This document shows positions 1 through 43,668 of a stretch of 43,668 nucleotides of DNA, piece by piece. Below the pieces are notes generated by a model. It saw nothing but the letters and a program-made list of their open reading frames with translations. It did not search any database and was not told the DNA's origin. Both the position numbers and the translations under genes were made by a program. The stretch's first letter is position 1, and every line of letters begins with the position of its first letter. Origin of the DNA: Thermodesulfovibrionales bacterium (GTDB lineage Bacteria; Nitrospirota; Thermodesulfovibrionia; Thermodesulfovibrionales; SM23-35); the NCBI GenBank assembly GCA_020062205.1, contig JAGUWT010000284.1:1-43668 (forward strand), written 5' to 3'.

Positions 1-1
1 G

Positions 2-766
2 GCTGAAGTGAGGTGGTACAGGGAATTCGGTGATGTGCGAACAGGGAAGGACATCCCGGCAGAAATTCAGCGCCTGCATATAAAAAGGTCCATAGAAGGT
101 ATCCGCTCCCAATTTAATGTAATACCCTTAGCGCTTCGGCCGGGTGGGGCTGGTATTTCTATCGCTCCAGAGAATAATACATCCATGCTGGCAGCCCTGG
201 AAGGTTTCGGCTGGTGTGGAGGTGGGAAAGGTGGATATTGCGGAAAAGACTTAGTAGTTGAAAACATGATGGGGATGATGGGATCAAAAAACTCTCCCAG
301 GAATGGTTCAGATGATGCTCCCCGCCTGATAAATGCTCCCCCCGATGGTCACGACCGCGAAGTATCCCTTTATGAAAAAGGTTTTGTTTGGGGGTTGGAG
401 AAACTTAAAGATTTTAAGTTTATGGGTCTTAACGAGTATATTGGATATATGCATGCGAAGATAAATGTTTCCTGTGGTTCTGAATTCAGAATAGATTTTG
501 ACTATGACAGTCATTATTGCCAATATTTTAAAGACAATAGTTCCACATGGATATTTCATTTGTCAGACAGGTTGAGAGATAAATTGGGTTCAATTGATAA
601 TTTGCACATTATAGTCAACGGTGAGGAAATTCTTAGACAGTTACATCTTGATTTTAAGGCCGACAAAATCCCCCTTTGTAAAAAATGTGTTAACCCCTAT
701 TACAGGGCCACGTTACAGTTGGAGTTTCCTGAGTTTTTTTTGTTAGGAAATCATCCAACCAATTGA
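2..766 (+). CDS. hypothetical protein, 5'-truncated by the window edge
   Basis: The frame is open from nt 2, with no stop upstream of the listed start at 8. Stop is at 764-766. I recognised no family motif. There is a Gly/Cys-rich patch, GFGWCGGGKGGYCGK. Confidence 0.5.
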   Translation, partial: AEVRWYREFGDVRTGKDIPAEIQRLHIKRSIEGIRSQFNVIPLALRPGGAGISIAPENNTSMLAALEGFGWCGGGKGGYCGKDLVVENMMGMMGSKNSPRNGSDDAPRLINAPPDGHDREVSLYEKGFVWGLEKLKDFKFMGLNEYIGYMHAKINVSCGSEFRIDFDYDSHYCQYFKDNSSTWIFHLSDRLRDKLGSIDNLHIIVNGEEILRQLHLDFKADKIPLCKKCVNPYYRATLQLEFPEFFLLGNHPTN

Positions 767-810
767 AATTGGGTCATCAAAATCCCTGAGGTAATTTTAG
801 TTTTAATTAA

Positions 811-860
811 CTTTTCATTTTTGCAATCAGCTTTTCACTTTTTACCTTTTACTTTTCACT
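811..860. repeat. short-period CTTTTCAC-type tandem array directly upstream of the pyruvyl transferase start
   Basis: Sequence is cttttcattttt..cttttcacttttt accttttac ttttcact. It has the same low-complexity arm style as the cassette flanks elsewhere in the window. Confidence 0.5.
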
Positions 861-861
861 A

Positions 862-2112
862 ATGAATATATTGATTACAGGACACGATTCTTTCCGCAAT
901 AAAGGCTGTCAGGCTCTTATTTTTACAACCACGGAAATCATGAAGCAGGCATTTCCTGATGCTAATTTCACAGTCTTTTCGTGGGAACCCGAATTTGATC
1001 AGGCAAACTACGATAATCCTTCCATTGAATGTAAATTCATACAGCACAGGTTTCAGACAAATGATTTTTCTTTACGAAATAAGATATGGCTGACAATTAA
1101 TAAGTATGGAATAAAAACTGACAGAATCCTGTGGGTTAAGCCCTCTTTTTACAATGCAATAAAATCCTGCGATCTGATGGTAGTTAGCGGGGGAGATATA
1201 CTTGCAGACTACGGGGAGACTTCTGTGAAACATTGCTTTTTCCCAATTGCTATTGCTAAGGCATTGAAGAAGCCTGTGTTTGTATTTGCCCAATCCATAT
1301 CACCATATAAAAGTGATGAACTCCTGAATTTTGCACGACACTACCTCAACAAAGTCGATTTAATAACAGTTCGAGAAGGCATCTCTTATGAGTATCTAAA
1401 AAATATAAAAATTAAGACACCATCTTATCTTACCGCAGATCCCGCCTTTTTATTACAGCCATCTTCTGAAGAGAGACTGAAAAATATATTAAATAAGGAA
1501 GGTATATCTATGGATTCATCTCTCACAGTCGGGATCTCTGTCAGCGAGACGTTAACAAAATGGGGTGGCTCCAATCAGGAGAATTTTCTGAAAACTATGG
1601 CGGCTGTGTGCGACTCCATTATAAGGCAATACAGAGCAAGATTGATATTTGTTCCCCACGTTATGTACCCTGATGATCCCTCCAATGATGATCGCGTTGT
1701 AAGCGAAAAGGTCCGGAATATAATGAAAGAAAAGGGGTCAGTATACCTGTTGAGAGGCGATTATTCCTGCCGTGACTTAAAATCAGTTATTGGAAAATGT
1801 GACGTCTTAATAGGCGCAAGAACACATGCAACCATAGCATCCGCCTCACAGCATATTCCTACACTTGCACTCGCTTATAGTACTAAGGCATTTGGGATTA
1901 TGGAAGATGTCCTGGATAGAGAAAAGTGTACCTGTGATATAAGTAAAGTAACATTAGATGAACTCCTGGGTAAGACAGTCTATCTTATAGAAAATAGAGA
2001 GCAGATCAGAGAATCTGCTTCCAGCAGGCTAAGAATAATCACAGAACGTGCTTATATGAATGGAAGTTTGGCTCAAGAAGTTTTCGGGGGTACCCTTACT
2101 TCTAAGCGATAA
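862..2112 (+). CDS. polysaccharide pyruvyl transferase family protein (CsaB/WcaK-like)
   Basis: 416-aa ORF. The N-terminal MNILITGHDSFRNKGCQAL, the VVSGGD segment and the C-terminal GARTHATIASASQHIPTLALAYSTKAFG (GxRxH) are typical of polysaccharide pyruvyl transferases. Confidence 0.8.
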   Translation: MNILITGHDSFRNKGCQALIFTTTEIMKQAFPDANFTVFSWEPEFDQANYDNPSIECKFIQHRFQTNDFSLRNKIWLTINKYGIKTDRILWVKPSFYNAIKSCDLMVVSGGDILADYGETSVKHCFFPIAIAKALKKPVFVFAQSISPYKSDELLNFARHYLNKVDLITVREGISYEYLKNIKIKTPSYLTADPAFLLQPSSEERLKNILNKEGISMDSSLTVGISVSETLTKWGGSNQENFLKTMAAVCDSIIRQYRARLIFVPHVMYPDDPSNDDRVVSEKVRNIMKEKGSVYLLRGDYSCRDLKSVIGKCDVLIGARTHATIASASQHIPTLALAYSTKAFGIMEDVLDREKCTCDISKVTLDELLGKTVYLIENREQIRESASSRLRIITERAYMNGSLAQEVFGGTLTSKR

Positions 2113-2223
2113 AGCAAGGCTAAAGCCTTGCCCTACAAAAATTTATTATACCCAAGTTGAGCGATTTTTTACTGAAGACCTTATTTACCATAGCATTTTG
2201 AGAAAATGTAATCACCTAACAAG

Positions 2224-2322
2224 TGTCATTCCCGCTTGCCCCGTTAGAAACGAGCTTTCTAACGGGGCTTGTCGGGAATCCTTCTTAAAACAAGGAAAGA
2301 TTCCGAACAAGTCGGAATGACA
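2224..2322. repeat. palindromic intergenic element (TGTCATT...AATGACA family), copy 1
   Basis: Termini are tgtcattcccgcttg and caagtcggaatgaca, which are near reverse complements. There is an internal perfect 12-bp hairpin, ccccgttagaaa (2239-2250) / tttctaacgggg (2256-2267). A second imperfect hairpin is cttgtcgggaatc / gattccgaacaag. Confidence 0.7.
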
Positions 2323-2403
2323 AAAAAAGAATCGCTCAATTTAGGTTATAACTATACATGAACCTTTGGCTCACAATAGAGAATGAAAAGTGTCCTCCCT
2401 GTC

Positions 2404-2424
2404 ACCCTGAACTTGTTTCAGGGT
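2404..2424. repeat. 8-bp hairpin accctgaa-cttgt-ttcagggt preceded by gtc
   Basis: Perfect stem at 2404-2411 / 2417-2424 with a 5-nt loop. No U-tract follows it. It lies about 50 nt upstream of the epimerase start. Confidence 0.5.
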
Positions 2425-2476
2425 CTCATTAGAGGTATTTTAGATGAAACTTTAAGATAAATTTAGGAGGGAAGGT

Positions 2477-3601
2477 ATGAGTAATTTAATAGAGTCAACA
2501 GAAGATATAAAGAGGTTCTATAAAGACAAGAGATGTCTGGTAACGGGTGGCTTTGGATTTGTCGGCAGCCACGTTGTTGAATCTCTTGTGAAAGCCGGTG
2601 CAGAAGTTCATGTCCTCGATATTGATACGGATGAGAATCGGGATTCATTAATTAACCTCTGCGGCTTAAGAGATAAGGTTCATATTATTACTGCTGACAT
2701 TACCGATAAAATTGCTATGGAAGAGATCATTCGACAGATTAAATGCGATATCATTTTCCATTTTGCTGCAGCAGCAACAGTCGTAGAAAAGGCAATGGAT
2801 CTGCCTTACTTAACTGTTTTGGCGAATACGATGGGACTTGTCAATATCTTAGAGGCAGTCAGGAAAATGAATAATTCAATCTATTCTGTTCTCTTCTCAT
2901 CTACTGACAAGGTATATGGAGAAGCATCGGAACTTCCCTATAAAGAGAATGCAACCCCTCTCAAGGCTGTAGGACTGTACGATTCAGCAAAAATGGCAGC
3001 AGATGTTCTTGCAAAATCATACGCTGAGGTTTTTAAAGTTAATGTTGTCATTGTAAGACTCTGTAATCTCTATGGTCCCTATGACTTCAATATTGACTAC
3101 AGGCTCATACCAAAGTCAATGAAGCACATTTATGGAGAGGGGAGGGCACCAGAACTCTATTTTCATTCTCTGGATCATTTCAGAGATTACTTATATATTG
3201 ACGATGCTGTCAGGGCCATGCTGCTCCTCGCTAAGGAAAAAAAATGTTTTGGAGAGATTTATAATATGCCCGGATGTAAGTATGCTTCAACTCCTGGCAT
3301 CCTGAAAGAAATAATAAATAGGGTAGCAGAGGTGGAAAGGAAACTTAATGGAGAAATCGGGGATCAGATAACGGCCAGAGGGATAAGGATAAAAATGGGC
3401 GACCCCCAACATATTGTCATTGAGAAACAGCATTTATGTGGTGAAAAGATAAAAGATTCTGTTGGCTTTGTTCCTGAGATCAGTTTTGAGGATGGCTTGG
3501 AAAGAACGATATTGTTTTATAGGGAATATTTTCAAAATCAAAAGAAGAGTATAGTAGTCAGTATACAGGAGACAGAAGGCAGAATGCAGGAGGCGGTATA
3601 A
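2477..3601 (+). CDS. NAD-dependent epimerase/dehydratase (extended SDR)
   Basis: RBS aggagg at 2465-2470. Rossmann motif VTGGFGFVGSHVV and catalytic YDSAK (YxxxK). The last ~10 codons (QETEGRMQE) are encoded by the 7-nt repeat arm of the downstream cassette. Confidence 0.85.
   Translation: MSNLIESTEDIKRFYKDKRCLVTGGFGFVGSHVVESLVKAGAEVHVLDIDTDENRDSLINLCGLRDKVHIITADITDKIAMEEIIRQIKCDIIFHFAAAATVVEKAMDLPYLTVLANTMGLVNILEAVRKMNNSIYSVLFSSTDKVYGEASELPYKENATPLKAVGLYDSAKMAADVLAKSYAEVFKVNVVIVRLCNLYGPYDFNIDYRLIPKSMKHIYGEGRAPELYFHSLDHFRDYLYIDDAVRAMLLLAKEKKCFGEIYNMPGCKYASTPGILKEIINRVAEVERKLNGEIGDQITARGIRIKMGDPQHIVIEKQHLCGEKIKDSVGFVPEISFEDGLERTILFYREYFQNQKKSIVVSIQETEGRMQEAV
3565..3592. repeat. left arm of four-helix-bundle cassette A: (NCAGRAG) x4, 7-nt tandem units
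   Basis: Units are acaggag acagaag gcagaat gcaggag. It is complementary to the right arm at 3971-3997 at 23 of 27 positions. Three of the four mismatches would be G-U pairs in RNA. Confidence 0.75.
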
Positions 3602-3961
3602 ATGAAGGCTAAGGTTTTTGAAGATCTTGGTGTTTGGCAGAAAAGCCACCGGTTTGTCCTTGACGTGTACAGGTTGACCCAGTCCTTCCCGAATTACGAA
3701 CGTTTCGGTTTAGTTTCTCAAATAAGACGTTCGGCTGTCTCCGTCCCAGCAAATATTGCCGAAGGCTTTAAGAAAAGAGGATTACCTGATAAGCTGCGGT
3801 ATTTCAATATATCACAAGGTTCATTGGAAGAAACGCGCTATTATCTGATCCTGGCTAACGATCTTGGATATGCTGACACAAAAAACCTAAAAGAGAATCT
3901 CGACGAAATTAGCCGCATGATAGACGGATACATGCAATCCATAAAGAATAGGCAAACGTAA
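3602..3961 (+). CDS. four-helix-bundle protein (23S rRNA intervening-sequence protein family)
   Basis: 119 aa. The ATG follows the upstream TAA directly. Hallmark residues: FEDLGVWQKSHRF..VYRLTQSFPNYERFGLVSQIRRSAVSVPANIAEGF..SQGSLEETRYYLILANDLGY. Confidence 0.9.
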   Translation: MKAKVFEDLGVWQKSHRFVLDVYRLTQSFPNYERFGLVSQIRRSAVSVPANIAEGFKKRGLPDKLRYFNISQGSLEETRYYLILANDLGYADTKNLKENLDEISRMIDGYMQSIKNRQT

Positions 3962-3962
3962 A

Positions 3963-3997
3963 TCTCCTGTCTTCTGTATTCTGTCTTCTGTCTCCTA
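3963..3997. repeat. right arm of cassette A: (TCTTCTG-like) x5, 7-nt tandem units
   Basis: Units are tctcctg tcttctg tattctg tcttctg tctccta. It is the reverse complement of the left arm. Confidence 0.75.
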
Positions 3998-4016
3998 ACC
4001 AAAAACGGAGGATAAT

Positions 4017-5012
4017 ATGCAAAACAACAATTCTTATTGGCACAAAAGACCCTGCCTGGTTACCGGCGGAGCAGGTTTTGGCGGGGCACACTTATGCGCT
4101 GAATTGTTATCAAGAGGCGCTAAGGTCTATGTCTACGACCGACATCTCCCTAAAGATTCCTACCTGGTGTTTGCAGGACTGGTTGACAGGGTAAATTTTA
4201 TACAGGGTGACATAAGGGATTTGGAATATTTGAAAATGATTAACACCCGATTTGAAATCACAAACATCTTCCATCTTGCTGCCCAGGCCATTAAGCCTCA
4301 GAGTAATCTAATCCCTTATGAAACCTTTGTAGTAAATGCTCAGGGAACCTATAATGTTCTGGAGACGGTTCGTACGGCAAAACAAAGCCCTCATCTCGTC
4401 TTTGCTTCGACAGGGGGCTATTACGGAACTTTTTTCTCAGAGGACTTGATTAATGAGGATTCCCCGCCTCTGGTGGGCGACAACGTTTACTCTGCCTCCA
4501 AAGTGGCTGGGGATATAGCTGTAAGATATTATGCCAATATCTTCGGAATAAAGGCTGCTACATGCCGGTTCATGCAGACCTACGGTCCTGGAGATACAAA
4601 TTTCAGTCGTATTATTCCCATAACCATTAAGTACCTTATGAATGGTCAGCATCCCAAACTAACCCGTTGTGATGGTACCCCTCAATGGGATTTCCTGCAT
4701 GTCAGGGATATGGCCAGAGCTTACACAGCCGTCGCCGAGAATCTGGACAAGAAAGAGGTTTCCGGACAGGCCTTTAATTTCGGCGGCGGGAACCCCATAT
4801 CAGTAAAGGAACTAGTTATGTTGATCAGCAAAGTCTTTACCGGTAAGGAAATTGAGCCAATCATACTTATACCACCTTCCGGTATTCTGCAAAAAACTTG
4901 TTTGGACATCTCAAAAGCAAAATCCTTACTGGGATGGAAACCCGGGATCAGCCTTGAAGATGGTCTTAAGGAGACTATTTCCTGGTATAGAGAAATCTGG
5001 GATCAACTATAA
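4017..5012 (+). CDS. NAD-dependent epimerase/dehydratase (extended SDR, sugar 4,6-dehydratase/epimerase-like)
   Basis: RBS ggagg at 4007-4011. Motifs VTGGAGFGGAHLC and catalytic YSASK. Confidence 0.8.
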   Translation: MQNNNSYWHKRPCLVTGGAGFGGAHLCAELLSRGAKVYVYDRHLPKDSYLVFAGLVDRVNFIQGDIRDLEYLKMINTRFEITNIFHLAAQAIKPQSNLIPYETFVVNAQGTYNVLETVRTAKQSPHLVFASTGGYYGTFFSEDLINEDSPPLVGDNVYSASKVAGDIAVRYYANIFGIKAATCRFMQTYGPGDTNFSRIIPITIKYLMNGQHPKLTRCDGTPQWDFLHVRDMARAYTAVAENLDKKEVSGQAFNFGGGNPISVKELVMLISKVFTGKEIEPIILIPPSGILQKTCLDISKAKSLLGWKPGISLEDGLKETISWYREIWDQL

Positions 5013-5041
5013 GAGGACGACAATTTTCTTTATAACTATTC

Positions 5042-5071
5042 AGCCACGAATTGACACAAATGGACACGAAT
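5042..5071. repeat. left arm of an empty cassette: 10-nt units agccacgaat tgacacaaat ggacacgaat
   Basis: Inverted with respect to 5187-5216. The first unit is perfectly complementary and the other two match at 7 of 10 positions. Confidence 0.7.
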
Positions 5072-5186
5072 AAAGACAAAATCCTATATCAAGATTTATC
5101 ATATAAAATTATCTATAGGAAAAACTTTGCGTTTCTTTGCGCTCTTTGCGGTGAACTATTAGCTTCATTAGAATTGATTCCGCCTT

Positions 5187-5216
5187 ATTTGTGTAAATTC
5201 GTGGCCATTCGTGGCT
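5187..5216. repeat. right arm of the empty cassette: atttgtgtaa attcgtggcc attcgtggct
   Basis: Reverse complement of the left arm family. The arms enclose a 115-nt loop (5072-5186) with no credible ORF. Confidence 0.7.
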
Positions 5217-5245
5217 AACTCCATAGGTTTGAGGAAATATGAAAT

Positions 5246-6232
5246 ATGTATCAGCTGAAAGATAAGGTTTGGTTGTCGGCCAACAGGATTTTCGCTGCTA
5301 TAGAAGCAAAGAAAAATATTTCAGATCGGTCCAGGGAAAAAGCGATTTCCTGGTTTCGCAGTGTGGTTATATCGGGTGCAGGTTTCCCGGTTAGTACGGG
5401 CCAAAATATATCATACCCGGAAGTTACCGGGTATATTATTCCAACTCTTTATGAGGTCGGGGAAAAAGATTTTGCAAGGGATTTGGCCCTATGGCTGATT
5501 TCTGTGCAACACCCTGACGGCGCCTTTTGCGCGCCAGACGGGATGCCCTACACTTTTGATACTGGTCAGGTTTTACGCGGCCTGTTGACGGTACTGGATG
5601 ACATGCCTCAAGCGAAAGAGTCTACTATAAAGGCCTGTGACTGGATTCTTACTCAGATTCAATCTGACGGAAGAATTACCACTCCATCGACTGATATGTG
5701 GCGCCTGCCTGAAGATAAGATGGTCAACGACAATATTCACCTGTATGTTTTGCCACCCCTCATGGAAGCGGGCAGGAGACTTGGGAAGTCCGAATATGTA
5801 GATGCTTCCCGTCATGCATTAACGTATTACAAGCAACGTCCTGATTTGATATCGTTCACGACACTATCCCATTTCTATGGATATGTTATGGAAGCGCTCT
5901 TTGATTTGGGAGAAACGGATCTGGCGAAACAAGGCATGAAAGAAGTAGCCGCATTGCAGAAATTCAATGGAAGCATACCTGCATATCCAGGCGTAGATTG
6001 GGTATGCACTCCCGGCGTCGCCCAACTGGCCATTGTATGGTACAAGCTGGGGATGAGCGACCGGGGGGATGCTGCTTTAAGATATCTGAAAGGAATCCAG
6101 AATGACAGTGGTGGTTTCTTTGGGAGTTATGGCAAAGGAGCCAACTATTTCCCTCGTGAAGAGCTTCCCTGGGCAGCAAAGTATTTCTTAGACGCCTGTC
6201 ATTGGTCTCAAACCTCTGCGCCTTTGCGGTGA
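5246..6232 (+). CDS. alpha/alpha-toroid-like protein (prenyltransferase / terpene-cyclase-type repeats), function unknown
   Basis: 328 aa with repeated Q/H-x-x-DG-x-F type segments: VQHPDGAF, IQSDGRI, LQKFNGSIP, IQNDSGGFFG. The last codons (SAPLR-stop) lie in the ctttgcggtgaac repeat. Confidence 0.45.
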   Translation: MYQLKDKVWLSANRIFAAIEAKKNISDRSREKAISWFRSVVISGAGFPVSTGQNISYPEVTGYIIPTLYEVGEKDFARDLALWLISVQHPDGAFCAPDGMPYTFDTGQVLRGLLTVLDDMPQAKESTIKACDWILTQIQSDGRITTPSTDMWRLPEDKMVNDNIHLYVLPPLMEAGRRLGKSEYVDASRHALTYYKQRPDLISFTTLSHFYGYVMEALFDLGETDLAKQGMKEVAALQKFNGSIPAYPGVDWVCTPGVAQLAIVWYKLGMSDRGDAALRYLKGIQNDSGGFFGSYGKGANYFPREELPWAAKYFLDACHWSQTSAPLR

Positions 6233-6251
6233 ACAGTTACGAGACTTCAAT

Positions 6252-7388
6252 ATGCGGATATCTATTTTCACATCTGATATTGATAAAACGGCATCGGAGG
6301 GGGTAACTGTATTAGATGGTGTAAATTCATCCAGCCATGCGCTTACCAATGATAGTCTTTATGTCACAGGCTATGGATGGCCAACTTTGAAATTAGACTC
6401 CAGGAGAGTCTATCCTCTTGAGCGCCGCCATAAATTGAGAACAAAGTTTTTTTGCAACCTCCTCAGCGCAATAGATAATAACAAGCGTATTCCTGCTTCG
6501 TTAGCACTCATTGCGGTTTATTTCATACAAAGAGAGATATTCGATACTTTGTTATCTTTTGTCCCTGATGCGTTGATCCTTTCCGGCCTACGTTGGAACA
6601 AGGAATTTAGATTTTTTATTAAAAGAAAAATGCCGGATCTTCCTTGCTATTGCAAGCATGATCGTATCGAATTACCGCCTGAAGGGCATTGGAAAAAATA
6701 TGACCCATCGGTGAAAGTCAGCATCGTTCTTCCAACATATAACGGAGCCAAGTATATCCGAAAATCAATCAATAGCTGCCTGGAACAAACCCATAGTAAT
6801 TTGGAATTAATTATAGTGGACGATTTTTCAACCGATGAAACACCTCAAATTATTAACTCCTATTCAGATAAACGGATAAAATACATTAGGCATCCCACAA
6901 ATCTCAAGCTCCCCCGAGCCTTGAATACAGGCTTTAAGCACGCTACGGGTGAGTATCTAACCTGGACATCAGATGATAATTTTTATGATGTAAATGCCAT
7001 AGAAACAATGCTCAAATTTCTATTAACATATCCGCAAATAGACTATGTGTATACGGATGAATACCATATTGATGAAAATGACAATATAAATAAATACTTT
7101 GCCGTAGGACCGGTTGAAAGTTTGCAATTAGACAACTTGATCGGGGGATGTTTTCTGTATCACAGAAGGGTCTACGAGGAGATAGGAGAATATGACCCGG
7201 ATACTTATCTGGCCGAAGATTATGACTATTGGATTCGCATATCCAAACGGTTTCGTATGCAAAGATTGCGCATACCTCTTTACTATTACCGCCTTCACAA
7301 AGACTCGCTTACCGTAAAATATGGGAAATACGGGACGAAGCTTGCCGGAGAAGTTGGGGATATTGTCAAAAAGAGGCATAAGAAATGA
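6252..7388 (+). CDS. family 2 glycosyltransferase with a ~150-aa N-terminal extension
   Basis: GT-A motifs VSIVLPTYNGAKYIRKSINSCLEQT, LELIIVDDFSTDET, WTSDDN and AEDYDYWIR. The start is uncertain; an internal ATG at about 6630 is possible. Confidence 0.8.
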   Translation: MRISIFTSDIDKTASEGVTVLDGVNSSSHALTNDSLYVTGYGWPTLKLDSRRVYPLERRHKLRTKFFCNLLSAIDNNKRIPASLALIAVYFIQREIFDTLLSFVPDALILSGLRWNKEFRFFIKRKMPDLPCYCKHDRIELPPEGHWKKYDPSVKVSIVLPTYNGAKYIRKSINSCLEQTHSNLELIIVDDFSTDETPQIINSYSDKRIKYIRHPTNLKLPRALNTGFKHATGEYLTWTSDDNFYDVNAIETMLKFLLTYPQIDYVYTDEYHIDENDNINKYFAVGPVESLQLDNLIGGCFLYHRRVYEEIGEYDPDTYLAEDYDYWIRISKRFRMQRLRIPLYYYRLHKDSLTVKYGKYGTKLAGEVGDIVKKRHKK

Positions 7389-8515
7389 TGAAAGTCCTGA
7401 CCATATTCGGTACGCGACCGGAAGCAATAAAACTCATCCCTGTTATCCAGGAGTTAAAACGCCATGCACCGGCAGCAGAGGCTATAGTTTGTGTAACCTC
7501 CCAGCATAGGCAAATGCTTGATCAGGTCCTGGATCTGTTTTCCATTAAACCTGATTTTGATTTAAACCTTATGAGAGAAAACCAGGACCTGGCAAGCTTA
7601 ACCGCGTCTATTCTTGAGCATCTTAAGAAACTTATCGATCAAGTTAAGCCTGACTGGGTTCTTGTACAGGGTGATACCACCACCACCTTTTCTGCTGCAC
7701 TTGCTGCATACTATTGTAGGACTAAGGTTGCCCATGTGGAAGCGGGGTTGAGAACGAAGAATAAGTATTCCCCGTTTCCTGAAGAGATAAATAGATGTCT
7801 TACAAGCCGTATCACCGACTTACATTTTCCTCCGACAACTGTTGCAAAGACTAACCTACTGGACGAGGGGATTGATGCGAAATCAATCTGGGTTACAGGC
7901 AATACCGTAGTAGATACCTTGCAAAGTATTTCAGCCAAATTGAACGATGAAAGCATGTATCATGACTCCCTCAATTTTTTGGATCCAGACAGAAGAACTG
8001 TTTTGGTGACCGGCCATCGTCGAGAAAGTTTTGGACCTAAGTTAGAAGAGATCTGCTTGGCTCTGAAGGAGATAGCGCTTACTCACAATGGAGTTCAGGT
8101 GGTTTATCCTGTGCATCTCAACCCATCTGTGTGGGACCCTGTCCATAAGATACTGGGAGGAATTGAAAATATTCATTTAATTTATCCTCTCGATTATTTG
8201 TCTTTTGTCTATTTAATCAAAAAGGCAGACTTGATTATTACCGATTCGGGCGGTGTTCAGGAAGAAGCGCCCTCCTTAGGTAAATATGTTTTGATCACCC
8301 GGGACATTACAGAAAGGCCTGAAGGGGTAAAAGCAGGGATAGCCAAGTTGGTTGGAGCCGACAAAGGTACAATATGTGAGGCGGCTTATAAGGTATTGAA
8401 CGGAGATTCGTTATCACCAACTGAAATTCAAAAAAGGAATCCTTATGGGGATGGTCAGGCCAGCAGGAGAATCATCGAGGTTCTCTTAAACGGAAAGTGC
8501 AAAGAATTTTGCTGA
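7385..8515 (+). CDS. wecB: UDP-N-acetylglucosamine 2-epimerase (non-hydrolysing)
   Basis: Motifs MKVLTIFGTRPEAIKL, VQGDTTTT, HVEAGLRT, PFPEEINR, VTGHRRESFG and DSGGVQEEAPSLGK. The start overlaps the upstream stop (ATGATGA). Confidence 0.95.
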   Translation: MMKVLTIFGTRPEAIKLIPVIQELKRHAPAAEAIVCVTSQHRQMLDQVLDLFSIKPDFDLNLMRENQDLASLTASILEHLKKLIDQVKPDWVLVQGDTTTTFSAALAAYYCRTKVAHVEAGLRTKNKYSPFPEEINRCLTSRITDLHFPPTTVAKTNLLDEGIDAKSIWVTGNTVVDTLQSISAKLNDESMYHDSLNFLDPDRRTVLVTGHRRESFGPKLEEICLALKEIALTHNGVQVVYPVHLNPSVWDPVHKILGGIENIHLIYPLDYLSFVYLIKKADLIITDSGGVQEEAPSLGKYVLITRDITERPEGVKAGIAKLVGADKGTICEAAYKVLNGDSLSPTEIQKRNPYGDGQASRRIIEVLLNGKCKEFC

Positions 8516-8590
8516 AAGGAAAACATATGCCTACGAAAAAGTATGGGACGAATCCTGTTAGGGTGCCACTTAAAGCAACCGGAAGTTATA

Positions 8591-9502
8591 ATGCCGACCT
8601 GTTTAATTGTAATCCCTGCTTATAACGAAGGGAATAATATACTTGCCTGTGTAAATTCCCTGAAGGGGCAGAATTTCCCGAAGGACGATTACGAAATAAT
8701 AGTCGTTGATAATAACTCCACTGATGATACCCCGGACATAGTGAAAAACCTCGGTGTCATTCACGTAGTTGAATATAAAAGGGGGACTGCCGCGGCAAAG
8801 AATGCCGGAATACGATTAGCAAAAGGAAATATCATCGCATTCGTTGATGGCGATTGTATAGCCACAGAAGGCTGGCTAAAAAATATTGTTTCAGGTTTTG
8901 AGAAGTCAGACATCGGATGTATTGCCGGGGGCATTACGGCAAAGGAAGATGATAGCTTATCTCCCCTGGAAAGATTTTTTATTAGAAAAGGGTATCTTTC
9001 CCAGGCTCAACACGTTGAAAACTCCTTTTTGCCATTTGCCGCAATGGCCAATGCGGCTTATAGGAAAGAAGTCTTTGATAAGATTGGTTTGTTTGATGAG
9101 GAATTACTTATCGGGGAAGATGCAGACCTTTCCTGGAGAATGCAACTTTTTACTGATTACAGAGTGGCTTATGTTCCTGAGGCGATAGTTTTTCACCCCT
9201 ACGAATCCAGACCAGAAGAACTGTTCAGGCAGAAAAGACGGCATGCTTTTGGTTCGGTGATGCTCTATAAAAAATATAAGAAATATCAACAGGCAGGGGT
9301 GAAGAGTTTACGAGAAACCTACTGGGAATACAGGTCTCTCATCCGGAGGGGATTGCTGCTTCTTTTCCATAAACTCCAGAAATATCTGTGGAAGAAAAAC
9401 ATGGGCTTACCACCGACCGATGAACATCAGTTAATCCTTGAGACAGCATGGAAGGTGGGACTTATACAGGGATCAATACGTCATAGAGTCTGGTATGTAT
9501 AG
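8591..9502 (+). CDS. family 2 glycosyltransferase
   Basis: Motifs MPTCLIVIPAYNEGNN, IIVVDNNSTDDT, FVDGDC and GEDADLSWR. The ORF track begins at 8543, but ATG 8591 gives the usual short N-terminus. Confidence 0.8.
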   Translation: MPTCLIVIPAYNEGNNILACVNSLKGQNFPKDDYEIIVVDNNSTDDTPDIVKNLGVIHVVEYKRGTAAAKNAGIRLAKGNIIAFVDGDCIATEGWLKNIVSGFEKSDIGCIAGGITAKEDDSLSPLERFFIRKGYLSQAQHVENSFLPFAAMANAAYRKEVFDKIGLFDEELLIGEDADLSWRMQLFTDYRVAYVPEAIVFHPYESRPEELFRQKRRHAFGSVMLYKKYKKYQQAGVKSLRETYWEYRSLIRRGLLLLFHKLQKYLWKKNMGLPPTDEHQLILETAWKVGLIQGSIRHRVWYV

Positions 9503-10279
9503 ATGAGAATTTTAATATTGATGTATCACATGATATCGAGGACGAACATAAAAATGGAAAAGAGGTATGCCCTTGTTCCCGAGAGATTCAGGCAGCAGTT
9601 AAGGTATCTTAAATGGAGAGGGTATGCACCGATTAGCCTTGACGATTTACACAACTATTTTATTAATAAGACTATTAGCCTTCCTGATAAACCAGTAATC
9701 ATAACCTTTGACGACGGATATATGGATAACTACGAAAATGCCTTACCGATCCTGAAAGAACAGAATGTCCCGGCTACCCTCTTCATAGTCAGTGGGCTTA
9801 TCAATAAAACGAACCGATGGATAATAAGCGAAGGATATCCAGAAAGACCGCTAATGGGATGGACCGAAATTCGAGAAATGCAGAAGAATGGTATGACGAT
9901 CGGTTCCCATACTGTAAATCATTGCCGTTTAACTACCTTAGATCTTAAAGATGCAAAACGGGAGATCGAGGATTCAAAGAAATTCCTCGAAGATAGCCTC
10001 GGTACTCAGATCAACCATTTTGCTTATCCCTATGGTGATATGAAGGATTCTATTATGAATATGACAAGAGATGCAGGATACAGGACAGCCTGTTCTACGA
10101 GGTCCGGGTTTAATTCAGAACAAGTAAGTCCCTATGAATTAAGGAGGCTTGAGATTTATGGTACAGATACCCTTTGGAAATTTGCATTAAAACTAACCTA
10201 TGGGACAAACGATGGCAACTTACTCCTTCCTGCAAGATACTACATGAAAAGAATGGCTGAGAGACTTAATCGTTATTAG
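9503..10279 (+). CDS. polysaccharide deacetylase (CE4 / NodB homology domain)
   Basis: Motifs ILMYHMI, ITFDDGYMDNYENALPILKE, ATLFIV, IGSHTVNHCRL and FAYPYGD. The stop lies inside the GTTATT repeat arm. Confidence 0.9.
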   Translation: MRILILMYHMISRTNIKMEKRYALVPERFRQQLRYLKWRGYAPISLDDLHNYFINKTISLPDKPVIITFDDGYMDNYENALPILKEQNVPATLFIVSGLINKTNRWIISEGYPERPLMGWTEIREMQKNGMTIGSHTVNHCRLTTLDLKDAKREIEDSKKFLEDSLGTQINHFAYPYGDMKDSIMNMTRDAGYRTACSTRSGFNSEQVSPYELRRLEIYGTDTLWKFALKLTYGTNDGNLLLPARYYMKRMAERLNRY

Positions 10280-10309
10280 GTTATTACGTTATTAAGTTAC
10301 TTTGTTATT
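10271..10309. repeat. left arm of four-helix-bundle cassette B: (GTTATTNN) x5, 8-nt tandem units
   Basis: Sequence is cgttatta ggttatta cgttatta agttactt tgttatt. The segment gttattacgttatt (10280-10293) is perfectly complementary to aataacgtaataac (10713-10726). Confidence 0.75.
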
Positions 10310-10702
10310 ATGGCTATCATCAGGACATTTGAAGATTTGGATGTATACAAGCTTGCAAGAGAATTTCGAAAGAACATATACAAAATGGTAAAGATTCTAC
10401 CGGAAGAGGAAAAATATAATCTATCTTCACAAATGCGCCGTGCGGCCTTATCTGTTACAAATAACATTGCCGAAGGATTTGGATGCTATCATTATCAAGA
10501 AAATATACAATTTTGCAGACAATCAAGAGGTTCAATCAATGAGTTGATAGATGATCTTAATACATGTATAGATGAGAATTACATTTCAAGAGATGTCTAT
10601 CATGATATAAAAGAAGAAGCTTATAGATTACTAAAAGTATTAAATTCTTATATAGCCAGCCTACAAAGACAAAAATTACGCAATAACGCAATAACTCAAT
10701 AA
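10310..10702 (+). CDS. four-helix-bundle protein (23S rRNA intervening-sequence protein family)
   Basis: 130 aa. Hallmark residues: FEDLDVYKLAREFRKNIYKMVKILPEEEKYNLSSQMRRAALSVTNNIAEGFG..SRGSINELIDDL. The C-terminal LRNNAITQ-stop is encoded by the repeat arm. Confidence 0.9.
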   Translation: MAIIRTFEDLDVYKLAREFRKNIYKMVKILPEEEKYNLSSQMRRAALSVTNNIAEGFGCYHYQENIQFCRQSRGSINELIDDLNTCIDENYISRDVYHDIKEEAYRLLKVLNSYIASLQRQKLRNNAITQ

Positions 10703-10750
10703 TGTGATAACCAATAACGTAATAACTTAGTAACCCAATAACGCAATAAT
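10674..10750. repeat. right arm of cassette B: (AATAACNN) x~9, 8-nt tandem units
   Basis: Sequence is ttacgc aataacgc aataactc aataatgtg ataacc aataacgt aataactt agtaaccc aataacgc aataatt. It is in inverted orientation relative to 10271-10309. Confidence 0.75.
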
Positions 10751-10757
10751 TAATTCA

Positions 10758-11654
10758 TTGGACATAAGCGTAATAATCTGCACATACAATCGAAGCAATC
10801 ATCTCAGGAATGTCTTAAGAAGTCTTTCTGAACAGGTTGTCCCCAATAATCTGGAATGGGAAATTGTTGTAGTTGATAATAATTCAACCGATGATACCAT
10901 TGAAGTTGTGAAAGACTTTGGTAATGATTCAAGCCTTCCAATAAAGTATATAAAAGAAGAAAAGCAGGGTCTTTCTCATGCTCGTAATAGAGGTATTTTA
11001 GAGTCAAAAGGTAAGTATGTAGCCTTCACCGATGATGATGCTATCACAGATCGGAACTGGGTAACATCATTGTATGAGGCATTTCAGAAATACGGATGTG
11101 ATTGTGTTGGGGGGCGTATATATCTGAGGTTTGCAAGCGAGATGCCTCGATGGTTAAAAAGAGAGTTATGGGGATTTTTCGGCTTTTTGGATCATGGTCA
11201 CAGGGCATTTGAGGTGATTGACGAGCATATTTTTGGCGGGAATATGGCATTTTCAAAAGAGATCCTAAATAAGTCTGGTTTTTTCAACCCGAACCGCGGT
11301 CGAACCGCAACTGTATTAATAGGTGGAGAGGAGTTGGAGTTACTAAAAAGAGTAAAAAGTGCAGGAGGCAAGATAATATATCAACCAGCAGCCTTAGTTT
11401 ATCACGTTATAGGTTCTGAAAAACTTAAGAAGCAGTATTTCAGAAAACTGCATTATTACGAAGGAGTAATATCTGGAAAATCTTTTAGTGAGCCAATTAG
11501 GCGGCATATTACTGGGATACCGCTATTTATTTTTTCACAGTTCATAAGAAGTGTGATGAACTATTTTCGAAACCCTGCCCTAAGAATGCAGATGAATATT
11601 TGGTGGTTTTTAGGGTTTATGAGGGGAAGAATGGCCCAATTCAGAAAGAGCTGA
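10758..11654 (+). CDS. family 2 glycosyltransferase
   Basis: TTG start. Motifs ISVIICTYNRSNHL, VVVDNNSTDDT and FTDDDA. Confidence 0.85.
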   Translation: MDISVIICTYNRSNHLRNVLRSLSEQVVPNNLEWEIVVVDNNSTDDTIEVVKDFGNDSSLPIKYIKEEKQGLSHARNRGILESKGKYVAFTDDDAITDRNWVTSLYEAFQKYGCDCVGGRIYLRFASEMPRWLKRELWGFFGFLDHGHRAFEVIDEHIFGGNMAFSKEILNKSGFFNPNRGRTATVLIGGEELELLKRVKSAGGKIIYQPAALVYHVIGSEKLKKQYFRKLHYYEGVISGKSFSEPIRRHITGIPLFIFSQFIRSVMNYFRNPALRMQMNIWWFLGFMRGRMAQFRKS

Positions 11655-11665
11655 AGCACTGTGAC

Positions 11666-12403
11666 ATGAAGAACAGGCGGGAAAAGATAAAGGTTGCCAT
11701 TCTGACGAGCCCTTCCTTCCGGAGCCCAAGGGTGTTGGCTGAGGGTTTGCAACGGATGCTTTCGAGGGTAGGTATCGAAAGCCATATTTTTTACGAAGGT
11801 ATTCCGCTCATTTATGCGCCAACTAATTGGAGGGGAAGAAATTTTGTTAAAAACGCTTTAACCACCATTAGATACAGGTATGAAATACATTCGCTTAAGT
11901 CCTATAATCTGACAAAAAAAGAGGAATTTATAGCCTTGATAGATTTTGAGCGGAAAAGCTATGAAGAGTATAGGAGGGTCCAGTTAGAAGCCCTGTCAGA
12001 ACTCGGTATTAAGACCGTGGTCTTAGATTCCGATTACACCTTCTCCGAAATAGCCGAAGTCTACAGAAAATGCAGCATCTATTTTTTGGCTTTTTATGAA
12101 GCTTTTGGCGTTCCAATAGCTGAACTGCAGGCCTGTGGTGCTTGTATATTTTCCCCATCCCCGGCATGGCCAATGGCCCATAGGTTAGACGCACGTTGCC
12201 CAGATGCGTCAGCGTGGAAGTTGTCTGAAAACTTTATTATATATGACTCGAAAGCCGATTTAATAAATAAGATGAAAGAAATACGAGAAAACTACAATCC
12301 CTATCAAGTGTTCGACAATTTTGTCAAGAACTATCCGCATTTTTACGAAGGGGATACGGCCGCTCTAAGTGAAATAATTCATAAACTCTCTTCAAAATTC
12401 TGA
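11666..12403 (+). CDS. hypothetical protein with a GT-B-like C-terminal motif
   Basis: The likely start is ATG 11666 (MKNRREKIKVAILTS). The listed start at 11600 overlaps the previous gene. YEAFGVPIAELQACGACIF resembles the E-x7-E region of GT4 enzymes, but the protein is short and divergent. Confidence 0.4.
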   Translation: MKNRREKIKVAILTSPSFRSPRVLAEGLQRMLSRVGIESHIFYEGIPLIYAPTNWRGRNFVKNALTTIRYRYEIHSLKSYNLTKKEEFIALIDFERKSYEEYRRVQLEALSELGIKTVVLDSDYTFSEIAEVYRKCSIYFLAFYEAFGVPIAELQACGACIFSPSPAWPMAHRLDARCPDASAWKLSENFIIYDSKADLINKMKEIRENYNPYQVFDNFVKNYPHFYEGDTAALSEIIHKLSSKF

Positions 12404-12416
12404 ATTTGCCGGGTGT

Positions 12417-13409
12417 ATGATGAACGAGCGGGTAAGCGTAATAACCACGGTACTAAATGAGGCTAAGTCAATAGAAAGCCTACTTCAAGTCTTATTAGCT
12501 CAGTCCCATAAGCCCGAAGAAATTATCATTGTTGATGGTGGCTCATCAGACGGCACGGTTGAAATAGTTAAGAAATATTCAAATATTAACGACGACATTA
12601 ATCTGATTGTGAAAGAAGGGGTAAATATTGCAGAGGGGAGGAACATTGCTATTCAGAATGCTAAATATCCTCTGGTCGCAGTTATTGATGCAGGCTGCAG
12701 GCCAGATAAAAGGTGGCTGGAGGAATTGATTAAACCTTTCGAGAGAAATAATCCCCTGGATGCGGTAGCAGGATTGGTTAAAGTCGAATCGCACAATCTA
12801 TTTGAATTTTTTAGTGGTTTGTTGACTTTACCAGGTTGCCTGGAAGAAATTTCTGAAAATAACTTTCCCATGTATGGGCGTTCCGCTGCTTTTAAAAAAG
12901 ATGTCTGGGAGAAGGCAGGAGGTTATCCTGAATGGCTTTATACAGCGGAAGATTCTCTTTTTGAAGAAAAGCTAAGAAAGATGGGTGCAAATATCAAGTT
13001 GGCAAAACAGTCCATCGTACATTGGCGGCCCCGAAAGACCCTCTGGAAGATGGCGAAGATGTTCTATCTTTACGGTAGGGGGGCAGGTAGGATAGGTAAG
13101 AGCCTCAGTGGTGCTTATTATCATCTCAGAAATTATCTATTAGGGGTTGTGCTATTGATGATATCTTTTTTCTATCCTTTAACATTGATACTTTTCGCTG
13201 CTGGTTTGGCTTATATTTACAAGGGATTTTACAGGCCAATTATCAGACGGGTCAAAAGGGCACATCCAGGATGGAAGACAGAATTTTATGTCCCTCTGAT
13301 CGTATTCATACGGACGCTCAGCTATTCCATTGGTCTTCTTGTGGGGAATTATGAGTATAAACACGTATCTGGATTTAAAGAGAACCTTGATGCTTATATG
13401 AGGGAATGA
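12417..13409 (+). CDS. family 2 glycosyltransferase with a C-terminal membrane region
   Basis: Motifs VSVITTVLNEAKSIESLL, IIIVDGGSSDGT, VIDAGC and TAEDSLF. Hydrophobic C-terminal helices (LLGVVLLMISFFYPLTLILFAAGLAYIY). Confidence 0.85.
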   Translation: MMNERVSVITTVLNEAKSIESLLQVLLAQSHKPEEIIIVDGGSSDGTVEIVKKYSNINDDINLIVKEGVNIAEGRNIAIQNAKYPLVAVIDAGCRPDKRWLEELIKPFERNNPLDAVAGLVKVESHNLFEFFSGLLTLPGCLEEISENNFPMYGRSAAFKKDVWEKAGGYPEWLYTAEDSLFEEKLRKMGANIKLAKQSIVHWRPRKTLWKMAKMFYLYGRGAGRIGKSLSGAYYHLRNYLLGVVLLMISFFYPLTLILFAAGLAYIYKGFYRPIIRRVKRAHPGWKTEFYVPLIVFIRTLSYSIGLLVGNYEYKHVSGFKENLDAYMRE

Positions 13410-13452
13410 AGAACATAAGAAAGTTGGTTTGCATTTACAAAAAAACGCTTAT

Positions 13453-13481
13453 TTGACATTGTATTATCTGTTCAATAGAAT
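13453..13481 (+). promoter_or_regulatory. sigma70-type promoter candidate for the Uma2 gene
   Basis: TTGACA (13453-13458), an exact 17-nt spacer, then TAGAAT (13476-13481). It is followed by RBS aggagg and ATG 13510. Confidence 0.5.
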
Positions 13482-13509
13482 ATAAACAAGAACCAATAGG
13501 AGGTTCCTT

Positions 13510-14061
13510 ATGGCACCGACTGTTACAGAAAAGAAAAAATATACCTACGAAGATTACCTTAAAACCCCTGAGGACGAGATATATGAACTCATAGAAGGAG
13601 AATTGCTTATGACACCATCGCCTATACCAAAGCATCAAAGGATTTCAAGGGAGCTTGAATTCGAAATATTAAAATTTGTTAAGGCGAATGACCTTGGAGA
13701 AGTCTTTTATGCACCGTGTGATGTATATCTTGATGATGAGAATGTTATACAGCCTGATATACTGTTTATCTCAAAAGAGAGGTTGAATATTATAGGTGAA
13801 AAGAACATACAGGGCGCACCAGACCTTGTGGTAGAGATAATCTCAGAGAACACTGCCTACAGGGACCTTGTGCAAAAAAAGAAATTATACGCAAGATTTG
13901 GTGTAAAGGAATACTGGATAGTAATTCCAAAGGAAGAATTAATAGAGGTTTATATTTTAAAGGATAACACCTACATGCTTTATAAGACCTATAGTAAGGA
14001 TGACACCCTTGAATCACCCTATCTGAAGGACTTGAAGATAGGATTAAAAAGTATATTCTAA
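13510..14061 (+). CDS. Uma2 family endonuclease (DUF820, restriction-endonuclease-like fold)
   Basis: Motifs YTYEDYLKTPEDEIYELIEGELLMTPSP, KHQRIS, IQPDILFISKERL, GAPDLVVEIIS and FGVKEYWIV. Confidence 0.9.
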   Translation: MAPTVTEKKKYTYEDYLKTPEDEIYELIEGELLMTPSPIPKHQRISRELEFEILKFVKANDLGEVFYAPCDVYLDDENVIQPDILFISKERLNIIGEKNIQGAPDLVVEIISENTAYRDLVQKKKLYARFGVKEYWIVIPKEELIEVYILKDNTYMLYKTYSKDDTLESPYLKDLKIGLKSIF

Positions 14062-14127
14062 ACCATCCTGAACTTAATAACTTAGTAACTTGATACTAAG
14101 AAGTTCATAAGTAATACCACATAATTG

Positions 14128-14212
14128 GTCATTCGCGCTTGTCGGGAATCTTTCTTCAAGAAGGATGCCGGACTTCGACGTGAGCTCAGTCGAACGACAA
14201 GCCGGCATGACA
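14128..14212. repeat. palindromic intergenic element (TGTCATT...AATGACA family), copy 2
   Basis: It starts gtcattcgcgcttgtcgggaatctttctt and shares gcttgtcgggaatc(c/t)ttctt with copy 1. It ends caagccggcatgaca. Internal hairpin: ttcgac-gtgagctca-gtcgaa. Confidence 0.65.
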
Positions 14213-14332
14213 GAAGAAAAAGAGTCATGTGACCTTACTCATGGTCTCATTAGTAACTCGATAACTCAATTACTTAGTTTAGGGATGAGAATGAGAAGAG
14301 GTTATGGGTTTCAAGTTATGAGTATAGGTTAT

Positions 14333-14359
14333 TTGAATAGATGGAATTTGTGATATAAT
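14333..14359 (+). promoter_or_regulatory. possible extended -10 promoter for the UPF0175 gene
   Basis: TGaTATAAT at 14351-14359, with TTGAAT at 14333-14338. The spacer is only 15 nt. Confidence 0.3.
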
Positions 14360-14404
14360 AGTCAAATTAGAATTTTTGAAATTTTGAAACTTAGGAGCAA
14401 GATT

Positions 14405-14701
14405 ATGAATATACTAGAAAAGGAAGCTAAGGCACTTATAAAAAGGGGTATATATAAAGATGAAAAATCACTTTTTGAAGATGCCCTTAGAGCATTACTT
14501 GTATCTAAGCCTGGCCTGAGAGTGGAAGCTGCCATAGAGCTTTATAAAGCAAAAGAAATATCTCTTAAGAAGGCAGCAGAAATTGCATCTCTTGATATAG
14601 AGTCCTTCAAAGACGAGTTGTCAAGGAGGGGATTAAAAATAGAATTAGAACCCCCTTCCAAGGACATTCTGGATAAAGGGGTGTCTTTGCTCCTCAAATG
14701 A
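14405..14701 (+). CDS. UPF0175-family antitoxin-like protein
   Basis: RBS aggag, then ATG 14405. The C-terminal AIELYKAKEISLKKAAEIASLDIESFKDELSRRGL matches the UPF0175 helix-turn-helix signature. No partner toxin ORF follows. Confidence 0.7.
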   Translation: MNILEKEAKALIKRGIYKDEKSLFEDALRALLVSKPGLRVEAAIELYKAKEISLKKAAEIASLDIESFKDELSRRGLKIELEPPSKDILDKGVSLLLK

Positions 14702-14786
14702 TTAATGACAATCATCTTTGCCATTATTGTTACCTCTTTGAAATAGTATATTAAACCTGCAAACTCTCAATAATTAATCAATCAAA

Positions 14787-15854
14787 ATGTCTAATCCTCT
14801 CGTCAGTGTCGTAATCCCTACTTATAATACCGAAAAGTACATAACCGAAGCCCTGAAAAGCGTGTTCCAACAAAAGTACAGGCCGATTGAGGTTATCGTT
14901 GTTGACGATGGTTCTACTGATAATACGGCAGAGATTATAAGAAAATATGTTCAAACTGTTCAAAGCGTTCGAGATGTAGACTCGTGTCAAACAAGTGAAA
15001 CCATCGAACAACTCGAACAAGCTAAGCGATCCAACGAGCGGAGCGATCGAACAATACGAACATCTCCCACAAGCAAAGCGATCGAACTTATCTATATTTA
15101 TCAGAAAAACGGTGGCCGGGCCAGCGCAAGAAACACGGGTATCAGAGCTGCCAGAGGTAAATATGTTGCCTTCCTCGACAGTGATGATCTCTGGACATTG
15201 TGGAAACTGGAAAAGCAGGTTCATACAATGGAGGAGAATACCAAAATCGATTTCCTCTTTGGTGATAAACAACGGTTTTCAGATGGAGGGAAAATAGTCA
15301 TACATTCCATGTTCCAAAAAAATGGTTATGATGAAAAATTTTTTGGAGATCCCCTCTATGTTCGAAATGCCTATCAGAAGCTCTTGAAAGCCAATTTCAT
15401 CCCTACCGGAACCGTGATTTTGAGAAGAGACTGTTTTGAGAGGACAGGTTTGTTTGATGAAAGCATCTATGCAGAGGATTATGAATTCTGGCTCAGGATC
15501 GCCCTTTTTAACACAATAGGGTATGCCAATGAATTATGGGAATTAGAAAGGGATCGTGAGGGGAGTGGTTCAAAAAACCTTAAGGCAGTCTATTTATCAA
15601 ATATTCAAACCCTTGAGAAGCACGAGAGAGCATATCGAGAGAGATTATCGAAACTGCATATTAATCTCAATAACATAATCCGTGATGCCTATAGAGACAC
15701 AGGATATTTTTTCCTCACCCATGACAAATTGCTGGCCAGGGATTGTTTTAAAAAAAGCCTTTTGAGGGGCTTTCAAATAAAAACTTTGTTCTATTGGATC
15801 GCCACCTTTTTAGGGGTATCCTTTGTTAAAGCAATTCAACAGGCAAGACAATAG
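14787..15854 (+). CDS. family 2 glycosyltransferase carrying an in-frame ~45-aa repeat-derived insertion
   Basis: Motifs VSVVIPTYNTEKYITEAL, VIVVDDGSTDNT, NGGRASARNTGI, FLDSDD and AEDYEFWLR. The low-complexity segment VQTVQSVRDVDSCQTSETIEQLEQAKRSNERSDRTIRTSPTSKA lies between the DxS and ARN motifs. Confidence 0.85.
   Translation: MSNPLVSVVIPTYNTEKYITEALKSVFQQKYRPIEVIVVDDGSTDNTAEIIRKYVQTVQSVRDVDSCQTSETIEQLEQAKRSNERSDRTIRTSPTSKAIELIYIYQKNGGRASARNTGIRAARGKYVAFLDSDDLWTLWKLEKQVHTMEENTKIDFLFGDKQRFSDGGKIVIHSMFQKNGYDEKFFGDPLYVRNAYQKLLKANFIPTGTVILRRDCFERTGLFDESIYAEDYEFWLRIALFNTIGYANELWELERDREGSGSKNLKAVYLSNIQTLEKHERAYRERLSKLHINLNNIIRDAYRDTGYFFLTHDKLLARDCFKKSLLRGFQIKTLFYWIATFLGVSFVKAIQQARQ
14949..15088. 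repeat. GTTCRA/TCGAAC 9-nt-periodic palindromic element, copy in the GT2 coding sequence
   Basis: Left units are gttcaaact gttcaaagc gttcgagat. Right units include atcgaacaa ctcgaacaa, then cgaacaata cgaacatct and gcgatcgaac. It is homologous to 30891-30978. Confidence 0.75.
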
Positions 15855-15855
15855 C

Positions 15856-17625
15856 ATGCAATTCGTGGGTGTTGTAGACAGTGACAAAGATATTCCCCTG
15901 AAACTCTCTGAAAAGGGTTTCCAACGTATTATTCAGGACGAGGGTTTTGCTCTTTTCATCAGGAATGGAAATCCCCAAAAAGATTTCTCCTTGTCAGAAT
16001 ACCATGATATCCATCTCCTGATAATTGGCCATATAACGAATGGAGAAGAGATAATCAAAAGAGACGATATCTCATACAAGGAAACGAAAACGGTTTTATG
16101 CGAATCTCTTATTCGAAATTATCTTGACAGTGGGGAACAAGCATTCTCACAGCTTGATGGTTCTTATGTAATTATATTGTGGGATGGAAATAAAAAGGGA
16201 CTTTATGTCCAAAGAGATTGTTACGGAACAAAATGTTTGTATTACTACATCACCAAAGACAAAGGTGTCATTTTCTCAAACAGTCTGGACATCCTCATAA
16301 GAACGAAAAAGCAAAAAGACATAGCAAGAAAGGCACTTCATGAATATCTTCGATTTTTAGACATATCGCCTCCATATACCATATATGAAAATGTTTTTTC
16401 CCTTGAGCCAGAGAAAACATTGATTGTTCACGATGGAGAAGTGTTTCTCAAAGACATAGCAGAACAGAGCATAAACGAACAGAAGAGTATCACCTTATCA
16501 GAAGCGGTAGAAGATTTTAAACGTCTGATGCTCCAGAGTATTGAGAGGAGGATACAACATTCACAGCGAACAGGGGTTTTTCTAAGCGGAGGGATTGATT
16601 CTGCACTCATTTGTGCCTTGGCATCAAAAATCAATAGCAATCTCAAGGTCTATACTGTTGGTTTTGATAACCCTCGATATGATGAATCGAATATTGCTCA
16701 CGATATCACAACGTTTCTTGGATTGGAACATCACATTTTTAAATTTAGTATTAAAGAAGACCTCCAGGCGTTTACTGATTTTGTTTCTACTATACCTTCA
16801 CCATTTGCTGATCCAGCTGCTATTCCGACATTCCAATGTTTTCAAAAGATGTATAACAGTATAGATGTAGTATTAGATGGAACTGGAGCCGATTCTTTGA
16901 TTGGCATTATGCCAGCACGGCACATAAGATTTATTCTGAGATATTTGCGTTATATTCCTTACAGATTAAGACATTTTATTTCTTCCCTATTGAAACAAAC
17001 TACAATATTATCATCCTACTGCGATCTTTTTAATTTTACAGAACCTGAAGAATTACTAATTCGATGGAGAGGATGGACAAAAGAAGAGATATCAGTACTT
17101 TGCAACCAAAGATGTGATTTATCACATACAAGATTTTATAAAGTTTTTGCTGAAAATTCTTCAAAACATCCTTATGAGCTTTATGGAATATTATTAAGTG
17201 CTATGCCTGATGATAGGATAATTCAGTTGTCAACACAATTTAGATTACATATTGCTTTCCCATTTTGGGATAAGAACGTTAGACAATTTGGTGAAAATCT
17301 TCCAATAAAATATAAACACAACGATGGTACGTCTAAATTACTATATAAAAAAATATTACAAGAGTTTATCCCTCAAAGTATATGGGATCGACCAAAACAT
17401 GGTTTTGATTATCCTTTTGAAAACTTGCTCAAATATAATGACTATGAACTGCCAAAGTCTTTTCTTTCTAAGGACGCTATTGATGAACATGGGCTCTTTG
17501 ACTTTTCAATTGTGGAGAAATATGTACAGAGTTTTTTGAATAGTGATGATTCACTGAAATTCAAAATATGGGCTTTAGTTCTTTTTCAGGCATGGTATCA
17601 CAAACACTATAAGATCATACAATGA
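15856..17625 (+). CDS. asparagine synthase (AsnB) family protein lacking the N-terminal Cys nucleophile
   Basis: ATG 15856 lies 1 nt after the upstream stop. The N-terminus is MQFVGVV instead of MCGI. The Ntn-like domain is retained (LDGSYVIILWDG, RDCYGTKCLYYY), and so is the PP-loop GVFLSGGIDSALI. Confidence 0.85.
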   Translation: MQFVGVVDSDKDIPLKLSEKGFQRIIQDEGFALFIRNGNPQKDFSLSEYHDIHLLIIGHITNGEEIIKRDDISYKETKTVLCESLIRNYLDSGEQAFSQLDGSYVIILWDGNKKGLYVQRDCYGTKCLYYYITKDKGVIFSNSLDILIRTKKQKDIARKALHEYLRFLDISPPYTIYENVFSLEPEKTLIVHDGEVFLKDIAEQSINEQKSITLSEAVEDFKRLMLQSIERRIQHSQRTGVFLSGGIDSALICALASKINSNLKVYTVGFDNPRYDESNIAHDITTFLGLEHHIFKFSIKEDLQAFTDFVSTIPSPFADPAAIPTFQCFQKMYNSIDVVLDGTGADSLIGIMPARHIRFILRYLRYIPYRLRHFISSLLKQTTILSSYCDLFNFTEPEELLIRWRGWTKEEISVLCNQRCDLSHTRFYKVFAENSSKHPYELYGILLSAMPDDRIIQLSTQFRLHIAFPFWDKNVRQFGENLPIKYKHNDGTSKLLYKKILQEFIPQSIWDRPKHGFDYPFENLLKYNDYELPKSFLSKDAIDEHGLFDFSIVEKYVQSFLNSDDSLKFKIWALVLFQAWYHKHYKIIQ

Positions 17626-17723
17626 TTTTTGAAGACTTTAAGGAAAGTTCTCTATAAGGTTAGGTCAAAATTATTCATAGTTGAGAGGGCTTTGCCATTT
17701 GAGCTTTCACTACAGAGGTAAAC

Positions 17724-18992
17724 ATGACACATTCTTTAGGAGAATTTAGGCCCCAACTGGTACTTAATGTTATGGATAGGGAATTGGGACTATTAGGTTA
17801 TGTGGTTATAGACCGTACTATTGATGGATGCTCTTCTGGGGGTATAAGAATGACGTCGGATTTGACCCTCGACGAAGTAGCGAATCTTGCCAGAGAAATG
17901 ACCCTTAAATTTGGGTTTTTAAACATTCCTTGTGGAGGTGCAAAGGCAGGTATTATAGCTTCATCATCCCTTTCTAAGGAGAAGAGGAGGCAAGTATTAT
18001 TAGGATTTGGAAAAAGTTTGGGCCCACTTTTACTAAGTGGAATTTACCGACCCGGCACAGATATGGGAACATCTCCAGAAGATCTATATTATATTTGGAG
18101 AGGAGCTGGAAGAAAAGTTCGACCAGAGGTATTCCAAAATACTGAATCAGGATATTATGCTGCATTAACTGTTTTTATTACTGCAGAGAAATTAATCGAC
18201 TATCTGGGATTAAGTCTGCCTAATTGTTCTGTGGCTATAGAAGGGTTTGGAAAATTAGGATTATCAGTAGCTAGACTTTTTTCAGATGCCTGTGCAAAAA
18301 TTGTCGCCATTTCTACTATCGAAGGAGCAATATACAATCCTGAGGGTCTAAATATTTCCAAGCTAATAACATTAAAAAATAAATTTAATGATAAAGTTAT
18401 AGCAAATTACCGCGATGCTGAGATGATAACAAAAGAAGAATTATTGACTTTGGATGTGGATGTTTTAATCCCTTGCGCAGGACCCGATACTCTTAATCTT
18501 GCGAATATACCACACTTAAAGGCAAAGATAATCGTTCCCGGAGCTAATATAGCCGCTACTGGCGAAGCCGAAAATCTTATGTTTGAAAGGGGAATACATT
18601 ACGTCCCCGGGTTTGTTTCAAATTGTGGTGAGATATTAAAACATTTTTTGCTGGCTCAAGGTCTTGGCGAAAAGGATATCCAAAAAATGATAAAGGAAAG
18701 GTTCGGTAGAAAGATTTCTAATTTACTGGAAATTTCTTATAAACGGGGGATACCATTAGGGCGAATAGCGAGGAAGATTTCTTGGCAAAGAGTGAAGAAC
18801 ATGGAGGAAAGGCGAGAGAGTGATCTGAGAGATAAGGGCCTTTTATTAAAAATGCTGACAAAATTATCTAGATCAAACTTCCTACCCTATAAAATCACAG
18901 TGATGTTAAAATGGTTTATGAAATTCATGACCAATCCATATGTTAATAGGACGTTACCCAAAGATTACAAAGGCGATAGTTCCGCCATATAA
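17724..18992 (+). CDS. Glu/Leu/Phe/Val dehydrogenase family protein
   Basis: RBS agagg. Motifs SSGGIRM, LAREMTLKFGFLNIPCGGAKAGI (both conserved Lys present) and the dinucleotide fold IEGFGKLGLSVA. Confidence 0.85.
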   Translation: MTHSLGEFRPQLVLNVMDRELGLLGYVVIDRTIDGCSSGGIRMTSDLTLDEVANLAREMTLKFGFLNIPCGGAKAGIIASSSLSKEKRRQVLLGFGKSLGPLLLSGIYRPGTDMGTSPEDLYYIWRGAGRKVRPEVFQNTESGYYAALTVFITAEKLIDYLGLSLPNCSVAIEGFGKLGLSVARLFSDACAKIVAISTIEGAIYNPEGLNISKLITLKNKFNDKVIANYRDAEMITKEELLTLDVDVLIPCAGPDTLNLANIPHLKAKIIVPGANIAATGEAENLMFERGIHYVPGFVSNCGEILKHFLLAQGLGEKDIQKMIKERFGRKISNLLEISYKRGIPLGRIARKISWQRVKNMEERRESDLRDKGLLLKMLTKLSRSNFLPYKITVMLKWFMKFMTNPYVNRTLPKDYKGDSSAI

Positions 18993-19006
18993 GATTAGTG
19001 AAATCG

Positions 19007-20077
19007 ATGAAAATTTTAGTCCCAGATCACTATAGTAAAGAACATATAGAAAAGATTAAAGCGGTCTCAAAAGATATAGAGGTAGTCGGGTTGGGAGTAC
19101 AAAAACAATTTCAAGGTTTTCATGCATTATTATATAAGTTTTTACCTCTTACATTATACCGCAAATTTGCTCCCTTCCTCCATAAACAAAAACCTGTCTA
19201 TAAGGTTACAATTGATGAAAAAGATCTTAATGGGCCGCTAAACGATGTTTATATCCTCTTATCTTCTTGGATCATAAATTCAGATATTCTGGCCAACTTG
19301 TTACCATTTCTCCCTAATTTGCGGTGGATTCATTCAACTGTAACTGGTGTAAATCATCTGCTGTGTCCTGACATACTCAATAATAATATCCAAATTACGA
19401 GCTCTAAGGGTGTTCACAGTGTAGCGGTTGCAGAATTTGTTTTAGCTTTGATGCTTGCATTTAGTAAGAGAATTCCAGAACATATCCATCTTCAACAAAA
19501 AAAGAAGTGGCAGGTATTAAAGGCTGGCGAACTTGCTGATAAAACAGTTGGAATAGTGGGCTTTGGGAATATAGGCCGGGAAATAGCTAAAAAGGCCAGG
19601 ATTATGGGAATGAAAGTAGTTGCTATTAGAAGAAATTCGGTGGAGAGTAACAATGTCGATATATTGCTTTCTGCAGAAGGATTACAGGAATTATTGATTG
19701 TCTCTGATTTTGTAGTAATTTCTGCTCCTTTGACTAAAGAGACTTCTGGAATTATTGGAGAAGTAGAATTGAGAACAATGAAGAAAACTGCATATCTCAT
19801 TAATATTTCCCGGGAAGAGATCGTGCAAAAAGAGGCTTTGATGAGAGCATTAAAACAGAAGTGGATTGCCGGAGCCTGTATCGATGTCTTTCATCAACAA
19901 CCTCTCCTCCAGAATAGTCCATACTATTCACTGCCTAATTTAATTATCACTCATCATAGTGCTTATTTTACACCTGATGCAAATAAAAAGATTTTCGACT
20001 TTTTTCTTACTAACCTGAAAAGATTTATCACTGGAGACGAGCTTCTTGGTAAGGTAGATAAGAAAAGCGGTTATTAA
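19007..20077 (+). CDS. D-isomer-specific 2-hydroxyacid dehydrogenase family protein
   Basis: MKILVPDH start; GTG 18998 is also possible. NAD fold VGIVGFGNIGREIAKKA, Arg in NISREEIV, then IDVFHQQP (Gln where Glu is usual) and ITHHSAY (catalytic His). Confidence 0.8.
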   Translation: MKILVPDHYSKEHIEKIKAVSKDIEVVGLGVQKQFQGFHALLYKFLPLTLYRKFAPFLHKQKPVYKVTIDEKDLNGPLNDVYILLSSWIINSDILANLLPFLPNLRWIHSTVTGVNHLLCPDILNNNIQITSSKGVHSVAVAEFVLALMLAFSKRIPEHIHLQQKKKWQVLKAGELADKTVGIVGFGNIGREIAKKARIMGMKVVAIRRNSVESNNVDILLSAEGLQELLIVSDFVVISAPLTKETSGIIGEVELRTMKKTAYLINISREEIVQKEALMRALKQKWIAGACIDVFHQQPLLQNSPYYSLPNLIITHHSAYFTPDANKKIFDFFLTNLKRFITGDELLGKVDKKSGY

Positions 20078-20146
20078 GTCTAATATATCCAGAAGGCTAA
20101 CTGAGATTTTTACCCCCTATTTACTTTAGTTTTACCAACCAGTTTT

Positions 20147-21325
20147 ATGAAGAATTGGTCATTTCAACCTCATATGGAAAAGCCAATCAAGGTTTGCATG
20201 TTTACTTATTATTTTCCCCCTCAATATAGCGGAGCGGCATTGCAGGCAATCAGCCTGGCAAAAAAGCTCAGAAACAGGAGGGTCGAAGTTTTCTTTTTAA
20301 CTGTGAATCATGATGATCTGCCCGAAACTGATGAGGTAGAGGGTTTTAAGGTGCATAGAATAAAAGAGGGAAAGGGGAAATGGGTGGAATTTCTTCTATG
20401 GAAAAATATGTGGAACTTGTTAAGACATCAAAAAAGCGAGTTTGATATAGTCCACTCCCATGGGGCATACCTTCGAAATAGTTTTGTTGGTCCACTTTCG
20501 AAACTTATAGGAAAAAAAAGCCTCGTCAAAGTGAGTCTTTCAAATAATGACCTTCAAGGACTTGGAAATGGAAAGAGTGGACGATTACATAAATGGTTTC
20601 TCACAATGATTGATAGATGTGTCTCTATCAGTAAGGATATTACCAGTGAATTACGATCTTACGGGTTAACACAAGAAAAAATAAGAGAGATACCAAATGG
20701 TGTTGATACGGAAAGATTCTGTCCTGTGTCTGCTGAGGAGAAGATTATCCTGCGAAGGAAGGCAGGGTTGCCTGAAAAGGGTCTGATGTTGCTTTACGTC
20801 GGCGGAATTAGTAAACGTAAAAATGTGAAATGGCTGATAGAAAGGTGGGATAAATTTAACCGTAATTACCCAGGGTTTCTCGTGATCGTTGGGCCTATAA
20901 GCCGTGAAGACAAAGATAAGAGCATGTATAACAGTCTTAAAGCCTATGAGGATAAGTTAAGAGGTAAGCTCTTCATTATTCAGTTTATAGATAAAATAGA
21001 AGACTTTTACAAAATGGCTGATACCTTTATTTTACCTTCAACCAATGAAGGGATGCCCAATGTGGTGTTGGAGGCTATGGCTTGCGGCCTTCCATGTCTT
21101 GTCAACAAGGTGAGTGGTGCTGAAGACATCATTAATGGAGACAATGGTCTGCTTTTTGATGTTCAGAAACCTGAGACCTTACTGGGCGCATTGATTAAAT
21201 TGAATGACGCATCTTTAATATCTGAGATAGGCGTGAAAGCTCGTAAGACGATAATAAATGGATTTTCTCTTGAAAGTGTTGCTGAAAAGTACGTAAATCT
21301 TTATGAAGAAATGCTAAAGAGATGA
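20147..21325 (+). CDS. glycosyltransferase family 4 (GT-B)
   Basis: Motifs FPPQYSGAA, NGVDTERF and STNEGMPNVVLEAMACGLPCLVNKVSGAEDII. An alternative start at ATG 20174 is possible. Confidence 0.85.
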   Translation: MKNWSFQPHMEKPIKVCMFTYYFPPQYSGAALQAISLAKKLRNRRVEVFFLTVNHDDLPETDEVEGFKVHRIKEGKGKWVEFLLWKNMWNLLRHQKSEFDIVHSHGAYLRNSFVGPLSKLIGKKSLVKVSLSNNDLQGLGNGKSGRLHKWFLTMIDRCVSISKDITSELRSYGLTQEKIREIPNGVDTERFCPVSAEEKIILRRKAGLPEKGLMLLYVGGISKRKNVKWLIERWDKFNRNYPGFLVIVGPISREDKDKSMYNSLKAYEDKLRGKLFIIQFIDKIEDFYKMADTFILPSTNEGMPNVVLEAMACGLPCLVNKVSGAEDIINGDNGLLFDVQKPETLLGALIKLNDASLISEIGVKARKTIINGFSLESVAEKYVNLYEEMLKR

Positions 21326-21421
21326 TTCTTATGCACTATATCTGCAATTTAAATCACAAACAGAGCGGAGAAAAATATAGGTAGACTTGATGAATATATT
21401 TAAAGCATAAACAAACATAAG

Positions 21422-22693
21422 ATGTCCGTACGTGATTTAATTACATTTACAGTCATACTCGGTAGTCTTCCATTTTGCTTTTTGAGGCCATGGATTGGCA
21501 TACTGGTATTCTCCTGGATAGGATACATGAATCCCCATCGATTCACATGGGGAGCAGCCTATGATTTCCCCTTTGCTTTTATTGTTGCCATAACAACACT
21601 TGCAGGCTACATTTTCACTAAAGATAAGGATAAACTTTACATGGAAAAGGAAACTATTTTGATTATTTTACTCTGGATTGTTTTTACACTAACAAGTTTT
21701 TCTGCCTTCTATCCTGTTCAAGCATGGCAGATGTGGGGAAAAACATCTAAAATCCTTTTAATATCTCTTATTACAATACCTCTCTTCATTGATAAGAAAA
21801 GACTCCGCTACCTTCTACTGACAATTGCCCTTTCCCTCGGATTTCTCGGGATAAAAGGGGGTATTTTTTCCATAGCAAAGGCGGGAGCCTATAATGTGAG
21901 GGGACCAGAAGGCTCATTTATAGGTGGAGAAGGGGACTTTGGATTGGCTCTGAATATGACGTTACCTCTGCTTTTCTATCTAGCAAAGGAAGAAACGAAT
22001 AAGAAACTAAAAATCCTTCTTCAATCAGCTTTTGTTATGTCAATCTTATCTGTAATATTTACCTGTCGCCGTGGTGCCTTTTTGGGATTAGCTGCAGTTA
22101 TTTTAATATTAGCGTTAAAAGCGAATAAGAAGATAATAAGTGCTGCGATTTTATCTTTAGCACTTATCATTGCTCCATATTTTTTAACAGAGAAGTGGTT
22201 TGGAAGGATAGAGACAATAAGTTCTTATGAAGAAGATTCCTCTGCCATGGGAAGGATTAATGCATGGAAGATGGCATGGAATGTGGCAAGGGATAGACCA
22301 TTAATGGGCTCAGGATTTGAGGGGCTTAAGTGGGGAACCGTAGAACGATATTCACCAGCTCCTGATGCAACAGCAGGAGATGTTCACAGTATTTATTTTG
22401 AGGTACTCGGAGAACATGGTTTTATTGCATTTGGACTTTTTATTGCCCTACTGCTATCAGCCATGTCGAGCCTCCGGAAACTCAAGAAGACATTTAAGAA
22501 TAATCCGTCGTATAAATGGTTATGCAATTATGTTGACATGATTCAGGTAAGCATTATTGCTTATATGGTCTGTGGAACATTTCTTGGAAGGGCATATTTT
22601 GACCTTTTTTACCATTTAGTAGTTATAGTGGTGATTTTAAAAGTACTCGCCAAGAAGGAACTCATCAACCAGCAAAACTCTTTAAGCCAGTGA
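21422..22693 (+). CDS. O-antigen ligase / Wzy-like polytopic membrane protein (of the kind associated with exosortase loci)
   Basis: About 10 hydrophobic segments. The loop RINAWKMAWNVARDRPLMGSGFEG and HSIYFEVLGEHGFIAFGLF are typical of the O-antigen ligase domain. Confidence 0.8.
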   Translation: MSVRDLITFTVILGSLPFCFLRPWIGILVFSWIGYMNPHRFTWGAAYDFPFAFIVAITTLAGYIFTKDKDKLYMEKETILIILLWIVFTLTSFSAFYPVQAWQMWGKTSKILLISLITIPLFIDKKRLRYLLLTIALSLGFLGIKGGIFSIAKAGAYNVRGPEGSFIGGEGDFGLALNMTLPLLFYLAKEETNKKLKILLQSAFVMSILSVIFTCRRGAFLGLAAVILILALKANKKIISAAILSLALIIAPYFLTEKWFGRIETISSYEEDSSAMGRINAWKMAWNVARDRPLMGSGFEGLKWGTVERYSPAPDATAGDVHSIYFEVLGEHGFIAFGLFIALLLSAMSSLRKLKKTFKNNPSYKWLCNYVDMIQVSIIAYMVCGTFLGRAYFDLFYHLVVIVVILKVLAKKELINQQNSLSQ

Positions 22694-22727
22694 AAAACCA
22701 ATTAGATCAGTAAGGCAGATTATACCC

Positions 22728-23846
22728 GTGAGACCAATAAGGGTTCTTCATCTCATTCAAGGGCTTGAAGTAGGCGGTTTAGAGAACATAGTAGTTAGTT
22801 TGTTGAAAGGGCTTTGCAGAGAACGTTATCAACCATCTATCTGTTGTTATGATTCCTTGGGGTCTCTTACCCAGTCCCTTGATGGAACAATCAACATCCA
22901 TTATTTAAAGAGAAAAGCGGGGATTGACTATATGTATCCTTTTAAACTGGCTTCTATCCTCAAAAGAGAAAATGCCCAGATACTCCATCTTCATAATTCT
23001 ACAGCGTTTTTTTATGGGGTAATAGCAGGAAAGATTGCAAGGGTTCCGGCTATTGTATATACAGAGCATGCGAGGGATGTCTTTCCGAATCTTAAGGTCA
23101 GGATTACTGATAAAATACTATCTTTCTTTACAGACAGAGTGACAGTTGTAGCAGATTACTTGAAAAATAATTTAATTAAATACGAGTGGTTTAATCCTTC
23201 AAAAATTATGACTATTTATAATGGAATAGACGACTCCAAATTTGGAATCAAAAGTGATTCTGCAGAGATAAAGAGAGAATTAGGCATTTTCAGGTTTAAT
23301 AGAATAATTGGCATAGTTGCCCGGTTAGATCCAATAAAAAATCACAAAAATCTTATTGCAGCAATGCAAAACGTCATCAAAGAATTCCCTGATACCGTTT
23401 TGCTTACAATTGGAGATGGCCCTTTCAAAGATGAGCTGAAATCCTTTGTCATGGAATGCAAGCTTGAAAAACATATCATGTTTTTAGGAACAAGGGATGA
23501 TATTCCACGGTTGTTATCGATTATTGATGTTTTTGTAATTTGTTCTTCAAGTGAGGGGTTGCCTTTAACCTTGCTGGAGGCAATGGCAGCAGGAAAACCT
23601 ATTGTAGCAACGTATGTTGGTGGGATCCCTGAGATCATAGAACATGATATCGATGGTCTCTTAATTCCTCCTCATAATACAGAGGCCCTTTCAGATGCAA
23701 TTATGAAATTACTGAGAAACACGGAAAAAGCAAGGCTATTGGGCATAATGGCAAAAAGAAAATTTGAGAAAAATTTCAGTCTTTCATTGATGGTAAAAAA
23801 ATATGAAGAAGTTTATGAGTCTCTGATGTCAGTCACGCCAGTTTAG
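22728..23846 (+). CDS. glycosyltransferase family 4 (GT-B)
   Basis: GTG start. Motifs IRVLHLIQGLEVGGLENIVV, NGIDDSKF and SSSEGLPLTLLEAMAAGKPIVATYVGGIPEII. Confidence 0.85.
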   Translation: MRPIRVLHLIQGLEVGGLENIVVSLLKGLCRERYQPSICCYDSLGSLTQSLDGTINIHYLKRKAGIDYMYPFKLASILKRENAQILHLHNSTAFFYGVIAGKIARVPAIVYTEHARDVFPNLKVRITDKILSFFTDRVTVVADYLKNNLIKYEWFNPSKIMTIYNGIDDSKFGIKSDSAEIKRELGIFRFNRIIGIVARLDPIKNHKNLIAAMQNVIKEFPDTVLLTIGDGPFKDELKSFVMECKLEKHIMFLGTRDDIPRLLSIIDVFVICSSSEGLPLTLLEAMAAGKPIVATYVGGIPEIIEHDIDGLLIPPHNTEALSDAIMKLLRNTEKARLLGIMAKRKFEKNFSLSLMVKKYEEVYESLMSVTPV

Positions 23847-23873
23847 CCCGTTAAGTCCGATTAGTCAGTTTAA
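23838..23873. repeat. 9-nt tandem array x4 overlapping the GT4 stop
   Basis: Units are ccagtttag cccgttaag tccgattag tcagtttaa. Confidence 0.6.
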
Positions 23874-23900
23874 GAATTCAGAAGTCTACGCTATGTATTG

Positions 23901-23937
23901 ATTACAATAACCCAATAACTAAATTACTTAGTAACTC
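23901..23937. repeat. AATAAC/AGTAAC-type short tandem array upstream of cysC
   Basis: Sequence is attacaataacccaataactaaattacttagtaactc. Confidence 0.6.
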
Positions 23938-23974
23938 TTTTGATTATTGAAATTCAAAAAAAGGAGACTTTAGC

Positions 23975-24583
23975 ATGGATAACAATAGGAAAAATCTTTA
24001 CTGGCATAAACATTCTGTGACAGTAGAAGATCGATGGGAAAGTTTTGGATACAAGAGTTGTGTATTATGGTTCACTGGTTTATCGGCATCTGGTAAATCT
24101 ACCCTGGCCAATTCTCTGTGTAGAGAACTCCATGCCATAGGGGTTAATTGTTATGTATTAGATGGTGATAATATCCGTCACGGACTGAATAAAGATCTTG
24201 GATTCAGTCCTGAAGACAGAAAAGAAAATATCCGCAGAATTGCAGAAGTTGCAAAACTCTTTGTCGATGCTGGATTAATAATCATGACTGCATTTATATC
24301 ACCTTTTACAGAAGATCGAAATGACGCAAAAAAACTTTTCAAGGAAGGTGAATTTATTGAGATATATGTAAAATGTCCACTATCAGAGTGTGAAAAACGT
24401 GATCCAAAAGGGGTTTATAAAAGGGCAAAGGCAGGAGAAATAAAAGAATTTACGGGTATTTCATCTCCCTATGAAAAACCTGGAAATCCTGAGATAGTGT
24501 TAGAGACTGACAAGATGTCTGTAAATGAGTGTGTAGAGAGTGTTTTAGATTGTCTGGTTAAAGGCGGATACATTGTTCGATAA
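23975..24583 (+). CDS. cysC: adenylyl-sulfate (APS) kinase
   Basis: RBS aggag. Motifs VLWFTGLSASGKSTLA (P-loop), LDGDNIRHGLNKDLGFSPEDRKENIRRIAEVAKLF and ISPF. Confidence 0.95.
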   Translation: MDNNRKNLYWHKHSVTVEDRWESFGYKSCVLWFTGLSASGKSTLANSLCRELHAIGVNCYVLDGDNIRHGLNKDLGFSPEDRKENIRRIAEVAKLFVDAGLIIMTAFISPFTEDRNDAKKLFKEGEFIEIYVKCPLSECEKRDPKGVYKRAKAGEIKEFTGISSPYEKPGNPEIVLETDKMSVNECVESVLDCLVKGGYIVR

Positions 24584-24619
24584 TGGTTTAATCAGAAAGG
24601 TTATGACAGGGGGTGATAG

Positions 24620-27451
24620 TTGAGCCTCTGTCTGTTGTTTATTATATTCTTATCGTTGCTTTTACCATGTGCAGCTGAAGAAATAAATGTCTCCCTCACT
24701 ATTCACGAAGCCTTAAGGGAAGGAGTCACCGGAATTGACAGGATACAGGAACCCGTAACAGTTGGAATTCCGTTTCCAAAGGGAATTCTTTCTGAAAAAA
24801 ATGGAGTGCCTCAATTAGCCCTTGAAGGGGTTAGAGAATATCAATTCCGCACCCTTGCTAAATGGCCTGATGGGTCTATGAAATGGGTACTTGTTGATTT
24901 TCAGACAAGTGTTAAATCTGGCGGCATCAATAATAATATTCATGTGATCAGGGGCAGCGGGAATTCCCCTGGCGAATTGGCAGAAGATAAAGGCGAGGTA
25001 ATCTCTATTAACACAGGAGTAATGAGTGTTCAAATAAAAAAGAAAGGTTTTAATCTCTTTGACAGCGTAATAATGGAAGGCAGAGGGATTATTGCAAAAG
25101 GAACTTCGAAGAGTATTGTTGCCATCGGGGAAGAAGGAAAGGAATATCTGGCGTTAAATGACTCAAAGACGAAGGTTTCGATTGAAGAAAACGGTCCTGT
25201 AAGAGCGGTAATAAAGGCAAAAGGAACTCATGTCGGAAATGGCAAAAGGATGATGGACTATACAGTGAGGATGCATTTTTACAAAGGCAAATCCATGGTA
25301 AGAGTGTTCTATACACTTCGTAATGCAAGTAAAGAACAGTTTGAACATGCTTATATACGTTCTCTCGATCTTGTCACTAAGTTATCATTCAACGGACCCT
25401 ACCAGATAGGTATAGCCGGGCATAATAGTGTTATAAAGGAACAGTTATCAGAAAAAGATGACAACGTGGTTTACTATCAGGCGGTTTCAGATTTTCCACA
25501 AGAGTATGCAGGTGATGCCTTTTATGATAAAGCACCCATTCCTCCGGATTACAAAAGAGAGAAAGAACGAGGATTTGTGCAGGAAGGGTACTGGATTAAA
25601 AAGGGTGAGAGAGAATTAGCAAGAGGGAAGAGAAAGGAATATCCTGATCTTGCGTTTCTCGATATCAGTGATAAAGACGGCAAAGGGGTAACCATCGGTA
25701 TCCGCTTTGCTGCAGGATGGTGGCCAAAAAGCCTGCGTGCCAGTGGTGCCGGTATAATTGAGGTTGGATTATGGCCCAAGGAAAACAAAGTAGGTTACTG
25801 GATAAGATATGGAAGCCATAATACATTTGAAGTAATGTATGAATTTCATGATAGAGCCAACGATCCTGCTGCCTCGATGAAGAAATTTCAATACCCGCTG
25901 GTGGCAAAGGCGTCAGTAGAGTGGTACAACCGAAATGTCAAGGGCATCTACCCCCTCTATAATTTTGTCTCTTTTGCTGAAGAGCAAAATTATATAAAAG
26001 GTAAAGGCTGGGATTATCTGGTCGGCTGGCGAAAACCAAAGATGAAGGTATGGCGTTACCATTATTGGGGGTGGGGAGGATTTTTAAATCAGCATGATTT
26101 TGCACGTATTGGACTGGTGAATTTTTCAAGGGAAACAGAAGATATTGTAAGAGCAGGTGAATACTTTTTAGGCGCTGAAGCGAGATTCAATTATAATGCC
26201 GACTGGGCTGTATACCACTCTGATGATTATGACCTTTCAGCTACCGAAAGGGGTAAATGGAGATTGCCTGACCCGGAAAAGAACAGAGAAAAGGCGCAAC
26301 TGGCAAAGGTTGTCTTTGAGTGGGAACATCCCCATTGGTATGGTATGCCTCTTTATTACTATATGACGGGGGATGAGCGGATCAAGGAGGCTATTCTGGA
26401 TTGGGCTGAGTATGTAAAAAAAACCCACACAAATATAACAATGGGTTCTTATCAGCGGGTCTGGGGATGGGGAATGTATACATTAGCTGCAATGTACGAT
26501 TTTACTGGTGATAAAACATTTATAGACATAGCCGATAAAAACTTCATCTGGCTTCTTGAAAACAGAGATGATTCACAGCATCGAGGAAGTACTATATTCA
26601 TCGATTGGAATCGAGGCTATATAGCAGGTGGCCCTGGAAGCGGATGGGGAAAAGAGCATGGACTTAAGCCGGGTCTCATGACAGGCTATGTACTTTTTGA
26701 TGGATTATATAACTATTATCTCTATATGGATGAAAGTAATCCACTTAAGAGAAGGGTAGCCGATGTATTAGAGGGCCTTTCGGAGTTTATGTACAGAGAG
26801 CCCTATGTCGAAGGTCGAAAGGGAGGGCACTGGGCTTTCTGGCTTCCTTATTCCTATAATCTTGAAAATAAGTCAAAGTCAGAGCATCAATACCGTCTTA
26901 TACTTCAGGCATTCTATGTCAATTTAGCCGATTATCTATTCAATGGAGGAGATAGATGGTTAGAAAGAATAGATAAGACTATAAGAATGGCTGGATGGGA
27001 CGAAAGCGGAATCTGGGATCATTTCGGTTTTATTGACCATCCTGGACTGCAATCCATGTTATATCTTCAATTACATCCCAGAACTGATATACTCCCTCCA
27101 GAGCCCGTTAAAGACCTTTCTGTAAGAGTAAATGGCGGTCATGTTATCTTAAGCTGGACTGCACCGGCTGATGCAGTGCGTTATCAGATTAAGTTCTCAA
27201 CAAAGAAACTTGTGGAATCCCTTGAGTTCGATCCAGATAAAAGGATATATAAATACAACCCTGCAGAATATGCCAACTGGTGGGCAGGAGAAAATATATT
27301 AGATGAGATCAATCCAGGAACGTCGGGAACAAAACAACAACATATCATAAAAAATCTGAAGCCCGGACATCATTATATTGCGATCAGGAGTTGGGATGCC
27401 TCAAACAACCGAAGCAGAATTTCCAATCTGGCAGAAGTTGAGATTAAGTAA
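24620..27451 (+). CDS. large secreted protein (N-terminal beta-rich region, central toroid-like region, C-terminal Fn3-like domain); possible glycan lyase/hydrolase
   Basis: TTG start after gggggtg. Signal peptide MSLCLLFIIFLSLLLPCAAEE. The N-terminal VTVGIPFPKG..WPDGSMKWVLVDF reminds me of YetA / exo-rhamnogalacturonan-lyase-like proteins. The C-terminal PEPVKDLSVRVNGGHVILSWTAPADAVRYQIKFS is Fn3-like. Confidence 0.55.
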   Translation: MSLCLLFIIFLSLLLPCAAEEINVSLTIHEALREGVTGIDRIQEPVTVGIPFPKGILSEKNGVPQLALEGVREYQFRTLAKWPDGSMKWVLVDFQTSVKSGGINNNIHVIRGSGNSPGELAEDKGEVISINTGVMSVQIKKKGFNLFDSVIMEGRGIIAKGTSKSIVAIGEEGKEYLALNDSKTKVSIEENGPVRAVIKAKGTHVGNGKRMMDYTVRMHFYKGKSMVRVFYTLRNASKEQFEHAYIRSLDLVTKLSFNGPYQIGIAGHNSVIKEQLSEKDDNVVYYQAVSDFPQEYAGDAFYDKAPIPPDYKREKERGFVQEGYWIKKGERELARGKRKEYPDLAFLDISDKDGKGVTIGIRFAAGWWPKSLRASGAGIIEVGLWPKENKVGYWIRYGSHNTFEVMYEFHDRANDPAASMKKFQYPLVAKASVEWYNRNVKGIYPLYNFVSFAEEQNYIKGKGWDYLVGWRKPKMKVWRYHYWGWGGFLNQHDFARIGLVNFSRETEDIVRAGEYFLGAEARFNYNADWAVYHSDDYDLSATERGKWRLPDPEKNREKAQLAKVVFEWEHPHWYGMPLYYYMTGDERIKEAILDWAEYVKKTHTNITMGSYQRVWGWGMYTLAAMYDFTGDKTFIDIADKNFIWLLENRDDSQHRGSTIFIDWNRGYIAGGPGSGWGKEHGLKPGLMTGYVLFDGLYNYYLYMDESNPLKRRVADVLEGLSEFMYREPYVEGRKGGHWAFWLPYSYNLENKSKSEHQYRLILQAFYVNLADYLFNGGDRWLERIDKTIRMAGWDESGIWDHFGFIDHPGLQSMLYLQLHPRTDILPPEPVKDLSVRVNGGHVILSWTAPADAVRYQIKFSTKKLVESLEFDPDKRIYKYNPAEYANWWAGENILDEINPGTSGTKQQHIIKNLKPGHHYIAIRSWDASNNRSRISNLAEVEIK

Positions 27452-27727
27452 ACCACCACACCTTTACAGGTGTGACTCTACCCAATACTGGCTTCGCCAG
27501 CAAATCATTCCATTCATCCCCGTCTTCACAGACAGGGCTTTCTTGTGTGGTGGTAAATCATTCAAGCGCAACCTTGCGGACGATGGTAATCGCCCAGCGC
27601 TTTCTGGATCCCAAACACAAACAGAAACGCCCTCCTGAGGGATAGAGGAGCAAAGATATTCCCATTAATCAGGTAGGTGGATATTTTGTGTCGGTTTTAC
27701 AGTTGACTGATTAGATAATAATGCGCG

Positions 27728-29017
27728 GTGAGAGAACAATCAGTGAATCAAAAGAAAATAGAAATTAAGGCAGTAGAAAATAGAAAGGACAATTTCAATA
27801 TTGGAAGATTGACCATGCTATTTTTATTCACTTTATTGATCATCTACGGGACTCTATACCCTTTCAGTGGTTGGCAGCAGCCTGATGGCAATATATGGAA
27901 TTTACTGGTACCAAAATGGCCCCGCCATATTTCCCGTACTGACTTAACCACAAATTTTCTGGTCTATATGCCCCTTGGTTTGTTTATCGCCAAATCTCTA
28001 AATATACGTTTAAGCTCCCTTTCAAGGATATTACTAACCACCATTCTGGGAACTGTATTCAGTTTTTCACTTGAATGTTTACAAGTGTTTCTTCCCAGCA
28101 GGGCATCATCCATTTTCGACGTTCTTTTAAATGGAGGTGGTACTTTTGCAGGTGCCACGTTTGCAGAAATCTTAGGAGATCGAACTGCTATGGGAAGAAA
28201 ATTAATATCATTGCGGCAGGAGTTGTTTTTACCTGGTCGTCTAAATGACCTTGGCCTTGTCATATTAGTTTTTTGGGCGCTGTCCCAATTAATTCCGCTG
28301 GTTCCCTCTCTCGATATAGGCAATTTGAAATACGGGCTTAAACCATTATGGAATACCCTTCATAATCTGAAGAGCTTTAATCTATATCAGGCGTTAGTAT
28401 ATACATTTAACATATTTGGCCTCGGTGTTGTCGCCTTTTTGATAGCAAAAGATAAAAATCATATGACTACTATATTTGCTACCTTTGTTACCACGGTGTT
28501 TCTTTTCAAGGTTCCGATTGTTGGACGACAACTATCTATGGAAGCAGTATCTGGGCTTGCCTGTGGCCTGGTTTTATTAATCTCTTTACGCTATATACCA
28601 AATCCGGTTTTGGTAGTTATGGCCGCAGTGGCTATCTTTGCGGCATTTGTCATCAATGAAGTGTATCCAGCTACAGCTTCTTTATCGTGTCTCCACTCAT
28701 TCAACTGGATTCCCTTTCGGAGGCAAATGACAAATTTAATGGGCATAATAAGTATCATGGAAGGGCTCTGGCCATTCGCATTGCTTGCTTACCTGACAAT
28801 GTTAATGCGCCAGTGTACACTCCTTAGCGCAATCCTTGCTGGATTGCCGCTGTTCATTCTTGTCTTTGTGATGGAATGGGTACAGCAGGGCATACCCGGC
28901 CGTTATCCTGATATTACCGCTGTCCTACTCGCAGTTATTGGATGGACTACGCCGCGGTTATTTATAGGCATTCCTATTGAGAAAATTCGTAGTGGCAGTT
29001 TACAGCCACTCAAATAA
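27728..29017 (+). CDS. VanZ-like domain polytopic membrane protein
   Basis: Motifs LLIIYGTLYPF and FSLECLQVFLPSRASSIFDVLLNGGGTFAGA (VanZ signature), followed by about 8 more hydrophobic helices. The start is uncertain (GTG 27728 or ATG 27815). Confidence 0.7.
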   Translation: MREQSVNQKKIEIKAVENRKDNFNIGRLTMLFLFTLLIIYGTLYPFSGWQQPDGNIWNLLVPKWPRHISRTDLTTNFLVYMPLGLFIAKSLNIRLSSLSRILLTTILGTVFSFSLECLQVFLPSRASSIFDVLLNGGGTFAGATFAEILGDRTAMGRKLISLRQELFLPGRLNDLGLVILVFWALSQLIPLVPSLDIGNLKYGLKPLWNTLHNLKSFNLYQALVYTFNIFGLGVVAFLIAKDKNHMTTIFATFVTTVFLFKVPIVGRQLSMEAVSGLACGLVLLISLRYIPNPVLVVMAAVAIFAAFVINEVYPATASLSCLHSFNWIPFRRQMTNLMGIISIMEGLWPFALLAYLTMLMRQCTLLSAILAGLPLFILVFVMEWVQQGIPGRYPDITAVLLAVIGWTTPRLFIGIPIEKIRSGSLQPLK

Positions 29018-29030
29018 AGAAGAAGTTTTT

Positions 29031-30242
29031 ATGAAGATCCTCCATATCCTCGACCATTATAAGCCCCACTTCAGTGGGTATGTCTTCAGGACAAGTTATA
29101 TCCTGAGATATCAAAAGGAGTTGGGCCTTGAGCCAATAGTGGTTACCTCACCAAAGCATGGTAATGCAGAGAAATCCCTCGAAGAGATTGACAATATAAA
29201 AATCTACAGGGCACCAGCCAATAATTTTGGGGGAATTCCATTCCTGAAAGAGGCACGATTAATGAAAGTACTTCGGGACAGGATTGTAGAAGCTGTCAGG
29301 AGAGAAAAACCTGATATCATCCATGCTCATTCACCAAGCCTCAATGGCATACCAGCATTGAGGGTAGGGAGGAAGTACAGTATACCTGTTGTCTATGAAA
29401 TAAGGGCTTTCTGGGAAGACGCTGCTGTTGACCATGGGACTTTCCGTGAAGGCTCTCTTCGATACAAGTGGAGCAGATTCATAGAGACAGAATTATTGAA
29501 AAGGGTTGATGCGGTATTCACAATATGTAGGAGTCTCAAGAAGGAGATAGTAGCAAGAGGTATAGAGGATAATAAAGTTACAATAATACCAAACTGTGTC
29601 GATGGAGGATATTTTTCACCCACAGCATATGATAAGGAGATAGCTGATAGATATGGCTTGGTTGATAAGATTGTCTTTGGTTTTATTGGTTCATTCTACC
29701 ACTATGAAGGGATAGATCTCTTGATAGATAGCTATAGAAATACTCTGAAAAAAAATAGAGATACACGGTTGCTCCTGGTCGGTGATGGACCTGAAAGAGT
29801 TGCACTTTATAAAAAGGCAGAAGAAAATGGGTTACTCGGCCATGTTATTTTTACCGGAAAGGTTCCCCATGAGGATGTAAAGAGATACTACTCAGTGATA
29901 GATTTCCTTATTTATCCAAGAAAGAGCATAAGACTTACTGAGCTCGTGACCCCTTTAAAACCCCTTGAGGCTATGGCAATGGGGAAGATTGTTGTTGGCA
30001 GTGATGTCGGTGGGATTAGAGAGTTGATAACACCTGATAAAGATGGACTACTGTTTAGAGCAGGAGATGCTGATGAACTTTCAAGATTGTTGATTGATCT
30101 GGCGCTGAATAATAAAGACCTTAAAAGAATCTCAATGACAGCAAGAGAGACAGTAGAGCATCAGCATAAATGGGAATCGGCTGTCAAAAAATACCTACCG
30201 ATATATGAGCATTTGATAAAAAAATTAAAAAATAACCAATAA
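29031..30242 (+). CDS. glycosyltransferase family 4, of the type found next to exosortase-locus AsnB genes
   Basis: ATG 29031 (MKILHILDHYKPHFSGYVFRT). The listed start at 28977 overlaps the VanZ-like gene. Motifs TELVTPLKPLEAMAMGKIVVGSDVGGIRELI. The C-terminal KNNQ-stop lies in an AATAAC array. Confidence 0.85.
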   Translation: MKILHILDHYKPHFSGYVFRTSYILRYQKELGLEPIVVTSPKHGNAEKSLEEIDNIKIYRAPANNFGGIPFLKEARLMKVLRDRIVEAVRREKPDIIHAHSPSLNGIPALRVGRKYSIPVVYEIRAFWEDAAVDHGTFREGSLRYKWSRFIETELLKRVDAVFTICRSLKKEIVARGIEDNKVTIIPNCVDGGYFSPTAYDKEIADRYGLVDKIVFGFIGSFYHYEGIDLLIDSYRNTLKKNRDTRLLLVGDGPERVALYKKAEENGLLGHVIFTGKVPHEDVKRYYSVIDFLIYPRKSIRLTELVTPLKPLEAMAMGKIVVGSDVGGIRELITPDKDGLLFRAGDADELSRLLIDLALNNKDLKRISMTARETVEHQHKWESAVKKYLPIYEHLIKKLKNNQ

Positions 30243-30269
30243 ACTAATAACTCAATAATTTTCTAAACC

Positions 30270-32216
30270 ATGTGTGGCATAGTCGGAATCATAAATACCG
30301 TTTTAACACCTGAAAGGTCTCTTTTAGAGAAGATGTGTAGGATAATGACCCACAGAGGGCCTGATGGGGAGGGGTGTTACATTGAAGGACCTATCGCTCT
30401 TGGACACAGGAGATTGAGCATTATAGACCTTGAGGGTGGAAAACAACCAATGAGTAATGAAGATGACACAGTGTGGATTACCTTCAATGGAGAAATATAT
30501 AACTTTCCCGATGTTCAAAGAGAACTTGAAAAAAAAGGACATCGATTTAAAACAAGAAGCGATACTGAAGTGATTATTCATGCATATGAAGAATATGGGA
30601 AAGAGTGCATAAAGTATTTCAGGGGGATGTTTGCATTCGGAATTTGGGATAGTAAAAAAAAGGAACTCTTTCTTGCACGTGACCGTCTTGGGAAGAAGCC
30701 TCTTTACTATTATGTTGATGACAGGAGTTTTATCTTTGCCTCAGAAATAAAGGCAATCCTTCAGGATGAATATATAAAAAGAGAACTTGATGTAAAGGCA
30801 CTGGCTGATTACTTTACCTATCATTACGTTCCGTTTCCTGAAACAATATTCAAAGGCATACATAAACTGCCACCAGGACATTTAATGACTGTTCGAATTG
30901 TTCAAGATGTTCGAGACGTTCAAGTCGTTTCGAACAAGTGTAATGATCGAACGAGCGAAGCGATCGAACATATCGAATTTACTATTCATCAATACTGGGA
31001 TATTGAATATAAACCGGACTATTCTCTATCAGAACAGGAGTGGGTAGAGGCATTAAAGGAAAAACTGAAAGAAGCAGTCAGGATCAGGCTTATCAGTGAT
31101 GTGCCACTTGGGGCGTTTCTCAGTGGAGGGATAGATTCAAGCACTGTTGTTGCATTCATGAGTATGGTTCAGAACACACCTGTCAAAACATTCTCAATAG
31201 GGTTCAAAGAAGAGGATTTCAGCGAAGTGAAATATGCACGGGAGGTTGCCAAGAGGTTTGGAACTGAACATCAGGAAATGGTGGTCGAGCCCGATGCTAT
31301 AGAGGTATTACCAAAGCTCGCATGGGAATTTGACGAACCTTTTGCAGATTCTTCAGCCATACCTACCTATTATGTATCTAAAATGGCGAGGAAGTATGTA
31401 ACCGTCATCCTTTCTGGTGATGGCGGTGATGAAACCTTTGCTGGCTATAGGAGGTATCTATGGGCAAGGGATATGCATAAATACGACTGGATACCTCTGC
31501 CTTTGAGGGCAATAGTATTCGGAATTCCTGCTGCACTACTCCCAGATGGTATGAGAGGCAAAGGTATGCTCAGGCACCTTTCAAACGGTCCCTTTGAGCG
31601 ATATGCAGGTCTTAATACCTTTGGAGAACTGAACTCCCTCAAAAATCTCTTGAGCACAGATGTTCTGAACGAAGTCCAAAAGAGACAAAATGGGAGGTTG
31701 CATGACTATGCCTTTCTCAAGAAGTATTATGACTTCTGTAAGCATGACGACTATCTCACAAAGATACAATACATGGACACAAAGACCTACCTTGCTGAGG
31801 ATATTCTAACCAAGGTAGATAGGGCAAGCATGCTCTGTAGTCTGGAGACCCGTGCTCCATTACTTGATCATGAGGTAATTGAACTTGTTGCCAGAATTCC
31901 ATCATCCATGAAGATAAAAGATGGTGAGACGAAATATATCCTCAAAAAGGCAATGGATGGAATCCTCCCTGATACGATTTTGTATAGAAAAAAAATGGGC
32001 TTTGGGGTGCCTCTTATATATTGGTTTAAGAAAGATTTAACACAATATGCACGTGAGGTTCTTCTTTCTCAGGAAACTAAACATCGAGGAATATTTAATC
32101 AGAGCTATATCAAGAATATTTTGGAGAGACATCAGAAAAAGGGAAGAGACCTGAGTGCTAAGATATGGGCACTTCTTTTTTTCGAACACTGGTGCAGGAA
32201 CTGGCTTGATACATAA
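30270..32216 (+). CDS. asnB: asparagine synthase (glutamine-hydrolysing) family amidotransferase, exosortase-locus type, with an in-frame repeat insertion
   Basis: MCGIVGII (Cys2 nucleophile), HRRLSIIDL, RDRLGKKPLYYY and the PP-loop GAFLSGGIDSSTV. The extra segment IVQDVRDVQVVSNKCNDRTSEAIEHIE follows PPGHLMTV. Confidence 0.9.
   Translation: MCGIVGIINTVLTPERSLLEKMCRIMTHRGPDGEGCYIEGPIALGHRRLSIIDLEGGKQPMSNEDDTVWITFNGEIYNFPDVQRELEKKGHRFKTRSDTEVIIHAYEEYGKECIKYFRGMFAFGIWDSKKKELFLARDRLGKKPLYYYVDDRSFIFASEIKAILQDEYIKRELDVKALADYFTYHYVPFPETIFKGIHKLPPGHLMTVRIVQDVRDVQVVSNKCNDRTSEAIEHIEFTIHQYWDIEYKPDYSLSEQEWVEALKEKLKEAVRIRLISDVPLGAFLSGGIDSSTVVAFMSMVQNTPVKTFSIGFKEEDFSEVKYAREVAKRFGTEHQEMVVEPDAIEVLPKLAWEFDEPFADSSAIPTYYVSKMARKYVTVILSGDGGDETFAGYRRYLWARDMHKYDWIPLPLRAIVFGIPAALLPDGMRGKGMLRHLSNGPFERYAGLNTFGELNSLKNLLSTDVLNEVQKRQNGRLHDYAFLKKYYDFCKHDDYLTKIQYMDTKTYLAEDILTKVDRASMLCSLETRAPLLDHEVIELVARIPSSMKIKDGETKYILKKAMDGILPDTILYRKKMGFGVPLIYWFKKDLTQYAREVLLSQETKHRGIFNQSYIKNILERHQKKGRDLSAKIWALLFFEHWCRNWLDT
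30891..30978. repeat. GTTCRA/TCGAAC 9-nt-periodic palindromic element, copy in the asnB coding sequence
   Basis: Units are gttcgaatt gttcaagat gttcgagac gttcaagtc gtttcgaac aagtgtaat gatcgaacg agcgaagcg atcgaacat atcgaat. That is ten 9-nt units, about 30 codons. Confidence 0.75.
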
Positions 32217-32254
32217 AGATGGCAACTAGTTTTGTCCCTTATAGAGAGCGGTTA

Positions 32255-32524
32255 TGAGGAGGATATAAATATTCCTGTCACAGTACGTGAGGCTCTAAGA
32301 AAGGTGTCAGTGGGATTGATAGGACCGAGGAGACGGTTACAGGTTGGTATAACCCTTTCCAAGGGGAATGCTTTATGAGAAAATGGGTATGCCACAATTA
32401 TCAGTTGATGGTATGAAAGACTATCAATTTCGCATGCTGAAGCAGGATGATGGTTCAGTAAAATGGGGATAAACATAATAACAGAGTAAGATTTCTAATC
32501 TCGCCGAGGTAGAGATTAAATAAA
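32255..32524 (+). pseudogene. internally deleted, decayed paralogue of the 943-aa secreted protein gene
   Basis: 32255-32472 aligns to codons ~20-95 of 24620..27451 (EEDINIPVTVREALR.., VGITLSKG.., DGMKDYQFRMLKQDDGSVKW). It contains two in-frame TGA stops and frameshifts. 32481-32524 aligns to the last 14 codons plus stop (aacagagtaagatttctaatctcgccgaggtagagattaaataa versus aaccgaagcagaatttccaatctggcagaagttgagattaagtaa). Confidence 0.85.
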
Positions 32525-32602
32525 AACAAAAATATCATTCCTTCAAAGGTGGGTAAATAGTTTGAATATCTATAATAGTTTTAAATTGGAGAAGAACTAA
32601 AT

Positions 32603-35600
32603 TTGAAAAGGGAACACGAAGCATCACGCACCCGTATAGAAAAAGTACTATCGAAAATCTGGGCTGAAGTCCTCGGTCTTGAGCGAATCCACGTTGAGGA
32701 TAATTTTTTTGAGTTAGGTGGTGATTCTATCAATGTCCTTCAGGTGATCGCTATAGCCAATCGTGAAGGCTTACAATTTACTCCGAAACAGTTTTTTCAA
32801 CATCCTACCATTGCTGAGCTAGCTACCGTAACGGTTCCACTTTCAACTTCATGTGCAGAACAGGGTATCGTCAAAGGCAGGATACCACTAACTCCTATTC
32901 AGCACTGGTTTTTTGAACAGGGAGTCCCAGAACCAGAGCAATGGACACAGTCTATATTGCTTGAAGTGCATCACCCTCTTAAAGTTTCTATATTGCAAGA
33001 AGCCATTCGACACTTGCTTGTTCATCACGATGCACTGCGTGTGCGCTTTACCCCAGGGGAGCTGGGTTGGGAACAGTTTTGCGTTGGTAACGAAGAATTA
33101 GTACCGTTTAACAGGTTAGATTTGTCAGGACTTTCAGGTGGAGAGTTAAAACATGTCATTGAGGCTGAAGCAGCAAAATTGCGTGCTGGTTTAAACATAT
33201 CAAAGGGACCACTTATGCAAGTAGCCCTCTTTGACCTTGGCACTTCCCAACCGAATCGACTACTTATAGTCATTCATCATTTAGTAGCGGACGGTGTTTC
33301 ATGGCGGATCTTGCTGGGGGATCTCCAGACAGCCTATATGCAACTCAGCCGTGGTGAATTAATAAAACTGCCTGCCAAGACGACCTCGTTAAAGCAGTGG
33401 GCAGAACGACTTGAGGCATATGCACAATCAATAGAGCTGCGACATGAGATGAAATACTGGCTTGCACAGCCATGGAGTCAAGCAGGATGTTTACCTGTGG
33501 ACTTTCCAGATGGTGACAATACCGAGGCTTTGGCTTGGGCTGTGTCGGTTTCGCTCACTGCTGAAGAGACAAAGGCTATTTTACAGGAGATTCCCAAGGT
33601 ATACCATGTCCGTGTCAACGATATCTTGATCACGGCGCTGGTGCAGGCCTTTGCACCATGGATCGGAAAGGATTGTCTTCTCATAGATCTAGAAGGTCAC
33701 GGTCGGGAGGCTATTTTCGATGATGTGGATCTGTCTCGGACGGTGGGGTGGTTTACCTCAATTTTTCCTGTGCTGCTGGATCTTAAGAATGCGTCAGGAC
33801 TCAGGAGTACCATGAAGTTGACACAGGAACAAATGAATCATATTCCGCATAAAGGTATTGACTATGGCATACTGCGCTACCTCAGCAGTGCTGAAAATGC
33901 TCGTCGACTTCAAAGTCTGCCTCAGGCCGAGGTTAGTTTTAACTACTTTGGACAATTCGATCAACTATTTTCAGGCACATCTATGTTTAAGCCAGCCTCT
34001 GAAACTATTACTCCTGTACAGTTAAAGGGTCTATTGCAAGAGTCATATGGGTTAAAGGGAACACGGAGGCATTTAATAGATATTAGTGGAAGCGTATTTA
34101 ATGGCAAGCTTTGGTTTAACTGGACGTATAGCAAGAACGTTCATCGCGAAACGACAATCCGTTACCTTGCTGAAGACTACGTGGCTGCACTCCGCTCGAT
34201 TATTAATAGCTATCAGTCTACCGAGGCCGAGTCTTACAAACCTTTCAACTCTCGGGGGACCTTCTTATGCAATGAAGAGTTTGATGCTAAAAATAAACAG
34301 CTCATTGAAGGCAGCGCTACAGGTGATAAGAGTTTGGAAAATGTTGAGGCTATTTTCCCGCTTTCCGCCATGCAGCGGGGGCTTTTATTTCACAGTCTTC
34401 AGAATCCCGAGTTGGGTATCTACATCGTGCAGGATTGTTACATGCTTTATGGTGACTTAAACATGCCGGCATTTAGGGAGGCTTGGATGCATGTATCAAA
34501 GCGACATACCGCCCTGCGGACTGTATTTATCCCAAAAGGGCACAAACAGCCACTTCAGGCCATTCACAAGGTAGTAAATTTATTAATCGAAGAACATGAT
34601 TGGCCTGATCTGGGAGCAACCGATCAGAAAGAGCAAATAGAGTCTTTCCTCAAGATGGACCGCGAAAAGGGCTTCGACCTTACAAAGAGTCCACCACTGC
34701 GTCTTGCCATAATCCGATTAACCAAAGACGTCTATCAATTTATTTTAAGTTTCCATCACGCATTACTTGATGCTTGGTCTGTGTCTTTACTAATCAGGGA
34801 AGTTTTTGACTTCTATCAGGCACTCTGTTATGGGAGTGAGTACAAAATGGATTCAAACCATCCCTATATGGATTATATTACATGGCTTCATCAGCAGGAT
34901 CTGTCCCAGGCTGAGGGTTTCTGGCGGCAGATACTGAAAGGGTTTACAGCACCGACACCTTTAGGAATGATTGCAGAGCGTAATGGTTTATCATGCCATG
35001 TTGATGGTTTTAGTGAAGGAGAAATTAAGTTATCTGCAGCCACTACGGCAGCGTTGCAGTCCTTTGCACAGCGTCATCATCTCACTCTTAATACCCTGAT
35101 TCAGGGTTCGTGGGCCCTGTTGCTAAGTCACTATAGTGGTGAGAAGGAAGTAGTCTTTGGGGTCGTTGTGTCTGGTCGTCCACCTGCTCTGGAAGGAGTC
35201 GAGTCCATGGTAGGACTATTTATCAATACCTTACCAGCACGGGTACAGATACATGACAAGGAGACACTATTTCTTTGGTTGAAGAAGCTTCAAAACCAGC
35301 AAGTTGAGATGAGACAGTATGAATATAGTCCTTTGGTAAAGGTAAAAGAGTGGAGTGAAATTCCAAGCGGTGTTCCTCTGTTCGAGAGTATATTGCTTTT
35401 CCAGAATTACCCGGTGGACGATATGTTAGTAGCGAGGCATGGAAACTTAAAGATAGAGAATGTACGAACAGTGGAAAGGACTAATTATCCACTTACCCTG
35501 GTAGCAATACCAGGTTCAGAATTAATATTGCGGCTCATGTACCATACCCCTCGTTTTAATGCTTCTACCATTGCCCAGATGCTTGACCATTTACAAACCT

Positions 35601-36472
35601 TGCTGGAGGGCATGCTTGCCAATCCACAGGCGCGACTTTCAGACATCCCGTTGTTAACCGCAGCACAACAGCGCCAACTCCTTGTTGAATGGAATAATAC
35701 CAAAACGGACTACCCCAGGGATGCAACTATCCCTGAACTGTTTGAGGCACAGGTAGAACAGACACCCGACACCGTAGCAGTTATATTTGGAGACCATCGA
35801 CTTACTTATCGGGATTTGAATCAGAGAGCAAACCAGCTATCGCACTACCTGAGGTACTTAGACGTTTCACCGGAAGTGCGGGTTGCTATTTGTATGGAAC
35901 GCTCCCTGGAAATGGTAATAGGACTTTTAGGCATACTCAAAGCAGGTGGTGCATACGTGCCTCTTGACCCCTTGTACCCTAAAGAAAGGCTATCGTTCAT
36001 GCTGGCAGATGCTCAGGTGCCAGTGTTGTTGACCCAAAAGCAGCTGATTCAGAGATTGCCAAAGCATATGGCTAGGGTAGTGTGTCTTGATGAAGAGTGG
36101 GGACATATAGCAGGAGAAAGCGACCAAAATCCACCCAGGAGAACTAAGGCGGAAAACCTAGCCTGTATAATTTATACTTCAGGTTCAACCGGCAAGCCAA
36201 AAGGAGTGGAAGTTCTCCACCGTGGTATTGTTCGTTTATTATTCGGCACGGATTACGTCAAGCTTGATGCGACACAGAGATTTTTGCATATGTCTGCAAT
36301 CACCTTTGATGCTTCTACCTTTGAGATTTGGGGAGCATTGCTTCATGGTGCCCAATGTGTTCTCTTGCCGGGAAGAATACCTAGTTTAGAAGAAATAGGC
36401 ATGGCGATACAAAAATATGGCATTACCACCCTCTGGTTAACAGCTGCACTATTCAACGTGATATATAGATGA
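32603..36472 (+). CDS. non-ribosomal peptide synthetase, N-terminal part (T-E-C and A-domain cores A1-A4), interrupted by a frameshift
   Basis: TTG start 11 nt after ggag. T domain: FFELGGDS (Ser codon 32726-32728). E domain: PIQHWFF, HHLVADGVSW (33275), LEGHGRE, RTVGWFTSIFP, FNYFGQ. C domain: SAMQRGLLF, HHALLDAWS (34754). A domain: LTYRDLN, LKAGGAYVPLDP, IIYTSGSTGKPKG (36173), FDAS. It ends at TGA 36470-36472 in the middle of the A domain. Confidence 0.9.
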   Translation: MKREHEASRTRIEKVLSKIWAEVLGLERIHVEDNFFELGGDSINVLQVIAIANREGLQFTPKQFFQHPTIAELATVTVPLSTSCAEQGIVKGRIPLTPIQHWFFEQGVPEPEQWTQSILLEVHHPLKVSILQEAIRHLLVHHDALRVRFTPGELGWEQFCVGNEELVPFNRLDLSGLSGGELKHVIEAEAAKLRAGLNISKGPLMQVALFDLGTSQPNRLLIVIHHLVADGVSWRILLGDLQTAYMQLSRGELIKLPAKTTSLKQWAERLEAYAQSIELRHEMKYWLAQPWSQAGCLPVDFPDGDNTEALAWAVSVSLTAEETKAILQEIPKVYHVRVNDILITALVQAFAPWIGKDCLLIDLEGHGREAIFDDVDLSRTVGWFTSIFPVLLDLKNASGLRSTMKLTQEQMNHIPHKGIDYGILRYLSSAENARRLQSLPQAEVSFNYFGQFDQLFSGTSMFKPASETITPVQLKGLLQESYGLKGTRRHLIDISGSVFNGKLWFNWTYSKNVHRETTIRYLAEDYVAALRSIINSYQSTEAESYKPFNSRGTFLCNEEFDAKNKQLIEGSATGDKSLENVEAIFPLSAMQRGLLFHSLQNPELGIYIVQDCYMLYGDLNMPAFREAWMHVSKRHTALRTVFIPKGHKQPLQAIHKVVNLLIEEHDWPDLGATDQKEQIESFLKMDREKGFDLTKSPPLRLAIIRLTKDVYQFILSFHHALLDAWSVSLLIREVFDFYQALCYGSEYKMDSNHPYMDYITWLHQQDLSQAEGFWRQILKGFTAPTPLGMIAERNGLSCHVDGFSEGEIKLSAATTAALQSFAQRHHLTLNTLIQGSWALLLSHYSGEKEVVFGVVVSGRPPALEGVESMVGLFINTLPARVQIHDKETLFLWLKKLQNQQVEMRQYEYSPLVKVKEWSEIPSGVPLFESILLFQNYPVDDMLVARHGNLKIENVRTVERTNYPLTLVAIPGSELILRLMYHTPRFNASTIAQMLDHLQTLLEGMLANPQARLSDIPLLTAAQQRQLLVEWNNTKTDYPRDATIPELFEAQVEQTPDTVAVIFGDHRLTYRDLNQRANQLSHYLRYLDVSPEVRVAICMERSLEMVIGLLGILKAGGAYVPLDPLYPKERLSFMLADAQVPVLLTQKQLIQRLPKHMARVVCLDEEWGHIAGESDQNPPRRTKAENLACIIYTSGSTGKPKGVEVLHRGIVRLLFGTDYVKLDATQRFLHMSAITFDASTFEIWGALLHGAQCVLLPGRIPSLEEIGMAIQKYGITTLWLTAALFNVIYR
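32624..32827 (+). other. NRPS domain: carrier (T/PCP) domain 1
   Basis: IWAEVLGLERIHVEDNFFELGGDSINVLQV. Confidence 0.85.
32882..34207 (+). other. NRPS domain: epimerisation (E) domain
   Basis: All seven E-type cores were recognised by eye: PIQxWF, HHxxxDGVSW, DILITA, EGHGRE, RTVGWFT, GIDYG and FNYxGQ. Confidence 0.8.
34343..35647 (+). other. NRPS domain: condensation (C) domain, presumably DCL type because it follows E
   Basis: Motifs LSAMQRGLLFH, RHTALRTVF, HHALLDAWS, GLFINTLP and NYPLTLVA. Confidence 0.8.
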
Positions 36473-37211
36473 GGCACCACGGATATTAGATGGCATCCGG
36501 CAGTTGCTTGTTGGTGGAGATGCGCTTTCAGTTTCGCATGTTCTCAAAGCCCTTGAGGTTTTACACACCATACAGATCATCAACGGCTATGGTCCCACTG
36601 AGGGCACGACATTTACCTGTTGTTATACTATTCCTCGTCAACTTGATAAAACCGCGCTATCAATCCCTATAGGGCGTCCCATTTCCAATACACAAGTCTA
36701 CCTGCTTAATTCATATCTGCAGCCGGTGCCCGTTGGGGTTCCAGGTGAAATTTACATTGGAGGAGATGGTCTTGCCCGAGGCTATCTCAATCAGCCCGAA
36801 TTAACAGCCGAAAAGTTTATCCCCAATCTGTTCAATGATGACCCGGGTGCACACCTGTACAAGACAGGGGATCTGGCACGTTACCTGCCAGACGGTAATA
36901 TTGAGTTCATCGGTCGTCTTGACCATCAGGTGAAGATCCGTGGCTTCCGGATCGAGCTGGGAGAGATTGAGTCAGTGTTAGGACAACATCCCGCTGTTCG
37001 TCAAGTAGCGGTAATTACCCGTGAAGATGTACCCGGCAGCAAAAGCCTAGTAGCCTACATTGTCCCTGTTCGCGAAGGAGTTATCTCGGCACGGGAGATG
37101 AGGCATTTCTTGAAAGAAAAGCTACCAGACTATATGATTCCCTCTGCTTTTGTATTTTTGGAAGCTTTGCCGTTAACGCCGAATAACAAAATAAACCGCA
37201 AAGAGTTACCA
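35720..37211 (+). other. NRPS domain: adenylation (A) domain, spanning the frameshift at about 36461-36469
   Basis: Cores A1-A10 are present across the two frames. The hand-derived specificity code is D A F W L G G T F K. Confidence 0.8.
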
Positions 37212-38243
37212 CCGCCAAGCCATAAGCCCAGTAACCGAAAGGAGTGTTTTGTGGCACCACAGGATGCTATTGAGGTTCATCTGATGAGGATTTGGGAGGA
37301 TATTTTAGACATACACAAGATAGGGATAAGGAATAACTTTTTCGAATTAGGCGGCAACTCCCTTCAGGCCGTTCGTCTGATAGATAAAATTGAACATTTT
37401 TTTGGCAAGAGGCTGCCTTTGGATATCCTCTGGCACAATGGATCAACCATAGAAGATATGGCTGTTGCTCTTCGAAGGGAGGAAGGCTCCACTCTCTGGT
37501 CCTCTGCTATACCGATCAAGCCCGATGGTTCACGAAGATCATTATTCTGCACTCATATCGCTGGAGGGTACTTTTTTTATTACGATAAATTAGCCAGCTA
37601 CCTAAACCAAAAACAACCTCTTTATGCAATACCACCTCAGTATGTTGATGGTAAACATCATCCTCACACAACGATTGAAACGATGGCATCACACTGCATC
37701 CAACTCATGAGACAGGTTCAACCAGAAGGTCCATATTCTATCGCCGGCTTCTGCAGTGGTGGTGTGATAGCTTTCGAAATGGCCCAGCAGCTTCATGCAC
37801 AGGGTGAAGAAATGGCATTGTTAGCATTATTAGACAGTCTGGCTCCGGGCTTTCATTTGCGTCTTTTTATTCGAGTATTGTTAGATTTTCTCCGGTTAAA
37901 GAATGTGAGGCTTGTGCAGGAACGTTTGTACCACATGTTTTTGCGGGCATTTGGTATGCCGCATCTTCGTGTTTTCCAAAAGGCTAGCGAAGCCCACCGT
38001 TGGGCTTTGTGGAGCTATAAAGCCAAGCCTTACTCGGGGCGTATTACCCTGTTTCGGCCAAGTAAATACAAGTATTCCAGTGATCCCCTGTTGGGCTGGG
38101 GTAAGCTCGCAATGGAGGGAGTGGATGTTCATGTGATTCCTGGTAAGCACGGAGAAATGGTTAAAGAACCTATTGTACAGGTCATGGCCAAACAACTCGA
38201 AACCCATCTTGCTGGGATAGATGCTAATGAAAAGACAGTTTAA
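36504..38243 (+). CDS. non-ribosomal peptide synthetase, C-terminal part (A-domain cores A5-A10, T, TE)
   Basis: The frame is open from 36462 (YIDEAPRILDGIRQLLVGGDAL). A domain: NGYGPTE, GEIYIGGDGLARGY, YKTGDLARY, GRLDHQVKIRGFRIELGEIE, LPDYMIPS, NNKINRKEL. T domain: FFELGGNS (Ser 37359-37361). TE domain: GFCSGG (Ser 37755-37757) and GKHG (His 38148-38150). Confidence 0.9.
   Translation: MLVGGDALSVSHVLKALEVLHTIQIINGYGPTEGTTFTCCYTIPRQLDKTALSIPIGRPISNTQVYLLNSYLQPVPVGVPGEIYIGGDGLARGYLNQPELTAEKFIPNLFNDDPGAHLYKTGDLARYLPDGNIEFIGRLDHQVKIRGFRIELGEIESVLGQHPAVRQVAVITREDVPGSKSLVAYIVPVREGVISAREMRHFLKEKLPDYMIPSAFVFLEALPLTPNNKINRKELPPPSHKPSNRKECFVAPQDAIEVHLMRIWEDILDIHKIGIRNNFFELGGNSLQAVRLIDKIEHFFGKRLPLDILWHNGSTIEDMAVALRREEGSTLWSSAIPIKPDGSRRSLFCTHIAGGYFFYYDKLASYLNQKQPLYAIPPQYVDGKHHPHTTIETMASHCIQLMRQVQPEGPYSIAGFCSGGVIAFEMAQQLHAQGEEMALLALLDSLAPGFHLRLFIRVLLDFLRLKNVRLVQERLYHMFLRAFGMPHLRVFQKASEAHRWALWSYKAKPYSGRITLFRPSKYKYSSDPLLGWGKLAMEGVDVHVIPGKHGEMVKEPIVQVMAKQLETHLAGIDANEKTV
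37257..37469 (+). other. NRPS domain: carrier (T/PCP) domain 2
   Basis: IWEDILDIHKIGIRNNFFELGGNSLQAVRL. Confidence 0.85.
37530..38198 (+). other. NRPS domain: type I thioesterase (TE)
   Basis: LFCTHIAGGYFFYYDKLA, GFCSGG (GxSxG) and the C-terminal GKHGEM. Confidence 0.8.
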
Positions 38244-39027
38244 AAATACCTTACAGGATACACCTGAGTTGCAATGGCTGACTCCACCAGAGCAACTAAT
38301 CCTTGCTAATGACGAGGTTCACATCTGGCGGTTATACATAAATTCAGAATTCTCTAATATCCAATATCTTAAAGGGATACTTTCTAACGAAGAACGTACT
38401 AAGGCTGAAGGATTCTATTTTAAAATAGATCAATGGCGGTATATTATAGTTCGAGCCATACTGAGAATAATCCTTGCTAAATACCTGTGTCTTGAACCTG
38501 AACAAATTCGATTCAACTATGGAACACATGACAAGCCTGCCTTATCCGATGTGCTGAAGACACATAGAGTCAATTTCAATTTGTCCCACTCTCAAAATAT
38601 AGCTTTATATGTAATAGTTTGTGATCGAGAGGTTGGAATAGACATTGAAAATATTCGTACCGATTTGGATGTCTTGGGAATTGCAGAACATTGGTTTTCT
38701 CAGCGAGAAGCTGCTGTTATCAGGGAATTATCCTCAGATGCACAGAAGAAGGCATTTTTTACGATTTGGACTCGCAAGGAGGCGTATCTAAAGGCAAAAG
38801 GAGTGGGATTAGCCCAACTGAATGGGTTTGAAGTTTTATTACATCTTGGAGAGCTTACTATTTTGATGAGCAGTGAAGAAGATTCCCACGAACCATCACT
38901 CTGGAAACTGGAAGACCTGGCAGTTGACCCTGATTATGCAGCCACTGTTGCTGTTGAGGGTAAAACATGGACCCCAAAATTCTGGCAATGGAGCCCAATT
39001 TATAAACTCGAAAGGTTCTTCTTTTAA
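38221..39027 (+). CDS. 4'-phosphopantetheinyl transferase, Sfp type
   Basis: ATG 38221 overlaps the NRPS 3' end by 23 nt. Motifs HDKPAL, NFNLSHSQNIA, VGIDIE and FFTIWTRKEAYLKAKG. Confidence 0.9.
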   Translation: MLMKRQFKNTLQDTPELQWLTPPEQLILANDEVHIWRLYINSEFSNIQYLKGILSNEERTKAEGFYFKIDQWRYIIVRAILRIILAKYLCLEPEQIRFNYGTHDKPALSDVLKTHRVNFNLSHSQNIALYVIVCDREVGIDIENIRTDLDVLGIAEHWFSQREAAVIRELSSDAQKKAFFTIWTRKEAYLKAKGVGLAQLNGFEVLLHLGELTILMSSEEDSHEPSLWKLEDLAVDPDYAATVAVEGKTWTPKFWQWSPIYKLERFFF

Positions 39028-39060
39028 CAGTAATCACTACTGTCCGCTTAAAATAGGGAC

Positions 39061-39168
39061 TGTTATATCCAGACTATGTTAGAAATACATCAAAAAAGGG
39101 GAAGAGACCTGAGTGCCCCTTTGTGGGCATTGCTCTTTTTTGAATACTGGTGCAGGAATTGGATGTAG
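39061..39168 (+). pseudogene. remnant of the last 35 codons of an AsnB paralogue
   Basis: It translates to CYIQTMLEIHQKRGRDLSAPLWALLFFEYWCRNWM-stop. The C-terminus of the 30270..32216 product is SYIKNILERHQKKGRDLSAKIWALLFFEHWCRNWLDT. 24 of 35 residues are identical. A TAA lies immediately upstream and there is no N-terminal part. Confidence 0.85.
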
Positions 39169-39170
39169 GT

Positions 39171-40388
39171 GTGAAAATCCTCGTTATTACAACCATCTTT
39201 CCTAATTCAAAACAGCACACCCTCGGCATCTTTGTGAGAGAAAGGATGTTTCAGGTTGCAAAACACTGTGAGATAAAGGTCGTAGCTCCTGTTCCATGGT
39301 TTCCTTTTGTGCGGTATATCAAGAAGGGTTATAGACCAAAGGTTCCTTTTTTGGAGATTCAGGATGGGATAGAGGTATACCATCCGCGCTTCTTCAATAT
39401 CCCGAAACTTTGTAAATTTCTTGATGGAATCTTTTTCTTTATATCATCTATACTTACAACAATAAACTTAAGAAAAAGCTTTAAGTTTGATATTATTGAT
39501 GCACACTTTATTTATCCTGAGGGATTTGGGGCGGTACTTCTTGGCAAGGTAATAAGAAGGCCTGTCATTATTACAGAAAGGGGAACTATACGAAAACTAT
39601 TAAAGTATCCCCTTATTAAACCTCAGATTCAATATGCCTTGGGCAAGGCCGTAAAAGTCTTTACGGTCTGCAATGATCTGAAAAAGGCTGTTACAGAGCT
39701 TGGCATCCCTGAAAAAAGGGTAGTAGTCGTCCCGAATGGAGTTGATATTGAAAAGTTTAAGCCTGTTGAGAAGCAAAAGGCCCGGAAAGAACTTGGGCTC
39801 TTAGAATATAAAAAGATTATCATCTCAGCGGGCGGACTTGTTGAAAGAAAGGGATTTCATAGGATTATCTCTGTCCTCCCTGAGATTAAAAAAACCATAC
39901 CAGAAATAATGTATGTGATCGTTGGAGGAGCCTCTGTTGAAGGTAACTATGAGCCGGTATTACGCAAGATGGTCAAGGATTTAAATCTTGAAAATGATGT
40001 CTTATTCGCAGGACCTCAGCCCCATGATGTTCTCTACAAATGGCTCAGTGCATCAGATATCTTCTGCCTCGCAACAAGCAATGAGGGATGGGCAAATGTT
40101 TTTTTAGAGGCAATGGCCTGTGGACTTCCTGTTGTTACAACACGTGTTGGCGGTAATGAAGAGGTGGTTATATCTGAGGATTATGGATTACTTTTCAATT
40201 TAGAAGACAGACAAGAGATGATTGATATGATATTGAAAGCCTTGAAGAAAGACTGGGGTAGAGAAAAGATTGTCCACTATGCACGATCAAATACATGGGA
40301 CGAGCGGATTCATGATTTGCTCAATAATATCAAAGATATCATTAATCCTGATAAATCCTATGTTTCAGCTAAGGTGTTTACGCCATAA
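39171..40388 (+). CDS. glycosyltransferase family 4 (GT-B)
   Basis: The likely start is GTG 39171 (MKILVITTIFP), directly after the remnant's TAG. The ORF track start at 39150 lies inside the remnant. Motifs NGVDIEKF and TSNEGWANVFLEAMACGLPVVTTRVGGNEEVV. Confidence 0.85.
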   Translation: MKILVITTIFPNSKQHTLGIFVRERMFQVAKHCEIKVVAPVPWFPFVRYIKKGYRPKVPFLEIQDGIEVYHPRFFNIPKLCKFLDGIFFFISSILTTINLRKSFKFDIIDAHFIYPEGFGAVLLGKVIRRPVIITERGTIRKLLKYPLIKPQIQYALGKAVKVFTVCNDLKKAVTELGIPEKRVVVVPNGVDIEKFKPVEKQKARKELGLLEYKKIIISAGGLVERKGFHRIISVLPEIKKTIPEIMYVIVGGASVEGNYEPVLRKMVKDLNLENDVLFAGPQPHDVLYKWLSASDIFCLATSNEGWANVFLEAMACGLPVVTTRVGGNEEVVISEDYGLLFNLEDRQEMIDMILKALKKDWGREKIVHYARSNTWDERIHDLLNNIKDIINPDKSYVSAKVFTP

Positions 40389-40510
40389 TGGCATGGGTTT
40401 CGTTGGAAAAAGGTTTTCATATCAGATACTTAGTTTATCTACTGATAAAGAAGAGTTCTTCAGTAAGGACACTCTCTGAAATTTATTTTGCAGGCAGGAA
40501 ATAGGCTTCT

Positions 40511-41842
40511 ATGAAACCTCTCATCAGAAATATCCTGTTGCCCTTCCATGAATATCTCAAAGGACACATGACGCTCAAAATGCTTAAAGACCTTGAAAGA
40601 ACGCAATGGCTTACGACCGAAGAATTAAGACAATTACAGAGACAAAAATATAAAGCCATTGTTGCATTTGTTCAGGAAAATGTCCCTTTCTACAGAGATT
40701 TGTTGGCATCACAATCAGATGGTGTCCAATTCCCTTACCTGAGGAAAAACGATATCCGAAACAATTTCAAGAGGATGTGTTCAGAAAAGGCGAATGGACT
40801 CGTTCGATCCAATACAGGCGGTTCTACGGGAGAACCATTGATATTCTATCTTGGTAAAAGGCGCATTAGTGCAGATGTAGCTGCAAAGATAAGAGCTACG
40901 AAGTGGTGGGGCGTTGATATCGGTGACAAAGAAGTGGTTATCTGGGGATCACCAGTTGAATTTACAAAGCAGGATAGAATACGGACGTTCAGGGACTGGC
41001 TCTTCAGGACAAGGCTCCTCTCCGCCTTTGATATGACAGAGGAGACAATGTTTGAATATCTAAATTTTATGAGAGAATTTAAGCCACTCCATGTATTCGG
41101 TTATCCAAGTTCAATACACGTGCTGTGTAAATATGCACGGAAAAAAAATATCAGGCTCGATGACATAGGTGTAAAGGTAGTTTTTTGTACTGCTGAAAGG
41201 CTCTATGATGATCAACGAGAGTTTATTTCCGAGGTATTTTCAGCACCTGTTGCCAATGGCTATGGAGGAAGAGATTCTGGGTTCATTGCCCATGAATGTC
41301 CTGAAGGGAGAATGCATATCACCGATGAGAACATTATGGTAGAAATTGTTGTCAGCACCGGAAATATTTTGCAACCAGGAGAGACAGGAGAGATTGTCAT
41401 AACCCATCTTGAATCTCATGATTTCCCCTTTATCAGGTATAAAACCGGTGACATCGGAGCGCTATCTGATGAAACGTGTCCATGCGGGAGAGGACTGAGC
41501 GTTTTGAAAGCAATTGAAGGAAGGGGTACTGACTTTATCGTTACTCCTAAAGGTAAGATAATGCATGGGCTTTCACTTATATATGTAGTTAGAGATACAG
41601 AAGGGATTGAGGAGTTCAAAATAGTTCAGGAAGACTACGACAAGATTAACCTCTTTCTCTCAGTCAATGAGAAATTTTCAGAGAAACATGCCTTGGGAAT
41701 AAAAAAGGGTTTTTCAAAGAGACTGGGCGCAGATGTAAACATTACCATTCATTATGTAGATAAAATCTCTCACGAGAAATCTGGAAAATATCGATATGTT
41801 GAGTCACATGTACAACAGCCATATGCCCAAATCCATAGGTAA
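40511..41842 (+). CDS. phenylacetate-CoA ligase / CapK-like adenylate-forming enzyme
   Basis: Motifs SNTGGSTGEPLIFY, GYPSS, IRYKTGDIG, GRGTDFIV and a C-terminal SGKYRYV. Confidence 0.8.
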   Translation: MKPLIRNILLPFHEYLKGHMTLKMLKDLERTQWLTTEELRQLQRQKYKAIVAFVQENVPFYRDLLASQSDGVQFPYLRKNDIRNNFKRMCSEKANGLVRSNTGGSTGEPLIFYLGKRRISADVAAKIRATKWWGVDIGDKEVVIWGSPVEFTKQDRIRTFRDWLFRTRLLSAFDMTEETMFEYLNFMREFKPLHVFGYPSSIHVLCKYARKKNIRLDDIGVKVVFCTAERLYDDQREFISEVFSAPVANGYGGRDSGFIAHECPEGRMHITDENIMVEIVVSTGNILQPGETGEIVITHLESHDFPFIRYKTGDIGALSDETCPCGRGLSVLKAIEGRGTDFIVTPKGKIMHGLSLIYVVRDTEGIEEFKIVQEDYDKINLFLSVNEKFSEKHALGIKKGFSKRLGADVNITIHYVDKISHEKSGKYRYVESHVQQPYAQIHR

Positions 41843-41864
41843 ACAGCATAAAACTTGATATACC

Positions 41865-41999
41865 TGTCATTGCGAGCACCCGAAGGGTGCGTGGCAATCT
41901 CATCGAAAACAACGAGATTGCGGAGCTTGTTCCGAACGAAGTGAGGAATCCTGCTCCGGTTTGCTTCGGCTTCGCCTCGCAACTTCACTCGCAATGACA
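41865..41999. repeat. palindromic intergenic element (TGTCATT...AATGACA family), copy 3, 135 nt
   Basis: The termini tgtcattgcgag and ctcgcaatgaca are perfect reverse complements. Internal hairpins: gcaccc-gaa-gggtgc and gcaatctc (41893-41900) / gagattgc (41913-41920). Confidence 0.75.
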
Positions 42000-42067
42000 A
42001 GTTTTATCGCTGGATTTAAAATATGAATAACGTAGTTAATAAAGAGATGTGCCAGGAGAATATATAA

Positions 42068-42922
42068 ATGCCAACGACAAAAGCTCTTCCCTATTATAAA
42101 TTTGTTTTCCTATCACTCTTGGTGTTTGTTTTATATTTTCCTGAGCTTAGTGTCATGGTGAGTGATTGGGCAGATAAAAAAGAATACTCACACGGTTTCC
42201 TCATACCCCTCATATCTGGTTATATCATATGGACCAAGAGAGAAACCTTCCGTAAATCACCTGTTATGCCTGATTTGAAAGGGATTTTCATACTTTTACT
42301 GGGAATTGCCTTATTGATGCTTGGGCATGTTGCATTTGAACCTTATACACGACGATTTTCTTTCATCATAACCATTTTGGGACTCATATACCTTCTCTGC
42401 GGGAGCAGGATAGTTAAGATACTGCTGTTTCCATTAGGATACCTCATTTTTATGATCCCGCTGCCCTATGTCATCATAAAAACCATAGCAGTCAGTCTCA
42501 GGCTTGTTAGTGCAAAAGTTACATACACTATTCTTAAATTTTCCGGCATACCAATATGGCGAGAAGGTGTCAATTTAGAACTACCCAATATAAGTCTTGT
42601 GGTAGCTGACCTTTGCACCGGAATACTATCACTCGTTGCCATAACAGCATTGTCTGTTCTCTACGCATACTTTACACAGAGAAATTTGATAAGCAGGTTA
42701 GCCCTCGTTTTTCTGTCTATCCCTATTGCCATTTTAAGTAATATGTTCAGACTTATCATAACTGTTGGACTTGCTTATTTTTATGGTGGAAAGATTCTGG
42801 GAAATGTTATCCATCAATTTCATGGTACTGTCAACTTCCTTCTCACCATATTCTTGCTTATTCTTATAAGCGGTCTTATTCGAAAGGTAGATCTTGCCTT
42901 GAGTAAGAGGAAATCACCATGA
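42068..42922 (+). CDS. exosortase (EpsH/Xrt family transpeptidase)
   Basis: RBS aggag. Motifs DWADKKEYSHGFLIPLISGYIIW, VVADLCTGILSL (Cys), SNMFRLII (Arg) and HQFHGTVNF (His). About 8 TM segments. Confidence 0.9.
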   Translation: MPTTKALPYYKFVFLSLLVFVLYFPELSVMVSDWADKKEYSHGFLIPLISGYIIWTKRETFRKSPVMPDLKGIFILLLGIALLMLGHVAFEPYTRRFSFIITILGLIYLLCGSRIVKILLFPLGYLIFMIPLPYVIIKTIAVSLRLVSAKVTYTILKFSGIPIWREGVNLELPNISLVVADLCTGILSLVAITALSVLYAYFTQRNLISRLALVFLSIPIAILSNMFRLIITVGLAYFYGGKILGNVIHQFHGTVNFLLTIFLLILISGLIRKVDLALSKRKSP

Positions 42923-43557
42923 AGAAGGACGATATCTATTATCTCATTGCATGCGCAATCTTGATTCTCGCAAGCATCTCCATTAAGGGTTATAGTCACG
43001 AAGTAAGGGTTCCCTTGCCACAGGCGATTGATGGTATCCCAAGAGAATTCGGTGAATTTATCGGCATAAATGAACATCCCTCTGATAGAAACTACCTCGA
43101 CTCATCAGCAGATCAATGGATTTTCCGGATTTATAACCAAAGGGGAAGTGATAAACCAATACGTGTTTTTGTTGGATACTGGGAAAGTCAGAATGAACAA
43201 AAGAGGGTCACTCCTCCACGGTATACAGCTGAAGGATGGGAATATTACTGGATCAAAACAAAACCTCTTTCATTAGGGACAGACGCTTTTGTGAGTGTGA
43301 AAGAATTTCTCAACGAAAAAGGACAAGAAAAAGAACTGGTCTATTACTGTTATATTGTTGATGGTAAGATCGTTTTAGATGAATATCAGCTCAGACTGCT
43401 CAACGTTGTAAATTTATTGTTGTACCGAAAAAGCAATGCAGCCCTTGTGAGGTTATCAGTGTCTGTTACAACCGATTTTCCGGTGGAGAATGCAGAGGTT
43501 TTGGGAGAGAAATTTTTAAAGGAATTCTTACCGCTTCTCAAAAAATATCTCTCATAG
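42919..43557 (+). CDS. EpsI family (exosortase-associated) protein
   Basis: ATGA overlap with the exosortase stop. N-terminal anchor helix. IRVFVGYWESQNEQKRVTPP is typical of the EpsI domain. Confidence 0.7.
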   Translation: MKKDDIYYLIACAILILASISIKGYSHEVRVPLPQAIDGIPREFGEFIGINEHPSDRNYLDSSADQWIFRIYNQRGSDKPIRVFVGYWESQNEQKRVTPPRYTAEGWEYYWIKTKPLSLGTDAFVSVKEFLNEKGQEKELVYYCYIVDGKIVLDEYQLRLLNVVNLLLYRKSNAALVRLSVSVTTDFPVENAEVLGEKFLKEFLPLLKKYLS

Positions 43558-43580
43558 CTAATTAAGGCATAAAAAAGGCG

Positions 43581-43657
43581 ATTCACCACAGAGGACACAG
43601 AGAAAGGCACTGATAAATATAAGAGAAAAAGAAATTTCTCTGTGCACTCATTGAGTG
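43581..43657. repeat. CACAGAG-type short repeat arms forming a hairpin at the window end
   Basis: Left sequence is attcaccacagaggacacagagaaa. cacagagaaa (43596-43605) is a perfect inverted repeat of tttctctgtg (43635-43644). A further small palindrome, cactca-t-tgagtg, lies at 43645-43657. Confidence 0.6.
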
Positions 43658-43668
43658 AGGACAATAAA

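Follow-up and report, generated by a model that had tools for sequence, protein, structure and literature searches.

The 108 nt at positions 39061–39168 of the forward strand are best explained as a pseudogene stub, the 3' end of a copy of an AsnB-type amidotransferase gene (AsnB) that would originally have lain directly upstream of a GT4 glycosyltransferase gene (GT4b). The copy to which the stub belonged is tentatively assigned to a xenologous block, added by recombination with a diverged and differently ordered XrtA/PEP-CTERM locus. Taken jointly, with all its parts, we give this explanation slightly less than an even chance. The window (the whole stretch of 43,668 nt that was analysed, a complete metagenomic contig) is an exopolysaccharide locus of the XrtA/PEP-CTERM type, with genes for sugar-nucleotide enzymes, GT2 and GT4 glycosyltransferases, a Wzy-like polymerase and an APS kinase, and further for a 943-aa PcRGLX-like protein, a VanZ-like protein, GT4a, AsnB, GT4b, a PaaK/CapK-like AMP ligase, an exosortase and EpsI. 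All large open reading frames (ORFs) are on the forward strand, except for a 164-aa ORF on the reverse strand (14778–15272) within a GT2 gene. GT4a is of the stp3 type and scored 511 bits with the NCBIfam model TIGR04063 (cut-off 442); the exosortase reached 199.1 bits, just below the XrtA-specific cut-off of 208. We take TIGR04063, TIGR03108, TIGR03109 and TIGR02914 to be the models of XrtA/PEP-CTERM loci. The intact AsnB (30270–32216, forward strand, 648 aa; Pfam Asn_synthase, GATase_7 and GATase_6) scored 720 bits with the XrtA/PEP-CTERM amidotransferase model TIGR03108, below the cut-off of 816.9, and 544 bits with the general asparagine synthase model TIGR01536, above the cut-off of 267.

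The stub comprises the last 35 codons and the TAG of a second AsnB-type gene. Its translation, CYIQTMLEIHQKRGRDLSAPLWALLFFEYWCRNWM followed by the stop, pairs without gaps with residues 612–646 of the intact protein (SYIKNILERHQKKGRDLSAKIWALLFFEHWCRNWL). The remnant noted in the initial annotation is thus real, but 25 of the 35 residues are identical and not 24. Put to statistical alignment, the similarity was clearly significant: tblastn of the stub against the window gave 71.4% identity with E = 8.4e-13, and blastn gave E = 2.5e-21 for the repeated AsnB end in a database of five short junction segments (about 4.7 kb in total). At the nucleotide level, positions 32106–32204 in the 3' end of the intact gene and 39064–39162 in the stub form a gapless direct repeat of 99 nt with 80% identity. 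The two AsnB 3' ends are therefore diverged direct repeats, as had been proposed, with 6,844 nt between them (32217–39060). The stub has neither the start codon of AsnB nor its catalytic domains, and it is too short for a TIGR03108 score; a functional AsnB would be of full length with GATase and Asn_synthase domains. Upstream of 39061 no AsnB homology was found, and the preceding PPTase gene (see below) ends at 39027. Significant homology (E = 8e-13) over residues 612–646 only, together with the lack of a start and a catalytic part, is what is expected of a pseudogene fragment. The 35 codons contain no internal stop or frameshift. Three replacements in this very short sequence (K/R to P, I to L and H to Y) are unique among the 17 tails compared, at sites that are otherwise conserved.

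GT4b was identified by Pfam and NCBIfam and is called publicly as a protein of 405 aa (P0121; 39171–40388, forward strand). The TAG of the stub occupies 39166–39168 and, as stated initially, adjoins the GT4 start; in the public call, the GTG at 39171 follows the TAG after 2 nt. Two other possible starts, at 39150 and 39159, lie within the stub. Exact-sequence look-ups with AsnB and with a 412-aa version of the GT4 protein yielded no match, and a look-up with the PPTase led to contig L165 from an independent JGI sample (3300037880), which is 100% identical to positions 38100–40274 of the window. Because of this identity, the junction of PPTase, stub and GT4b is not an assembly artefact.

Relatives of the locus were collected by scanning genomes with GT4b and metagenomes with AsnB and by looking up the genomic context of the closest GT4b homologues. 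This yielded 165 loci (L numbers), 90 of which contain GT4b orthologues. The nearest relatives are metagenome-assembled genomes of Thermodesulfovibrionia/Nitrospirota; among the 165 loci, none exceeds 80% identity for AsnB (L161) or 75% for GT4b. In L003, L004, L005, L006 and L164, AsnB ends 3–20 nt upstream of GT4b, without an NRPS (non-ribosomal peptide synthetase gene) between them, which is the arrangement that the initial annotation had suggested looking for. In L161 and L007 the two genes are separated by inserts of 127 and 245 nt (the former repeat-like), and in L001 and L002 by an unrelated gene of 486 aa. The stub and the start of GT4b align colinearly with the tight native junction of L003–L006, which suggests that the stub represents the original AsnB end that abutted GT4b. 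Upstream of it lie 6.95 kb that take in the 3' end of the AsnB which is intact today. A direct AsnB–GT4b adjacency is probably the ancestral state.

A second scar lies immediately downstream of the intact AsnB. The first gene of the surviving block encodes the 943-aa protein (24620–27451, forward strand; PcRGLX-like N-terminal domains, Pfam PF21345 and PF19501), with orthologues of 62–67% identity in L081, L083, L084, L096 and L164. A remnant of a second copy of this gene was found on the same strand at 32226–32523 by tblastn, blastn and alignment to the orthologues (tblastn E = 3.5e-12). A +2 frameshift near 32353–32366 puts residues 9–55 and 51–89 in different frames; the N-terminus is deleted, and an internal deletion has removed about 840 codons (2.5 kb). 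The 3' part (32482–32523) holds the last 13 codons (residues 931–943) and a TAA. Identity to the intact protein is 59% over residues 51–89 and 85% over residues 931–943; at the DNA level blastn reported 73% over 134 nt and 82% over 34 nt. The intact block at 24620–32216 is thus followed by the 943-aa scar and then by the AsnB stub, in the same order and orientation. A second, scarred 943-aa...AsnB block, with significant homology at both ends, indeed brackets the NRPS/PPTase segment, and the arrangement of adjacent, like-oriented copies is that of a tandem duplication.

A third scar was found within the intact block. Positions 27619–27714 (forward strand) encode the C-terminal 31 codons of a gene of the ORF486 family, with an internal and a terminal TAG (tblastn E = 1.9e-8 against the window; 90% identity to the C-terminus of the L081 protein). 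This stub is located just 5' of the VanZ-like gene, and ORF486 followed by VanZ is the native adjacency in L163. A derivation of the 486-aa gene of L001 and L002 from the 943-aa gene was considered and rejected (BLASTP E = 1.5; no Pfam domains). The gene inserted in these two loci is a separate locus gene, of whose family the window keeps its own stub.

The depth and the type of divergence between scars and intact copies were determined over 33 (AsnB tail) and 38 (943-aa gene) alignable codons, and all rates given here are accordingly noisy estimates. For the AsnB tail, pS was 0.53 and pN 0.13 (omega about 0.16); for codons 51–89 of the 943-aa gene, pS was 0.55 and pN 0.21 (omega about 0.26). 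The two scars are thus equally deep, at a dS of about 0.9, which fits a single source. Since the differences are mostly synonymous, most of the divergence arose while both copies were under selection at the protein level. In a simulation in which 20 random substitutions were placed in the intact tail, at most 8 amino-acid changes and no stop were obtained with P = 0.0009. The stub is 80% identical in nucleotides to the AsnB of the window, and 82, 81 and 76% to the tails of L082, L161 and L001, respectively. Codons 51–89 of the 943-aa scar show 59% protein identity to the gene in the window versus 61–69% to its orthologues, and the last 13 codons are nearest to the window's own gene. When both scars were pooled (about 40 synonymous sites), pS to the resident copy was 0.54, lower than between the scars and any sampled relative (0.69–0.98). 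The nearest known relative of the lost copy would thus be the resident copy, at a dS of about 0.9.

These values bear directly on the main proposal of the initial annotation, a recent tandem duplication whose interior was replaced by a recently acquired NRPS. The structural layout agrees with it, as do the raised G+C content of the NRPS and a peak in tetranucleotide distance (see below). However, the arms of the repeat differ by 20% at the nucleotide level, the scars and the intact copies are about as distant from each other as the intact copies are from orthologues of other genera, and the low omega with a pS around 0.54 is not what neutral decay would produce (P about 0.001). The 943-aa scar is moreover frameshifted and has lost an N-terminal part and 2.5 kb of its interior, and the identity to L165 speaks against assembly errors as the source of the differences in the stub. 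Recency is not supported, and we consider a recent duplication with a recent acquisition highly improbable.

The segment between the scars was examined for function, origin and composition. The 6.95 kb from the end of AsnB (32216) to the start of GT4b (39171) hold the NRPS and a HetI-like PPTase. The NRPS (32603–38243, forward strand) consists of two ORFs (32603–36472 and 36504–38243) with the Pfam domain order T-E-C-A-T-TE; EGHGRE and TVGWFT, motifs of the E domain, are present in the translation. Three-frame translation located a frameshift that interrupts the only A domain, in or beside the run gatatataga (36460–36469). When both frames are joined, a protein of 1,878 aa is obtained that is colinear with its homologues. 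The frameshift could be an assembly error. In addition, the ORF begins at the first T domain, and no adenylation domain or remnant of one precedes it. Thus, neither the unbroken A domain nor the loading A domain of a functional assembly line is present, which again does not fit a recent acquisition. The PPTase (38221–39027, forward strand; Pfam ACPS and AASDHPPT_N) is a 4'-phosphopantetheinyl transferase of the Sfp/HetI type and scored 230 bits with the NCBIfam HetI model, below the cut-off of 370. Its best homologue is 50% identical, and no NRPS homologue exceeded 51–53%. In a donor search with both genes, the best matches (50–53% identity) were from cyanobacteria, Tectomicrobia and others, none of which can be named as the donor. 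The segment itself appears to be decaying.

The G+C content of the NRPS is 0.44–0.47 versus 0.38–0.42 elsewhere, and the tetranucleotide distance is highest over this gene. The G+C excess resides mainly in the first codon positions (0.56–0.57) and is therefore attributed to amino-acid content. At third positions, G+C is 0.42–0.44 for the NRPS and 0.349 for the PPTase, compared to a contig mean of 0.379 (standard deviation 0.048), which places the NRPS within about one standard deviation. The composition of the NRPS thus hints weakly at a foreign origin and gives no evidence of recency. Composition profiling of 32.5–39.1 kb had been put forward as a means to detect a recent acquisition; with third-position G+C inside the range of the contig, and that of the PPTase below the mean, it yielded no such sign.

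Direct repeats around some 6.8 kb of foreign-looking DNA, with an intact gene end on the left and a displaced native end on the right, could also mark a mobile island. Such an island would have integrated site-specifically at the 3' end of AsnB and brought along a replacement 3' end, leaving attL/attR-like repeats, and the doubling of the AsnB end around a small element in L002 is in line with this. Pfam and NCBIfam scans of 32 of the 33 contig ORFs of at least 150 aa (all but the 164-aa ORF at 14778–15272) revealed no integrase, transposase or excisionase; the contig contains no tRNA according to a tRNA scan; and Rfam, promoter and inverted-repeat scans of the junctions gave no mobile-element or RNA signature. 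The repeats are 80% identical rather than identical, the insert starts on its left with the scar of a locus gene instead of island DNA, and the 6.8-kb unit was found nowhere else in our scans. We regard an island as barely credible.

Three arrangements of the AsnB gene were found in the relatives: GT4a-AsnB-GT4b (L003–L006 and L164), AsnB-943aa-(APS kinase)-GT4a-GT4b (L083, L084 and L096) and GT4b-methyltransferase-AsnB (L162 and L163). The AsnB of the window is 61–62% identical to AsnB in loci of the AsnB-943aa order, versus about 68–80% in loci with AsnB beside GT4b (80% in L161), and AsnB genes at different positions therefore belong to distinct lineages. In the loci of the AsnB-943aa order, GT4b, the 943-aa gene and the exosortase are 63–70% identical to those of the window. 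The ends of the genes differ as well. The intact AsnB of the window ends in CTT GAT ACA TAA, that is W-L-D-x-stop, as it does in L084, L085 and distant homologues; this is apparently the untrimmed, ancestral end. The end of the stub is trimmed to NWM and the stop, a feature shared with AsnB genes that adjoin or overlap the gene behind them, in L164 and L003 before GT4b and in L082 before another glycosyltransferase. A junction of the AsnB stop and the 943-aa start that would specifically unite the window with L083 and L084 was considered and rejected, the shared CTT GAT nnn TAA being the ancestral AsnB end; beyond it, only 'AG ATG' agrees between the junctions. In L002, a perfect 34-nt direct repeat of the AsnB 3' block surrounds an element of 204 nt. 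The pattern TTTTTTGARCAYTGGTGCAGRAAYTGG of the AsnB 3' end occurs twice within 10 kb in only L002 among the 165 loci, apart from L090 and L139; there the two matches are about 9–10 kb apart, and the second seems to belong to a further AsnB gene. The inserts of 127 and 245 nt in L161 and L007 and the 486-aa gene in L001 and L002 are likewise located at this gene end, which appears to be a recurrent breakpoint in the relatives. Together, the three stubs of the window and the variable positions of AsnB indicate that the locus has probably been remodelled repeatedly.

Two origins of the second copy have to be weighed against this background. One is an old tandem duplication in situ of the 943-aa...AsnB block, of which both copies would have remained functional for a long time (dS about 0.9), until the second was lost by deletion and insertion of the NRPS/PPTase segment. 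The scars follow the intact block directly in tandem order and orientation, they are equally deep, their pS to the resident copy is the lowest of all comparisons, and the resulting adjacency of AsnB and the 943-aa gene is the normal order in L083, L084 and L096. In experiments, gene order was changed by a duplication and the subsequent loss of genes from one copy or the other (PMC9016547), and the same type of route could turn GT4a-AsnB-GT4b into AsnB-943aa-GT4a-GT4b. On the other hand, unstable 7.6-kb repeats would need sustained selection to reach a dS of about 0.9. The intact copy carries the ancestral L-D-x-stop and the stub a trimmed end, so that under a duplication the ancestral end could have been regained only by chance; and an AsnB identity of just 61–62% to the loci of the AsnB-943aa order implies that the two orders do not stem from one recent duplication. 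An old duplication is a serious possibility, which we nevertheless consider the less probable origin.

The reading that we favour, still without full conviction, is the addition of a xenologous block by recombination. Tandem repeats as long as 7.6 kb are not stable before they diverge. This instability, the different types of AsnB end and the excess of gene flux over duplication together tip our preference to additive recombination; in prokaryotes, gene gain and loss are about ten times more frequent than duplication (PMC12184515). The low pS between the scars and the resident copy (0.54), below all values between scars and relatives, and the fact that the scars mirror the order and orientation of the resident block speak against a xenologous origin. 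The low pS would, however, fit a duplication within the lineage, an unsampled closer donor or a common codon usage alike. No donor lineage of the second block was found in the sampled collections. Of the two origins named in the initial annotation, duplication and recombination with another exosortase locus, the latter, offered there as the alternative, is at least as likely, with AsnB in at least three positions in the relatives.

The data show the homology and the native junction, how deeply and in what way the copies have diverged, and in what condition the NRPS is; from these observations we infer an origin of the second copy, an order of events and a cause of the stub's persistence. At one time there would have been two AsnB copies, the first with the 943-aa gene behind it and the second with GT4b, after recombination between two differently ordered XrtA/PEP-CTERM loci had set a xenologous block, rather than a fresh tandem duplicate, beside the resident one. 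One of the two copies may then have become redundant, with AsnB function supplied by the copy at 30270–32216. The second 943-aa...AsnB copy would already have been strongly diverged when it was destroyed. An internal deletion in its 943-aa gene would have emptied the interior, and the part from the end of that gene to about codon 611 of AsnB would have been replaced by the NRPS/PPTase segment. No switch in similarity that would mark a recombination breakpoint inside AsnB was detected in sliding windows of 40 and 10 codons with 8 to 15 orthologues. More broadly, the window might be a natural intermediate of operon reordering by duplication and differential loss, caught while one block copy is being erased, which would link GT4a-AsnB-GT4b with AsnB-943aa-GT4a-GT4b and make the AsnB 3' block a place of repeated recombination and breakage by which XrtA loci are shuffled; this generalization seems to us rather unlikely.

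The stub may have been kept as the native 5' flank of GT4b. In the relatives, the last AsnB codons adjoin or overlap the start of GT4b, the stop overlapping or abutting the start, and a larger deletion would probably harm the initiation region or the expression of GT4b. Alternatively, the stub could be retained as a functional element, that is, a 30-codon leader ORF (39076–39168) or an attenuator by which GT4 translation is coupled or tuned; such a role would bear on the persistence of the stub, not on its origin, and could be combined with any of the origins above. An ATG-initiated ORF of 30 codons does run from 39076 and ends 2 nt before the GTG of GT4b, the reading frame is undamaged, the arrangement of stop and start in the relatives permits translational coupling, and a terminator-like hairpin with a T-run is present in both AsnB copies (39112–39141 in the stub, forward strand; 32153–32184 in the intact gene). 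A scan of the stub revealed, however, neither a promoter nor a convincing Shine-Dalgarno sequence, and the ATG at 39076 has no recognisable ribosome-binding site in front of it. The hairpin and T-run lie in the codons for the conserved peptide LSAxIWALLFF, which mostly dictates them, and may simply result from the coding sequence. In L001 and L002, the orthologous GT4b is not preceded by a stub. Overall, no sign of function was found for the 30-codon ORF or the hairpin, and a functional element is quite improbable. Covariation in the hairpin of the AsnB tail was seen to be confounded with genomic G+C content and the conserved peptide.

Overall, the case is one of ordinary locus remodelling and gene decay, cleanly documented, and not a new molecular system. 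It provides an example of a large exopolysaccharide/exosortase locus that was remodelled, with the stubs of three genes, an NRPS segment in decay and a gene end where breakpoints recur in related genomes. For annotation, the AsnB stub, the 943-aa scar and the ORF486 stub should not be counted as genes, and the NRPS should be flagged as disrupted rather than as a working biosynthetic cluster. Scars that resemble a fresh duplication can be old, and the codon-position pattern exposes their age. The locus will be suited to testing duplication and loss against xenologous recombination once closer relatives have been sequenced.

The arrangement can be compared with several known systems. Exopolysaccharide loci of the XrtA/PEP-CTERM type were reportedly described by Haft et al. 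in 2006, and the window resembles them in its stp3-type GT4, AsnB-type amidotransferase, PaaK/CapK-like ligase, exosortase, EpsI, many glycosyltransferases and Wzy-like polymerase. It differs in that its amidotransferase and exosortase score just under the XrtA-specific cut-offs (720/816.9 and 199.1/208), and in the NRPS/PPTase, which are not part of the described system and are absent from the close relatives examined. Genomic islands that integrate at the 3' end of a gene restore that gene and leave attL/attR duplications. The window shares with them the 3'-end direct repeats that flank an insert, the intact upstream copy and the displaced downstream fragment; unlike an island, it has no recombinase, its repeats are 80% identical and its insert begins with the scar of a locus gene. 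Homology-facilitated illegitimate recombination, as de Vries and Wackernagel are said to have described in 2002, is an additive xenologous integration with one homologous anchor and one illegitimate end. One such event would yield an intact gene, foreign DNA and a short displaced duplicate end, and the highly conserved 40-nt block at the 3' end of AsnB could be the anchor; by contrast, the window shows neither breakpoint nor donor, and the mechanism was demonstrated in naturally transformable laboratory species and not in Nitrospirota. Finally, the duplication-then-loss process termed SNAP (Cao et al. 2022, PMC9016547) starts from identical copies that decay within thousands of generations, whereas the copies in the window have a dS of about 0.9 with a signature of purifying selection, and the interior of the block is occupied by foreign NRPS/PPTase DNA. 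As in SNAP, the copies of the block are directly ordered, losses have left scars and created new neighbours (AsnB beside the 943-aa stub), and the relatives display the alternative gene order expected from such a process.

The 3' end of the amidotransferase gene AsnB (30270..32216) carries a terminator-like hairpin with a T-run inside the coding sequence, at 32153-32184 in the intact gene and at 39112-39141 in the dead second 3' end (39061..39168), where in both copies it is contained in the codons for LSAxIWALLFF. A similar hairpin pairing can be drawn for several AsnB orthologues, but peptide conservation and G+C content are confounding factors in this likeness. In the related XrtA locus L002, positions 2960-3231 comprise a 204-nt element with the ends CTTGCAAAA and TTTTGCAAG and, on either side of it, identical 34-nt copies of the AsnB 3' block (TGTTATTTTTTGAGCATTGGTGCAGAAATTGGAT) in direct orientation; in this relative the same gene end was duplicated independently and recently. 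Small non-coding inserts were also found exactly at the junction of AsnB and the glycosyltransferase gene GT4b, of 127 nt in L161 (1262-1380) and of 245 nt in L007 (1480-1718), and the former looks like a dispersed repeat element.

The position of AsnB varies among the relatives. The gene is found upstream of the 943-aa gene in L083, L084 and L096 and downstream of GT4b and a methyltransferase gene in L162 and L163. Its identity to the AsnB of the window (61-62% and 46-47%, respectively) is far below that of the neighbouring genes, which suggests that the AsnB genes at different positions belong to distinct lineages.

Another gene scar, the third, was found at 27619-27714, with the 943-aa gene on one side and the VanZ-like gene on the other; it consists of the C-terminal 31 codons of a gene of the ORF486 family (a 486-aa protein). 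Its translation, KQKRPPEG*RSKDIPINQVGGYFVSVLQLTD*, shares 90% identity with the C-terminal end of the protein that is intact in L081 and is interrupted by a stop in which TGG has changed to TAG. Whole genes of this family are present in L001, L002, L006, L081 and L083, at locations that differ among the loci; L003 and L163 contain C-terminal parts only, as the locus edge cuts the gene.

Two types of repeat were observed in the window. Intergenic arrays of the 8-nt-period motif ATAACnnn (10272-10308, 10675-10750, 14077-14089, 14253-14273, 23907-23927 and 30239-30259; 23 matches versus 2.2 expected) are located upstream of several locus genes, the last directly preceding the AsnB start, and may be regulator-binding arrays. 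They are absent from the NRPS/PPTase insert, save for one single-mismatch match (37183-37195) that looks like chance. The second type, a CGAAC-rich repeat with the core GAGCGRAGCGATCGAAC, forms in-frame insertions in two mutually unrelated genes, GT2 (14996-15087) and AsnB (30930-30977), at sites where the orthologues are shorter or poorly aligned. Amid the glycosyltransferase genes lies a putative endonuclease gene of the Uma2 family (PF05685; 13510-14061).

A frameshift (36455-36472), located within or next to the short sequence gatatataga, interrupts the sole A domain of the NRPS and may be either a genuine mutation or an artefact of assembly; joining the frames across this site restores a colinear protein of 1,878 aa. 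An NRPS ending in A-T-TE and followed by a PPTase is also present in two proteobacterial MAGs (L063, 17230-21171; L021, 18043-21178). These NRPS and PPTase proteins are 42-46% and 33-35% identical, respectively, to those of the window, and each pair is convergent to its own XrtA locus and 2-3.4 kb past it, which may reflect coincidence or a recurrent association.
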